A stretch of 53,687 bases of DNA from a virus. Its lineage: Duplodnaviria > Caudoviricetes. A program made the translations under genes and the position numbers. The stretch spans positions 1-53,687 of the IMG/VR virus record IMGVR_UViG_3300036827_000021. One strand, given 5' to 3'. Under the pieces are notes generated by a model. The model worked only from the letters and a program-made list of their open reading frames with translations, did not search any database and was not told the DNA's origin. This document shows positions 1-53,687 of the stretch, piece by piece (the stretch's first letter is position 1; every line of letters starts with the position of its first letter).

Positions 1-60
1 GGAAGCTACGTACCATGCAGTGTCGAATCCAAAGTCGGAAGGTCATGGGGTGAAGTATGA
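1..60 (+). CDS. polA: C-terminal end of the family-A DNA polymerase (gene wraps around from the window end)
   Basis: Frame 1 reads GSYVPCSVESKVGRSWGEV*, matching the PolA C-terminal VP..VE..VG.SWG pattern. The stop overlaps the next ATG (ATGA). Confidence 0.85.
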   Translation, partial: GSYVPCSVESKVGRSWGEV

Positions 61-368
61 GGGGCAGCAAGGCAGCTGAGGGTGCGACCCGTACAGCACC
101 TAACGGGTACCACTACACCAAGGTGGATAGTAAGTGGAAGCTTACACACCACATCACGATGGAGAAGATCCTGGGTAGGCCTATCGATCTGTCTGTCGAG
201 CGCGTAGTGTTCAAGGAGGGCTACAGTTCTAAGGACTACGCCGACCCTGATGCCGTCGAAGTTCGAGTCAAGGGTGTCGTATCGAACACGAAGCAGATCG
301 CCAGGTTGATCGCTCGTAGGGATGAGATCCAAGCGCAGATTGATTTCCTCGAGGCTGAGAAACCTTAG
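57..368 (+). CDS. Degenerate HNH-like protein with C-terminal coiled coil
   Basis: NGY...THHITMEKILGRPI...ERVVFKEG resembles phage HNH_3 proteins, but the catalytic HH and N positions are not conserved. Confidence 0.55.
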   Translation: MRGSKAAEGATRTAPNGYHYTKVDSKWKLTHHITMEKILGRPIDLSVERVVFKEGYSSKDYADPDAVEVRVKGVVSNTKQIARLIARRDEIQAQIDFLEAEKP

Positions 369-375
369 AAACACG

Positions 376-473
376 TGTTAGACCTTGTCTACTTGAGTCT
401 AATAGCTTTTGTCATAGAGGCCTTAGTGGTTATATAGGCCTTGATGGACCTCGTGTTAGACTTGCAGAGAGAC
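376..473 (+). repeat. 98-bp three-box element, copy A (inverted partner at 36702-36799)
   Basis: TGTTAGACCTTGTC-nnn-TTGAGTCTAATAGnTTTT ... TATATA ... GTTAGACTTGCAGAGAGAC, with the same spacing as the reverse complement of 36702-36799. Confidence 0.9.
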
Positions 474-517
474 AACGGTTTCCGTGTCACACAGACCACA
501 CGCAGAGAGGGAAATGC

Positions 518-1015
518 ATGAAACAGATCGTAGCACTAGACCCAGGCGGAACAACGGGAGTTGCTGTTCTGACCTTCGATGCAAGCACCAAGTTGTGGCA
601 TCGTAAGCAGCTCGGACCACAAGAACACCACTACGACTTGTACCAAGAACTGTGTCAGCACCTGAACTGCCGCGGACAGGAAACCCCCCTGACTGTGGTC
701 TGTGAAGGATTCCAATACCGCAACGACTACCGTCCAGGGCTTGTACTTGTGTCGCGTGAGTACATCGGTGTGGCGAAGTTCTTCTGCCAGGAGTTCGAAG
801 TCTCCTACGTCGAACAGAGTGCAGGCCAAGGTAAGGCAGGGAAGAGAACGTTCGTTCGTCCTGAGCACATCAAGAAGCTTGGCATGTGGTTACCTGGCAA
901 GCCACATGCAATGGATGCAACAGCCCACTTGCTCTACTACGTCATCCACGGAAAGCACAACGACTCTGACCTACTCCAGTACAGGATGGAACTACTCAAC
1001 AAGGGTTGGAAGTAG
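518..1015 (+). CDS. RuvC-like Holliday junction resolvase
   Basis: IVALDPGGTTGVA N-terminus, VVCEGF and HAMDA acidic motifs. Confidence 0.8.
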   Translation: MKQIVALDPGGTTGVAVLTFDASTKLWHRKQLGPQEHHYDLYQELCQHLNCRGQETPLTVVCEGFQYRNDYRPGLVLVSREYIGVAKFFCQEFEVSYVEQSAGQGKAGKRTFVRPEHIKKLGMWLPGKPHAMDATAHLLYYVIHGKHNDSDLLQYRMELLNKGWK

Positions 1016-1086
1016 ACAGAAGCCTACCCTGGAGCCAGTCAGCGGGCGAAGGCGGACTGGAGAGGGCTCCAGGGTAGGCGGTCTGT
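1016..1086. terminator. Large hairpin between the convergent resolvase and holin genes (probable bidirectional terminator)
   Basis: GCCTACCCTGGAGCC (1022-1036) pairs with GGCTCCAGGGTAGGC (1065-1079). There is an inner CAGTC/GACTG pair and an outer ACAGA/TCTGT pair. Confidence 0.75.
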
Positions 1087-1427
1087 TAGACAGCAGGTGG
1101 TGCGGGAGCTGCCTTAGGCTTCGAACCAACAGCGAGAAGGCTGTCCTCGAGCTCAGTACCCTTCAACACTGTCTTGTGCGAGAAGAACGCCATCACGAAG
1201 GCAGCGAACGATGCACTCACAGCAGTCTTCCAGTCGTAGTGACTCACATTCGATGATGCAGCCCACGTCGAGAAGAAACCGTCAGCCACCGACAGCACTG
1301 TGGTGATGACACCCATCACGATGCTTGGCCAGTGCTCACGATGTACGAATGCTGTCACGTACGGGATGAAGTAGGCGGCAATGAAGCCGACCACCAATGC
1401 GGTCTGTCCGTGCAACAGTGTGAACAT
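1086..1427 (-). CDS. Holin
   Basis: 113 aa with about three hydrophobic helices, directly downstream of the endolysin (TAATG overlap). Confidence 0.75.
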   Translation of the reverse strand: MFTLLHGQTALVVGFIAAYFIPYVTAFVHREHWPSIVMGVITTVLSVADGFFSTWAASSNVSHYDWKTAVSASFAAFVMAFFSHKTVLKGTELEDSLLAVGSKPKAAPAPPAV

Positions 1428-2278
1428 TACTTCTTTGCCTCCAATGCCTTGACTGCGGCCAGGATGTCCCTGGTGTTCTGTCGCGTCTCACCCAGGATGT
1501 TGACTGCTGCTGGGTGATGCGTCTTGTCGAAGATGGTGGGCTCCATTGCGTGCCCACTGGACAGTAGCGATACCACTGCCCGCTGCATGTGGATCAGGTC
1601 AGCCTTCAGGTCGGCGATTGCCGTACCCAGCTGCTCGTTCGTAACTTCGGCCACCTCAGGCCCCTTTCCGTTCGGCCACTCGGCCCCCAACGTTGCTGCG
1701 TTTGTCACTTGCCCGTAGTCGACTTGACCACCAGCAATGTACTGACCGTTGTGCCACTGGTACACAGCCGTGTATTGAGACACATGCCCCACGACACCGC
1801 TCCAAGCGTAGGTCTGGAACCCAGGCCGCTTGATGTACTCCATGGCATCGAACTCGCCGTAGGCACGACCTTCATGCTCACTGCTGTCTGCAGCAAACAC
1901 GTAGTCGGCACCAGTTGCGAAGTCCGTTTTGGTCACCAGGTCTTGATCGAGCGCGTAGTAGACAGGTACATCAGGAGCGCCCACAGTCGCAGCGTACTGG
2001 TGTGCCAAGGATCCATCGGTCTTGCCTTGACCAGAACCGCCACGCCAGTTGTTGCTGTAGCCCTCGTAGTTGTACCAGATGCCGATGCCGTTGTCCAGAG
2101 CGATCTTCCGCTCGTCGCTACTGATACCCTTTCCGTTCGGGTAAACGTCGTGCCATAGGTACCGACCTACGCAACGCACGTTGGCCTTGTAGAGGCCCTT
2201 GTAGAAAGCATCCAGCGCCTTCAAGTCACCCCCACCAGGAGGTGCTGAGAAGTCACACGCGTTCAGAATCATGTTCAC
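1427..2278 (-). CDS. Endolysin, DUF1906/Rv2525c-like (GH25-related) glycoside hydrolase
   Basis: CDFS...VGRYL...KGIS..E....GIGIWYNYE...VYYALDQD...FQTYAWSG...VDY pattern, next to the holin. Confidence 0.8.
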   Translation of the reverse strand: MNMILNACDFSAPPGGGDLKALDAFYKGLYKANVRCVGRYLWHDVYPNGKGISSDERKIALDNGIGIWYNYEGYSNNWRGGSGQGKTDGSLAHQYAATVGAPDVPVYYALDQDLVTKTDFATGADYVFAADSSEHEGRAYGEFDAMEYIKRPGFQTYAWSGVVGHVSQYTAVYQWHNGQYIAGGQVDYGQVTNAATLGAEWPNGKGPEVAEVTNEQLGTAIADLKADLIHMQRAVVSLLSSGHAMEPTIFDKTHHPAAVNILGETRQNTRDILAAVKALEAKK

Positions 2279-2329
2279 CTCCTAGTTCAGCTTGTTTCAT
2301 GTTCATTCCTTTCTCCTGCCCTCTACAGG

Positions 2330-2722
2330 TCATATCTTGATCTGGGCGGTTAGCCCAATCAGGTCTGCAAGGTCATCAGTGCCATCAACGCCACTGACTT
2401 GACCAACCGTTGCAGCAGCCCCAGTAACTCCAGCCTTGATGATCTTGCCACCACTGAAGTCGGGAACTGCAAAGGTTGAAATACCATCACCACCCCAAAG
2501 GTCTCCAAGGATCTGACCTAGGTCTGGGTAGTCGGAGATGTCGTACACAGTTCCATCACAAGGCAAGTACCCATCCTGTTCACCATTTGTGGCAAACAAA
2601 ACAACGGCCCCTGTGGGTTGTACATGAGACAAGGACGCGCGAAGCTTTCGAATAGAGCGCTTGATGTTGACAATGTCCTTGGTAATACTGTGTGTGTGCA
2701 TCGTAGGCTTAGGCGTGGTCAT
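2330..2722 (-). CDS. Tail-collar domain protein
   Basis: PTGAVVLFA...GYLPCDGTVYDISDYPDLGQILGDLWGGDGISTFAVPDF is the classic phage tail collar motif. Confidence 0.85.
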   Translation of the reverse strand: MTTPKPTMHTHSITKDIVNIKRSIRKLRASLSHVQPTGAVVLFATNGEQDGYLPCDGTVYDISDYPDLGQILGDLWGGDGISTFAVPDFSGGKIIKAGVTGAAATVGQVSGVDGTDDLADLIGLTAQIKI

Positions 2723-3780
2723 GTTTCCACCGTATCGCTATCCTTGGAGTAGATGACTGTAGTGGTCTTGTCTCCACCAGTAATAGTCAACTGCCATCCA
2801 ATTGTACGGATCACCTTGCTGAGCTGCACGTACCAGTCATTTACGTACACCAGGAAGTTGGTGCCGAAGTCGAAGTCCTTCATTGGCGTTAGCTTGCGCG
2901 TCACCATGGTAGGAACGATCAACGTGTCCTGCTTGTTCTTGAGGTCGGTAGCAGCTGCATTAGCAAGGTCGGTAGTCGAGGTGAGGTCACTACCAGTAGT
3001 TACATCCTGGTACAACATGTCGTACTCTGTCTTCTTGTCGTCGTTGCCTGCATAACCTACGCGGCCATTATCACCAACAAACCTGTCTGCATTGGCAATG
3101 GTCTGTGCATTGAACTCGACAGAGTGACCATCCATGTTGCCACCATACTCCATCGACAGTGGCTTCTTGTCACCCTGAATACCACCGCCATAAAGCCATA
3201 GCGTACCGTTGCGAACGTAGAACTCAACACCATCACCCATCGCACTGACAGAGGTGAACAAGTCCGAGACCTTGTTGAGCTCGTACGACTTATAAACGAT
3301 AAGGTCAATTGCCTTTGAACCGTTGCGCATGATGCTACTACTGTTCATGCTATTTATGAGCCAATATCCATTGACATCGGCAAGTAACGCAGCCAAGACA
3401 TCCTCAGGCTTATCGGGGGACTCGTACTGCTTGTAGGTAATGATCAGGCGCTTAGCCAGATAGGAAAGAGCATCTTGTGCTGACACACTGATCGCACCAG
3501 TGGAGCTACTAGGCGTTGCACTCCAGATAGGTCCTTGGAAGATATACATCTGAAGCTTCGTGTCGTAGATCCAGAGCTCGTGCTTGCCCGGGTATAGTGT
3601 ATCGTACGACAGGTAGCCATAGCCCCTGTAAGGTACGTCAACACGCATCTGTGCGCCATTGAGTCCAAGCATGAACTCACCCTGAGCATTACGGTACGGC
3701 AAGTACGCAAGCAGTTGCCCTTCATGGTCGTGTGTTTCGAAGTGGTAACGACCATCAGGCCTTCCAACAGGAGCTGGCAT
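2719..3780 (-). CDS. Minor tail protein (Tal/Gp37-like baseplate hub)
   Basis: Follows the Dit gene; IFQGPIW...ISVSAQDALSYLAKR resembles actinophage Gp37-like tail proteins. Confidence 0.7.
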   Translation of the reverse strand: MPAPVGRPDGRYHFETHDHEGQLLAYLPYRNAQGEFMLGLNGAQMRVDVPYRGYGYLSYDTLYPGKHELWIYDTKLQMYIFQGPIWSATPSSSTGAISVSAQDALSYLAKRLIITYKQYESPDKPEDVLAALLADVNGYWLINSMNSSSIMRNGSKAIDLIVYKSYELNKVSDLFTSVSAMGDGVEFYVRNGTLWLYGGGIQGDKKPLSMEYGGNMDGHSVEFNAQTIANADRFVGDNGRVGYAGNDDKKTEYDMLYQDVTTGSDLTSTTDLANAAATDLKNKQDTLIVPTMVTRKLTPMKDFDFGTNFLVYVNDWYVQLSKVIRTIGWQLTITGGDKTTTVIYSKDSDTVET

Positions 3781-5396
3781 TAGTCAGTCCCCTTTGCGTA
3801 CACGAGCGTAAAGCCTTCTCGTGCACTGCCGCGATTGAACTTGATCCTGTTGAGCCTTCCCGGGATAAGCGAGAACCAGTCATGACCACTAATGAGCGAG
3901 GAGACATTGGTCCACGAAAGTGCATCAGCAGTTGTTTCAAGCACCCGGTTCTTGAGATCGAGGCGCATTGCACACCTAGCAGTCAGAACGTGATCCGTAG
4001 TGTCGTTCAAGGTCAACTGGTTGATGGTGTTGGGAATGTTCGTGCGAAGTACATTCCAGAACAACCAGTCAGTGATAATGCCGTCACTAGCTGGGTAGTA
4101 GTTGAAGTACAGTACGGGGTATGTGTCAACTTCACTGTCCGTCATATCCACATCAACGTAGCAACTGTACCCACCACTAGGGTCAGCAATAGGCAGACCT
4201 GACTTGACAGATAGGAGCTGCTGGTAGGCCACAGTGTCTTCCGTCATCAACTGGACCTGGAAGGCAGTCTGCCCCATAGACCTGGTACGATCGATCAATG
4301 CCTTGCAGCTAACTGGCTTGACCAACAGGTACCGAGGCTTCAGGTCAAGTCCAACAGGCTTGTAGATACAAGGCACGCCTGATTCACTAGGTGCACAAGC
4401 ACGCTTCAAGTCATCGATCACAGTCTGCTGTAGAGGCATAATACCGGTGAGGATCGTACCATCGATGTTGATGGTCTTACCAGATCGGTACTTTGCGTCA
4501 ACAGTGGAACCGTCAGCACCGTCAACTGGATCGCTGTTCAGGGTTGCAGTGATATCATCCAGACCGTCAATGCTGTTGAGGTCATATACGAGTAGGTCTT
4601 CTGTCAAGGGTCCATTGAGGAGAGGACCATCTTCGGTGATCATGAGTGTGTTGTCGTCAAGATCAACTGTGGGACCCCTGAATAGGATACCAACAGAAGC
4701 CCAACGAACCATGTCAGAGTCATAGATCAGAGTCTGAACAGGTGAAATACCAGCACCAATCTGGGACATGCAGATACCAATCTCACCCTGAACAGGATCG
4801 TTCTCTGCATCAAGTACTGCGCTGGGATCATCCATCGGCATACCTATGGGACCATCCCAAGCAATGCCACCGATGTCAGTGTAGTTCAAGGGCACACCTG
4901 TAAACATGCAGCCCATGGCATACATCATCATGCCATTCTGGCAATCGATCTCGGGGTAGTTGATTGTGACAGTGACAGAGGTAGCAGTTGCTGGGGTGCC
5001 AACCACATAACTTGTAGCGTTACGAATGGGTACCAGGTTGGCAGTGACTTCAACAGTCTCAGTGATCGTGTACGTCAGATCACTTGGCTCGAGAACGTCA
5101 GTGTCAAGTCGCGCAATCCAAAGCTGCATGTGACAACTACCACTGACGACGTCAGCGATCTTGGTAAAGGAATCGATCCCCAGATCCTCGAAGCCTATGG
5201 CACTTACAGTTGCAGTAACACTATGCATGACCACTTGAAGTAGCAGGTAGTCGTTCTTCTCGAGAATGCCATAAGGCATACTGACAACACCTGCGGAAGC
5301 TGCACCTACGGTTGTAACGTCAGAGTTACCGAACGTGGTATCGTCAATGAAGGGTACAACAGGTGGCGTCAAGCCGTCGTAAGTGGTTAGTGCCAT
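3780..5396 (-). CDS. Distal tail protein (Dit) with a ~240-aa N-terminal extra domain
   Basis: Directly after the tape measure gene. The C-terminal half has IDGLDD...DGADGS....YRSGKTINIDGTI...WFSLIPGRLNRIKF, typical of Dit proteins. Confidence 0.65.
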   Translation of the reverse strand: MALTTYDGLTPPVVPFIDDTTFGNSDVTTVGAASAGVVSMPYGILEKNDYLLLQVVMHSVTATVSAIGFEDLGIDSFTKIADVVSGSCHMQLWIARLDTDVLEPSDLTYTITETVEVTANLVPIRNATSYVVGTPATATSVTVTINYPEIDCQNGMMMYAMGCMFTGVPLNYTDIGGIAWDGPIGMPMDDPSAVLDAENDPVQGEIGICMSQIGAGISPVQTLIYDSDMVRWASVGILFRGPTVDLDDNTLMITEDGPLLNGPLTEDLLVYDLNSIDGLDDITATLNSDPVDGADGSTVDAKYRSGKTINIDGTILTGIMPLQQTVIDDLKRACAPSESGVPCIYKPVGLDLKPRYLLVKPVSCKALIDRTRSMGQTAFQVQLMTEDTVAYQQLLSVKSGLPIADPSGGYSCYVDVDMTDSEVDTYPVLYFNYYPASDGIITDWLFWNVLRTNIPNTINQLTLNDTTDHVLTARCAMRLDLKNRVLETTADALSWTNVSSLISGHDWFSLIPGRLNRIKFNRGSAREGFTLVYAKGTD

Positions 5397-8300
5397 TAGT
5401 CAACCCTCCTTGCAATTTCCCATCCAAGGTCAGCTGCATGCTTGACAGGATCGATCTCCTGTGTGGTAATCTGGAAGGCACCTTCGTGGAACTCAACATG
5501 CTTGCCAGCACCGGTCTTCCCTGTCGAAAGGCCCACAGGGGCCGAGCCATCTGGTCCGACGCGATACAAGTCTGCCAATGTAGTACTATGCTTGGCAAGC
5601 TTGGACCTGACGTACGAGAAGCCCTTGTCGTGCCCGTTCTCGAGGCCCTTCATGTTGTCCACGCCTATGGACATGAACTCCTTGCCAGGACTTGCAATGC
5701 CTAGGCGCTTCTTGAGCTCGTTGATCATGGACGTTGCAATCTGCCGCATAATAGCTACAACGGCAGACTCACGCTTGCGTAGGCCTAGGATCAAACCGTT
5801 AGCAGCAGCGATACCTGCGTTGTACAGGTTAGCAGCGACAGCTGTGCCGATCTGTGTAGCATCAGCATTGAGCCCACGGTAGCTTGCCATGAATGCCTTG
5901 ACCTGACCAGGACTTGCACTCAGCAGGGACTCGATCGTGGGTATTGCAGCTGGCCCTGCTGCGTACAGTTGGGAGATCAAGTACGGTCCGTAGCCCTTAG
6001 CCTTCAGCTTGGCAATGTCAGCCTTGAAGGTGTCAGCATCCTTCTTGGCGCGACTCAGATCGCCATAGATGTCAGAGAAGCTACCCAGTTCGCTACCGAT
6101 GTCAAACGTACCGCTTACCGCCTGGGAAACATTCCCACTGAGCTCGGTGCGAGACTGTTCCATGTCTTGCACACGCTGAACCTGTGCAGCGATCTGTGCC
6201 TTGAGTCGGTTGTAGTTGGTCGAGAGCCGTGTCAGTACACTTTCCTGCGTACGAAGTGCTGCGCCCTGAACCGAGGTCAGAACGTAGTGTGCAGAGGTAA
6301 TCATCATGTCGGCAGCATGCTTGAGGGTTGCAGTTGTGCCAAACAGATCCTGCACCAAGCTTGGGAACCTGGTGTTACGCATTGTGTTGCGCAGAGTATT
6401 CAGTGCACTCGTGTACCCAGCAGTCGTGGGGTGTAGACTGCTCAGGTAGGCGTAGCGACCACCAGGCGGACTAAAGTTGACAGCACCACCACGAGCGAAT
6501 GCCTTGACCTGACGACCGTTGTTGATGTCCTGAAGTAGCTTGCCATACTTCTTGGACTGTCGAGCATTGACAACGAACTCACCATTGGACAGCCAGGCAG
6601 CAACGTCATCACTAGTAGGCCCACCAGGCCCACGAACCCAACCACCTGTCGCACCAGCCAAGTGACGTCCGCCGCTTGTTGATCCGCCGACGGTCTGCTG
6701 GTCGATACCAATGTGTGCACCAGAGTTCAGTGCCTCTAGGTAGGTTACCAGCTGGTGTAGCTGCGTGAGTGCGTTACCTACACCTGAAACTGTAATCAGG
6801 GTAGAAAGGCTGTGAGGAATACGTCCATAGGTGTTGACGATTGCCATGATCTGTGCAACAGTAACACCATGCTGAGCGAGGTACGTACGTACCTGGCTAG
6901 GCACCTTGTTATAGCCCGAGATCAAGTTGTAGATGGCCTGCTTGTTGAAGCCCATCTGTGCGAGCGTCTTCTCCAGTGCACCGATCTGGTTGAAGTACAA
7001 ACCAGTTGCATACTGCACAGACTTACCGTCTTCGATGCTGGCTGCCGAGTGCTGATATGCAGCGTCAACGAATTCCTTGATCGTAGCCGTGTTACGTGAA
7101 GCATCTTGGGAGTTTGCAATGTACTTATTGGAGTTGCTCTCCAATGCTGTACCTGTACCTTGAAGGGCACTTCGAAGACCCTTTGCACCTTGCTGGAGTA
7201 GCCGTGTAGGTGTAAGTGTCTTGTTCATTGCACGGGCTTCTGCTTCCCACTCCTGTTCAACCTTCTTCAGAGTAGGATCGTACTGAACGAGCTGACCCAG
7301 CAAGCTCTTGAGTGCAGCCTCCTGATCAAAGTACTGTGAGGGAATAGTCTGTCCGGCCTTCTCGCCCTTAGTAAAGTAAGGCAGGTACTTCTTCTGCAAT
7401 GCAATGTATGCATTCTTGATCTGCGCAAGTGCCTTGGGGTCGCCTTGTGCAGCACCTACCACGTAGTATGGGTTGATACCACCAGTGATTGCGTTCTGCA
7501 GTGGAGAAGCAGTCTGCCCAGGTAGCTTCTTCGACAACTGCTGAACTACTGCATTACGGTACGTGAGGTTGTACTCTCCATTAGTAGCACGAAGAGCACC
7601 AAGAAGAGTATTAGCAGCATCAGTCTGTGCATTCAAAGCTGCTACTGCAGTCTGCTTGGCTAGGTCAGCAGCCGAATCTTCCTTGCCCCACGAAGTAACC
7701 AGGCCACTAATACCACCAGCAAGCGCACCAATCGCAGCACCCCAAGGTCCGCCACCAAGTGCGAGTCCTGTAAGTGCTCCTGCTGCAGCACCGCCAAGGG
7801 CTCCTGCAATCTTACCCTTAGCACCACCAATCTGTCCGGCATAGTTGCCAATGATGCTACCAATGCCCAGGCTTAGCAAACCTACTTGTAGCGCCTTACC
7901 TGACTTGAGAATGCTGCCGAAGCTCGTTCGAATAGAAGTAGTAGCACGACCAATCGAGTTAGTCCAGAGCGAGGACGATGTAATCATGCCACGGAATGCG
8001 AATGCAACCAAACCTGCTGCCACTATTACATTGCGTGCATCCTGGGGCATATTATCCCACACCCTGCCCAGTGCACTGAAGATAGCGAGCAACCCGTTGA
8101 TGACAGGTATGAGACCTCGAATGACGTTAGCAATAATTGTAGAGATCATAGGCCAGGAGACCCTGACAAGGTCAAGCAGCGTAGCGAAGAACTTGCCAAT
8201 GCCTGCGAAGATGGTACCGATCTGACCTGAATGCGAGTGCAGATCAGTAACTAGTTCCTCGAACGCTAGACCAATCTTCTTGGCACCCGCGATCAGTACT

Positions 8301-10330
8301 GGCCAAAGCTTATTCCACGCTGCCTGGATAGGCTTCCATGCACTAGAGAAGTCTTTACCGATATCCTGGAAGACACCCCTGAACTGGTCCCAATGCTTGT
8401 ACACATAGTACGCACCGTAAGCAAGTGCAGCAAGTATAGCTATGATAATGCTGGCCTTAGTTGCAAAGCCTACCATGGTGACTTCTGCTGCACGAAGAGC
8501 ACCTGTGAATACTACCCAGATACCAACAAGTGCAGCAAGCAAGCCACCCAGTAGCAATGTAGCGGCAGCTGCCAAGCCTAGGTACGTGATCCACTTCTGC
8601 ATTGCAGGGTTGAGATGACCGAACGCGCCCATGATCTTGACGAGGACACCGAGCAGCTTCAACTTCAAGGGCAACACATAACTGCCGATGATTGTCTTGG
8701 TAGCCTGCCAACGGTTGTTCATGACTTGAATCTGTGCCTGTGGCGTGTTGGCCATCGTCTTGTAGGCTGCGGCTGTAGCTCCACCAGCATCTTGCATGCT
8801 GGTAGTCATTTGTCCAAGGAGGTTGTTCGTGTCATTCAGTGCGTGGTTCCAGAACCGCATTGCCTGAATCGTACCGCCAGAACCCTTGAGCAACTCCTGC
8901 ATAACCCCGGAACGCTGTTCCTTAGTCATGCCCCTGAAGGCATTCTGCAACTCATGGACAATTTCGACCATGGGCTTCATCTTGCCTTGTGCATCCAACA
9001 AATGGACACTTGTGGTAGCCAAGCCCTTGTTGACCTTTTCAACATTGGCAAGTGCCTGAGAACCGAATGCCTCCTTGAAGACACTGACAGCGACCTTGCC
9101 AAAGTTCTTCATGGACTCGACTGTGTGGAAGTTGGCAATCGAGTCAAGAGCACGTGCTGCAGAAGATGAGGCCATTGCAGCACTGAGACCATTACGGGTC
9201 AGGAACGCAAGCATGCCTGCAAGTGACTCAAGCGACTGCCCTGCACGAATAGCGGAAGGAACAGAACGACCAATCGTGTCAGCAAACTGCTTGTAGGTAC
9301 CAACACCCTTTCTGACCAACTGGAACATGACATCATTGACATGGTTGACGTCTTCTGCACCTAGCTTGTAAGCGTTCATGATACCGATCGTTGCACGACC
9401 AGTATCTTCCATAGGTGCAGCACCTGCAACAGAAGCCCTTGCAATCGAGGCTAGGATCTTCGCAGCGCCCTGTGCTGTGACATTCATGGAGGAGTAAATG
9501 TCATACAGGGAACTTTGCACTTCGTCGAACTGCACAGCATAGGTGCTAGCGACCTGGCGACCAGTGTCAGCAAGACTAGCTAGGCTGACCTTGACCTTAT
9601 CGGTCTGTGTCTCAGTCCTTGCCACCTGAGCGTTATACTCTTGTGCAGCGCTTGCCATCTCGGAAAACGCATGGATCGAGATTGCACCCACTGCAGCAGA
9701 AAGCACACCGCCAGTGATGAAGCTGTAGCCACGAGTCATTCGTGCCGTGGCAGCAGACCTGGCTTCTGCAGCAGCAGCTTCTTGAGCAGCAGCCTGTTCT
9801 CGTAGTGCAGCGACACGTGTAGCAGCTTCGTGAGCTTCTACTCGCTGCAGCTCACGGATAGCAGCAATCTGCTCTTCTGTGCCACGAACCTGTTCACGAT
9901 CGAGGACGATCTCTTCGCGAAGCTCTGCTGCACGCTGAACTGCTGCATCGTGATAGGCAGCACGCTGAGACCGAAGCATAGCAATGGACTCGGTCTGTGA
10001 CCTACCAGTGGCTACTTCTTGTGCGCGAAGCTCTGCAATACGTCGCTGTGCAGCACTTGAGGAGATCCTGTCTTGCTCTCGTACTTGGTTGATCTGCTCC
10101 TGCGTGGTAGCCATATCACGCTGACGTTCACGTCGAGTTGCCTGCAGACCAGCAATCTTGTCTTTGGCTTCGCGGTCGGATGCTTCACGAGCGCGACGAA
10201 TCTGTGCAATCTGTTGCGAGACAATCTCGCGGTCAGTCTGTCCGAGGCGCTGAGCAAAGGATCGGAGGACACCTGTCGCTTCATCGCGCGCACGAAGTAC
10301 AAGGTACAATTCGTGCGAACTGAGCGCCAT
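5396..10330 (-). CDS. Tape measure protein
   Basis: 1644 aa, Ala/Gly-rich and helical, with a TP901-type core, hydrophobic segments and the actinophage-type GGWVRGPGGPTSDDVAAWLSNGEFVV motif. Confidence 0.95.
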   Translation of the reverse strand: MALSSHELYLVLRARDEATGVLRSFAQRLGQTDREIVSQQIAQIRRAREASDREAKDKIAGLQATRRERQRDMATTQEQINQVREQDRISSSAAQRRIAELRAQEVATGRSQTESIAMLRSQRAAYHDAAVQRAAELREEIVLDREQVRGTEEQIAAIRELQRVEAHEAATRVAALREQAAAQEAAAAEARSAATARMTRGYSFITGGVLSAAVGAISIHAFSEMASAAQEYNAQVARTETQTDKVKVSLASLADTGRQVASTYAVQFDEVQSSLYDIYSSMNVTAQGAAKILASIARASVAGAAPMEDTGRATIGIMNAYKLGAEDVNHVNDVMFQLVRKGVGTYKQFADTIGRSVPSAIRAGQSLESLAGMLAFLTRNGLSAAMASSSAARALDSIANFHTVESMKNFGKVAVSVFKEAFGSQALANVEKVNKGLATTSVHLLDAQGKMKPMVEIVHELQNAFRGMTKEQRSGVMQELLKGSGGTIQAMRFWNHALNDTNNLLGQMTTSMQDAGGATAAAYKTMANTPQAQIQVMNNRWQATKTIIGSYVLPLKLKLLGVLVKIMGAFGHLNPAMQKWITYLGLAAAATLLLGGLLAALVGIWVVFTGALRAAEVTMVGFATKASIIIAILAALAYGAYYVYKHWDQFRGVFQDIGKDFSSAWKPIQAAWNKLWPVLIAGAKKIGLAFEELVTDLHSHSGQIGTIFAGIGKFFATLLDLVRVSWPMISTIIANVIRGLIPVINGLLAIFSALGRVWDNMPQDARNVIVAAGLVAFAFRGMITSSSLWTNSIGRATTSIRTSFGSILKSGKALQVGLLSLGIGSIIGNYAGQIGGAKGKIAGALGGAAAGALTGLALGGGPWGAAIGALAGGISGLVTSWGKEDSAADLAKQTAVAALNAQTDAANTLLGALRATNGEYNLTYRNAVVQQLSKKLPGQTASPLQNAITGGINPYYVVGAAQGDPKALAQIKNAYIALQKKYLPYFTKGEKAGQTIPSQYFDQEAALKSLLGQLVQYDPTLKKVEQEWEAEARAMNKTLTPTRLLQQGAKGLRSALQGTGTALESNSNKYIANSQDASRNTATIKEFVDAAYQHSAASIEDGKSVQYATGLYFNQIGALEKTLAQMGFNKQAIYNLISGYNKVPSQVRTYLAQHGVTVAQIMAIVNTYGRIPHSLSTLITVSGVGNALTQLHQLVTYLEALNSGAHIGIDQQTVGGSTSGGRHLAGATGGWVRGPGGPTSDDVAAWLSNGEFVVNARQSKKYGKLLQDINNGRQVKAFARGGAVNFSPPGGRYAYLSSLHPTTAGYTSALNTLRNTMRNTRFPSLVQDLFGTTATLKHAADMMITSAHYVLTSVQGAALRTQESVLTRLSTNYNRLKAQIAAQVQRVQDMEQSRTELSGNVSQAVSGTFDIGSELGSFSDIYGDLSRAKKDADTFKADIAKLKAKGYGPYLISQLYAAGPAAIPTIESLLSASPGQVKAFMASYRGLNADATQIGTAVAANLYNAGIAAANGLILGLRKRESAVVAIMRQIATSMINELKKRLGIASPGKEFMSIGVDNMKGLENGHDKGFSYVRSKLAKHSTTLADLYRVGPDGSAPVGLSTGKTGAGKHVEFHEGAFQITTQEIDPVKHAADLGWEIARRVD

Positions 10331-10339
10331 GTGCCCTCC

Positions 10340-10965
10340 TCACCCTCGTCGCTTGGGTCTTGCCTTGGAGGCCTGCTTCTGTTGGTACGCTTCGTACTTA
10401 TGTATACCGAACAGACCAGCTTCCAAGTATACCATCATGCGTGGGTCCTGATCTAGAATGCCGCCCGCACCTGGAAGCCCACCTACGTCTTTTGCTACAG
10501 ATGCTAGCTCGAGGGCAAATGCAACGTCCTCTTCAAGCTCTCTACCTGTAATAAGGTGTGCCTCCACGCGGGCACCTAGTTTTCCAGATCGTCATCTTCC
10601 TCAAAGTTGTTCATCTCGCTGATCCGCTTCTCGATCTCCTGACCGATTTTCGGGTCGAGCTTGATGATGTCCGACGGGCTGTGAAGGTTGAGTGTCTTGC
10701 CAGTTTCGTCTTCCAGGTTGTGGTCGACAATGCAGACACGAAACTCGAACTGGTTCACCTCGCTGGAACCCATTGCGAGAGAACCCTTCATGCCCTCGTC
10801 CTTCTTGCTGCCCTTCTTGCCAGTACCCATGTCGACATCCATCTTCATGAGTGCACGGCGCTGAAGAACCTGCCCGTAGGACATGGAACGCAGTACCACG
10901 AACCCATCGGGACAGGTCTTCAGATCGAACTTCTCGGTATCACCAGTTGCGACTGCATTAGGCAT
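10340..10965 (-). CDS. Tail assembly chaperone, long form made by -1 programmed frameshift
   Basis: Slippery G-GAA-AAC (10585-10579) lies just before the TAG of 10576-10965. The -1 frame is open into ORF 10340-10567 (LGARVEAHLITG...). Confidence 0.8.
10576..10965 (-). CDS. Tail assembly chaperone, short form
   Basis: Lies between the major tail and tape measure genes and ends at the slippery site. Confidence 0.85.
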   Translation of the reverse strand: MPNAVATGDTEKFDLKTCPDGFVVLRSMSYGQVLQRRALMKMDVDMGTGKKGSKKDEGMKGSLAMGSSEVNQFEFRVCIVDHNLEDETGKTLNLHSPSDIIKLDPKIGQEIEKRISEMNNFEEDDDLEN

Positions 10966-11013
10966 TTCATTCCCCTCTCTGGAATATGCCCGTTGGTGGA
11001 CTATTCAGTTGTG

Positions 11014-11946
11014 TTACGTGATCGACTCGGTCAGGCATAGAACCGTGATCGAGTAGTGCTTGCCTGTGCCATCGATTGCGAGCTGGTACGCGATGCTTGC
11101 TCGCACCTCGTCACCCTGAGCACTCAGACCAACTTCGTACGTGTCCACGATCGCTACAGGTGCAAGGATTGTCACACGGTCGCTTGCACCGTTGGATGCC
11201 AGCAACGTGATCGACTTGGACGTGAGCGCCTTGAACGCGTCGTACTCGGTACGGTCCAGGAAGTCTCGAGCAACGGTCAACGTGCCCTCAGACTCACCGA
11301 ACAGGATGTAGTTCGCAGCAGTAGTCGTGTCGATACGGTACTGCGCGTCCGCGTTGTCGTTCACCTGGAACGAGAATGTATCGGTGTCGAAGATCTGCGA
11401 CGCCGTCGGAATCTGCAGCGAGTACGTACCTGCACCGTACGGAACTGTCGTCGGCCACGTAGGTGTGGGCAGAGTCTGCTCAGCCTCGTCGAGACCCACG
11501 ACACTTGCAGTTGCCATGAGTTCGCCGTCGGTGACCTCGAGTGTCAGCTGACCGACTACACAGCCTACGTAGCCGAACACAATGCCGTTACGAACGACAG
11601 TGATCGACAACGTCTTGCCTGCAACAGCAGCAGACGACGGAGTGAACACGTACGTGTAAGGGCCCGTACCTGTCTTTGCCATCGTGCAGCGCATCGCACG
11701 CAGGAAGTAGATGATCGTGTCCGAAGTCACTTCGAACTGAACATCACCTTCAACGTGCGAGTTGCCAGGCAACGCACCGACCAGACCCGAAGTGTTGCGA
11801 ATCGGCCGTCGATAGGTTGTTGCCTGTGGTCGTGTGAGCGACTCGGACATGATGGGAATGAACTTGGTCGGTGCCAAGTACGTGCCGACTACAGCTTCGA
11901 TCGCCACACCCACAATGCCTGAGGCACCAATGCCTGGACTACTCAT
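11014..11946 (-). CDS. Major tail (tube) protein
   Basis: 310 aa, beta-rich; GIGASGIVGVAIE...GTY.APTKFIP..SESL...GDVQFE, upstream of the chaperones. Confidence 0.85.
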   Translation of the reverse strand: MSSPGIGASGIVGVAIEAVVGTYLAPTKFIPIMSESLTRPQATTYRRPIRNTSGLVGALPGNSHVEGDVQFEVTSDTIIYFLRAMRCTMAKTGTGPYTYVFTPSSAAVAGKTLSITVVRNGIVFGYVGCVVGQLTLEVTDGELMATASVVGLDEAEQTLPTPTWPTTVPYGAGTYSLQIPTASQIFDTDTFSFQVNDNADAQYRIDTTTAANYILFGESEGTLTVARDFLDRTEYDAFKALTSKSITLLASNGASDRVTILAPVAIVDTYEVGLSAQGDEVRASIAYQLAIDGTGKHYSITVLCLTESIT

Positions 11947-12373
11947 CGTCGTTCACCTCCTGCTTGGGCGCGGAAAGAACATTGACCATGTCGGCCTTCT
12001 TCCTGAGTCCAGTCAGCTCATCCGAACGACCAAGCTTTTCAGCATAGTCGCGCAGTTGCTGCATGTTCATGGAATCCAGATCGACAGGCTGACCCGACTT
12101 CGGATCGACTTGTACGACGTCACCTGGACCATGAACCTCTACCGTGTGTGGCGGAATGTCTTCACGTTCCAGCATGAAGTCATCGAGGCCACTGAAGGTC
12201 ACGCCATTGCCATTGCAGAAACCTCCGCGCTGCGCGACGTACACCTCCACACGGCCGTCGTCTTCGATAGGAGTCGTTTCCCCATTGGGAAAGACGCCTA
12301 GCCCGTCTACCACAACAAGACTGCCTGGGTCTTGGTTGGGTAGATCGAGCGTTACGCTCGGTACAGTTGTCAC
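11939..12373 (-). CDS. Hypothetical virion-module protein with C-terminal Rho-N/HeH-like motif
   Basis: DLDSMNMQQLRDYAEKLG...GLRKKADMVNVL. Confidence 0.55.
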   Translation of the reverse strand: MTTVPSVTLDLPNQDPGSLVVVDGLGVFPNGETTPIEDDGRVEVYVAQRGGFCNGNGVTFSGLDDFMLEREDIPPHTVEVHGPGDVVQVDPKSGQPVDLDSMNMQQLRDYAEKLGRSDELTGLRKKADMVNVLSAPKQEVNDDE

Positions 12374-12384
12374 CGGTCTTCCTC

Positions 12385-12846
12385 CTAACCCATCGGCAGT
12401 ATCAGTTGTGACTGGCCAACAACGGTGAGTCGCGCGGTGCGATACACCGATCCTGCAACTTCCTTGAAGCCTGGTTCAACCAGACGAACAAGGGAGTCGA
12501 TCAGCTGCTGGTCGCCATGAACGTCTCGTAGTAATGGATCTGCGTCAATCTGTCCCTCCACCAGCTCACCTACTGCAACGGCCTGTTGCAAGTTCAATTG
12601 AGGACTTTGGATCGTGGTGATGTAGATATAGATGAAGACCGTGAGCTCGATCTTCGACATACGACCTACACCCTTGTACTGCTTCGACTTCGGACCAGGT
12701 TCCACACATGCTACTGGAGTTGTAGGAATCTTATCCTGATCGCCGTAGTACACAGCTTGCAGACCTGTAACGCCAGTACTGGCGGGATCAGTAAGCTTGG
12801 TCTGGAGAGCGAGCGAGTAGCCAGCTGCAGAGGTGAGTAGGCTCAT
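12385..12846 (-). CDS. Tail terminator / head-tail joining protein
   Basis: Position in the neck module; VYYGDQDKIPTTPVACVEP...DPLL. Start placed at the ATG overlapping the upstream stop. Confidence 0.6.
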   Translation of the reverse strand: MSLLTSAAGYSLALQTKLTDPASTGVTGLQAVYYGDQDKIPTTPVACVEPGPKSKQYKGVGRMSKIELTVFIYIYITTIQSPQLNLQQAVAVGELVEGQIDADPLLRDVHGDQQLIDSLVRLVEPGFKEVAGSVYRTARLTVVGQSQLILPMG

Positions 12847-13502
12847 ACCTCCACCCCAAACGCCCTGGTCACTCGCTCGCCCAACCACGTCATGAAGATT
12901 TCGTAGATAGCCAGTTCATCCTCAGGCTGAATCATCAAGAACTGGCGCTGTGGAATTGCTCCAGCATCATCACTGATGCCTTGACGCTTGTAGTAGTTGT
13001 ACTCGGTTGTTGCCTTCTGAACGTTACCCTTGTGCTTCACGAGCAATGCACGCATCGAACCGTTGTACCCTGCCTGATGTACCTTGCCATACCAAGCAGA
13101 GGAAGGGAGGTTGTCAATACGAGCAGTGGTCGTAGTGATCGTCCAGATGTTGACCTGGCTAGCTACCTTTCGGAGCGTTCCAGTACGATTCAGGATCTTC
13201 GTGCCACTGCCTTCCTTGGCACGACGAGTGAGCGTAAACTCCGACAGAGGTTCCCAAGGCGGCCGACCCCCTTCATCGAAATTGCGCCGAATACTCGGAA
13301 CCATCACTTCACGGATTGAACGAAGTAATGGCTCTCGGAAGGATCGAATGTCCATTCCGAGCTTGTCGATGCGAGCCGCAGTAATGCCGAGCGTGGGCTC
13401 GAACTGAACGTCAGGGACAAGAGCAGGAGACAGCGTACTCGTAGTCCGTAATCCGCCACGGACCGAGCTGATGATATCCCTAGAGCCTGGAACGCTAGGC
13501 AT
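12843..13502 (-). CDS. Phage virion morphogenesis protein (Mu gpG-like tail completion)
   Basis: RRNFDEGGRPPWEPLS..TL.RR......KILNRTGTLR...YGKVHQAG...IPQRQFL. Start placed at the TGATG overlap. Confidence 0.8.
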   Translation of the reverse strand: MPSVPGSRDIISSVRGGLRTTSTLSPALVPDVQFEPTLGITAARIDKLGMDIRSFREPLLRSIREVMVPSIRRNFDEGGRPPWEPLSEFTLTRRAKEGSGTKILNRTGTLRKVASQVNIWTITTTTARIDNLPSSAWYGKVHQAGYNGSMRALLVKHKGNVQKATTEYNYYKRQGISDDAGAIPQRQFLMIQPEDELAIYEIFMTWLGERVTRAFGVEV

Positions 13503-13975
13503 CAGAAGCAGTCTCCCATGGAGAACTTCGCAGGGCCGAGGCTTCGATCCAGACAACCTTCGAACGGAGCGTTGTACCTCGGCCACGCCAGCGAAGACAG
13601 ATCGTTCGGGTAGAACAGTGGCGCGTCGGCGTTCAGAGCCGTAGCAGTCGCGTCCGGTAGGACGATCGTGCCTGCAGCAATACCAGACATGAGCTGGTCT
13701 GCCTTAGCCATCAAGAGGACAGCATACGCGCTTACGTCGTCGTCCTCAGAAACGGTACGGTTGATGAACCAGGCTGCGTAGTACATGGCAAGCACCTTAC
13801 GAATGAGACCAGGTGTGCTGCTCTCATCCACCCAGGTAGAAGTCTCGTAAGCGTGGGCAGCTTGCGCAACCACTTGCTCCCACAGAGACTCTTCCAGGTC
13901 AGCGTCAAGGACACTAACACTCAGCTTGACATGGTCAACCCAAGCGTTAGCGTCCTCAACAGCGATGTGCGCCAT
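13502..13975 (-). CDS. Head-to-tail adaptor (Mu gp36/DUF1320-like)
   Basis: Follows the capsid genes; TPGLIRKV.AMY.A...A.QLMSGIAAGTIVL. Confidence 0.65.
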   Translation of the reverse strand: MAHIAVEDANAWVDHVKLSVSVLDADLEESLWEQVVAQAAHAYETSTWVDESSTPGLIRKVLAMYYAAWFINRTVSEDDDVSAYAVLLMAKADQLMSGIAAGTIVLPDATATALNADAPLFYPNDLSSLAWPRYNAPFEGCLDRSLGPAKFSMGDCF

Positions 13976-13977
13976 GG

Positions 13978-14238
13978 TTACTTCGCAGGCTCCTTCTCCG
14001 GCTCAGCCAGCTGTGCTTCGAGCTCTGCGACTCTCGCCTGGAGTGCCTCGAGCTCCTCGTCGCGTTCTACAGCGGACTTCGGTGGTTCGCCAACCGTGCC
14101 CTGCGCGAGCCATTCGGCAACGAGCTCCTTGTCGAACTTGTACTTCGCGATCGGTTCGCCTGCTTCGACGACAGTCCGAACGTTCTTGCCGTCCTTGACC
14201 TCGCCATGGTCGATCACTGTGAGTGCAACCAGTGCCAT
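13978..14238 (-). CDS. Small hypothetical head-module protein with coiled-coil C-terminus
   Basis: SD GGGGTG upstream, tight packing after the capsid gene. Confidence 0.6.
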   Translation of the reverse strand: MALVALTVIDHGEVKDGKNVRTVVEAGEPIAKYKFDKELVAEWLAQGTVGEPPKSAVERDEELEALQARVAELEAQLAEPEKEPAK

Positions 14239-14249
14239 ATCACACCCCC

Positions 14250-15371
14250 TTACGCCACTGCGGACTTGATGAGGTAGCCCGTGACGGACTTGCCGAAGTC
14301 ACCCGAAGTCGAGTTGATCTCGACGCCGACCATCTTGAGGTCGTACCGCCTACGAACACGGATGAGGTCGGACAGACGCTTCTGCTCCGACCAACGGTCG
14401 GTAGCCATCGCCAGCCCACCATTGATGCCCCAGACGAACTCGTACGCAAAGGCAGGAATCTTGAGCCCTGCACGCGGAGGCACCCATGCAAGGATGATGT
14501 CCTTGCCCCACAGGTACGAAGCACTGATCTGGTTGCCGAACGCGCCGACCTGGCCGACACCGATACCGACACCTGGCACGATGACCGAACCCGTCAGACC
14601 GAAGACCGCAGCAATGATCTCGGGCGTCAGGATAGCACGCTCCGAGTACTTGATGCGCTCGATGATGTCCGGGTGGTCTTCGAGAATGGTCATCACCTGG
14701 TACGGAATGACCGCCGTGTTCGGGTCGAAGAACACCTTGGCGTTGATAGCCCGGATGCCCGTCTTGATGACACCGATCGGATCTGAGTTCGAGTAGTCAC
14801 TGAACTGTGACGTACCGGAGAGCGTGATGCTCAAGCCGGATGCGTAGTTGGCAGTGTTGGTCACCATATCGTGCATGGCAACTTCCCTGCCCAGCAGAAT
14901 CTTCGACGTGACGAGCTCGGTACCGTCAGCATCAGGCGAAAAGATGCTGTCAGCGTTGTCGCGCTCTTCCTCGGTCACCGCGATCTGGAGTGCGTGTTCC
15001 TGAGCGTAGTACGTGTCACTCGAAACCGTCAGACCGGGAATCTCGTTCGCCTCGGTGCCAGGTGCGCGGTAGTCGCCCACCTCAGGCAGCCAAGCCTCAC
15101 GACCGAAGACGTAGTACTTGTCGGACTGCTTCTTCACCTTGACGGGTGGGAAGAGGCGTTCAGCGACAAGTCCACCATTCGGGAAGCCAAGGGAGATGTC
15201 CGTCAGGAACTGGTCGTGATGGATGTCGCCCGTGCCCGAAGGTTGGTAGACAGCACCACCAGCAATCGAGAAGACGTACTTGACGTCACCCGACTTGGTG
15301 ATGAAGCTGCCAACCGGAACGTTGGGATCGACGATGTGGTCGCAGATCCATAGTAGTGGCTTGTTAGTCAT
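14250..15371 (-). CDS. Major capsid protein (HK97 fold), with a probable N-terminal leader
   Basis: HHDQFLTDISLGF.N..LVAERLFPPVKVKKQSDKYYVFGRE...RAPGTEANEI...GYLIKSAVA. Strong SD GGAGGAGGTG precedes the ATG at 15371. Confidence 0.9.
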   Translation of the reverse strand: MTNKPLLWICDHIVDPNVPVGSFITKSGDVKYVFSIAGGAVYQPSGTGDIHHDQFLTDISLGFPNGGLVAERLFPPVKVKKQSDKYYVFGREAWLPEVGDYRAPGTEANEIPGLTVSSDTYYAQEHALQIAVTEEERDNADSIFSPDADGTELVTSKILLGREVAMHDMVTNTANYASGLSITLSGTSQFSDYSNSDPIGVIKTGIRAINAKVFFDPNTAVIPYQVMTILEDHPDIIERIKYSERAILTPEIIAAVFGLTGSVIVPGVGIGVGQVGAFGNQISASYLWGKDIILAWVPPRAGLKIPAFAYEFVWGINGGLAMATDRWSEQKRLSDLIRVRRRYDLKMVGVEINSTSGDFGKSVTGYLIKSAVA

Positions 15372-15384
15372 GTCACCTCCTCCG

Positions 15385-15834
15385 TTACCAGGTAGCGCCG
15401 GGAGTGAGCAGTACGTCAACGTACTGTCCCGCGGCAGTTGTGGTGGTCAGCGCAATGCCCACGATCTGCTTGGGCTGAGCACCCGCCGCTGCCTTGGCAA
15501 CGGTGATGACTCGCGCTGTGGTATCTGGCGTGACCCTGTCGAGAGCAGTGACTGCTGCTCCACAGAGCACACGTGTGAGGCCGAAGAGCTCGACACCTAG
15601 AAGTGCCTTGCCTGTACCAAGCTTGACGGTATCCAGAGCTTCCTGAACAACGCCGAACAGGCGAGAAGCATCACCGGCAGCGACAGCAGTAGTGGAACGC
15701 TTGATCGCGTTCGCCACTGAAGTCAGGGACGTGTTCGTGTTGAGTAGAACCTCAACAACCTCGAACTGCGCGTACGCAGTAGCACCAGTGGCCAGGAAGC
15801 CCTTGGAGAGTCCGTAGTTCGGACCAACACCCAT
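15385..15834 (-). CDS. Capsid cement/decoration protein (DUF2190-like)
   Basis: Between protease and capsid genes; FGVVQE...G.TRVLCGAAV.A...IVGIAL...AAGQYVDVLL. Confidence 0.7.
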   Translation of the reverse strand: MGVGPNYGLSKGFLATGATAYAQFEVVEVLLNTNTSLTSVANAIKRSTTAVAAGDASRLFGVVQEALDTVKLGTGKALLGVELFGLTRVLCGAAVTALDRVTPDTTARVITVAKAAAGAQPKQIVGIALTTTTAAGQYVDVLLTPGATW

Positions 15835-15850
15835 GTTAGTTCACCTCCTC

Positions 15851-16558
15851 CTAGCCCTGCGCGATTGCGCCGTCGGCGTCACGAACGTAGGCCTCGCGCT
15901 GGTAGTCACGGTACAGCGCCGGGTCGTCGTTCACGACTTGATTCATGGCCTCGGTGAAGGTCATGGTCTTGTCGGCCTCGCGAAGCTTGGCAACGCGGGC
16001 TGCGAGCTCCTTGTGTGCATCGGAGTCGTTGCCGGCTCCACCGCCACCAGGAATGACCTGCAAGCCACCGCGACGTTCGCCGAGTTCCTTGATGCGCGAC
16101 GTCAGCATGGTCTCGAGCGGCTTGGTGATCATCTCACGCAGCTGCTTGGTCATGCCAGGAGCAACGAGGCTCGAACGCATCTCCTCGAGGTCCGCTGGCG
16201 GAATCGCATAGCCGGCCTTGACTGCCGTCTCGCGAAGCCTGGTGAGCTGTGCATCGACCTCGGCCAGCTGAAGAGTACTGGTCTGCTCCTTGAGCTGCTG
16301 ACCGAGACCCTCCATGTGCTTCATCAGAGGACCCATGGCAGGGTTCTCCTTGAGCTGCTTGACCTGACCCACCGTGAGGCCCTCGATCTCGGACGGATCC
16401 GAATCCTTGGGCTCGTTCTTCGGTGGATCGTTCTTGGGAGGCTCGGAGAACGTCATCTCCTTCTCCTTGGCCAGCAGAGCCTTGTTGACGTCTTCCTCGG
16501 ATGCGTCGGCGGCTAGCCCCAGCTTCTCCGCGAGCATCTTCCGGACTGCTTCATTCAT
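15851..16558 (-). CDS. Nested in-frame scaffolding protein (Mu Z-like internal start)
   Basis: GAAGGAGG 7 nt before the in-frame ATG of MNEAVRKMLAEKLGL; charged helical product. Confidence 0.6.
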   Translation of the reverse strand: MNEAVRKMLAEKLGLAADASEEDVNKALLAKEKEMTFSEPPKNDPPKNEPKDSDPSEIEGLTVGQVKQLKENPAMGPLMKHMEGLGQQLKEQTSTLQLAEVDAQLTRLRETAVKAGYAIPPADLEEMRSSLVAPGMTKQLREMITKPLETMLTSRIKELGERRGGLQVIPGGGGAGNDSDAHKELAARVAKLREADKTMTFTEAMNQVVNDDPALYRDYQREAYVRDADGAIAQG

Positions 16559-17071
16559 TTGCGACCCTCCTTCAGGATGCGCGGGTACTTGGGGTTTGAC
16601 ACTGACTACAACCTCCGATAGATTGATGGGAAGAATGCCCTTCAGGTGCGGACGGTTTGTCAAACCGCCGCCAAACAGGACGTCCTCGAACTTCTGACCA
16701 GTGGTCGTTTGCTCCCACTCGTCCATGAAGTCAGGCGAGAAGTACTTGTACTCACCATCCTTCAAGTGCTGCATGGCCTTGGGAGTCCATTCGACCTGAC
16801 CCCACACGCCATCTGCTCGCGCTTCCGCTTTGGTAAACCAACCTGCAGCAACGGTACCTTCATGGTCATAGTCAATGTTCAACTGCTGACCACGGACGTT
16901 GTTGTTGACGTTGTCTGCAAAGCGCTTGACACGATCAGGAGTGATGTCGATGTCACCGTACGTGGGGTGTGACCAGTGCCCGATTGGGAACAACTGGATC
17001 CAGCTCGTACGGTCGCCTTCATCAAGCTGGATGCTCGAGACATCGACCAGGTACCCTGAATGCTGGTTCAC
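15851..17071 (-). CDS. Mu gpI-like prohead protease with C-terminal scaffold
   Basis: WIQLFPIG.W.H...IDYDHE...AAGWF...GVWGQVEWTPKA...GEYKYFSPDF...GGGLTNRP. Confidence 0.9.
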   Translation of the reverse strand: MNQHSGYLVDVSSIQLDEGDRTSWIQLFPIGHWSHPTYGDIDITPDRVKRFADNVNNNVRGQQLNIDYDHEGTVAAGWFTKAEARADGVWGQVEWTPKAMQHLKDGEYKYFSPDFMDEWEQTTTGQKFEDVLFGGGLTNRPHLKGILPINLSEVVVSVKPQVPAHPEGGSQMNEAVRKMLAEKLGLAADASEEDVNKALLAKEKEMTFSEPPKNDPPKNEPKDSDPSEIEGLTVGQVKQLKENPAMGPLMKHMEGLGQQLKEQTSTLQLAEVDAQLTRLRETAVKAGYAIPPADLEEMRSSLVAPGMTKQLREMITKPLETMLTSRIKELGERRGGLQVIPGGGGAGNDSDAHKELAARVAKLREADKTMTFTEAMNQVVNDDPALYRDYQREAYVRDADGAIAQG

Positions 17072-17109
17072 ATTACCTCCCCTACCTTCCTCAAGTATAT
17101 AGGGAACTG

Positions 17110-17139
17110 TTTACTGACCGGAAAGACTAAGACTATAAT
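17110..17139 (+). promoter_or_regulatory. Sigma-A-like promoter pointing antisense into the late operon
   Basis: TTTACT-N18-TATAAT followed by AGTAACA, the same downstream 7-mer as the promoter at 30526. Confidence 0.5.
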
Positions 17140-17148
17140 AGTAACACA

Positions 17149-17811
17149 TCACGCTGTCTGTCGGAACCACGAAGCATACCCGTAAATGGTACTGGTCTGC
17201 AAAGTACCTGGTGCAGCTGCTGCAGATGCGGCACCAGTCTCGTACAATGCTGAACTATAACTCTGAGCTGAAAGCGTGCCAGCAAACGTAATTCGTGGAT
17301 CGTGGAAGGCTAGGTAGCTGAGCGTGGCAGTAGTCGTCTGCCCTGTGAGCTTCTGGTACATACCTAGCCAGTACCTACCAGGAGGAATCGTCACAGGTGT
17401 ACCAAAAGTAGCAGACGCAAACAACGAGCCTGCAGACGCTGTAGTAAGGTCTAGCGCACCACAAGCTGTATCCAAACCAAGAATGGCTACACCAGACGGA
17501 AGGTTGTTTGCATCCGAAGCGTGTAGTGAGGGCGTAAGTTGCTGCGTCCCCGCAACACCAACGACCACAACCCACACGGCGAATTGGTCAATCGTCAACG
17601 ACTCGTATAGGTCGAAGGGAGTGTAGTGCTTTCGGTTGTTGCCAATACCGACTGTACCTGTAGTGCAGGGTGGGTGATTCTGCCTGTACCTACTTGCGCC
17701 CTTGGTTCGCCAAGTAGACAGTGTATCGATCTTCAGTTCAGCAGGTGAGTGCTCGCCATAGACACCCAGGCCACCAACTGTACCTCGAATCTTCGGCGTC
17801 ACAGGAACCAC
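17149..17811 (-). CDS. Hypothetical beta-rich virion/receptor-binding-like protein
   Basis: Thr/Gly/Ala-rich, with YTPF...VTIPPGRYWLG motifs like tail fibre C-terminal domains. Confidence 0.5.
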   Translation of the reverse strand: MVPVTPKIRGTVGGLGVYGEHSPAELKIDTLSTWRTKGASRYRQNHPPCTTGTVGIGNNRKHYTPFDLYESLTIDQFAVWVVVVGVAGTQQLTPSLHASDANNLPSGVAILGLDTACGALDLTTASAGSLFASATFGTPVTIPPGRYWLGMYQKLTGQTTTATLSYLAFHDPRITFAGTLSAQSYSSALYETGAASAAAAPGTLQTSTIYGYASWFRQTA

Positions 17812-18596
17812 GCTCCCACAGTCAGTCGACGGAAGTTGAGGACAATCGGAGTCGTGTTACCGTTCGTCTTGAAGTAGATGCGAGGCCACACAAGTCCAGG
17901 TGACATATCACCACCGGCTGCTCCACCAGTAATTGCACCGGTGATTGGCGTTGCCTTACCTCGACGAACCCACGCTTCTTGTCCTGAACGTCGCCGCCAA
18001 TCCCACGACATCATCTGGTATGCAAACCAGGCATCGTTTGCAGGTGTACGCCCGGGATCACGGAAGCGCGTAAGCACCATGCCAAAGTTCGTATGGTTCA
18101 AGTAGTTGACTGTGTTAGAGCTTGCAGGCCCAGGTAGGTTGGTCAGCTCAGAATAACCAGTACCAGCACCAGGGTTGTTGAACCTGAGGTTCATGGAACC
18201 ACTACCACCAGCGACATGTACAAAGTGCGCGCCCTTGGTAGGGTTAGTTCCAATGGGCTGATCGAAGAAGCCAAAGCGCCAGTTACCAAGCTGAGAACCC
18301 CACCAGGCATTCTCAAGGTAAAGTGCCACTGCCTGGATATTGGTGTCTGACAAGTCAACCTGACCGCCGTTGATCAGGCATCGCATATCAACGATCTTGT
18401 CAGAACCGGCACCTGGAGGAGTAGCAGAAGTGACAACTGCAAGCCCATTCGACACGGCTACTGTGTAGCCAGTATCTGAACCCGATGCAAGGTCTAGCCA
18501 ACTAGGCAACACATCCATGTCAGCAGCATCGAACACCTTTTCGGTGTACGAGTTGTGAGAGATCATCCAGCCACCAGCTGGATCGCGTAGCATCAT
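17799..18596 (-). CDS. Hypothetical beta-sandwich (lectin-like) protein
   Basis: Gly/Trp/Asn-rich, translationally coupled to its neighbours. Confidence 0.5.
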   Translation of the reverse strand: MMLRDPAGGWMISHNSYTEKVFDAADMDVLPSWLDLASGSDTGYTVAVSNGLAVVTSATPPGAGSDKIVDMRCLINGGQVDLSDTNIQAVALYLENAWWGSQLGNWRFGFFDQPIGTNPTKGAHFVHVAGGSGSMNLRFNNPGAGTGYSELTNLPGPASSNTVNYLNHTNFGMVLTRFRDPGRTPANDAWFAYQMMSWDWRRRSGQEAWVRRGKATPITGAITGGAAGGDMSPGLVWPRIYFKTNGNTTPIVLNFRRLTVGAWFL

Positions 18597-19936
18597 TAGC
18601 GCACCAACTTCAAGAGGCCGAAACGTCCCTGCTGTCCGCCGACGCGAATGCAGAAGTACAAGTCAGAGCCAACTGCAAGTGAACACACTTGCTGAGCCCT
18701 GTTGGGTACTGTTGGAGTTGTCGTACCCTCACCATCATGCGTGATGTCCAGTGTTGCGCCACCAAGTGTCGTAGACAGTGTCAAGGTATAACCATCACCG
18801 GACATAGTCTTTACGTAGTAGTTCACACCTGCTGTAATACCTGTAGCTGCTCCTACTGTATCAAACGTGATACGATCACCAGGACCTGTAACAAGCTGTC
18901 CTGAAACGTACACTGCATCTGTAGCAGCAGTGAACGTGCAGTATGTCTTACATTCCCAGTCCTGAATTGGAAGGTCAAGAAGTACAGGAGCACCAACGAA
19001 GGTGCGTAGGTCACGAGACATCTGCACTACGTAGAACTGAGCACCTGCCTGGTTGCCACCACCAGATGCCGTCGAGACACCGACAGCGACAATAGCCCAG
19101 ACACTGCCTCGCCACTGGAAGAGTTCGATGTTGCGGATCTTGAACGTGTTGGTCTGGTCGCTCAGGTACAAGCTCTGAGGGCCAATGCCTTGGTAGTCAG
19201 AGACCCACTGAATACCGTCAAGCGACGCTGCCAACGCAATGACACCGTTGCCACCCTGTCCAGTGTTGTGTACTGCATACAACGCAGCCCCAATACGGAA
19301 AGGCTTGAAGTACCCCACGTAGTTGCCATAGGTCGGCAATGCGTTGGGTAGTCCACCGATCATCACGTAAGGGCTTCCACAGGTAAAGCCATCAGTGGTC
19401 TGTACAGTCTTGACATCCTGATAGACACCCGCGCCTACCTGGTTGACGTACGAGAAGATGGCATAACCATCAGGAGGCACACCGACATAGTAAGCCGATG
19501 GCATTTCTGTCTGGTCGGCACCACCGTCTTGATAAATACGTCCTGATGTGCCCTTGTCAAGGCGCCAAGTCCAAGGTCCGAGGATATCGGGAGCTGACGC
19601 AATGTACAAGCCTGAGTTACCAGTACCACCAGCGTGGTCAGTACTACACAAGAATTCAAGCTCATCGAGTGCACTACTGCCAAACCATGCACGTGCAGGC
19701 AATAGATTCGGGCGAGTGATCGAGTCGTTGCGCAGATCTGTCCAGTCGAGGATAGGGTTAGGTCCACCAACAGTGTGCGAAGGTAGCCACTCGAACGATG
19801 GATAGTCGTACGCGGCAGTCAAGTCCTGAACGGCACTGAGCGATCGAACACCAACTAGCGGGTCGACTGCAATCTGTGCAGAGACTTCCTCTTCCAGCTG
19901 GGTGATCGTTACGCCGACAGGATCAAGCAGGCCCAT
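18596..19936 (-). CDS. Putative beta-propeller glycoside-hydrolase-like virion protein
   Basis: STDH...GLYIASAPDILGPWT, QTEMPS, TTDGFT and SLDGIQW (Asp-box-like), plus an inserted GITAGVNYYV...LSTTLGG module. Confidence 0.55.
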   Translation of the reverse strand: MGLLDPVGVTITQLEEEVSAQIAVDPLVGVRSLSAVQDLTAAYDYPSFEWLPSHTVGGPNPILDWTDLRNDSITRPNLLPARAWFGSSALDELEFLCSTDHAGGTGNSGLYIASAPDILGPWTWRLDKGTSGRIYQDGGADQTEMPSAYYVGVPPDGYAIFSYVNQVGAGVYQDVKTVQTTDGFTCGSPYVMIGGLPNALPTYGNYVGYFKPFRIGAALYAVHNTGQGGNGVIALAASLDGIQWVSDYQGIGPQSLYLSDQTNTFKIRNIELFQWRGSVWAIVAVGVSTASGGGNQAGAQFYVVQMSRDLRTFVGAPVLLDLPIQDWECKTYCTFTAATDAVYVSGQLVTGPGDRITFDTVGAATGITAGVNYYVKTMSGDGYTLTLSTTLGGATLDITHDGEGTTTPTVPNRAQQVCSLAVGSDLYFCIRVGGQQGRFGLLKLVR

Positions 19937-20517
19937 TAGGTCACCACAATCGCTGGTCGGAATGTTACTGCACCTGAGGTTGCATCACGAGTGACTGTGG
20001 GCTGTGTATACGTAGTAGTCACAGCATCGAGGATATGCGTAACTGTATAACTGTCAATCGTTCCAGGCGCTACAGTAGATTCGACACCTACGAATGATCC
20101 AGTAGCACCATCAGGAGGCCAGATCACGTCGAATGCTGTTGCACCCCCACTCTCGCCCAGTGTCGTACCACGTGTGATTGCTCCCACAGCCATCAGGTCA
20201 GGTGAGGATCCCCAGATCATGAGCTGCGCAGCAAAGATAGGCACTGGGATGTAAGCGCCAGCAGCTGCATTGTACACAAGTACAGTGTCGTCGTCAGGTT
20301 CCTCAACGGAGTAGACAATGACTTCTCGATACGCTGGCATCTCTGGATCGCCAGCACCAATGTGTCCTGAGTCTGTTGCATACCCAGATCGGAGCAGCGG
20401 AATGTAGTACGGCGATGTAATAGCAATCTCGTCCCCTGAATGGAACATAGTATTGCTACCGAAGATGTACACAGTGACATCGGAGACCACAATGATGGTA
20501 TCGGGAGGCGTAGGCAT
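19936..20517 (-). CDS. Minor tail/fibre adaptor-like protein
   Basis: PDL...GAITR...VIWPPDG..G...PGTIDSYTVT...TYTQPTVTRD.TSGAVTFRPA resembles a domain I recall from actinophage minor tail proteins. Confidence 0.55.
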   Translation of the reverse strand: MPTPPDTIIVVSDVTVYIFGSNTMFHSGDEIAITSPYYIPLLRSGYATDSGHIGAGDPEMPAYREVIVYSVEEPDDDTVLVYNAAAGAYIPVPIFAAQLMIWGSSPDLMAVGAITRGTTLGESGGATAFDVIWPPDGATGSFVGVESTVAPGTIDSYTVTHILDAVTTTYTQPTVTRDATSGAVTFRPAIVVT

Positions 20518-20518
20518 A

Positions 20519-20926
20519 CTACCGCAGCTCCTTGATCACGCATGCTCGTAGTTCCGGCAAGGAAGCGTTCGGGGCACGGTTGGCACAGACCACAGAGGCT
20601 AGGATTGTAGAATCCAGGTGAGTATCAACGATGGAGATGATCTTCGCCTGGTTGGCCTGCCCACGTTGGTAGCAAGCCTGCCCTGGAGTTGTACAACTCG
20701 AAATCAGCTGTAGGATTTTGGCACCATTGTCTAGCTTCTGCTGTGTAGTGTCTGTGTTGGACTGCTGACGCGTAGCAATCACGATCACTGTGATCACCAG
20801 ACCAAGCTCCAGCAGAGCACGTGCAACATTGATCAGTACACGCGAGCGACTTTCAAACCTGTCAGCCCTGGCTGCCTTGTCTGACTGCGTGCTGTGGTTC
20901 TTGTCACTACTAGGCATGCTCATCAT
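20519..20926 (-). CDS. Membrane protein with one TM helix and extracytoplasmic Cys pairs (lysis-accessory-like)
   Basis: TM segment LLELGLVITVIVIA; ISSCTTPGQACYQRG and VVCA...ACV. Confidence 0.55.
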   Translation of the reverse strand: MMSMPSSDKNHSTQSDKAARADRFESRSRVLINVARALLELGLVITVIVIATRQQSNTDTTQQKLDNGAKILQLISSCTTPGQACYQRGQANQAKIISIVDTHLDSTILASVVCANRAPNASLPELRACVIKELR

Positions 20927-21263
20927 CCTCTAGATGTTGCAGCATCATGTTCTGTATGTCCTTACCACGCTGATCCATCGTATGCAGAATAGAAGCGATC
21001 TCATGCAGTTCTTGCTTGCCTGTCACCATGTCATTCAGATGATCGATCACTGCCGCCTGCTCCTTCTGCTTCTGCTGCGCCTCGTCGAAGTCTTCCTTCA
21101 GCTTCGTGTGCCTGTTGGTTGCGTCGGTAAGGTCGCCTCGTAGTGCCTCGATCCTGCTCTTAGTGGCTGCGCCCTTGTAGTAGCCTGCAGCACCTACGAC
21201 CAACGACAGGACGGTGAAGATCAGAAGGACAAACCCGAGAACCCCTTCGACCTGAATGTCCAC
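20910..21263 (-). CDS. Membrane protein with N-terminal TM helix and coiled coil (holin/lysis-accessory-like)
   Basis: VLGFVLLIFTVLSLVVGAAG followed by a heptad-rich region. Confidence 0.55.
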   Translation of the reverse strand: MDIQVEGVLGFVLLIFTVLSLVVGAAGYYKGAATKSRIEALRGDLTDATNRHTKLKEDFDEAQQKQKEQAAVIDHLNDMVTGKQELHEIASILHTMDQRGKDIQNMMLQHLEDDEHA

Positions 21264-22855
21264 TACTTGCCTCCGCTACGATCAGTACCAGCGTTGCCGT
21301 TTGGCGTACCCTGTGGCGGCAGAGGCTGCTGTCGAGTACCACCAGCAATGGCACCCTTCTGCTTGGCATTACCCCCTTCCTCATCAACCTCACCGACGTA
21401 GCCTGCAGGAACTGGCGGGAAGCCCAAGCCCTGGTTCTTGGCGTCTTGGGGGTTGACAAGACGTGCAGTCTTGGTATCTGCTGGAGGAAGATCCATTACC
21501 TCGCGAGCCTCATCCTCAAGCTTGTCGTCGGGACGAATAACGCCAGCACCAACAAGGTTACGAACGGTGAACGACCAAGTACGCTGTTCCTCTTCCTCAC
21601 CAATCTTGCGTGCAATGAGTTCAGGCATGCTTGCACGCTTATAGTTCGCTTCTACAAGCTGAGGAATGCAGTAGGCATTGAACGTGTTCGACACAGAGTT
21701 GGCCAAGAAGCGTGTGGCCTTGGTGAATACGATCTGCTTCTCCTTGACAGCAGTACCCGTATCGGTAGAGAACTCCGACAAGATGTTCTCACGTATGGCA
21801 TCATCGTGCATCACGATCGAAGCCTGAACGTCAACAGGATGACCCTGCAGCTCAAGCATCATGATCTCCCAGTTGGGAGGGAGGACTACGTGAGCCTTCT
21901 CGTTCGTTCGAAGGTTCCTACCCAGGTCGTCTGCGTCAGTGCGGTCCTGCGGACCAAAGCCTGGAGGGAGCTTGATGATAGGGATACCGACACTGTGCCG
22001 TTCCTTCTGAATGGCATCAATCCGGTAAAGCACATCCTTGTAGTACCAGTGCTTGTAGGCAGAACGTAGCACAGAGATACCACACATATCACCCGCTTCG
22101 CGATCGAACGTAAAGGTCAGTAGCTTGTCGATCGGGATGACGACATTCTCGCCGCTAAGGTCATTAGGTGGGAACACAACTGCATCAGGCCCACCATTGG
22201 TGTCGTAGAGCCACTCGACTACATCACCTGGATGGCGAGGTGCAAGCTTTCGAAGACCGAGGATCTCCTTACCGTTGGGCATGGTCAGGTAATCCCAGAC
22301 CATCTCGAACATGTAGTAGCCGTAGTCAGCCATCAGCATGGCCTCTTGCAGAACCTGCTGCCAGGTAATCGTCATACCCTTGCTCAGGTTCCACCAGACC
22401 ATGTCTGCAGCATTGACGTCGATAGTCTTGGTGTGGTCGAAAGGCCTACAGCGCCAGCGAGCATCGAGAACTGGTGTCTTCACCTTCCTCAACGTGCCAC
22501 GAACTACTCCGTCGCTGCGTCGCATCTCGTTGTACTTGCGGATGCCTTCACGTCCGAACAGCTGTGGGTTGTACTCTCGTCGCCACCAACTTGTGTAGGC
22601 GTTGGGCGAAGAGCTGCCAAGTTCATAGTAAGGCACCACGTTTGTATCAGATTCCGCCAACTGGACGGTGTTACGTGCAACTTCAGTTCCACTACCAGGT
22701 TCGCTGACGACAAGGTACTTGCTCCCCTCCTGTGTTTCCGCTACGGAAACAACCTCGTAACGCTGAAGGAGCTCTGCAGGTGTAACAAGAGGCACCTTCT
22801 TCATGTCAACTTCACGCAGTTTCGACAAGTCAGGTGTACGACCGAACAGCTTCAC
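21263..22855 (-). CDS. Portal protein (Mu gp29/DUF935-like)
   Basis: YNEMRRSDGVV...YGYYMFEMVW...GISVLRSAYKHWYYK...ERHSVGIP, directly after TerL. Confidence 0.9.
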   Translation of the reverse strand: MKLFGRTPDLSKLREVDMKKVPLVTPAELLQRYEVVSVAETQEGSKYLVVSEPGSGTEVARNTVQLAESDTNVVPYYELGSSSPNAYTSWWRREYNPQLFGREGIRKYNEMRRSDGVVRGTLRKVKTPVLDARWRCRPFDHTKTIDVNAADMVWWNLSKGMTITWQQVLQEAMLMADYGYYMFEMVWDYLTMPNGKEILGLRKLAPRHPGDVVEWLYDTNGGPDAVVFPPNDLSGENVVIPIDKLLTFTFDREAGDMCGISVLRSAYKHWYYKDVLYRIDAIQKERHSVGIPIIKLPPGFGPQDRTDADDLGRNLRTNEKAHVVLPPNWEIMMLELQGHPVDVQASIVMHDDAIRENILSEFSTDTGTAVKEKQIVFTKATRFLANSVSNTFNAYCIPQLVEANYKRASMPELIARKIGEEEEQRTWSFTVRNLVGAGVIRPDDKLEDEAREVMDLPPADTKTARLVNPQDAKNQGLGFPPVPAGYVGEVDEEGGNAKQKGAIAGGTRQQPLPPQGTPNGNAGTDRSGGK

Positions 22856-24318
22856 TAGAATCGTACTCCTTCAAAGTTGCCTGTGTTGGTGAAGTAGCCA
22901 GTATCGGAGGCGGCAAGGGAGATTCCTGCAGCACCAACCAGGGACTTGTTACTGTTTGCCCTGTCAGAATTGAGCTCCATGACGTCGGCAAGGTGGTAAG
23001 TAGCACCCAAAGTGAAGACGTGCACCAAGCCATAGCGGATTGCATCCATTGCGTGGTCTGCCATCTTCTGACCCATCTCAGGAACATTCATCCCCTTAGG
23101 GCTTTCCTTGGACTTGTAGTTGTTGAATTCCTTGATGGTGTTCACACAACTGTGGTCAACATGTAGGGCAGGCTTGTATATAGGGCCACCAAACTCGTCC
23201 TCGCCGTCTTCTCGCTCCATGAAGCTACGTACCAGGTCTATCCCGTCGCGCCAGTTTTCCTTGGCCTCCGGCATCGCGATGCAAGGAACCAGTTTTTGCG
23301 AAACAGTGACCGCTGCTTCGGGATCTGCCGCGTCGCCAAACGCCAGATCAAGGTGGTATCCGGCAGGTTGCTCCCTTTGCTTGAGTTCCTTGCAGTGGTC
23401 TTCGACCCTCGTGAACGACTTGTAGTGCTCCCGCCAGATGTAGATCTCGTCCGATGGGCTGATTTGGAACTCAATCGCGGCAAGGGGGTTGGTATATCCC
23501 CAGTCGAAAGCGATGTAGTTCCGCCACATTGGGTTGAAGTTGACCTTTTCGACATGCCTTGTCAAGTCCCATTCTGGGTAGATTTTGCCGACAAAGGAAC
23601 CGAACTCTGCGCCAATCTCCTGAAGGAACGCCTCAGGAGGCATGGTCTTCTGGAGCAGCTTGATCTCATCCTCGTCCTTTCCGTTCGGGAAAAGGTGCAC
23701 ATTTGACCAAGACGGGAAGATCCAGCTCTCGTATTCCGGTATATCGGGGTTCTGCCCAAGCATCCAGAGGTCGTAAAGCCAGTTGTAACCCTCTGGTGTG
23801 GTGGGGAAGTCAGCAGTACCTCGGAAGTCTGCCAATGCTGGCTGAATGAACCGCGACCATGTATCAGGGTTGTGCTTCGCGGCCTCAGACATGATCGCAT
23901 GATGCAAACCATCACCGACCAGGTTCTCTGGGTGCTGGGCTGACCTTACTTCGACCCTCGAGCCCCAAGGGAACTCGATGAACATGACGCCTTGCTTCTT
24001 GTTGTACGAACGCTTGACGCCCTTCTTCGTGCCCATACGAGCCTTGACAATGATGTCGTTCCAGATAACACGGAACTCCTTCTCGCCAAGGTCGTAGGTA
24101 GGGCCGACAATCCACGTCAGTCGGTTCTTCATCCCGAAGAGCTTGGGCTCCTCATCACGTGCAGACATCGTACTCTTGCCGAAGCGTCGACCGCAATTGG
24201 CAAGGCGGAAGCGTGCCTGAGAGGCATGGAAGAGGTCTTGGCCAGCATGAGGTCGGTAGCCGATGTTCTTGAAGAACGCGTACTTGTCAATGCGTTCGAT
24301 GCCTGCAATGCTTGTCAT
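22855..24318 (-). CDS. terL: Terminase large subunit
   Basis: PHAGQ, Walker A CGRRFGKS, WIVGPTY, AIMSEAA, TTPEG, nuclease DWGYTNP and DHAMDAIRY. Confidence 0.95.
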   Translation of the reverse strand: MTSIAGIERIDKYAFFKNIGYRPHAGQDLFHASQARFRLANCGRRFGKSTMSARDEEPKLFGMKNRLTWIVGPTYDLGEKEFRVIWNDIIVKARMGTKKGVKRSYNKKQGVMFIEFPWGSRVEVRSAQHPENLVGDGLHHAIMSEAAKHNPDTWSRFIQPALADFRGTADFPTTPEGYNWLYDLWMLGQNPDIPEYESWIFPSWSNVHLFPNGKDEDEIKLLQKTMPPEAFLQEIGAEFGSFVGKIYPEWDLTRHVEKVNFNPMWRNYIAFDWGYTNPLAAIEFQISPSDEIYIWREHYKSFTRVEDHCKELKQREQPAGYHLDLAFGDAADPEAAVTVSQKLVPCIAMPEAKENWRDGIDLVRSFMEREDGEDEFGGPIYKPALHVDHSCVNTIKEFNNYKSKESPKGMNVPEMGQKMADHAMDAIRYGLVHVFTLGATYHLADVMELNSDRANSNKSLVGAAGISLAASDTGYFTNTGNFEGVRF

Positions 24319-24381
24319 AGCCACCCCCTCCTAGACGAAGTTGAGACACCGGTCCGTGCGACTCTACAGCACCACACGGGC

Positions 24382-24672
24382 CTAGTACGAGGGGGTGCCT
24401 GGACCAGCTTGTGCGAAGTACGCGTTGGTGTCCTTCTGACCAGTTGCGGCAGGCACGTTGTCGATGATCTGACTCGACCCACCCAGTGCGCCACCAGTGG
24501 TCACGTGAGGAAGGCGAAGCTTGAGCCCCGAAGCTGTGCCCTGCCCAAGCACGATTGCGTTGTGACTCTTGCCCTGAGCATCACGGTACTTGACCGTCAT
24601 CTGTCCCGATGTGCGTCGCGTGCCTGCACGGTTGGCAACCTCGTCACGATCGTGTAGGTCCTGAAGTGGCAT
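24382..24672 (-). CDS. Hypothetical protein between terS and terL
   Basis: 96-aa ORF with plausible SD and tight packing. Confidence 0.55.
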   Translation of the reverse strand: MPLQDLHDRDEVANRAGTRRTSGQMTVKYRDAQGKSHNAIVLGQGTASGLKLRLPHVTTGGALGGSSQIIDNVPAATGQKDTNAYFAQAGPGTPSY

Positions 24673-24674
24673 CG

Positions 24675-25022
24675 TCAGTTACCTGCTTCCTTGTTGGCGT
24701 ACGCTTCCACGTCCTTGATCGTGCCCCTGAGGAGGAGCTCGACTGGGTCAACTTCACCTTCACCGTCGTCGCCGATCTTGCCAAGCAGACGGTCGATGAT
24801 GTACTTGCTTGCGTCAAGGCGCACTCGACTGGACTCGCCATACTGCGCAACGTGAACGATTGCTACAGCGGCTGCCGGTCCCGCCTCTCGAAGTACGCGA
24901 CGCGCACGAGCTTCGTCAGTCTCATCGGGGTGCATTTGCGCTTCGAGCATCATCGCTTCCTGCGCATCTTCAGGGAGCCAAGCCTTCATTCCGGCTGTTT
25001 CCTGCTCTTCGCTTCCGGACAT
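24675..25022 (-). CDS. Probable terminase small subunit
   Basis: First gene of the late operon; helical AAAVAIV..AQYGESSRVRLDASKYIIDR.LGK resembles small-terminase-like proteins. Confidence 0.55.
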   Translation of the reverse strand: MSGSEEQETAGMKAWLPEDAQEAMMLEAQMHPDETDEARARRVLREAGPAAAVAIVHVAQYGESSRVRLDASKYIIDRLLGKIGDDGEGEVDPVELLLRGTIKDVEAYANKEAGN

Positions 25023-25161
25023 TGCTCGTTTCACCCCTTATATAACTAGTATGGGCCGCGATCCCCTATTGTGAGGCTTTCCATTTCTGAAACCACTACC
25101 TTCATTCTATAGGGGCACATAGCTGGAACCGCTAGGTAAGGTATATAACAGCAACACTTTT

Positions 25162-25207
25162 TCCATCGTGAATTACGAGGGAATTGGTTGCCTGAGTTCA
25201 CGATGGA
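25162..25207. repeat. 11-bp perfect inverted repeat with 24-nt spacer upstream of terS
   Basis: TCCATCGTGAA (25162-25172) and TTCACGATGGA (25197-25207). Confidence 0.75.
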
Positions 25208-25228
25208 CCCACGGGAGCTAGAAAAGAT

Positions 25229-25300
25229 CTTAAAAAAACTATATTATTGTTTTATAAATAAATAAATAATAAATAAATAAAAATAAATTTACTACTAACT
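25229..25300. repeat. Extremely AT-rich tract with (AAAT)n repeats
   Basis: TTAAAAAAACTATATTATTGTTTTATAAATAAATAAATAATAAATAAATAAAAATAAATTT in an otherwise GC-balanced genome. Confidence 0.85.
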
Positions 25301-25489
25301 GAAGGAGAAAACAAGTCTGGCTAAATTACCGGTAATACCTCACTCCTACCATCAGGGTAGTTGATAACTACATAGCGTGCGAGTAGCGGCCAACCCCTTC
25401 TCTAACATCAGGGTTGCGTTCGACTCTACGAGGCGAGCGCTTCCCTGACCCACTCCATAAGAGGGTGGGCGAAACAGAAGGGGCCTATC

Positions 25490-25807
25490 ATGGCCGAGAA
25501 CACCAACACCGCAGCGACCGAGACCGTCGAGGTTCCGGAGACGGTGACGTACAGCGTGGCGGCTCGCCTCACCCGCGAGGCATTGCGGGAGAACGGGATC
25601 ACCGACACCAACGTTCCGCCGCAGATGATGTACAACTACACCATCGCCCGGATCCGCGCGAACAAGAAGCCGTTCATCCAGACCGTGCAGGTCGAGCGCA
25701 CGGTGGACGGTAAGGTCGAGATGAAGACGGAGCTCCTCATGACGAGCTTCACCGAGTGGTTGGGCCGCTACATCAACAAGAAGGTCGCGTTGAGCTACAC
25801 CAAGTAG
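25490..25807 (+). CDS. Early putative DNA-binding protein (PPQMxY HTH-like family)
   Basis: Hairpin plus AACAGAAGGG leader; NVPPQMMYNY motif shared with 33730-34287. Confidence 0.65.
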   Translation: MAENTNTAATETVEVPETVTYSVAARLTREALRENGITDTNVPPQMMYNYTIARIRANKKPFIQTVQVERTVDGKVEMKTELLMTSFTEWLGRYINKKVALSYTK

Positions 25808-25894
25808 CAGCGGCAGGGTTGGACCGGGGTGAGAGCGCCCCGGTCCTTCCCCGCCCTTACTACGAGGTAAGGGGAAACAGAAGGGAGTGTCCAC

Positions 25895-26005
25895 ATGGAC
25901 ACCGAGGCAATCATCGCAGTCAAGACCCTGTGGGAAGCGGGTCTTATCTCCCTCGAGGAGATGAGGGCCGCTATCCGCCGGATCACGAGTGAGGGGGTCA
26001 ACTGA
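25895..26005 (+). CDS. Small 36-aa SHOCT-like protein (not in the ORF track)
   Basis: MDTEAIIAVKTLWEAGLISLEEMRAAIRRITSEGVN*, preceded by the same hairpin plus AACAGAAGGG leader. Confidence 0.6.
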   Translation: MDTEAIIAVKTLWEAGLISLEEMRAAIRRITSEGVN

Positions 26006-26007
26006 CC

Positions 26008-26337
26008 ATGGCGTTCGATGCAGAGGAGTTCCTGGCCCGCAAGGTCAGAGAACAAGGGTCGCTGTCGACACCGTCGAAGCGTCAGAACCGCAATCGGTCG
26101 GGACGTGCGGGTCGCCGAGCAGCACTAGCGCGGGTGACCATCGGGCGAGTGTCCGAGGTCGCGGCCATCTATGATGGTCCGGACCGGTACGTCTACACTG
26201 AAGAGAACGGCCCGCCGCCCTCAATGGTGGAGGTGATCGATCGAGACCTCCAGGTCGTGTACACCTTCGGCGCGACCGTGCAGCCCTACAACCCACAGGG
26301 CCCGTATGGATACGTGGGGAGGCCGCCCGCAGTGTAA
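26008..26337 (+). CDS. Hypothetical early protein
   Basis: SD GAGGGGG upstream, phage-like codon usage. Confidence 0.6.
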   Translation: MAFDAEEFLARKVREQGSLSTPSKRQNRNRSGRAGRRAALARVTIGRVSEVAAIYDGPDRYVYTEENGPPPSMVEVIDRDLQVVYTFGATVQPYNPQGPYGYVGRPPAV

Positions 26338-26364
26338 GCGCGTGACCGCGATAGCCCGAGTGAC

Positions 26365-26793
26365 CTAGCTAGCATTCGGGCTATTTCGGTCTGCCTCCAA
26401 AACGGCGTCGGGGTAATCCGATGGTGGCTTGGGGTTGTATGGCTCCGTGAGGTCAGGTAAGAGACCACGCTCCTTCGCTACGACCAGCCAGTCTTGCAAC
26501 TGGTCTGGGTCAAGCTCAGCGGCGCTCTCAATGTCAAAGACCATCAGGAACTGTTCATATTCCTCTACAGCCTGTTGGGCCTTGACCATTTGGTCCTTCA
26601 GCCTGCGGGCTATCTGGTCGCGGTTCTTCTCTTGGTACCTGCCCTTAGTATAGTCCGCGTGGCACTCCTTACACCAGGAGGTAATACCTATGGTAGTGTC
26701 GGCACTGGTGAATTTACCCTTGTGTTTGTACTTCTCACACCTAGGGCACATGTATCGACCGAAGCGATCTGGCTCTCGTGGTTTTCTCCCCAT
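26365..26793 (-). CDS. Zinc-finger protein (CxxC...CxxC), probably leaderless
   Basis: CPRCEKYK..GKF......SWCKEC; the ATG lies 6 nt after a TATAAT box. Confidence 0.7.
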   Translation of the reverse strand: MGRKPREPDRFGRYMCPRCEKYKHKGKFTSADTTIGITSWCKECHADYTKGRYQEKNRDQIARRLKDQMVKAQQAVEEYEQFLMVFDIESAAELDPDQLQDWLVVAKERGLLPDLTEPYNPKPPSDYPDAVLEADRNSPNAS

Positions 26794-26799
26794 ACTTCA

Positions 26800-26829
26800 A
26801 TTATACCCCTGGACCTCCAGGTAAATCAA
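26800..26829 (-). promoter_or_regulatory. Sigma-A-like promoter for the zinc-finger gene
   Basis: TTGATT-N18 (contains GAGGTC)-TATAAT-TGAAGT-ATG. Confidence 0.7.
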
Positions 26830-26903
26830 GAGGACTACTCAGAGTTTTCCGCTAAGGATAACAGTAACGGAAACGGATAGATGTGCAGAATTTCTAGGCT
26901 TAT

Positions 26904-27251
26904 ATTGAGGCATATTGTATACAAGGTAAATTCCTATGAGTCTATCGTGGACTCCAATGTCTCCACTGACCTAGGGATCGTAGACAACAACGAGAGCAAC
27001 TATTACCATATATACAATATACCTCAATATCTATATACATAAAACCTCAATTCAGGTGTCCAGTACCTTGACCACTATGTACTCGAGATACCTCAGATAG
27101 AGGACATTGAGGCTGTTTGAGCGTGAACCCTGATTGTATAACATAGCGGTATTGAGACATTGAGGCTTAGTTATACATTACGGTATTGAGACGTTGAGCA
27201 CATTGAGCACATGGTATACATGTTATACAGAGGTTTGGTATACAAGGTAAA
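26904..27251. repeat. AT-rich array of ATTGAG/CTCAAT repeats with flanking 14-bp direct repeats
   Basis: ATTGAG at 26904, 27106, 27151, 27159, 27185 and 27202; CTCAAT at 27023 and 27046; GTATACAAGGTAAA at 26917 and 27238. Confidence 0.8.
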
Positions 27252-27285
27252 CAAACTGACATCTATTCGACCCCAAAAGTACCAC

Positions 27286-27316
27286 TTGAAATGACCGCCT
27301 GAGGGCACTGTATAAT
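27286..27316 (+). promoter_or_regulatory. Early sigma-A-like promoter
   Basis: ACCAC-TTGAAA-N19 (GAGGGC)-TATAAT. Confidence 0.7.
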
Positions 27317-27377
27317 AAAGCATGCGGATAAAAATAAGTACCGGCACGGTACAACCGCTACAGAAAGGTGCACCACA

Positions 27378-27692
27378 ATGACACACGCAGCACCGAAGAT
27401 CAACCACAACTGGCCAACCCTGAAGTTCAACAAGAGGGGAACGTTCGACCTCAAGAACCTCACCGTCGAGGATCTCCGCACGGTGCTGTACGCACTCTCG
27501 GAACACCGCAAGTTGTACGAACGCGATCTCAACGACACAGAGCGCAACCGCAACAACGTGGTTGAAGAAGCGGCGTTCCTCCACACGGAAGCGGGGAACG
27601 TGGCGCGGTTGCACTACAGTCTCTTCCTCGACCACGACCCCAACACGCGTGCATCGCTGATGGAGATCCTCGGTACCGACCTCGACATCTGA
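27378..27692 (+). CDS. Hypothetical early protein
   Basis: SD AGAAAGGTG, downstream of the promoter. Confidence 0.7.
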   Translation: MTHAAPKINHNWPTLKFNKRGTFDLKNLTVEDLRTVLYALSEHRKLYERDLNDTERNRNNVVEEAAFLHTEAGNVARLHYSLFLDHDPNTRASLMEILGTDLDI

Positions 27693-27788
27693 CAGCAATG
27701 GGTTGTACATCGACATCGACAACAACGTCAATATCGATGTACTTCCCGATGTTGTCAACCCGACAACACAAACCCGAAGGAGCCCATC

Positions 27789-28148
27789 ATGGGTGACGTA
27801 CAGCTCGACATCGACTACACACTGAAGTACAACCTTCAGGTGCGCGATGTCACGTTCGACAAGGACTACCTCGCAGGGCTGAACGAGGAGGCTCTACGCC
27901 CGTTGGACGAAGTCGAGGTGTTCCGCAACAACGGGTGGGACACGGTAGCGATGGTGCAGATCGCAACCCTGCTGGACTCCACCATCGACGCCGACCGCTG
28001 GTACCCGATGGAGATGGGCCTCTTCGTCGACGGCAGCGAGCCCGTGGTACTCACCCCGAAGGAGATGTTCAGCACCTACGGCGAGGACGTGAAGGTCGTG
28101 GGCACGTTCGACGCACTGATCAGCTACTACGGCATCAACGCAGACTAA
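27789..28148 (+). CDS. Hypothetical acidic early protein
   Basis: SD GAAGGAG, GC3-rich codons. Confidence 0.7.
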   Translation: MGDVQLDIDYTLKYNLQVRDVTFDKDYLAGLNEEALRPLDEVEVFRNNGWDTVAMVQIATLLDSTIDADRWYPMEMGLFVDGSEPVVLTPKEMFSTYGEDVKVVGTFDALISYYGINAD

Positions 28149-28164
28149 CCCAAAGGAGAATGAA

Positions 28165-28374
28165 ATGTCGTACCAGCGCGAAATGTCAAGTGGAGCAAAG
28201 TTCATCGTGTCAATGACTGCAATCCTTGCAGTCGCCGCAGTGTTGATCATCATGGCGCTCTCGATCAGCAAGGGCGTCCACGAGAACAACGTCAAGACGC
28301 GGTTGAAGGCCGCAGCGTGCCTACGTGTCGGTGGGGCTCTCATCGACGGTAACTGCATCTACACGTCCAACTAG
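28165..28374 (+). CDS. Small membrane protein
   Basis: SD AAAGGAG, one TM helix. Confidence 0.65.
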   Translation: MSYQREMSSGAKFIVSMTAILAVAAVLIIMALSISKGVHENNVKTRLKAAACLRVGGALIDGNCIYTSN

Positions 28375-28457
28375 GAGGCAACATGCTCGCCTTGGTTGCA
28401 CTCATCGCACTACTCCTCACGTGTATCATCGTGGGTGACTAACAGAAGGGAAACCCA

Positions 28458-28673
28458 ATGGCAACGAACTGGGCAGTGCACCAGCTGATCTTTGCGCTGG
28501 TGGAAAAGACCGCACTCACACGCAGTGCAATCCGAGCGGTAGTGGCGGAGGGCAAGGCACAATCGGAGAAGGAACTCAAGGAGTTCGTACGTGATGGCCA
28601 TCGCAACCTCGAGGCGGCCGCGCGAGAAGACATCGACGCGTACGACGAGATCCTCCACGAACTGAACCGCTAA
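28458..28673 (+). CDS. Hypothetical protein
   Basis: AACAGAAGGG leader. Confidence 0.65.
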   Translation: MATNWAVHQLIFALVEKTALTRSAIRAVVAEGKAQSEKELKEFVRDGHRNLEAAAREDIDAYDEILHELNR

Positions 28674-28781
28674 CGTTCTACCGCTTAGGCCGTACTCAAC
28701 CCCGCTGAGTACGTGCCTTGGTGGCAGAGTGCCACAGTCGGTTAGCTCGCAAGGCGCCGACGACCCGGAAAGGGGCCTCTC

Positions 28782-29198
28782 ATGGAGGTTTCCACCGCGT
28801 GCCAGCTGGTCAACGACCTCGTCTTCTTCCCTGAGGTGAAGTTGTCCGCTGACGACCACACCAATCGGTTCGAGGGCTCGATCAAGGTGCGGATCGACTA
28901 CTGGGCGATCAACACCAACAAGGACAAGGCGCCTCACTACAACGAGTGGATCGAGACGTACGCCACGTTCGCGGTCGTTGTGCACGACTGCAACGACGCA
29001 CTCAGCCTCTACCGCAAGATCCTCAACGCCTGGGGAATGATCCAGGCACACGAGGCGCGCGAGGCGTTGCGCGTTCGTTCCACGTTGTGGGCACCCTTCC
29101 ACCCCCACCGCATCGACGGCATGAAGGCGTGGAACGCGACCGCAGACACCTGCGACGACACCTCGCTGTTCGGCGACTTGCAGTTCGGGTTGGCGTGA
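28782..29198 (+). CDS. Hypothetical protein
   Basis: SD AAAGGGG, coherent codon usage. Confidence 0.65.
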   Translation: MEVSTACQLVNDLVFFPEVKLSADDHTNRFEGSIKVRIDYWAINTNKDKAPHYNEWIETYATFAVVVHDCNDALSLYRKILNAWGMIQAHEAREALRVRSTLWAPFHPHRIDGMKAWNATADTCDDTSLFGDLQFGLA

Positions 29199-29203
29199 TC
29201 GCG

Positions 29204-29347
29204 ATGCGTACCCGAGCAGGCAAGTTCAACATCTGGCTGGGCATCATCTTCACGCTGGTGATGGCACTCGCTGTCTTCACCAGCCACAACGTCCAGCACA
29301 TGAACACCAACCAGAAGGTGGTGAGCACACAGTATGGGCATCAGTGA
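29204..29347 (+). CDS. Small membrane protein
   Basis: MRTRAGKFNIWLGIIFTLVMALAVF..., one TM helix. Confidence 0.5.
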   Translation: MRTRAGKFNIWLGIIFTLVMALAVFTSHNVQHMNTNQKVVSTQYGHQ

Positions 29348-29612
29348 CGAGTTCGTTGACAAGTTCGCTGACAACCTTGTCTTGACGACATCGACTGTCG
29401 GCGCCACATCGGTTGCGGACACTATCGTGCAGGGTGCCTCGAAAGAGCTCCTCACGGCAGTGTTTGTAACGGTAGCCATTGGCGTACGGATCCTCATCGA
29501 ACGTCGGTGGCACTACCACAAGCTCCGCAAGTGCCGCCAGTTGCTGGCGCGGAGGAGAGCAGCAAGGCTCAACAACCCCGGCCGCAAGGCCAAGACACGC
29601 TTGGAGGCGTGA
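29334..29612 (+). CDS. Membrane protein with basic C-terminus
   Basis: Hydrophobic segment followed by an Arg-rich tail; overlaps the previous stop. Confidence 0.5.
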   Translation: MGISDEFVDKFADNLVLTTSTVGATSVADTIVQGASKELLTAVFVTVAIGVRILIERRWHYHKLRKCRQLLARRRAARLNNPGRKAKTRLEA

Positions 29613-29614
29613 CA

Positions 29615-29872
29615 ATGGAGACCACGACCAACATCGAGACCATCGACCTCGACACACCGCCTGGAGGCATACGCCCAGGTAATCTGATCAGGGGCGTACT
29701 CGAAGGGCTGAACATCGAGCCCGTGACGTACGACGTGACACCCTTCTTCGGGAACGCGACGTACGAGTTCAACATCGACCACGACAAGTGGGTCAGTGAC
29801 TACCAACCCACGATCAAGCAACGTATCACGACGCTCTACAACAGCGGCGTGGTACGTTACGGGAGCTGGTAG
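29615..29872 (+). CDS. Hypothetical protein
   Basis: SD GGAGG; METTTNIETIDLDTPPGGIRPG...RYGSW. Confidence 0.65.
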   Translation: METTTNIETIDLDTPPGGIRPGNLIRGVLEGLNIEPVTYDVTPFFGNATYEFNIDHDKWVSDYQPTIKQRITTLYNSGVVRYGSW

Positions 29873-29978
29873 TCATGTGGATCATCAGCCTCATCATCCA
29901 GACCCTACACGGCACCAAGCACAGCCGTGCAGACTTCGACAAGCAGGTGGCCAAAGAGTGGCCGCCAGTAAGGAGAGC

Positions 29979-30461
29979 ATGATGACTAGCAAGTACGCAG
30001 TTGAGGTGCTATCCACAGAAGACTCGTGGTGGTCATCTACCGCGGACTTCGAGATTGTCCAGAAGGGCATCACGTTCAACGGCGAACTGGAAGCTCAGGG
30101 CTACGGCGCAGGAAAGTTCGGTATGAACTTCCTGTTCGACGATGGCATCAACGCCGGGCTCTTCGCTGACTGGACACGCATGGAATACTACCCAATGGTG
30201 ACGACATCAATGAGCTACATCCCCGACACCAACGAGGTCAAAGAGCACATGTCGTACCTCGCGAACGACATCCTCGAGGACAACACCGAGCTCCTGTCAA
30301 GGAGCCAGGGAGTACTGAACAGTATCTGGGAGCAGTTCGGTGAGCTAGTCGACGACGAGATCTTCTCAGGCCTCGACGACAAGGACACTAACAGCGACGA
30401 GAAACAGGATCTGCTGTTCAAGCTCCTGCTGGCAGATCACGGTTACATCTCGTTCCGATAA
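29979..30461 (+). CDS. Hypothetical acidic protein
   Basis: SD AAGGAG before MMTSKYAVEV. Confidence 0.65.
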   Translation: MMTSKYAVEVLSTEDSWWSSTADFEIVQKGITFNGELEAQGYGAGKFGMNFLFDDGINAGLFADWTRMEYYPMVTTSMSYIPDTNEVKEHMSYLANDILEDNTELLSRSQGVLNSIWEQFGELVDDEIFSGLDDKDTNSDEKQDLLFKLLLADHGYISFR

Positions 30462-30525
30462 CCCACGGGCGTGTGGTCTTTGCGAACCAGGAGGGGGCGG
30501 CGATTGTCGTACCTGGAAAATGAAG

Positions 30526-30555
30526 TTGCGTTCCATCTCGAGGTCATGTTATAAT
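30526..30555 (+). promoter_or_regulatory. Sigma-A-like promoter
   Basis: TTGCGT-TCCATCTC-GAGGTC-ATGT-TATAAT. Confidence 0.7.
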
Positions 30556-30590
30556 AGTAACATAGCCTCAATACTCACAAAGGATCAACC

Positions 30591-30806
30591 ATGATTGTAC
30601 GTGGCGTTATCAACCATGAGGTCAACAAGTCTCATGTCGTTGCAACAAACGTCCCTCCGACTGCCGAAGGCTACCAGGCCATCGACGATCTGCGGGAGTA
30701 CTACGGGTGGACAGGTATCCGCATCTTCGGCGGACCGAAGCCACGCGCAACCCAACGCACACAACCCACACAGCGTACGCACACACGTACGCGGAAGGAG
30801 CACTAA
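30591..30806 (+). CDS. Hypothetical protein
   Basis: SD AAAGGA after the promoter. Confidence 0.55.
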   Translation: MIVRGVINHEVNKSHVVATNVPPTAEGYQAIDDLREYYGWTGIRIFGGPKPRATQRTQPTQRTHTRTRKEH

Positions 30807-31148
30807 ATGCCAACCACAGTCAGGCCTGCACCACCGAAGGCCAAGGCGCCAGCGTACCTCATCGAGTCGGTGGCTGCCCTTGCTGGTGAACTGCAACCGA
30901 ACGACTACTTCTTCGAAGAGGCTGACTTCAAACAGCCCTTCGTCGACGGGGTGATCGTTCTGACAGAGTCACTGGCACCCGGACGCAACGGGCGAACGCG
31001 TGTACCTGCGCGTGTCGAAGGTGTGATCAGCCTTGCACCTCCAACCTGCCCAGGCAGCGTGCACCTTCGTACCTCACGGGGTGAATGGTGCATCTCGGCA
31101 GTACAGCCTGTTGCATTCGTGCGCAGGTATGCAGGCGAGCAGGCGTAG
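30807..31148 (+). CDS. Hypothetical protein
   Basis: SD GAAGGAG. Confidence 0.6.
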   Translation: MPTTVRPAPPKAKAPAYLIESVAALAGELQPNDYFFEEADFKQPFVDGVIVLTESLAPGRNGRTRVPARVEGVISLAPPTCPGSVHLRTSRGEWCISAVQPVAFVRRYAGEQA

Positions 31149-31149
31149 T

Positions 31150-31671
31150 ATGCCTTTGCCTTACGACTACGAGTACAACTACTACCCACCGTTGGAGTGG
31201 AAAGCGCTCTACAACACCGACATCGACCACGAGTTCAAGGTCTACCCAGCTACAGTGTCCACTGTAGCTCGCTACCTGCGGGAAACACCTACAGGTAGCG
31301 TATCAGATGAAGCCATCGAAAGACAGGAACAGGACATGACAAGTACACGTGAACGGCAGTTGATAGGCACCATCACTGCAGCTCAGACGGAACTCGACCG
31401 ACTTGCGTCGAGGCCCGTAGAGCCGTTGCTCGAAGGTGGTGAGCCAGTAGTGTTGCTCGCCTCCAAGAGGTTCAAGGGCAACGCTATCGACTACACCTAC
31501 GCGCTGGTGGGCATCAGGAACACCAGCCTCACACACAGGTGGTACCTCACTGGCATGAACGCCGGCGGACACTACACCTGGAACGACATGCTGGACTTCC
31601 TCGACACGAACGCTGAGTCGTGGGAGATCTGGCGTGCTACCGAGTACGAGGCCATCGGTAGCAGCGTCTGA
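31150..31671 (+). CDS. Hypothetical protein (alternative start 31337)
   Basis: Open frame with RFKG...YTYA...WYLTG......TWNDML motif. Confidence 0.6.
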   Translation: MPLPYDYEYNYYPPLEWKALYNTDIDHEFKVYPATVSTVARYLRETPTGSVSDEAIERQEQDMTSTRERQLIGTITAAQTELDRLASRPVEPLLEGGEPVVLLASKRFKGNAIDYTYALVGIRNTSLTHRWYLTGMNAGGHYTWNDMLDFLDTNAESWEIWRATEYEAIGSSV

Positions 31672-31680
31672 CGAAAAGCG

Positions 31681-31722
31681 ACCACTTGCAAAGGGCATCG
31701 AGGTCGCTATATAATTGAATTA
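31681..31722 (+). promoter_or_regulatory. Sigma-A-like promoter, twin copy 1 (40/42 identical to 33577-33618)
   Basis: ACCACTTGCAAAGGGCATCGAGGTCGCTATATAATTGAATTA. Confidence 0.85.
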
Positions 31723-31808
31723 TGCAACAAAGCTTCGCAACAGAGGGGGGTGATCTAAATGTCGGATCGCAAGTAATGATCCGTATCAAACAGACTCACT
31801 CACTGGTA

Positions 31809-31880
31809 GACCTGATCGGATGTGCTTCTATCCCGGCTCCCGATGCCGGAGCACACGAGGTTCGACTCCTCGTCAGGTCA
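31809..31880 (+). ncRNA. Non-canonical tRNA-like RNA 1 (nominal anticodon CCG)
   Basis: Acceptor GACCTGA/TCAGGTC plus A; T-arm CGAGG-TTCGACT-CCTCG; stem CCGGC/GCCGG with 7-nt loop TCCCGAT. Lacks U33 and the D-loop GG. Confidence 0.65.
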
Positions 31881-31944
31881 CGGGGCAGAGTGCCCTAGCA
31901 CGCAACGCGCGTTGCGTGCACAACTACACAGAGAGGATGTCTGC

Positions 31945-32307
31945 ATGGACATCAAACTCGGTGACTCCGACAAGGTCGTAGTCGAGTACTACGGCCTCAT
32001 GAGTGCTCCAGAGGGAACACCAGGGTCGGAGATCGTGCCCGAAAAGGACGCGCCTGAAGAGAGCGTCCGTCAGTCCAAGGTTCGAGTCGCTGTCATCGAC
32101 AATCAGGACCAGGATTACTACTGTGTCCTGTGGCAGTACATCGAAGGCAACGGTGAGGACATCTGGCACCTGATGTTCCGCGATGACAAGCTCCACAAGG
32201 TGATGAGCTACTGGGAGTCGTTCATCACCGACCTCATTACGGACTACGGACACGGTAACGTGTACCACGATGGTGTCTACCGCACCATCTGGGGAAGTGA
32301 GGAGTAA
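31945..32307 (+). CDS. Hypothetical acidic protein
   Basis: SD GAGAGGA before MDIKLGDS. Confidence 0.65.
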   Translation: MDIKLGDSDKVVVEYYGLMSAPEGTPGSEIVPEKDAPEESVRQSKVRVAVIDNQDQDYYCVLWQYIEGNGEDIWHLMFRDDKLHKVMSYWESFITDLITDYGHGNVYHDGVYRTIWGSEE

Positions 32308-32651
32308 TGACCGAAACACGCAAACCCCGTAAGGCGACGCTAGTACCTGTGCTCGAGTACTTGCAGGAGCACGCCAATCAGCCTGTGTTCGTCAGCGAGC
32401 TGGTAGAGAACCTCGGATTGACGTCGAAGAACGCTGTGCAGACAGCAGTCGCCAGCGCCATCAAGCAGGACACTGCAGGAGCAACCGCTCACCTACAGAT
32501 CCTGATACCCGGCAACCAGTGGCGATGGAACTCGTCACCGGCACTCGACAAGTCGACCAACGTGTTGTACGAGCAGCTCGCAGTTACTAAGGCGGGCAAG
32601 ATCATCGTGCAAGACGAGGACGGCGAGCTGTACCAGCTAGTCGAACTGTAG
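32307..32651 (+). CDS. Winged-helix DNA-binding protein
   Basis: VLEYLQEHANQPVFVSELVENLGLTSKNAVQTAVA...PGNQWRW. Confidence 0.6.
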   Translation: MTETRKPRKATLVPVLEYLQEHANQPVFVSELVENLGLTSKNAVQTAVASAIKQDTAGATAHLQILIPGNQWRWNSSPALDKSTNVLYEQLAVTKAGKIIVQDEDGELYQLVEL

Positions 32652-32722
32652 TACCCAGCCCCAGGGAGTTTCATCGCTCTCTGGGGCGCGCAGTAAGTGT
32701 AACAACTGCACAGGAAGGGAGC

Positions 32723-33142
32723 ATGGGTAATAGGCGAAAACTACCTCGTGCAAACTTGAGGAAGGCGCTCGCGAAGTGGCAAAAGGGTCACCTGAGGACT
32801 GTTATCGAGGGTGATGCTCATGTCGAAGAGTTCCTTGCTGCAAGTGCCAAACGAAGACAACGGATGCATGACATCGTCAATGGAGGGGAGGAAGCAGTTG
32901 CCCAACGCTACCAAGAGATCCGTGAAGCCACGGCAGCCATCGTTGAAGATGCCCGCCGTCGTAGTGCGGATCAGCAAGCACTCGTGGACCGCCGTATGTA
33001 CGGCCTCGAACAAGACCTGTCAGAAGTTCGTGGCGAGTCACAGGACGCACAACGGAGCACACCACAGCAAGGCAGTACACAACCGCCTGAGCCACCCTCG
33101 CACAACCAATTTGACACAGGAGAGTGGGTGAATCCACAATGA
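32723..33142 (+). CDS. Hypothetical protein
   Basis: SD GGAAGGGAG; follows a hairpin at about 32659-32687. Confidence 0.55.
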   Translation: MGNRRKLPRANLRKALAKWQKGHLRTVIEGDAHVEEFLAASAKRRQRMHDIVNGGEEAVAQRYQEIREATAAIVEDARRRSADQQALVDRRMYGLEQDLSEVRGESQDAQRSTPQQGSTQPPEPPSHNQFDTGEWVNPQ

Positions 33143-33384
33143 CACAACCCAGCAAAGAGAGCCAACAGATGATGTTGATGCTCGATGGTCAGAGCACCGA
33201 AGATGCTCTGGAACGCATCGACTCGTTGTTCACTACACTGCGTAGCGACATTCATGCAGACGTGCACAACCCTGATCTTGTTCCCTCACAGCAGTACGGG
33301 AACCTCATGGCCATCCTCGATGCAGTCGTGACAAGCATGCAGTACCTCGTGCAGCAGATCAGAGACGACACCGCCGATGGTTGA
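33139..33384 (+). CDS. Hypothetical helical protein
   Basis: ATGA overlap with the previous gene. Confidence 0.55.
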   Translation: MTQPSKESQQMMLMLDGQSTEDALERIDSLFTTLRSDIHADVHNPDLVPSQQYGNLMAILDAVVTSMQYLVQQIRDDTADG

Positions 33385-33550
33385 GAACATAGCCATCTTC
33401 GTACGCATTCGGATCGAGGGAGCCCTAGGCCCTTGGAGGTTCGAAGGCTTCTACGACAATAGTGGCAAACTAGACCTGGAGGAGATCAAGGCTGACGTTG
33501 AACGTGAGAACGGACCAAACACGTACTTCGAAGTCAGACTTCCCCAGTAG
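33377..33550 (+). CDS. Small hypothetical protein (57 aa, not in the ORF track)
   Basis: MVENIAIFVRIRIEG...YFEVRLPQ*; fills the gap before the promoter. Confidence 0.45.
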   Translation: MVENIAIFVRIRIEGALGPWRFEGFYDNSGKLDLEEIKADVERENGPNTYFEVRLPQ

Positions 33551-33576
33551 GGAAAAACGTGTCTCTCGCTAAAGAT

Positions 33577-33618
33577 ACCACTTGCAAAGGGCAGCGAGGT
33601 CACTATATAATTGAATTA
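33577..33618 (+). promoter_or_regulatory. Sigma-A-like promoter, twin copy 2
   Basis: ACCACTTGCAAAGGGCAGCGAGGTCACTATATAATTGAATTA. Confidence 0.85.
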
Positions 33619-33729
33619 GTACGCAAACAAACTGCGTGCTAGACAAGTACAGGTAACAAATCGCAGATCGAGTGCAGAGGGCACTCGGCGATCAAGGGGC
33701 CACTGCATGAGTGGTAGAAGGAGTACGAA

Positions 33730-34287
33730 ATGTCTCGAGGAGACCGCAATTCCAGCACCGTCACCGAAGAGTCCGAAGTCGAGACCCCCGAGGTCACCGA
33801 CGACGGTACGGAGACGCCGGCTGCGGAAGGCGACAGCACCGAGAAGGCAGCGAAGGCTGCCAAGGAGCCGGCACGAGGAGACCTCGACGCGGGGCTCGTG
33901 ACTCCGGTTCAGCTCGCTCGTGAGCTGTCGAAGCCGATCGACGGGAACGCGGAGAACACGGATCCGTCGAACTTCCGCTACACCAGCTCGAAGACCGGCT
34001 CGCACGTCGTGCCTCCGCAGATGGTGTACAGCTACATCAACAACGCCGGCGAGAAGAACCCGTACCCGGGCAAGACGGTGACGGACTCGCTCGGCAAGGA
34101 GCGTGCCAACGTCGTGACCACCGCTGAGGGCCTTGCCTGGTGGGACGCGAAGAACGCTCGCGTTGCTGCCAGCAAGCAGGCCAAGGCAGAGAAGGAAGCC
34201 GCGAAGGCTGCCAAGGCTGCCAAGGCTGCCAGTGGTGAGTCGAGCACTGGTGAGTCGACCGAGGGTGCGGTCGAAGAGGCCGAGTAA
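33730..34287 (+). CDS. Putative abundant nucleoid-like DNA-binding protein (PPQMxY family)
   Basis: Strong SD GAAGGAG; TPVQLARELSK...VPPQMVYSYI core with acidic termini and AAKAAK repeats. Confidence 0.7.
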   Translation: MSRGDRNSSTVTEESEVETPEVTDDGTETPAAEGDSTEKAAKAAKEPARGDLDAGLVTPVQLARELSKPIDGNAENTDPSNFRYTSSKTGSHVVPPQMVYSYINNAGEKNPYPGKTVTDSLGKERANVVTTAEGLAWWDAKNARVAASKQAKAEKEAAKAAKAAKAASGESSTGESTEGAVEEAE

Positions 34288-34384
34288 CACCCCAAGACGC
34301 CGACTGGTAGATGTCGCAAGGGTGAACTACACGATAAGGTAACCTTTGCGGGAGAGTCGCGGGCCTGGCTACAACAGCGACGGA

Positions 34385-34470
34385 GTGCGTGCGTCCGAAG
34401 GACGAAGGTGGTAACTCGGCATTGGCTAGCAGTGTCGGGTGAAGCGCAGGTTCAAATCCTGTCACGCACA
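34385..34470 (+). ncRNA. Non-canonical tRNA-like RNA 2
   Basis: Acceptor GTGCGTG/CACGCAC plus A; T-arm GCAGG-TTCAAAT-CCTGT; CGTCC-GAA-GGACG hairpin; unpaired TGGTA; 11-bp stem with GCTAG loop. Confidence 0.65.
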
Positions 34471-34473
34471 CTC

Positions 34474-34610
34474 GGCGCCGAGGTTTCCCTTCTGTTTCCT
34501 CGGCGCCCCTAAAGGTAGTGGCAGAGGTAAGTGTGCAGCGCGTCGGACCGAGGACCTGGCGCAGCGCCACATGCGCGGCAGGGGTTGGTCGCGTAACCTC
34601 TGCCACTGCC
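34474..34610 (+). ncRNA. Structured non-coding region (10-bp hairpin and 15-bp closing stem)
   Basis: GGCGCCGAGG/CCTCGGCGCC; GGTAGTGGCAGAGGT (34514-34528) pairs with ACCTCTGCCACTGCC (34596-34610). Confidence 0.5.
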
Positions 34611-34644
34611 CTATCTTTGGACTTTTACATCTCGGAAGGACGGG

Positions 34645-34674
34645 TTGCGAAGCCAATATGTAACCCTATATAAT
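34645..34674 (+). promoter_or_regulatory. Sigma-A-like promoter
   Basis: TTGCGA-N18-TATAAT followed by SD AAGGAGAGG. Confidence 0.7.
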
Positions 34675-34696
34675 AGAACATAAGGAGAGGAGATTG

Positions 34697-34903
34697 ATGC
34701 ACGGACTACCCAAGCCAGTCTGGCTTACCAGCACTGAACGAACTGTGCTGAGGGACATCCTGACGCTCCACATCGAGCAGCAACACTCAACGTTGCCGTT
34801 GATGGGTAAGGACCATCAGTTGTCGCATGACGACCTGGTCTCTACGCTCGATTGTGTCGAGGACGACGTCGAGACAGCAAAGGGGGTGATGGCAAAACTA
34901 TGA
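34697..34903 (+). CDS. Hypothetical protein
   Basis: Strong SD, downstream of the promoter. Confidence 0.6.
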   Translation: MHGLPKPVWLTSTERTVLRDILTLHIEQQHSTLPLMGKDHQLSHDDLVSTLDCVEDDVETAKGVMAKL

Positions 34904-35367
34904 CTACAGCTACCCCTATCGCGGATGTTTCCGCTTCGGAAGAGAAGGCCCTACCAGCTCTCTTTGAACACTGCCAGAACGTGTACAAGGCAATGTTCGA
35001 GGTCGCAGAGCCTGATGATGTTGGCGATCTCATTTACAAGGGCTTCCTAACCCGCCTGATCACGACGCAGCTTAGTCTGTCGGGTCCGCACTACACCTGG
35101 TGTATGCAGCGACTCAAGGCAATGGGTTGTGTCCGACAGCTGCGACGTGGGGGGTCGACCTCGCCCAGTGAGTGGATGTTGTTCACGGAACCCACAGAGG
35201 CATTGTTCCGTGCGACTGAAGACAAGACCACACGGCGCAATTCCGGAGACCGCATTGGTCAGTTGCGTGACGAGCTCGTACTCACCAACCAGAAGGTCAA
35301 CACGCTCGAGACCGAGCTACAGAAGGTCAAGCAGGCGCTCTTTGATCTGCTTGGAGAGGAGAAGTAA
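34900..35367 (+). CDS. Putative winged-helix protein with coiled-coil tail
   Basis: LSLSGPHYTWCMQRLKAMGCVRQLRRGG..SPSEW; ATGA overlap. Confidence 0.6.
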   Translation: MTTATPIADVSASEEKALPALFEHCQNVYKAMFEVAEPDDVGDLIYKGFLTRLITTQLSLSGPHYTWCMQRLKAMGCVRQLRRGGSTSPSEWMLFTEPTEALFRATEDKTTRRNSGDRIGQLRDELVLTNQKVNTLETELQKVKQALFDLLGEEK

Positions 35368-35570
35368 TGGACGGTTACGAAGGTGTCCGAGAAGTCACGC
35401 CGTCAGGCACACTCGCCATCGAGGTCGAAATCTCGTTGGCAGAAGGTACTACCATAGAAGACGTGATGGACGACATCAGGTCAGCAACGCTCGCCGTGGG
35501 TGTCGGTATGCAGACCCAAGACGGCAAGGACTACGAGGTCAACTACGTCGAGGTGCATCAGACATCATGA
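35367..35570 (+). CDS. Small acidic hypothetical protein
   Basis: TAATG coupling with an upstream SD. Confidence 0.6.
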   Translation: MDGYEGVREVTPSGTLAIEVEISLAEGTTIEDVMDDIRSATLAVGVGMQTQDGKDYEVNYVEVHQTS

Positions 35571-35959
35571 CCGAATCTGTGGAAAGCACCTACGAAGAGG
35601 CAACGCGCTGTCCCAAGTGCCGTAAGCCTGGCGAGGTCACTCGTAAGGACAAGACAGGTAAGCAGTCGAGGCTGCCTAAGGGCACCATGGTGCACACTGT
35701 GTACTGTCGAAACCAGATCTGCCCTTGGCTTGACACCTGCTGGCTGGTGCAGGTCAACAAGGACGGCACCGTACCGCCTCCCACAAACCACAAGGGGCAG
35801 GCCAAGATCTACCCCACTGAGCGCTTCAAGGACCATGACGAGATGGCCAAGCGTGTGGTCGATGCTCTACATCAGGAACTGGATCGGTCTACGGACTTCG
35901 ACAAGCTTGGACGTACACCAGGTCAGGCACATGAGATCCCGAACCCAGGTGCACGGTGA
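35567..35959 (+). CDS. Zinc-ribbon protein
   Basis: RCPKCRKPG...YCRNQICPW; ATGA overlap. Confidence 0.65.
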   Translation: MTESVESTYEEATRCPKCRKPGEVTRKDKTGKQSRLPKGTMVHTVYCRNQICPWLDTCWLVQVNKDGTVPPPTNHKGQAKIYPTERFKDHDEMAKRVVDALHQELDRSTDFDKLGRTPGQAHEIPNPGAR

Positions 35960-36312
35960 CGGTTCCCGCCGACCACCCGATGGTCGACAAGTATGTGCGC
36001 CCTTCCGACGTGCTGATCGTAGGTGCTCGGATCACCGACGATGTGGTGAGGACGCTCCGTACCATCGTCGAGCCGCACCTAGAAGCCGCGATCCGCGCTG
36101 ACGAGCGACGGCTCGCTCTCGCCGTCATGTCTCCCGACGCTGTGCCCGGCCCCGTCCGGGACGCGATCGAGGCCCAAGTACACGCCGAGTACGACGAACG
36201 AATCGACGCGGCAATCGAGTGGGGCCGTGCACACGCGGAGGAGATCAGCGTCTTGCCCCTCTTCCGAGCGCTCGGCGTCATGCCTCCCGCTCGCGGTGAA
36301 GGAGGACAGTAA
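35956..36312 (+). CDS. Hypothetical protein
   Basis: GTGA overlap, GC-rich. Confidence 0.55.
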   Translation: MTVPADHPMVDKYVRPSDVLIVGARITDDVVRTLRTIVEPHLEAAIRADERRLALAVMSPDAVPGPVRDAIEAQVHAEYDERIDAAIEWGRAHAEEISVLPLFRALGVMPPARGEGGQ

Positions 36313-36701
36313 TGGGATTTGGTGTTCAGACTAAAGCGTTCTACCCAGAAGTCTGGGACCCTGCTATCGGAGCGTGGGTCAAAGCCAAACGCATCAACAT
36401 GACTGGCAACATCATCGTGTGTCAGAGCATGCATGCAGCGGCTAAGGAGGCCGAGCGCGTAGCGAGGCAGATGGACTATCCCAAGTGGCGCGTGGTCAAC
36501 AGAGAGGGCTACGAGATCACTGTACCCGACCCTAGTACCAACGCAGGCAACATTGCACACGCCAAGCTACGTACGGAGCATCGGAAGCCTGGCAGGAAGC
36601 GTAGTCAGTGGTCCATGCTCAAGGAAGCAACACAGCAGCGGTATCTACGAGCTGGGATCACACCTGAACAGTACGATGCAGGAAAGCGTATCCTCAAGTA
36701 G
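36312..36701 (+). CDS. Hypothetical basic protein
   Basis: SD GGAGG; C-terminal WSMLKEATQQRYLRAGITPEQYDAG. Confidence 0.6.
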   Translation: MGFGVQTKAFYPEVWDPAIGAWVKAKRINMTGNIIVCQSMHAAAKEAERVARQMDYPKWRVVNREGYEITVPDPSTNAGNIAHAKLRTEHRKPGRKRSQWSMLKEATQQRYLRAGITPEQYDAGKRILK

Positions 36702-36799
36702 GTCTCTCTGCAAGTCTAACTCACTCGTACCCTCGTGGTATATATGGCTGTAGAGGTGATGGTAAAAACCTATTAGACTCAAAAGGACAAGGTCTAACA
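36702..36799 (-). repeat. 98-bp three-box element, copy B (inverted relative to 376-473)
   Basis: The reverse complement matches copy A at element positions 1-14, 18-30, 32-35, 56-61 and 80-98, with no gaps. Confidence 0.9.
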
Positions 36800-36834
36800 G
36801 CTAGTCTCAATCAAACAGACCTTCAAGTAAACCG

Positions 36835-36864
36835 TTGATATGTCAAGCGGGGTCAGCGTATAAT
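36835..36864 (+). promoter_or_regulatory. Sigma-A-like promoter
   Basis: TTGATA-TGTCAAGC-GGGGTC-AGCG-TATAAT. Confidence 0.7.
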
Positions 36865-36908
36865 TATTACATAAGGCATTTAGTCTAGGCACACAAGGGG
36901 GTGCTTAC

Positions 36909-37088
36909 ATGGCTACGTTTGTAGACGACAACAACAACAAGGTAAAGGCTGTCACTGCAGAGCAACATGCACTCGACAACCCTGGTCACATAGTGACAGT
37001 GCAAGCAAGACGCACGAGGTCGAAGTTCTTCATGCTCATCACTGCTTGTCACAGTTGTGCGTGGTGGAACGAAGAAGGCTACAAGTGA
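36909..37088 (+). CDS. Small hypothetical protein (59 aa, CxxC; not in the ORF track)
   Basis: SD AAGGGGGTG; MATFVDDNNN...ACHSCAWWNEEGYK*. Confidence 0.5.
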   Translation: MATFVDDNNNKVKAVTAEQHALDNPGHIVTVQARRTRSKFFMLITACHSCAWWNEEGYK

Positions 37089-37378
37089 CGGCTCCTCACG
37101 TACACGCTGACAGCGAAGCGCTGAGGCGACAGATCGAAGAGGACGAACTAGACGACAAGCTCGAACTAGCCCTCGGTGGCATCATCAAGATGACGGTGAT
37201 CGAGTATGCTAAGACTCGGAGTCGAAAGACAGGCATGCTCATTGCACCTCAAAACGTGTACTACTACATTCGATCAGGGAAGATCGATCAAGAGGTCTGC
37301 ATCTGTGGACGTAAGGTTATCGACGTGAAGTCTGCAGACGACTTCTTCAATGCCCTAGACAAGAAGGGTAAAACGTGA
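37085..37378 (+). CDS. HTH (Xis/MerR-like) DNA-binding protein
   Basis: MTVIEYAK.......IAPQNVYYYIRSGKI.....CGRKVID. Confidence 0.65.
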   Translation: MTAPHVHADSEALRRQIEEDELDDKLELALGGIIKMTVIEYAKTRSRKTGMLIAPQNVYYYIRSGKIDQEVCICGRKVIDVKSADDFFNALDKKGKT

Positions 37379-37701
37379 GTACCTACCAATCGACACTACC
37401 CCGTGTCTTTCCATGGGGGCTTGCACTAAAGCCAGTAGCAGTTGCCTTCTTGGTGAAGACGCTACTCGACCCGCGTCTACGTGCTGACGTGGAACAGGGA
37501 AGCTCGTTCGCAGTAACAGTTGACAACTGGAACGGAACATGGAACCTCTGGCTATCAGAAGTCAGCTACAACTTCCTGCTCGAGGGGAACTACTTTGTCG
37601 AAGCCGACCGACTCGCCTACCCACAACCCCGAAGCGAGGACGTACAACCCGAGGTACAGGAGACGGAAGAGGTATCAAGGCGCGACTTGGGCACCAGCTG
37701 A
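37375..37701 (+). CDS. Hypothetical protein
   Basis: GTGA overlap with an upstream SD. Confidence 0.5.
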   Translation: MSTYQSTLPRVFPWGLALKPVAVAFLVKTLLDPRLRADVEQGSSFAVTVDNWNGTWNLWLSEVSYNFLLEGNYFVEADRLAYPQPRSEDVQPEVQETEEVSRRDLGTS

Positions 37702-37893
37702 CACAAGTGCTGCACTAGGCGATGGTGTCTGGTGCAAGGCGTGCAAGATACGACATGGCTACAAGAACGCCATGGACGTGAACTACTTCTACAACACAGT
37801 GTCAAAGTTGTGGGAGATCCACTGGTCTTGTAAGAAGACAGGTAACGTTCTTGACATCACTGACAAGAACACATTCAGTCCTAAGGAGGACAA

Positions 37894-38448
37894 GTGACAG
37901 ACCACAGCCAACACAACGAGCAGCTGACTGGACACGAAGTGACCTTCAACGAGCGTGAGAAGGAAGCGCTGCTCGAAGTACACCCTGAGCTGGCAGAGCA
38001 CCTTCAGGTCAATTCCGGACCTGAGCGTGAGGCAGCCTTGGAGCGAGCCAAGGAAATCTGGGACATTGGCGTTGAAGACCTTCGTGCAAAGCTTGGTGAA
38101 GGTATCATGTACGAACCCTTCACAGACATCGCTACGTACATCACTCGCTTCGCACAAGAACGCATGGCTTTAGCCACCATCCAGGCCTTGCTGACTGGTG
38201 GTGGCAGTAACAGTGCATCAGAACGTGAGGTCATCCGTGTCCAGCAGGAGATCATCATGACACAACTCCAGACAGCCCTGGTAGCCGGCTATCGCTACGG
38301 ACAAGCTGGTGGCGACCTCGGTGAGATCAAGGCAATGGAGATCGACCTTGCCAAGGATTGTGGCAACGAGCGTTGCCCTATTCACCACCCACAGGATGGG
38401 CATGATGTCAAGACCATCAACCCCGACAAGACAGGGATGTACCTCTAA
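37894..38448 (+). CDS. Hypothetical protein
   Basis: SD AAGGAGG; C-terminal CGNERCPIH. Confidence 0.65.
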   Translation: MTDHSQHNEQLTGHEVTFNEREKEALLEVHPELAEHLQVNSGPEREAALERAKEIWDIGVEDLRAKLGEGIMYEPFTDIATYITRFAQERMALATIQALLTGGGSNSASEREVIRVQQEIIMTQLQTALVAGYRYGQAGGDLGEIKAMEIDLAKDCGNERCPIHHPQDGHDVKTINPDKTGMYL

Positions 38449-38687
38449 TGCCCAGTCAGGCATCGTACGCCAACGCCATCAATGAAACCAAGGCCAAGAA
38501 TGCAGCACAGAAACCCAAGAGGCCTGCACCCAACCGCATCCCTCTGACTAAGGTGGACAACCACTACATCGGCGGGAAGTGCCTAGGGTGTGGCGGTTCA
38601 TGTGAGGTCTGGTTCAACTACCAGCTATGCAGGATCTGTGTCAACATTCGACCCAACGCAGTCACAGGTCCCGGCTACACCTCCTAA
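38448..38687 (+). CDS. Small zinc-finger protein
   Basis: CLGC...LCRIC. Confidence 0.55.
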   Translation: MPSQASYANAINETKAKNAAQKPKRPAPNRIPLTKVDNHYIGGKCLGCGGSCEVWFNYQLCRICVNIRPNAVTGPGYTS

Positions 38688-38739
38688 CCAGCGTGTGGTC
38701 TTTGTTCAATAGCGCAGGCGTTTCCTGAAAGGAAGCTAC

Positions 38740-40344
38740 ATGACCTTCAACCTATATGACTTCCAGAAGGAAGACGTCGAGAAGCTGGCTGAGCAACGTG
38801 GTGCCATGATTGGTACTGAGATGGGTGCGGGCAAAACACATGAAGGTATTGCCCTCGATGAGCTCTGGAATCCCAAAGCGGAAAAGCCAACCCTAGTCGT
38901 AGCTCCGTTGCGTACACACTCTTCATGGCAGGAGAAGTATGGCAGACAATCACCTTCCACCGATGTCGTTCTTATCAATCGTAAGAACCGAGGAGCCTTT
39001 GTCGACGCCATTGGGCGACCGACTAGAACGCGCCGTGGTGACGTATTCGTTATGCATTGGGACGCACTTCGTTTACTCAAGGGGCTATCTCAGGTCCCGC
39101 TGGGTGTGCTTATTGCCGACGAAGCGCATCGTGGTTCGAACCGAAAGGCTCAGGCGACCCAACACCTTCGGCGCCTTCGTGCAGAGCACCGCTTGGCGAT
39201 GTCAGGAACGCTTACAGGCGATAAGCCAGAAGGCATCCAGCAGATCCTCAAATTCATCCGACCAGGAGACCTCGAGTTCAGCTCGTATGACAGGTTCATA
39301 AAGAAGTACACCAAGCGGGCCAAGATTGAAGATCCTTCAGGCGATACGTCTGGGTATACCAGGTTCCTTTCCTACGAGGAAATGCTCGACACAGACGCTG
39401 ACTGGTATGAGCCTGATATGGCGGAGGACTTCCTCAAGCACCTCCGTGAGCTACATGAACGCATTGCACCGTACTATGTACGACACCTCAAGCATGAGCA
39501 GTGCTGTGAACATCATCCTGAAGGAGTCATGCCATGGCTTCCGGAGAAGACGTACGACATGATGTGGGTGGACCTCAACCCGACCCAGAAGCGCATGTAC
39601 GATCAGATGCGCAAGGACATGGTGGCTTGGGTTGGGGAGCACGAAGCATCACCACTGGTTGCTTCAGTCGTCGTCGCACAGATGACACGTCTAAGTCAGA
39701 TTGCGCTTGCTACGCCACGCTTAGATACCACCTTCGTCAGAAAGCGCGACATGGAAGAGGGTGGGTGGCTTATCAACCCTGACACGAACGACGAGTACTG
39801 GGAGAAGGAGGTAGTCAACCTTGAAGAGCCATCCTCCAAAATCGATGCAGTCACTGATCTTATCCGTGATAACGGGTCGAAGCAGTTTGTGGTCTACTCG
39901 TCGAGCAAGAAGGCTTGCTATCTGGCTCAATCGCGATGGGAGAACCTTGGGATATCCACCAGAGTTATTAGTGGTGACTCGTCAGAATGGGACAATCAGC
40001 ATTTTACTACATCGTTCGCAAATGGGGACTTCCAAGTTTGCATCGGAGTTATCGAGGCAATTGCCGAGGGGGTGGATGGCCTTCAATATGCTACAGACAC
40101 AGGGATCTTCCTGGATCGTAGTTGGAAGACTGTCAAGAACATCCAAGCTGAGGATCGCCTATGGCGTGATGGTCAAGCCAATGCAGTACAGATCATTGAT
40201 GTCATGGCTCGAGGTACACTGGATTTCGGGCGCAAGACCAAGCTTGGGACAAAGTGGTCTGCGATCAAGAGGATGCTAGGCGATCCTAGTGCCTTGCAAC
40301 AAGAAGCTGCACAACACTACTTTGACGAGGAAGAGGTTGCATGA
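38740..40344 (+). CDS. SNF2-like superfamily 2 helicase
   Basis: LYDFQ, EMGAGKT, IADEAH, MSGT, EGVDGLQ and QAEDRLWRDGQ. Confidence 0.9.
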   Translation: MTFNLYDFQKEDVEKLAEQRGAMIGTEMGAGKTHEGIALDELWNPKAEKPTLVVAPLRTHSSWQEKYGRQSPSTDVVLINRKNRGAFVDAIGRPTRTRRGDVFVMHWDALRLLKGLSQVPLGVLIADEAHRGSNRKAQATQHLRRLRAEHRLAMSGTLTGDKPEGIQQILKFIRPGDLEFSSYDRFIKKYTKRAKIEDPSGDTSGYTRFLSYEEMLDTDADWYEPDMAEDFLKHLRELHERIAPYYVRHLKHEQCCEHHPEGVMPWLPEKTYDMMWVDLNPTQKRMYDQMRKDMVAWVGEHEASPLVASVVVAQMTRLSQIALATPRLDTTFVRKRDMEEGGWLINPDTNDEYWEKEVVNLEEPSSKIDAVTDLIRDNGSKQFVVYSSSKKACYLAQSRWENLGISTRVISGDSSEWDNQHFTTSFANGDFQVCIGVIEAIAEGVDGLQYATDTGIFLDRSWKTVKNIQAEDRLWRDGQANAVQIIDVMARGTLDFGRKTKLGTKWSAIKRMLGDPSALQQEAAQHYFDEEEVA

Positions 40345-40541
40345 TGAACCACAGCTACCACACTGAGGGCAGGACAAGCCTCGAAGCGTTCCACAAGGAC
40401 ATCAAGAGGCGCTTCGAACGCTACGGGCACGAGACAAGACTTCACTTCCATTCCTTCGGGCTGGAATGTACAGGCCACGAACACAAGGACTCAGAGAACG
40501 GTCTATTCATTGAAAAGAAGGTGGAGGAAAATGGACAGTGA
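40341..40541 (+). CDS. Small His-rich hypothetical protein
   Basis: ATGA overlap. Confidence 0.5.
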   Translation: MMNHSYHTEGRTSLEAFHKDIKRRFERYGHETRLHFHSFGLECTGHEHKDSENGLFIEKKVEENGQ

Positions 40542-40737
40542 GATACGTGTAATCAAGACGTACTACGCTGTAGTACGTTTCACTGCACAGGACGTAGAAA
40601 CTCTGAGGCGTATTACAACCGCATGGGCGGAGCAACAACGTTTACTGCCTGAGCCGAATAGTGAAGAAGGAGTGCTGGTTACCAAGCTTCGGGCGCTTAC
40701 AGTTCCTGCAAGGTGTGACAGTATGGATGATGACTGA
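40531..40737 (+). CDS. Hypothetical protein
   Basis: SD GGAGG before MDSEIRV. Confidence 0.55.
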   Translation: MDSEIRVIKTYYAVVRFTAQDVETLRRITTAWAEQQRLLPEPNSEEGVLVTKLRALTVPARCDSMDDD

Positions 40738-41291
40738 TGGCCGTATACGTACTGCTCTCCTTCGAGGACCAGGAAGAGGCTAAGGAATTCGTCAAGGAGC
40801 AGATCGACCCTAAGGGAACAACGTTCATTGGTGACATCTACATGGACGGTGCCGATCTTGGAGGCCTACGCCAGACATATCCAGAAGTGGTAGGGGTGTA
40901 CAGGAAGCCGTCCATGTTCTGTGATCAGGACCCCACAACCCACAGGCCGAACAAGTTCTGGTACAGGAGAGGTCAGAAGTACGGCTGGATGGTTTGTACC
41001 GTCTGTGGTAAGCCGTCGCCACGCAACCAGGCTGTGACAGGTCAGCATTGGGAGATGACGCTGGGTCGAAACCTACTACCACCAGAGCTCTGCACTGATC
41101 CAGAGTTCAACTACAGACTGCGGGGCGCCTCACCTGTGCAGTGGGATGACCTTTTGCCGGAGGGGACAACTCGCTATGTACCTGAGAAAGATGGACTGTA
41201 TGCATCCATCTTCGTGAATTGGGTACCTCCGTCTCCAGGGCAGAAAGAAACCTCTGACCCCGTTGACTCACCCGAGTCTTCCAATATATAA
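40737..41291 (+). CDS. Hypothetical protein with zinc-binding motif
   Basis: FCD....H...YGWMVCTVCGKP. Confidence 0.65.
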   Translation: MAVYVLLSFEDQEEAKEFVKEQIDPKGTTFIGDIYMDGADLGGLRQTYPEVVGVYRKPSMFCDQDPTTHRPNKFWYRRGQKYGWMVCTVCGKPSPRNQAVTGQHWEMTLGRNLLPPELCTDPEFNYRLRGASPVQWDDLLPEGTTRYVPEKDGLYASIFVNWVPPSPGQKETSDPVDSPESSNI

Positions 41292-41292
41292 T
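41263..41292 (+). promoter_or_regulatory. Sigma-A-like promoter for the recombination/replication operon
   Basis: TTGACT-N18-TATAAT. Confidence 0.75.
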
Positions 41293-41329
41293 TACTGTAT
41301 AGCTCCTCAACAAGCAAAGGCACACTTAC

Positions 41330-42628
41330 GTGACGCTTACTGTACAGGAATTGATCGACCTCAGGTTGTGTCATGAGATTCACACCTCCGAACGAAAGTC
41401 CTTCAGGGGCTGCCGTCGTCGCTGGGATTGGATCTTTCACCAACACTACTACCCACATATCACAGCCAAACCCCTGGAATTTGGTGTTGCGTACCACGCA
41501 GCCATGGAGGTCTACTACGACCCTGACACGTGGACGTGGGACCGAGAGGTAGTAGGCAATCTAGCCATCCAGAAGTTCAAGGACGTCTGCAACGAACAGA
41601 AGGCCAAGTTCCTCGACCTCACAGGCACTATGTTCCTTGACGACGAAGCTGACATCGACTACAAGGAACGTGTCGAGCTTGGCGAAGGCATGATGCAGTA
41701 TTACTTCAAGGAAGTTGCCCCAATCAAGGACAAAGGCTTCAAGCCTGTCAAGGTAGAAGTCAAGTTCATGGTCGCGATCCAGAACCCCCTTACTGGGGAA
41801 GAAGCCATCTGGTGCAAGTGCGACGAGTGCTGGGACAAGTGGAAGGCACATCCAGGCTATGTCGAATGGCGTACTAACTGTGAAGACCTGTACAGGCAAG
41901 ACAACCTCGGTGCTTCGCTCTCTGAAGCAACCCATGAAGCTCTCTACCGACAAGAGCGTTGGCTAGGACTGCCTGTAGTCTATGCCGGGCGCTGTGACAT
42001 GTTGGCCATTGATGAGCTTGGCAACTACTGGATCTATGACTGGAAGACTGCAGCACAGATCCGTGAGGACAAGGACTTCCTGTACCTCGACGACCAGGTA
42101 GGTTCGTACGTCTGGGCACTTCGCAAGATCGGCATCAATGTCATCGGGTTTGTCTACGTCGAGATGAAAAAGGGCTTCCCGATGCCTCCCAAGCAGAACA
42201 AGAACAGGCGCCTTGGCCGTATGTTCAGTGTGGCTCAGAACCAAGACACTGACTATGAACACTACGTGCGCACTGTCATGTTCGAAGATGCAGATGCATT
42301 CGAACAGGGCCTATACGATGACTACCTGAACTACCTTCGTGAAGAGGGTACTGTGTTCCACCGTCGCTCCGAAGTGACGAAGACTCAGGACGAGTTCGAA
42401 GAGCTCGAGATCAATATCGGTCTCGAAGCGCTCGAGATGATCAACCCCAACCTTGCGATGTACCCCAACCCTGGTAGGTTTAGTTGCAAGACGTGTGCCT
42501 TCTTCGAACCCTGTGTGGAGAAGAACACACGTGGTGACTACAAGTTCCTTCTTGACACTATGTTTGATGTCAAGGAGCACTACTACGTCCGACAGGACGC
42601 TTCGACTGACACGAAGGGTGGGGAGTAA
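41330..42628 (+). CDS. PD-(D/E)XK Cas4/RecB-like exonuclease
   Basis: HTSERKSFRGCRRRW, FGVAYH, GRCDML...IYDWKT, QVGSY and C-terminal CKTCAFFEPC. Confidence 0.85.
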   Translation: MTLTVQELIDLRLCHEIHTSERKSFRGCRRRWDWIFHQHYYPHITAKPLEFGVAYHAAMEVYYDPDTWTWDREVVGNLAIQKFKDVCNEQKAKFLDLTGTMFLDDEADIDYKERVELGEGMMQYYFKEVAPIKDKGFKPVKVEVKFMVAIQNPLTGEEAIWCKCDECWDKWKAHPGYVEWRTNCEDLYRQDNLGASLSEATHEALYRQERWLGLPVVYAGRCDMLAIDELGNYWIYDWKTAAQIREDKDFLYLDDQVGSYVWALRKIGINVIGFVYVEMKKGFPMPPKQNKNRRLGRMFSVAQNQDTDYEHYVRTVMFEDADAFEQGLYDDYLNYLREEGTVFHRRSEVTKTQDEFEELEINIGLEALEMINPNLAMYPNPGRFSCKTCAFFEPCVEKNTRGDYKFLLDTMFDVKEHYYVRQDASTDTKGGE

Positions 42629-42967
42629 GTGCCTTCCCAACATTGGTATGAAACGGAACAAGAGTTTGTCGAGCGAAGACTCCTTGCTAAGCGTACTATT
42701 CAACAGGGCAGCACTCTTGTCACTACTCCCTGTTGGTTATGGGAAGGGTACCTGAACCACAAAGGGTATGGATTTATTTACCTCGACTACAAACGTTATT
42801 TCGTACATAGAGTTTCGTTCGAACTCTATAAAGGTCCAATTCCAGATGGTCTAGAACCTGACCATTTGTGTATGGTGCATAGGTGTTTCTATCCTGAACA
42901 CCTAGAAGCGGTAACGCATGCTGTGAATGTACAACGTGCGTTTGATACAGCTCGAGGAGGTGAATAA
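42629..42967 (+). CDS. HNH homing endonuclease
   Basis: CWLWEG..NHKGYG.......HRVSFELYKGPIPDGLEPDHLC..HRCFYPEHLEAVTHAVN. Confidence 0.9.
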   Translation: MPSQHWYETEQEFVERRLLAKRTIQQGSTLVTTPCWLWEGYLNHKGYGFIYLDYKRYFVHRVSFELYKGPIPDGLEPDHLCMVHRCFYPEHLEAVTHAVNVQRAFDTARGGE

Positions 42968-43820
42968 CATTCCAGGAACACTGACAGCCACCAGTTTGGG
43001 TGGACTCGAGGTCGTGAAGGTACAAGACGAACGAGGGTTCATCAACTGGTTGATCTATGGGGAATCCGGGATCGGTAAGACGACGCTTGCAGGATCATGT
43101 GACATGGTCGAACTACTGCAACCCGTCATCTTCATCGACATCGAAGGAGGTACCCAGTCGCTCGAAGACGTGTACCCCAATGTGCAGAAGGTGCGCGTTA
43201 CGTCGTGGCCAGAGATGCAACAGGTGTACCACGACCTCTACATGGGTGGTCATCCATGGAGAACCATCGTGCTTGACTCGCTTACGGAGATCCAGCGCTT
43301 CAACATGGAACATGTCATGCAGAAGGCGCAAGAGAAGTCGGACGACCGTAAGGGATTCGATCCCGATGTACCTGCACAGCGTGACTGGGGCGTGAGCTCT
43401 AGTCAGTTGAAGAGGATGATTCGTGGGTTCCGTGACCTACCGATGAATACCATCTTCACTGCACTAGCCCAGGAACGTCAGGACAAGAAGACAGGAAGGG
43501 TATCAATTCTACCTGACCTGCCTGGTAAGTTGGCACAGCAAGTGCCCGGTCTACTCGACATCGTGTCGTACTACTATCTCAAGGACCTCGGCGACGAGGG
43601 CGTTGATGGGTATGACGGAGAACAGCGAATTCTCCTGAACGACAAGACCGAGAAGATCATGGCCAAGTCGCGTGTGGGTAAGTTACCACAGACAGTGATT
43701 GCGCCAACGATGCCACAGCTGTTCAAGCTCATGTACGAAGGTCGGCAAGTTCCGACACCGCGAGACCTCGCCAGCGATGAGTCTGACGAGACACCTGTGA
43801 CCAGTGAAATGGTCCTGTAA
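42960..43820 (+). CDS. AAA_24 (Sak4-like) ATPase; start uncertain
   Basis: LIYGESGIGKTT, FIDIEGG and TIVLDSLTE; upstream of the DUF669 SSB gene. Confidence 0.85.
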   Translation: MNNIPGTLTATSLGGLEVVKVQDERGFINWLIYGESGIGKTTLAGSCDMVELLQPVIFIDIEGGTQSLEDVYPNVQKVRVTSWPEMQQVYHDLYMGGHPWRTIVLDSLTEIQRFNMEHVMQKAQEKSDDRKGFDPDVPAQRDWGVSSSQLKRMIRGFRDLPMNTIFTALAQERQDKKTGRVSILPDLPGKLAQQVPGLLDIVSYYYLKDLGDEGVDGYDGEQRILLNDKTEKIMAKSRVGKLPQTVIAPTMPQLFKLMYEGRQVPTPRDLASDESDETPVTSEMVL

Positions 43821-43831
43821 GGGGAGTACCC

Positions 43832-44359
43832 ATGTCAGAGTACGACGACAACATCTACATCGACTTCACCGACGATGAGGCCTCCAGTGAGGGCAGGTCG
43901 TATCAGCCACTTCCGAGTGGTGAGTACGACGTGTTCGTCACCGAGATCGAACGTCGTGAGGTCAGCAAGGGCGACAATGAGGGCAAGCCCTACTGGAACG
44001 TGATGCTCACAGTCAATGGCGGTGAGTACGACAACCGCAAGCTGTTCACGTCCATCATGCTCTTCAGCATTCCTGGCAAGAACGTGCTCTTCAAGCTGGC
44101 ACAGCTGCTCAAGGCAACCGGGTTCGCCGAGGACGTTCGTGGCATCAAGCAGGTGCCACCGGCCGAGGAGCTCGAGGGTCGCGAGGCAGTCGCCATTGTC
44201 GTGCGCAAGCGTGACAAGTACAAGGAAGAGAACGAGGGCCAGCCGGGCGAGCGCCTCTACAAGAACGAGGTGAACGGCTTCAAGGCTGCAGGCACTGCGG
44301 GTACTGCCACTCAGGGTGGACCTCGCGTGGCGTCTGGGGCCGGCTCGATTCTGCCGTAA
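43832..44359 (+). CDS. DUF669-like single-stranded DNA-binding protein
   Basis: YQPLPSGEYDV.VTEIE...GKPYWNV......GEYDNRKLF...NEVNGF. Confidence 0.8.
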   Translation: MSEYDDNIYIDFTDDEASSEGRSYQPLPSGEYDVFVTEIERREVSKGDNEGKPYWNVMLTVNGGEYDNRKLFTSIMLFSIPGKNVLFKLAQLLKATGFAEDVRGIKQVPPAEELEGREAVAIVVRKRDKYKEENEGQPGERLYKNEVNGFKAAGTAGTATQGGPRVASGAGSILP

Positions 44360-44557
44360 CCCAATCTCATGAACGTGGTTGCTATAGGGATGAGTACAAA
44401 TGCCGAGCTTAGTTTCGGCAAGCTCGGAGCAGAGCACAGAGTCGCTTCCCCTTGAAGTCACTCGACGCTCGGGCGAAAGTCCTGTACCTACTGCCTGCGA
44501 GGATAAGCTAGTCAAAATCCCGAGTCAGGCCAACCACCTTGAAACAGAAGGGCTATC

Positions 44558-46837
44558 GTGCCTAAGATTGACCTTCTCGACCCTAAAGTAGAGAACGCAC
44601 GAAAGATGTTCTTTCGTACGATCTATGGAAAGGAGACCGAGGGGTACGTCTGCCTATCATTCGTGACACCAGGACCTAGGCCAAGTAAGGGCGGATTCAA
44701 GGAAGAGTTCTTCCACTGGCCTACTGATGAAGCACTCATGCTCCGTGCCATAACTAGTAGGGTTATGACACACACAGTCTACTTCTGTCCGCACCTGTTC
44801 GATGAGAAGAAGCGACAGAAGGAAGCTGCGACTATAACCCCTAGTGCATGGGCCGACCTTGACTTCTTCAAGCCTGAGGACCTACTGGTCCAACCCACTG
44901 TAACGATCGAGAGTTCGCCACGTAGGTATCAGGCCCTGTGGTGCTTTTCGGAAAAGGTAGACCCGCAAGATGCACAGGATCTCAGTAAGCGCATTGCGTA
45001 CAAACACGCAGAAGAGGGCGCTGATAGAAGTGGCTGGGATCTAACGCAGCTCCTTCGAGTCCCATATACACTCAACTTCAAGTACGACAATGGGACTGGT
45101 CCTCCTGTTGTTACCATCGTGGAAGCAAACCCTAACAGACGCTATGAACTGACAGACTTCGACGAGTACCCACCCACCCCTGGTTACGTCAATATCGACA
45201 TACCTATGCCAGACATTCCCTATCTGGAAGGCGAAGCGCAACAGCTACTACAGAGCAATCGGCTTCGACAGAGCCCTACGATCTGGATCCTCTTCAACGA
45301 GGTACCGACATCTGAAAGCTGGTCAGAGCTACTGTGGAAGTTCATGCTCATGCTCTTCGAGGCAGGGTTTGATCGCGAACAGGTATTCAAGATTGCTCGC
45401 GATGCTGGCTGTAACAAGTACGCCAGAGACAACAGACCACAGGAGCAGTTGTGGAAAGAGGTATGCCGAGCTGAATACCGCTACGACCTGAATACCTCAC
45501 TACTTGTACCCAACCCTGAAGAGATGACGCGTCTCCTTTCCGAGGAGGAAATTGCCACAGTAGCTAATGCAGAGGACACTTTCGTCGAGAGGTACATCAA
45601 ATGGGCGAGTTCACTTGGAGATGCAGCGCCACAATACCATCAGGCTGGTGCATTCGTTGCGCTCAGTTCCTTGCTGGCGGGGAGTGTGCGCTTGCCGACT
45701 TCATACGGAACGGTGATCCCGAACATATGGTTTATGATCCTAGCAGACACAACGCTGACAAGAAAAACGACAGCGATGGACATAGCAATGGATCTAGTAA
45801 CCGAAGTCGACGACCAGGTAGTGATGGCAACGGACGGCTCGATCGAAGGGCTCTTGACTTCCCTGGCAACACGTCCGAACAGGCCCTCGGTTTTCCTCCG
45901 AGATGAATTCAGCGGTCTTATCAGCCAGATGGTCAAGAAGGACTACATGGCTGGTATGGCTGAACTCTTGACAAAGTTGTACGACGGCAAATTGCAGCGT
46001 AGGATCCTGCGAAAGGAAACAGTTGAAGTACGAGACCCAAGGCTCATCGTCTTCGGTGGCGGTATCAAGGACCGCGTATGTGGAGCTCTCGACATTGAAA
46101 TGGTCTCGTCAGGCTTCATGCCGCGTTTCGTATTCATTACTGCGGAATCCGACCTACAACGTGTCAGGCCCGTGGGGCCGCCGACCATTGCGTCGTTTGG
46201 ACAGCGGGAAGCCATCCAGGAGGAGCTAACTGACATTCATGCAATGCACAATAGGATCCAGAGCATGCAGATCAAGAACACTGCCGTGACACTTGAGCAA
46301 CCCCTTACCACGGATGCAGTCATGTCAGATGAAGCCTGGATCCGGTTCAATGAGCTTGAAGGCGTCCTACTCGAGAATGGGTTGAAGGCAGAGATGCCTT
46401 CGATCATGACACCTGTAGCTGACAGGCTTGCTAAGTCGATCCTCAAGGCTGCACTACTCATCTGTGCATCAAGGCAGAAGCCAGACGATAATGACACGAT
46501 CACTATCGAGCTGCTCGATATCCTTCGTGCGATCAAGTATGGCGAGCAGTGGTATGCGCATGCACTTGATGTAATGGAGAACGTAGGTAAGGGCACGGAA
46601 GAGAAGCGCATAGATACAATTGTGCAGAACATTCAACGGCATCCAGGTGGTCTGCCTCGTTCTATGCTCATGCAGAGCTATCACCTTACGGCTCGAGATG
46701 CAAACCACCTATTCGAGACACTCGAGCAGCGTGGCTTGATCAGACGTCAGCGTCAGGGTAAGACTGAAGTGATCTATCCAACCATCACCGTCATAAAGGA
46801 GACAGAGCGTAGTGAACTCAAACCCAGATCGGGGTAG
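44558..46837 (+). CDS. Primase-helicase: RepB'-type AEP primase plus DUF3987-like helicase domain
   Basis: AWADLD, TIESSPRRYQALW, GWDLTQLLRVPYTLNFKY; C-terminal TRKTTAM, DGSIEGL, RDEFSG and SGFMPRF. Confidence 0.85.
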   Translation: MPKIDLLDPKVENARKMFFRTIYGKETEGYVCLSFVTPGPRPSKGGFKEEFFHWPTDEALMLRAITSRVMTHTVYFCPHLFDEKKRQKEAATITPSAWADLDFFKPEDLLVQPTVTIESSPRRYQALWCFSEKVDPQDAQDLSKRIAYKHAEEGADRSGWDLTQLLRVPYTLNFKYDNGTGPPVVTIVEANPNRRYELTDFDEYPPTPGYVNIDIPMPDIPYLEGEAQQLLQSNRLRQSPTIWILFNEVPTSESWSELLWKFMLMLFEAGFDREQVFKIARDAGCNKYARDNRPQEQLWKEVCRAEYRYDLNTSLLVPNPEEMTRLLSEEEIATVANAEDTFVERYIKWASSLGDAAPQYHQAGAFVALSSLLAGSVRLPTSYGTVIPNIWFMILADTTLTRKTTAMDIAMDLVTEVDDQVVMATDGSIEGLLTSLATRPNRPSVFLRDEFSGLISQMVKKDYMAGMAELLTKLYDGKLQRRILRKETVEVRDPRLIVFGGGIKDRVCGALDIEMVSSGFMPRFVFITAESDLQRVRPVGPPTIASFGQREAIQEELTDIHAMHNRIQSMQIKNTAVTLEQPLTTDAVMSDEAWIRFNELEGVLLENGLKAEMPSIMTPVADRLAKSILKAALLICASRQKPDDNDTITIELLDILRAIKYGEQWYAHALDVMENVGKGTEEKRIDTIVQNIQRHPGGLPRSMLMQSYHLTARDANHLFETLEQRGLIRRQRQGKTEVIYPTITVIKETERSELKPRSG

Positions 46838-47585
46838 TGTCATAGCAGTTGTGAGTGGAGGTCTTGACAGCGTCACAATGCTGTTTGACCTTGTTGCTCA
46901 AGGTTATGACGTAAAGCATGTGGTGTCGTTCGATTACGGTCAACGGCACGTGCGAGAGCTCGAGTACGCCAAGAGTGCTGCATGGATGTGCTTCGGTGAC
47001 GATCATCACTCTGTCATCAAGATGTACGACACGGGTCTGATGAAGTTCCTGAACGCAAGTGGTTCTTCGCTTGTGTCGCGTGCTACTGACGTTCCTGAAG
47101 GTCACTATGCACAGGACAACATGAAGGCAACTGTAGTACCCAACCGCAACATGATGATGCTGAGCATTGCATGTAGCATTGCAGTGTCACTTGATGCCAA
47201 CTACATCGCAACGGCAGTGCATGCAGGTGACCACTTCATCTACCCAGACTGCCGACCCGAGTTCCTTGGCAAGCTGGAACAGGCAATGGTTCTGGGCAAT
47301 AAAGGCTTCGGTCACTTTCAAGGTATTCTGGCACCTTACATTCGTGAGAGCAAAGAGTACATTGCAGGACGTGCTCTTGACCTTGGAGTACCTCTCGATC
47401 AGACCTGGAGTTGCTACAAGGGTGAAGGTGCACACTGCGGACGTTGTGGTACATGCGTCGAGCGTCTAGAAGCAATCGACATGGCATGCAAGGTGCGTGG
47501 GTACGACGTGGCAACAAGGGACCACACTGTGTATGCAGACAGGGAATACTGGAAGCAAGCTGTCAAGGAGGCAAGCAATGCCTAA
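46812..47585 (+). CDS. queC: 7-cyano-7-deazaguanine synthase
   Basis: VSGGLDS, FDYGQRH, VPNRN, YPDCRPEF, TWSCY and CGRCGTCVER. Confidence 0.95.
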   Translation: MNSNPDRGSVIAVVSGGLDSVTMLFDLVAQGYDVKHVVSFDYGQRHVRELEYAKSAAWMCFGDDHHSVIKMYDTGLMKFLNASGSSLVSRATDVPEGHYAQDNMKATVVPNRNMMMLSIACSIAVSLDANYIATAVHAGDHFIYPDCRPEFLGKLEQAMVLGNKGFGHFQGILAPYIRESKEYIAGRALDLGVPLDQTWSCYKGEGAHCGRCGTCVERLEAIDMACKVRGYDVATRDHTVYADREYWKQAVKEASNA

Positions 47586-47748
47586 GAAATTAGTCGAACT
47601 GATCTACAAGCATGCGCACGAGTGCAGTGCCAACGAGGAGGTGTTCAGCGTCAGACCCATAGTGAATGGAACCATTTACTTCAAGCAGGTACCTGTCTGC
47701 ATGGAGACCAACATCGAACTCGAACTTGTCGACAAGAGGTACAGCTAA
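47578..47748 (+). CDS. Small hypothetical protein
   Basis: SD AAGGAGG; MPKKLVELIYKHAHEC..., coupled to queD. Confidence 0.5.
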   Translation: MPKKLVELIYKHAHECSANEEVFSVRPIVNGTIYFKQVPVCMETNIELELVDKRYS

Positions 47749-48107
47749 TGTACCAAATCACTAAGGAATTCAAGTTCAGTGCAGCACACCACCTGACCAA
47801 GGTGTACGAAGGTCACAAGTGTGCGCGCGTACATGGGCACAACTACACAGTCATCGTCATGCTCGAAGCTGAGCAGCTGAACGAGCAAGGTTTCGTAGAG
47901 GACTACGGAGATCTGCGCGACATCAAGGAATGGATCGACAGTACGTTTGATCATCGTGATCTGAACGACATTCTGTTGGTCGAGCCAACTGCAGAGAACC
48001 TTGCTCGACACATCTACGACGCGTTCAAGTTTGCGCACCCCCTGATGACCGTAGTCAAGGTGAAGGAGACTGATGGCACCTCTGCAAGCTACTACGAGAA
48101 CCTCTAA
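47748..48107 (+). CDS. queD: 6-carboxy-5,6,7,8-tetrahydropterin synthase
   Basis: FSAAHHL, CARVHGHNY, FDHRDLN, PTAENLA and VKET. Confidence 0.95.
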   Translation: MYQITKEFKFSAAHHLTKVYEGHKCARVHGHNYTVIVMLEAEQLNEQGFVEDYGDLRDIKEWIDSTFDHRDLNDILLVEPTAENLARHIYDAFKFAHPLMTVVKVKETDGTSASYYENL

Positions 48108-48399
48108 CTTCCACGCCAACTACAAAGGCAAGCTCGACGATGCGACTGGGCATGTAACGGGTCCAAACACCTACAGGATGTTCCTGACAGTCGTCGAGCA
48201 AGTGTATGACCCTGATACCAACACAACCAGACTAGGCTTCGTGCCTACCACACCAGAAGACATGGGGATGTCAAATGACCAGTCAGACACCGATCACGCT
48301 CGACCCCTCCGACCCGTTCGAGCGAGTGGTCATCGAGGCCGTCGCAATGAATCGCGCAAAGGCGGCGGACTACGCAGGAGTGGTAACGGGAGACGGTAA
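48073..48399 (+). CDS. Hypothetical protein overlapping both neighbours
   Basis: Strong SD GAAGGAG. The first ~66 aa look globular; the tail overlaps 48275-48652 in another frame. Confidence 0.45.
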   Translation: MAPLQATTRTSNFHANYKGKLDDATGHVTGPNTYRMFLTVVEQVYDPDTNTTRLGFVPTTPEDMGMSNDQSDTDHARPLRPVRASGHRGRRNESRKGGGLRRSGNGRR

Positions 48400-48652
48400 G
48401 TGGCAGAACTTCTATGACACTGCCTACCAGATGAGTCAGACACCAGGTCACTCGGTCGAACAGCTGATCGCTACCAAGCAGGCACGTCTGCGAGTGCTAC
48501 TGCCTCGACTGTTCAAGAAGGTTGGCAAGCCGAAGAACGAGTCGGTGCGCGACACACTACTTGACCGTTGTGTGTATTCGACAATCGCAGTGGCATTGTT
48601 CGACGAAGGCTCGTACGATGAAGGTTGGAGCGACGGCCTTGCGACTCTCTGA
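48275..48652 (+). CDS. Nmad1/DUF1599-like all-alpha NTP pyrophosphatase-fold protein
   Basis: KAADYAG....WQNF...KQARL...KNESVRDTLLDRCVYS. Confidence 0.65.
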   Translation: MTSQTPITLDPSDPFERVVIEAVAMNRAKAADYAGVVTGDGKWQNFYDTAYQMSQTPGHSVEQLIATKQARLRVLLPRLFKKVGKPKNESVRDTLLDRCVYSTIAVALFDEGSYDEGWSDGLATL

Positions 48653-49334
48653 AATCTACCTGTCCGTTCAAGGAGAGGGTCCACGTGTCGGCAAGCCAAC
48701 TGTTTTTGTACGCTTCGGTGGTTGCAATCTTCGTTGTCCTGGTTGGCCTTGCGACACTCCTCACGCTATTGACGCTGAAACATATCGTCATGAGTGGCAG
48801 AAGAAGACCCCGGAAGAGGTAGTCGAGAACATCCACCAGGCGCAAGGTGCTCATGAGTCCACCAATGTCTGCTTCACAGGTGGCGAACCCTTCCTGCAGC
48901 CAGATGCAGAGATGGATGAGCTGATCAACATCCTGCTACAGGATGAACGTGTCTTCATGACTGAGGCGTTCACCAACGGTACAATCATGTGGACAGCGTT
49001 AGCCACAGACACCGTTGCAATGGTGATGGACTGGAAGCTGCCTGGTAGTGGTGAAGTGTCCAACAATGCCAACCGAACTGAGAACTTCCTTGGCATGACT
49101 TGGGGTGACTCAGTCAAGTTCACCATCAAGGACAAGACCGACTACGAGACAGCTAGGCGAATCTACGACATTTGGAAGGATAAGAACGAGAAGGTCGAGT
49201 GGTTCTTCGGTGCAGTGTGGGACACTGTCGACTACGACGAGCTCATCAACTGGGTGCTCGAAGACGGACTGCCTTGGCGATTCAACATGCAGGTCCACAA
49301 TCATGTGTGGGACCGAACACAAAGGGGCATCTAG
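48618..49334 (+). CDS. queE: 7-carboxy-7-deazaguanine synthase (radical SAM)
   Basis: SEIYLSVQGEG...VFVRFGGCNLRCPGWPCDT, FTGGEPFLQ, TNGT and QVHNHVW. Confidence 0.92.
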   Translation: MKVGATALRLSEIYLSVQGEGPRVGKPTVFVRFGGCNLRCPGWPCDTPHAIDAETYRHEWQKKTPEEVVENIHQAQGAHESTNVCFTGGEPFLQPDAEMDELINILLQDERVFMTEAFTNGTIMWTALATDTVAMVMDWKLPGSGEVSNNANRTENFLGMTWGDSVKFTIKDKTDYETARRIYDIWKDKNEKVEWFFGAVWDTVDYDELINWVLEDGLPWRFNMQVHNHVWDRTQRGI

Positions 49335-49888
49335 TGACAGCTAGTCAAGAGTACTATGCGCAGGAGCTTCTTTCCTCTCTGGAAGCTTGGCATCGCACCT
49401 CAAAAGACCACACGCAGGGGACTGCTGCACGATTTGTGAAAGCCTTGGAGGAGATGACAACTCGTGGTGACTTCACCTTCACTACATTTACGGCTTCTGA
49501 CCAGAACATGGTCGTTATGCATCCGATTCCGTTCTACTCACTATGTGCACATCACGTTCTACCGTTCCACGGTGTGGCATCCGTCGGATACGTACCGCGA
49601 AGCAAGATCGCAGGGCTCAGCAAGCTGGCTCGCACCGTTCAGGAGCTCGCTAAGGGCTTCCACGTCCAAGAAGCACTTACCACTGAAATCTCGTCCTACC
49701 TCGACCATGAACTTGAGCCTCTCGGTGTTGCAGTTAGACTCAGGGCCTCGCATATGTGCATGGAGCTACGAGGAGCGCGAGTCTCCGGTGCGCTTACTAC
49801 TACAACCACAGTGACCGGGGTCTTTGCAGACCATACCCGAACAGCAAAGGCCGAATTCCTCGAAGCGATCAGGAGCACGAATGATTGA
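49334..49888 (+). CDS. folE: GTP cyclohydrolase I
   Basis: FYSLCAHHVLPFHG, GLSKLAR, QEALT, HMCMELRG and KAEFL. Confidence 0.92.
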   Translation: MTASQEYYAQELLSSLEAWHRTSKDHTQGTAARFVKALEEMTTRGDFTFTTFTASDQNMVVMHPIPFYSLCAHHVLPFHGVASVGYVPRSKIAGLSKLARTVQELAKGFHVQEALTTEISSYLDHELEPLGVAVRLRASHMCMELRGARVSGALTTTTTVTGVFADHTRTAKAEFLEAIRSTND

Positions 49889-50276
49889 CATACAAGGATC
49901 AGAACCTACACTGGGGCAGCTTGCCAAGCAATCTCTACTCGACTCAGAGAAGTGGTTCGACGACCTCGAGAACGACTGCATCTACAGCATCCCATATACA
50001 GTGCTGGCACTGTGCGGCGAGGCTGGTGAGCTTGCCAACATCATCAAGAAGATCGAACGCGGATCGCTGAGCTGGAAGGACTCTGGTACAAAGTACGATG
50101 CAGTAATGGAGAGCATCGACATCTTCGTGTACCTACTCAACTTCTGGGCACTTGCCAACGTCGACCCGTACAAGCTGCATCAGACAAAGCGTGCGATCAA
50201 CGACAAGCGCTTCATGGCTGAGCGTGCAGTGCGTGAAGCGAGGCGAGAGGCGGCAAATGACAACCCCTTCGAGTGA
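49881..50276 (+). CDS. MazG-like nucleotide pyrophosphohydrolase
   Basis: LALCGEAGELANIIKKIERG...ESIDIFVYL...KRAINDKRF. Confidence 0.85.
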   Translation: MIDIQGSEPTLGQLAKQSLLDSEKWFDDLENDCIYSIPYTVLALCGEAGELANIIKKIERGSLSWKDSGTKYDAVMESIDIFVYLLNFWALANVDPYKLHQTKRAINDKRFMAERAVREARREAANDNPFE

Positions 50277-50613
50277 ACAAGAAGTACAAGACATGACACA
50301 GTTGATCGAGGAGGCCAGCAGATCCTTTGACCAGCTGTGTCAGCAACGCCACGAGCATGGCCAGAAAGAGTATGGTGTCTTTACCTTCTTGGAAAACGAC
50401 GTCATACGGATGCTTGCGGAGGAACTCGCTGACACAGCCAACTACTGCCGTATGCAGTTCATCAAGCTGTTGCTCCTGCAAAAGATGCTAGAGGAGGAGT
50501 TGTCGGAAAAGTTAGATACTCCCTCTAGACTTTCCAAGCAAGGTCAGGATATAATTAGTTCAATAGGCAGTTTCAGAGGAACGGGGGAGCACGGATGGAC
50601 GTCGCACTCATAG
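50257..50613 (+). CDS. Third all-alpha NTP-pyrophosphatase-like protein
   Basis: RHEHGQKEYG......D...MLAEELADTANY (EExxD metal motif). Confidence 0.6.
   Translation: MTTPSSEQEVQDMTQLIEEASRSFDQLCQQRHEHGQKEYGVFTFLENDVIRMLAEELADTANYCRMQFIKLLLLQKMLEEELSEKLDTPSRLSKQGQDIISSIGSFRGTGEHGWTSHS
50526..50555 (+). promoter_or_regulatory. Internal promoter upstream of the dpdA-like and polymerase genes
   Basis: TAGACT-TTCCAAGC-AAGGTC-AGGA-TATAAT. Confidence 0.65.
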
Positions 50614-51374
50614 CACCACTGGAGCTACTGGATATGCAAGACCGTGGTGAGATGCAACTCATGTTGCCACACATCCTGCACCCTGAATACGTGAAGCACT
50701 ACCGAGACAGGAAGCAGGGTGGTCTGTTTACCATTCTGGACAATGGTGCCGCCGAAGCTGTGAAGCCTACCGGACAAGAACTGCTTCGAGCAGCAGAGCT
50801 TTACAAGGTCAACGAACTCTGCATCTTCGATGTCCTCGGACGAGGATGGGAGACAGTACAAGAAGCCAACTACTTCTTCCAGTACTTCAGGAACAGAGCT
50901 ATCGACCTACATGCAGCGGGTGTGGCCTTTGGGTTCGTTGCACAAGGCTCTGACCTACACATTGCACAGCTTGCTGTTGACACAGTGATGTTGGCTCCCT
51001 ACGCACACATGATCAAGACTGTGTACCTTCCTCGACTGCTCCTCGATCATGGTGACTTGTACGCACGTGTGAAACTGGCTACTGTCATTCACAAGGCCTA
51101 TCCACATCTGAACATTCACCTGTTCGGTACGAATCGAAAGTGGATTCGTGAGGTGTATGCTGCCTCTCAGGAGTGCCCTTTCATTCGAAGCGTCGACACT
51201 TCCCTGCCGTTCGTAGCAGCTCAAGCAAACGTGCAACTGCACACTCGATTGCCACTTGTAGGCAATCGGCAACTTGACTTCTTCGAGCATGCCGTTTCAC
51301 GAGAGGAAAGGCTGCTGGCTACCTACAACGTCGATGTCTTCTTGAAGTGGGCACGTGGAGAGAGTTGTGACTGA
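50595..51374 (+). CDS. dpdA: Short TGT/DpdA-like guanine transglycosylase-fold protein
   Basis: ILDNGA.E, FDV, VAQG, IHLFG and RSVDTSLP resemble the TGT barrel motifs; lies in the Que cluster. Subfamily uncertain. Confidence 0.6.
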   Translation: MDVALIAPLELLDMQDRGEMQLMLPHILHPEYVKHYRDRKQGGLFTILDNGAAEAVKPTGQELLRAAELYKVNELCIFDVLGRGWETVQEANYFFQYFRNRAIDLHAAGVAFGFVAQGSDLHIAQLAVDTVMLAPYAHMIKTVYLPRLLLDHGDLYARVKLATVIHKAYPHLNIHLFGTNRKWIREVYAASQECPFIRSVDTSLPFVAAQANVQLHTRLPLVGNRQLDFFEHAVSREERLLATYNVDVFLKWARGESCD

Positions 51375-53687
51375 TGTCGAAATTCAACCCGGAGTGGTTC
51401 GAAAGCACCCTGTCGCAGAGTGCGAACGGTGTCCACTATATGCAGGGTCCAAGTTCGTACCTAGCGAAGGCCCAGCTCAAGCTAAGGTCGCTTTTGTCGG
51501 CGAAGCGCCAGGCGTTCAGGAAGCACGAGCAGGTAGGCCTTTCACTGGTCCGAGCGGTCAGCTGCTCAACAGAGTCATGCAGTACCACAACATCAAGCGA
51601 GAAGACGTCTTCCTCTCGAATGCTTGCCTTTGCCGTCCGGCAGATAATTCGACACCTCCCGCAGCCGCAATCAGTGCATGCCGAGTACGGCTCGTCTCCG
51701 AGCTACACGATCACGGAGTGGAACAAGTCGTGGCGCTGGGGAACTCTGCTTGTGAGTCTGTACTACAGCAATCAGGAGTCACCGCGCTTCGTGTCGGGCC
51801 TCCACGACGAAGCAGACCTTTGCCTGACTTGGAGGTCATCCCAACATTCCACCCCGCTGCTGCACTTCGCCAGGGAGATTTCTTCCCGTTCATCGTCAAG
51901 GATGTGGGGAAACTAAATGGAACCGGACTGGCACATTTTGCAGAGCCCCAGTTTCTCGTCGCTGAGGATCCAGGGCAGGCTATTGAGCTCCTCGAACAAG
52001 TCGAGAGACGAGCTACTGACGGAATTGTCATTGACATTGAGGTCGACGTTGAAAAAGACCTCGCTTTCGAGCACCCAGATCGATACGGCATGCTCTGCGT
52101 TGGGATTGGCTATGCTGAAGGAAAGGTGCTGGTTCTCGGTGAAAGTGCGATGGCTGACTTGGGGGTTCGAACTCGACTTCGAGAGTTGCTGCGACGAGTT
52201 AGGATCATTGGCCAGAACATCAAGTTTGACCTTCAGGGACTACATACCGTCTTCAAGGACATTGGAGGCCTAAGTGGAATCAGTGCCTACTTCGACACCA
52301 TGCTTGCCAGTTACGTCTGGGACGAGCGAAGAGGAATCCACGGACTCAAGGTTCAGGCTCAGGAAGACCTTGGAGCACCTGACTACTCTGCGGCAATCAA
52401 ACGATACGTTGGTCCTGGGATCGGTTATGGTGCTATACCCCGACCCCTACTTTACAAGTACAACGCCTGGGACGTTGCCTGTACATATGCGTTGTGGCAG
52501 ATGTATGAGAAGCGTTTCAGTGAACATCGAGACGGAGCGGAACTGCGACGAGTTCATGATCTACTTATTGCAGCATCTAATGAACTTGTGTACGTTGAAC
52601 TCAATGGGATAACCGTCGACACCAAGTACATGCATGAGGTTGAAGCCGAGATGGTGCAAGAGCTTGGCATCATCGAGGAAGAGATGGACAAGATCATCGA
52701 CATGCCAGGCTTGCAGGTAGACTTCAGGCCAGCTAAGCAAGGTGGCGGTATCAACCCAAGATCGCCTAAGCAGATCACTGAGTACCTTGCCACACGTGGT
52801 GTGCGTGTAAAGTCGACCAACGAGGACACAATCACTACACTGCTAGATAAACTTCGGTCGCGAGAGAGTCTGAACTTTCCACATCGTGACGAGGTCACCA
52901 AGTTCTGCAACGCACTACTCATTCACAGGACAAAGGCGAAGCTGTATGGAACTTATATCAAGGGAACGAGAAAGCGACTATATCGTGGTCGTGTGTACCC
53001 TACATTTCTCCTGCACGGAACTACCACTGGGCGCCTTAGTTGTAGGAACCCTAACCTGCAGAACGTTCCCAGAGGATCCGCTATTCGAAAGCTCTTTGTA
53101 CCGGGCGCGCCGGATCGCGTCTTTGTCCAAACGGATTACGGTCAGGCTGAACTACGTGTCCTCAGTTTTCTGGCTGGAGATCAATACTTTAGGAACATCT
53201 TCTGGACTCCAGAGATCGACCTCTTCGATGACCTCACGCCCATTGTTTTCCCTTCCGCAGGAGCTAAGGAAGCAACTGACCCGGCACTATGGAAAGAATT
53301 CCGTGTTCGCGTCAAGGCCTTCGTTTACGGCCTCGCTTACGGACGCACTGCTGAGGGTCTCGCCGCCGAGTACGAAATGTCTCTGGCTGAAGCAAGAGTC
53401 GCTCGAGATAACTTCTTCGACGTCATTCCTGAGATCAACCAATACCTACGGGACATTCGCCTGAGTGTCCGAGCTGGTAAACACCTAGTAACACCCTTCG
53501 GCAGGCACCGTCGCTTCTACTTACTGACCAAGGAGAATCAGAAGGACGTCTTCAACCAAGCACAAGCGTTCGTGCCTCAGTCAACTGCTTCGGACATCTG
53601 CTTGAGTGCAATGATCGAAGTACGTAAAGACCTGAAGGGTATCGGTTGGGTTCGTAACATCGTGCACGACTCGATCCTAGCTGAGTG
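51367..53687 (+). CDS. polA: Family-A DNA polymerase with N-terminal family-4 uracil-DNA glycosylase and 3'-5' exonuclease domains (runs off the window end)
   Basis: Frame 1 from GTG 51367: CERC, VGEAPG, RPFTGPSG, TFHPAA; DIE, QNIKFD, YNAWD; TGRLS, DYGQAELR, RVRVKAFVYGLAYG and VHDSILAE. Absent from the ORF track because there is no stop. Confidence 0.95.
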   Translation, partial: MTDVEIQPGVVRKHPVAECERCPLYAGSKFVPSEGPAQAKVAFVGEAPGVQEARAGRPFTGPSGQLLNRVMQYHNIKREDVFLSNACLCRPADNSTPPAAAISACRVRLVSELHDHGVEQVVALGNSACESVLQQSGVTALRVGPPRRSRPLPDLEVIPTFHPAAALRQGDFFPFIVKDVGKLNGTGLAHFAEPQFLVAEDPGQAIELLEQVERRATDGIVIDIEVDVEKDLAFEHPDRYGMLCVGIGYAEGKVLVLGESAMADLGVRTRLRELLRRVRIIGQNIKFDLQGLHTVFKDIGGLSGISAYFDTMLASYVWDERRGIHGLKVQAQEDLGAPDYSAAIKRYVGPGIGYGAIPRPLLYKYNAWDVACTYALWQMYEKRFSEHRDGAELRRVHDLLIAASNELVYVELNGITVDTKYMHEVEAEMVQELGIIEEEMDKIIDMPGLQVDFRPAKQGGGINPRSPKQITEYLATRGVRVKSTNEDTITTLLDKLRSRESLNFPHRDEVTKFCNALLIHRTKAKLYGTYIKGTRKRLYRGRVYPTFLLHGTTTGRLSCRNPNLQNVPRGSAIRKLFVPGAPDRVFVQTDYGQAELRVLSFLAGDQYFRNIFWTPEIDLFDDLTPIVFPSAGAKEATDPALWKEFRVRVKAFVYGLAYGRTAEGLAAEYEMSLAEARVARDNFFDVIPEINQYLRDIRLSVRAGKHLVTPFGRHRRFYLLTKENQKDVFNQAQAFVPQSTASDICLSAMIEVRKDLKGIGWVRNIVHDSILAE

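Follow-up and report, generated by a model that had tools for sequence, protein, structure and literature searches.

The stretch of phage DNA analysed here (hereafter the window; 53,687 nt) carries two copies, A and B, of a composite element on opposite strands (Table 1). Copy A lies between an ORF encoding a small HNH-like protein and a RuvC-like gene, and copy B lies between the last early ORF and a sigma-70-type promoter that reads into the replication module. The polymerase ORF runs over the contig end, indicating that the contig is a circular permutation; on the circle, the copies are 17.3 or 36.4 kb apart. The initial annotation had described them as intergenic and as enclosing a ~17-kb arc, with the dyad of boxes 1 and 2 facing inward. 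A newly made ORF map confirmed the intergenic location of both copies, and the arc (36800..53687..375, about 17.3 kb) and the inward dyad were as described.

Table 1. Coordinates of the two element copies and of neighbouring features in the window
Feature	Position	Strand	Basis or remark
Element copy A (position P1), full profile extent	361..480	+	7-copy profile nhmmer match 363-478, E 1.4e-20; earlier 98 bp, 376-473
H1-like degenerate hexamer TTAGAA	365..370	+	Anchored alignment; 12-13 nt before box 1; TTAGAC in relatives
Box 1: heptamer H2 (GTTAGAC, 377-383) and start of inverted H3 (GTCT, 386-389)	376..389	+	Exact in both copies
Box 2: inverted heptamer H4 (GTCTAAT, 397-403)	393..405	+	Exact in both copies; GTCTAA invariant in 7/7 aligned
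Central TATATA in free spacer	431..436	+	Exact in both window copies
Box 3: direct heptamers 12 nt apart (H5 GTTAGAC 455-461, H6 GAGAGAC 467-473)	455..473	+	Exact in both copies, unique in window
ACCACAC motif, 22 nt after box 3 of copy A	495..501	+	
Element copy B (position P2), full extent	36695..36814	-	nhmmer 36699-36812, E 6.4e-22
Copy B parts	box 3 36702-36720, TATATA 36739-36744, box 2 36770-36782, box 1 36786-36799	-	
Copy B H1-like TGAGAC	36804-36809	-	
HNH-like 103-aa ORF directly upstream of copy A; candidate heptamer reader	57..368	+	
RuvC-like gene 3' of copy A, ATG 44 nt after box 3	518..1015	+	phrog_1981; tblastn: Gordonia phage proteins annotated RuvC-like resolvase
Last early ORF, stop codon abutting box 3 of copy B	36312..36701	+	Pfam/PHROG: no family match
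Sigma-70-type promoter TTGATA-18-TATAAT into replication module	36835..36864	+	11/12 consensus; 21 nt beyond array side of copy B
Primase-helicase (RepB'-type primase domain + DUF3987), 759 aa, in bracketed arc	44558..46837	+	Pfam + PHROG

Sequence of the two window copies

Positions 376-473 aligned without gaps to the reverse complement of 36702-36799, as had been claimed, with 63/98 identities. The boxes were likewise found to be identical and the linkers diverged: all of the identity fell inside the exact blocks TGTTAGACCTTGTC (14), TTGAGTCTAATAG (13), TTTT, TATATA and GTTAGACTTGCAGAGAGAC (19), and the linkers, matching at 7/42 positions, were at or below the random level. Beyond the 98 bp, 20-nt extensions on each side matched at 8/40 positions. 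The longest identical run between the copies was 19 bp, and a run of at least this length arose in 484 of 200,000 shuffles of the match and mismatch positions; the three longest runs summed to 46, a value reached in 0/200,000 such shuffles. We found the 19-mer of box 3 at only two places in the window at up to three mismatches (0 expected from 100 shuffles), and six of the nine TTAGAC occurrences in the window (both strands) were inside the two elements.

Element family and its genomic positions

A tolerant core pattern identified three related IMG/VR phage records, and the family comprises 14 copies across four genomes, with two copies in the window and three to five in each relative. The relatives share only 25-60% protein identity. 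The window copies are members of a lineage-specific family of directional intergenic cis-elements; they are not the special pair they had been taken for, since each relative holds several copies, also inside the tail and packaging operons.

The building block of all 14 copies is the heptamer GTTAGAC (core AGAC). Each copy consists of an upstream heptamer cluster, a spacer that is fixed in length and free in sequence, and an invariant direct heptamer pair, equivalent to box 3, that was present in 14/14 copies from the four genomes. The element is about 115-150 bp long and contains 5-7 heptamers, of which 3-5 form the upstream cluster in varying orientations; adjacent sites are 9-12 nt apart from start to start, approximately one helical turn. 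The start-to-start distance from the last upstream heptamer to box 3 was 58 nt in 11/14 copies and 57 and 56 nt in two others, and was undefined in one. At the same alignment columns, the heptamer occurs in either orientation, inverted in nine copies and direct in four. Box 3 is often followed by ACCACA; CCACA lay 22-27 nt past box 3 in 9/14 copies and was absent from copy B. In a seven-copy alignment, GTCTAA, GTTAGACT and AGAC were invariant, as were the AGAC and GTC of box 1, and TATA recurred at the same columns in 4/7 copies (both window copies and two of the five from one relative, G001). In the three relatives, then, the heptamers are retained and the spacer varies in sequence but keeps its length, in agreement with the earlier proposal that selection acts on a multi-site complex with fixed spacing.

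When the relatives were searched for the pair, as the initial annotation had advised, each of these two replication-module borders carried a copy in 4/4 genomes, inverted with the array inward in 3/4, so that the lack of a conserved pair, named there as a refutation, was not seen; the two border copies are direct in G001. The first border (P1) follows the HNH-like ORF that comes after the polymerase and is beside the RuvC-like gene, orthologues of which adjoin P1 in all four genomes. The second (P2) is the early/middle border upstream of the helicase, and a third (P3) is occupied in 3/4 genomes. Further copies in the relatives lie after the small terminase and between the genes for the tail tube and a chaperone. 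The four genomes are collinear in gene order, and the orientation of the element relative to its flanking genes flips between genomes at P2 and P3. Copies begin 2-15 nt past the upstream stop codon, finish 11-47 nt ahead of the next start, and are 10-36 kb from one another.

We also looked for the element more widely. The exact box patterns gave 0 matches in IMG/VR, and a second tolerant pattern gave 0 matches in 185,579 species genomes. The box-3 19-mer matched a single metagenome contig, inside an ORF read as an ABC-type ATPase, and one of two matches to the first tolerant pattern (L007) was in a coding sequence read as GTP cyclohydrolase; both were set aside as chance. The element was absent from the short or distant contigs returned by protein-anchored locus searches (L001, L003-L005). 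A blastn search with the neighbourhoods of both copies against 50,697 phage records found no match, and the relatives that tblastn detected with the primase, the polymerase and the RuvC-like protein as queries were all below 33% identity. Tetrasphaera phage TJE1 shares TGTTAGACC within a palindrome quoted in the excerpted text of PMC9892861; we rejected it as a relative (0 nhmmer matches, one heptamer).

No sigma-70-type promoter scoring at least 10/12 was found inside any of the 14 copies. With 16-18 nt spacing, none was present in 1-1300 of the window, and near copy B only the external site at 36835 was detected; the window has eight sites of the form TTGNNN-N17-19-TATAAT, this one included. 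At P2, the array is followed by a sigma-70-type promoter in 2/4 genomes. Because 12/14 copies had no sigma-70-like promoter of at least 10/12 within 200 bp, a simple operator role is not general. On inspection of the alignments by eye, we rejected the element as a sigma-70 or ECF-like promoter, TAGACA as a -35 hexamer, and a sigma-54 promoter, for which box 3 contains TTGCA but the GG is not conserved.

Folding, recombination, replication and transposition

Nine of the 14 copies are long imperfect palindromes that fold far better than shuffled sequences on both strands. On transcription, the element might form a long stem (H3-H4 with box 3) closing a variable inner hairpin; this could terminate or attenuate transcription, offer an RNase III-type site for processing or stabilise mRNA between cistrons, and would perhaps be read by a sequence-specific factor. 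Sense z-scores were -3.15 for copy A, -3.10 to -8.76 for the five G001 copies, and -7.45 and -5.65 for the P2 copies of the other two relatives, G002 and G003. In two of the 17 pairs of the RNAalifold consensus stem both partners change, and the seven-copy alignment showed some covariation (score 0.241 versus 0.150; paired cells 95.8% versus 91.1% shuffled; each value reached by 2/500 shuffles). The strong palindromes, together with this covariation, imply that selection acts on a nucleic-acid structure as well in most copies. Of 119 cells of the long stem, 16 were G-U and 2 C-A mismatches, favouring a strand-specific reading as RNA or ssDNA, the cells being non-independent. Moreover, the spacers differ among copies and are self-complementary within each copy, the gap between stop and start codons, for example after the tail-tube gene, is the usual spot for intercistronic hairpins, and the core GTCTAAC...GTTAGAC is identical on both strands, so that an RNA hairpin would work either way round. 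However, four copies of the G002/G003 lineage (two loci) keep the heptamers and form no stem (z +0.04, +0.24, -0.05 and +0.99), copy B folds weakly (z -0.77, or -0.35 in a separate computation), and the H1-H2 sites and the ACCACA box fall outside the stem. A plain hairpin needs no strict heptamer conservation, and Rfam 15 matched nothing at gathering score anywhere in the window and nothing at E <= 1 near either copy. An intrinsic terminator (GC-rich short-loop hairpin and T run) was called at neither window copy; TTTT follows box 2, but the box 1/box 2 stem is AT-rich with a 13-nt loop. An RNA hairpin is, in our judgement, a rather unlikely explanation. The palindromic copies could instead be attC-like folded-DNA sites, or cruciform hot spots cut by RuvC-like or EndoVII-like resolvases of the phage, that exchange or invert modules, which we consider improbable. 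The R and L boxes of attC are mutually inverted, whereas the second conserved box here is tandem, not inverted, relative to the first. In favour of this reading, the inner pair GTCTAAC/GTTAGAC fits the integron R-box consensus RYYYAAC/GTTRRRY with its conserved AAC, as 16/16,384 heptamers do, its AAC:GTT end is towards the loop as in attC, and the H4-H5 distance of 65 nt is within the attC range of 57-141 (consensus and polarity from PMC5027507, in excerpt; range from excerpted text). The hairpin is imperfect with a variable centre, copies lie just after ORFs, their orientation at orthologous borders varies from genome to genome, P1 has a RuvC-like gene beside it in 4/4 genomes, and IntI1 is reported to recombine attC sites carried by virulent phages (Qi et al. 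2023, PMC9892861, in excerpt). Against this, GTCTAAC...GTTAGAC occurs in the seven type I copies of the relatives, and both window copies carry GTCTAAT, without the AAC. Compared with the attC hairpin, which a single strand forms, 8/14 copies fold at z <= -3.1, copy B at -0.77, and four are unfolded. Predicted loops at the UCS position range from none (G001 c2) to 7x6 (copy A); attC is described as having an unpaired central spacer of 5-6 nt plus extrahelical bases (PMC5027507, Nivina et al. 2016, in excerpt). The copies are 10-36 kb apart and not cassette-arrayed (3 kb was used in the excerpted PMC9892861), and the identical run shared by the window copies does not exceed 19 bp. The initial annotation had entertained recombination or inversion sites with no recombinase recognised; we too found no integrase or other recombinase among the 40 window ORFs scanned, and the inversion idea was weakened by the collinear gene order of the four genomes, in which no module inversion is seen. 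The sequencing runs listed as carrying the sequence were from four soil metagenomes, all in contig form, with no RNA run among them. Over 35500-38000 these contigs had no joints or differences, but as contigs they are uninformative about isoforms; one of 9,641 nt, possibly the window's source, spans the interval.

Copies flank the replication module in 4/4 genomes, inverted in 3/4, and could be cis sites for phage replication: strand-specific priming signals of the RepB'-type primase-helicase, or initiator arrays of a split origin, with element orientation set by fork direction. The RepB'-type primase that had been reported is indeed present (PF16793 RepB_primase, E 5.6e-7, score 30 bits with 24.3 as the cut-off) and is fused to DUF3987, its match covering the catalytic-domain family only. 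RSF1010 RepB' uses two inverted ssi sites (PMC8567376, in excerpt), mixed-orientation clusters of an 8-bp repeat in P4 flank an operon that ends with a primase-helicase gene (GenBank annotation), and plus and minus copies form two contiguous blocks on each circle, as replichores would, with a chance expectation of about half. The idea of paired strand-specific origins or priming sites nonetheless came out weakened: the flanking position held in all genomes, but copies also lie within the tail and packaging operons, the border copies of G001 are direct, and the box 1/box 2 ssDNA hairpins are weak (-2.2 and -4.0 kcal/mol; z -0.12 and -2.19). The GC skew, which had been proposed as a check, showed no turn at either copy. 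Nor is the spacer rich in A and T; a better unwinding candidate is a repetitive, extremely AT-rich tract that stands upstream of the small terminase at a conserved position in both the window and G001. The RSF1010 ssi sites differ from the element in size, arrangement and position, and the primase-helicase lacks sequence similarity to P4 alpha (best BLASTP E 1.1). Replication sites are, in our judgement, an unlikely reading. A last alternative, that the element is a selfish MITE-like palindromic repeat spread within genomes and functionless for the phage, would account for multiple intergenic copies in either orientation with ~19-nt inverted ends (H3-H4 and H5-H6). Here, though, copies share their ends and length but have unrelated interiors, opposite to what recent transposition would leave, and the same borders are occupied in 4/4 genomes at 25-60% protein identity. 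No target-site duplication was read at either window copy, no transposase was found among the 40 ORFs scanned, and the pattern is absent from the 185,579 species genomes; transposon ends were likewise rejected for want of a target duplication on either arc. We regard this explanation as very improbable.

A candidate reader and comparison with known systems

The explanation we tentatively prefer, with somewhat less than even confidence, is that the element is a multi-site array on DNA and that a phage protein binding it forms a boundary or regulatory complex. Because the family sits at several gene-module borders, its members resemble boundary or regulatory sites bound by a protein more than they do a special replication-origin pair. 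The four direct copies cannot fold and yet keep their sites, which a DNA-site reading accounts for and a hairpin reading does not. In the mechanism we propose, a phage-encoded sequence-specific protein would bind the heptamer array cooperatively and bend or wrap the spacer to form one nucleoprotein complex. Such complexes would stand at gene-module borders and most likely affect transcription across them, acting as a roadblock, an insulator or a temporal switch.

As reader, the best candidate is the small HNH-like protein: its ORF, with orthologues at 39-49% identity, lies immediately upstream of the P1 copy in 4/4 genomes. The protein had no Pfam or PHROG match, and hhalign against the window's true HNH_3 protein gave E 0.39. 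Its AF2 model (pLDDT 84) was matched, in this order, to I-HmuI, I-PpoI, Smad MH1 (Smad4) and NFI (NFIC), with Z from 5.5 to 2.5. The best match, I-HmuI (Z 5.5, rmsd 4.4, 66 residues aligned), is modest, since unrelated models typically reach a best Z of 7-8 with this tool, and Foldseek against the PDB returned nothing at E <= 0.001. I-HmuI, I-PpoI, Smad MH1 and NFI are His-Me-finger DNA binders, and Smad MH1 reads GTCT/AGAC, which is also the core of the heptamers here, possibly by coincidence. Judging by motif, the catalytic histidines of the HNH-like protein have presumably been lost. The window also encodes other conserved proteins of unassigned function (33730-34287, 34852-35367 and 40737-41291). 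A more speculative and quite improbable extension would be that a catalytically dead HNH protein was domesticated as an AGAC-heptamer reader, in parallel with Smad MH1 and NFI, and that this protein and folded, attC-like palindromes bearing the integron core-site consensus jointly mark the module borders of a lytic phage lineage; these borders would then serve as both transcription boundaries and structured recombination points for module exchange that needs no phage integrase.

Intergenic DNA is seldom recognisable between phages at 25-60% protein identity. Since the heptamers, the exact spacer length and the positions are all kept, the element must have an important function in this lineage of uncultured soil phages. 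A defined cis-element with a candidate protein partner may help to explain module borders in phages lacking known regulators and, if the attC-like reading were true, would bear on the targeting of mosaic exchange. A striking pair may also be the visible part of a larger dispersed family.

The elements have partial counterparts among lineage-specific short repeats that are dispersed and intergenic. In temperate mycobacteriophages, a phage protein binds the stoperators, single sites of 13 bp whose orientation is tied to transcription, and the SAS/ESAS repeats of cluster K lie just upstream of starts, ESAS being paired 17-bp inverted repeats. Unlike stoperators, the elements described here are composite arrays with a fixed spacer, in a phage with no integrase in the 40 ORFs scanned. 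P1 parS and lambda cosB consist of boxes that flank a bend at strict spacing and are bound by one protein (ParB or gpNu1) in a single folded complex, with an IHF site; they are single-copy, whereas our genomes contain 2-5 copies and no ParB-like protein or IHF site was recognised. The extra tandem heptamers set the elements apart from attC. P4 alpha binds the ori type 1 repeats of P4. The alpha gene occupies 4636-6969, and these 8-bp repeats are found on either side of it, at 4291-4590 and about 9310-9413 (GenBank annotation), so that P4 ori and crr resemble P1 and P2 as two short-repeat clusters of mixed orientation flanking a primase-helicase operon. The likeness is in arrangement only, the elements here being two-part with an invariant spacer and present also in structural operons.

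RSF1010 ssiA and ssiB, described in the excerpted text of PMC8567376 as unique to IncQ-like plasmids, are 40 nt each and adjacent within one oriV on complementary strands. Each has a stable hairpin at nt 7-27 with a single-stranded tail on its 5' side and, at nt 31-33, a GTG start (same excerpt); no conserved GTG past the long stem was seen in the 14-copy comparison. As with the ssi sites, similar sequences lie on opposite strands of a replicon with a RepB'-type primase domain, but the phage elements are about 115-150 bp long, at least 17 kb apart and present in 2-5 copies.

Architecture of the element and its relatives

The initial annotation had described copies A and B of the window as 98-bp elements with exact boxes and diverged linkers, and this description was correct in every detail. 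Their ungapped alignment showed 63 of 98 identical positions, the identity lying in exact blocks of 14, 13, 4, 6, and 19 nt, with linkers matching at 7 of 42 positions. None of 200,000 shuffles of the match pattern equalled the observed three longest runs, and the 19-mer occurred only at these two sites in the window, with up to three mismatches allowed.

DNA searches of cultured phages gave no match, and protein searches returned distant kin only (<33% identity), no cultured phage exceeding 33% protein identity. IMG/VR contained no exact match to the box patterns; a single exact-box match in metagenome contigs lay inside an ORF and was rejected as chance. A tolerant pattern, consisting of three TTAGAC cores alone at the observed spacing, recovered one true relative, the complete 62,673-bp soil phage record G001 (GC 54.2%), and a profile of the copies detected exactly two in the window and five in G001. 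A second pattern, GTCTAA-N52-GTTAGACT-N3-AG-N2-AGAC, which all five G001 copies match, retrieved two more records, G002 (complete, 52,138 bp) and G003 (a 31,795-bp fragment), and nothing in 185,579 species genomes. Gene order in these three records is common with the window, and ORFs matched at 25-60% identity (25 of 67 window ORFs in G001; 27 of 75 G002 ORFs and 19 of 52 G003 ORFs in the window). The replication-module borders are comparable in all four genomes.

Across 14 copies in the four genomes, the unit of the element is the heptamer GTTAGAC, with an invariant AGAC core. Every copy ends in box 3, a direct heptamer pair 12 nt apart (GTTAGAC-N5-(G/T)(A/T)(G/T)AGAC), and has an upstream cluster of three to five heptamers spaced by 9-12 nt. 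From the start of the last upstream heptamer to box 3 the distance is exactly 58 nt in 11 of the 14 copies, 57 and 56 nt in two, and undefined in one. The spacer between cluster and box 3 is without conserved sequence; TATA falls at the same columns in four of seven aligned copies (both from the window and two of the five from G001), and CCACA lies 22-27 nt downstream of box 3 in nine of 14.

In nine copies (type I: the two in the window, the five of G001, and those at P2 in G002 and G003), the last upstream heptamers are inverted, and the upstream heptamers H3-H4 pair with box 3 in a stem of ~17 pairs. Type I spacers differ between copies and are self-complementary within each. Folding beat shuffles by far on both strands, with sense z-scores of -3.1 to -8.8 in eight copies and only -0.77 in copy B. 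In a 7-copy alignment the stem was 95.8% paired, two pairs had changed on both sides, and the covariation score was 0.241 versus 0.150 in shuffles, a value reached by 2 of 500. Mismatches comprised 16 G-U versus 2 C-A among 119 cells, which are non-independent. The G002/G003 lineage has four type II copies, at two loci, in which direct heptamers fill the same columns; these are unfoldable (z +0.04, +0.24, -0.05, and +0.99).

Genomic setting of the copies

The copies occupy three shared positions, P1-P3. Two extra copies occur in G001: one follows the small terminase, and the other (c4) is antisense in the early region, with a 10-bp GC-rich hairpin within ~20 nt after it; were the element able to start transcription, this hairpin would bound a short antisense RNA. 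G002 has a looser heptamer cluster upstream of the small terminase. Copies fill intergenic gaps tightly, beginning 2-15 nt past a stop codon and ending 11-47 nt before the next start. The inverted pair with its array facing the replication module, as first described, recurs in three of the four genomes; in G001, however, the pair is direct, and copies of the element also occur beyond such pairs.

No sigma-70-type promoter was found inside any of the 14 copies, and one adjoins the array only at P2, in the window and in G003. No canonical terminator was called at either window copy. The early ORF abutting copy B has a C-terminus (...GITPEQYDAGKRILK) that stops exactly at box 3, as if truncated there, and that we take to resemble the start of endonuclease VII-type HNH proteins.

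Positions of the element and of other features in the window and G001
Feature	Location	Strand or orientation	Genomes	Neighbors
Copy A	window 376-473	+		103-aa ORF (57-368); RuvC-like gene (518-1015)
Copy B	window 36702-36799	-		last early ORF (stop codon touching copy B); strong sigma-70-type promoter (36835-36864)
P1		always co-oriented with flanking genes	4/4	HNH-like ORF (after polymerase); RuvC-like gene
P2	early/middle border	antisense in window, G002, G003; sense in G001	4/4	SNF2 helicase 1-3 kb downstream
P3		sense in G001; antisense in G002, G003	3/4, absent in window	tail tube; tail chaperone
Early ORF	window 36312-36701			copy B
c4 hairpin	G001 46290-46320 (~6290-6320 of L014, a locus cut from G001)			c4
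AT-rich tract	window 25225-25305; G001 54860-54940 (L014)			small terminase
7-Deazaguanine set	window 46812-51374			polymerase
48-nt direct repeat	window 31675-31722, 33571-33618
Predicted tRNA-His	window 31809-31881			31686 promoter
28-nt inverted repeat	window 26902-26929, 27003-27030			late and early blocks
15-bp inverted repeat	window 1022-1079			RuvC-like and holin-like genes

The window is a circular permutation: the polymerase ORF (~800 aa, N-terminus UDG-like by eye) crosses the contig end, and a terminal repeat is absent. Minus-strand genes, from 26793 down to 1086, form the structural and lytic block (small and large terminase, portal, major head, tail tube, tape measure, endolysin). 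Plus-strand genes run from ~27.3 kb through the contig end to 1015, small early ORFs preceding a replication and 7-deazaguanine module (SNF2 helicase, PD-(D/E)XK exonuclease, HNH, Sak4-like ATPase, DUF669, a RepB'-type primase fused to DUF3987, QueC, QueD, a radical-SAM protein, and polymerase). The 7-deazaguanine set before the polymerase, comprising QueC, PTPS/QueD-like, radical-SAM QueE-like, and two unassigned ORFs, is common to G001-G003 and suggests modified DNA.

TTGNNN-N17-19-TATAAT promoters form a clear family elsewhere in the window, with eight sites that share the unusual 17-19 nt spacer; seven lie on the plus strand between 27286 and 41263. One of the eight, TTGCAA-18-TATAAT, is borne by the 48-nt direct repeat (92% identical), and ARAGORN predicts a tRNA-His with the unusual anticodon ATG shortly after the 31686 promoter. 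Where the late and early blocks diverge, the 28-nt inverted repeat (89% complementary) could be an operator. The perfect 15-bp GC-rich inverted repeat (28-nt loop), in the 70-bp gap where RuvC-like and holin-like genes converge, probably acts as a bidirectional terminator that lacks a T run.

A candidate reader protein and competing explanations

We tentatively favor sequence-specific sites on double-stranded DNA, read by a protein assembling over the whole element, with the HNH-like ORF as candidate reader. Sequence-specific reading is argued because the heptamer is invariant across deep divergence, because it occurs in either orientation at the same columns, and because the sites persist in four copies that have no stem. 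Such a protein would bind heptamers and assemble over the full element, the fixed spacer (~5.5 helical turns) calling for bending or wrapping. Since module borders are occupied and a promoter lies beside P2 in two genomes, we suggest that the complexes might control transcription across these borders.

The HNH-like ORF upstream of P1 (100-125 aa) is the only conserved gene always adjoining a copy. Its structural model (pLDDT 84, with a long predicted C-terminal helix) best matched the HNH nicking endonuclease I-HmuI (Z 5.5, 66 residues, rmsd 4.4), then I-PpoI, Smad4 MH1, and NFIC; Foldseek returned nothing significant for the model, and hhalign against the window's true HNH_3 protein was weak (E 0.39). 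All four orthologues have V-(V/R)-F at what we take to be the catalytic His-His position. Smad MH1 reads GTCT/AGAC, and the shared AGAC core may be coincidence.

An RNA hairpin, the strongest rival, would explain the strong fold scores and G-U bias; we consider it unlikely: the four unfoldable copies do not fit it, and a hairpin has no need of the heptamer sequence. Replication sites, the idea of the initial annotation, are improbable: P4 offers a precedent for a primase-helicase operon flanked by two repeat clusters, but copies here also lie in structural operons, the G001 pair is direct, and there is no homology to P4 alpha. The box 1/box 2 hairpin is weak as single-stranded DNA. RSF1010 ssi sites are 40 nt, adjacent in one oriV, and described in PMC8567376 as restricted to IncQ-like plasmids. 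An extremely AT-rich tract with short TTTA/TTAA-type repeats, upstream of the small terminase and positionally conserved between the window and G001, is a better unwinding-element candidate than the element spacers; besides origin unwinding, it could serve in packaging or as a UP-like region.

Recombination at attC-like or cruciform sites is quite improbable. GTCTAAC/GTTAGAC fits the integron core-site consensus exactly, and the element has a hairpin form, as PMC5027507 and PMC9892861 describe for attC; yet recombinase, integrase, and transposase families were all absent among 40 scanned window ORFs, there is no cassette array, and the window copies are without AAC. No joint was seen at copy B in assembled contigs of four soil metagenome runs, contigs being blind to minor isomers. 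A selfish MITE is hardly credible, fitting poorly with unrelated interiors and conserved positions.

Comparison with known phage repeats

No Rfam family matched, and no description of the element was found there or in literature on GTTAGAC and phage, although the supplements of PMC9892861 may list similar attC sites in other phages. What is new here is the composite heptamer-array architecture with its invariant spacer. Dispersed phage-specific intergenic repeats are already known as stoperators, SAS/ESAS, and T7 RNase III sites; the element is like them in its dispersal but differs in precisely that array and spacer.
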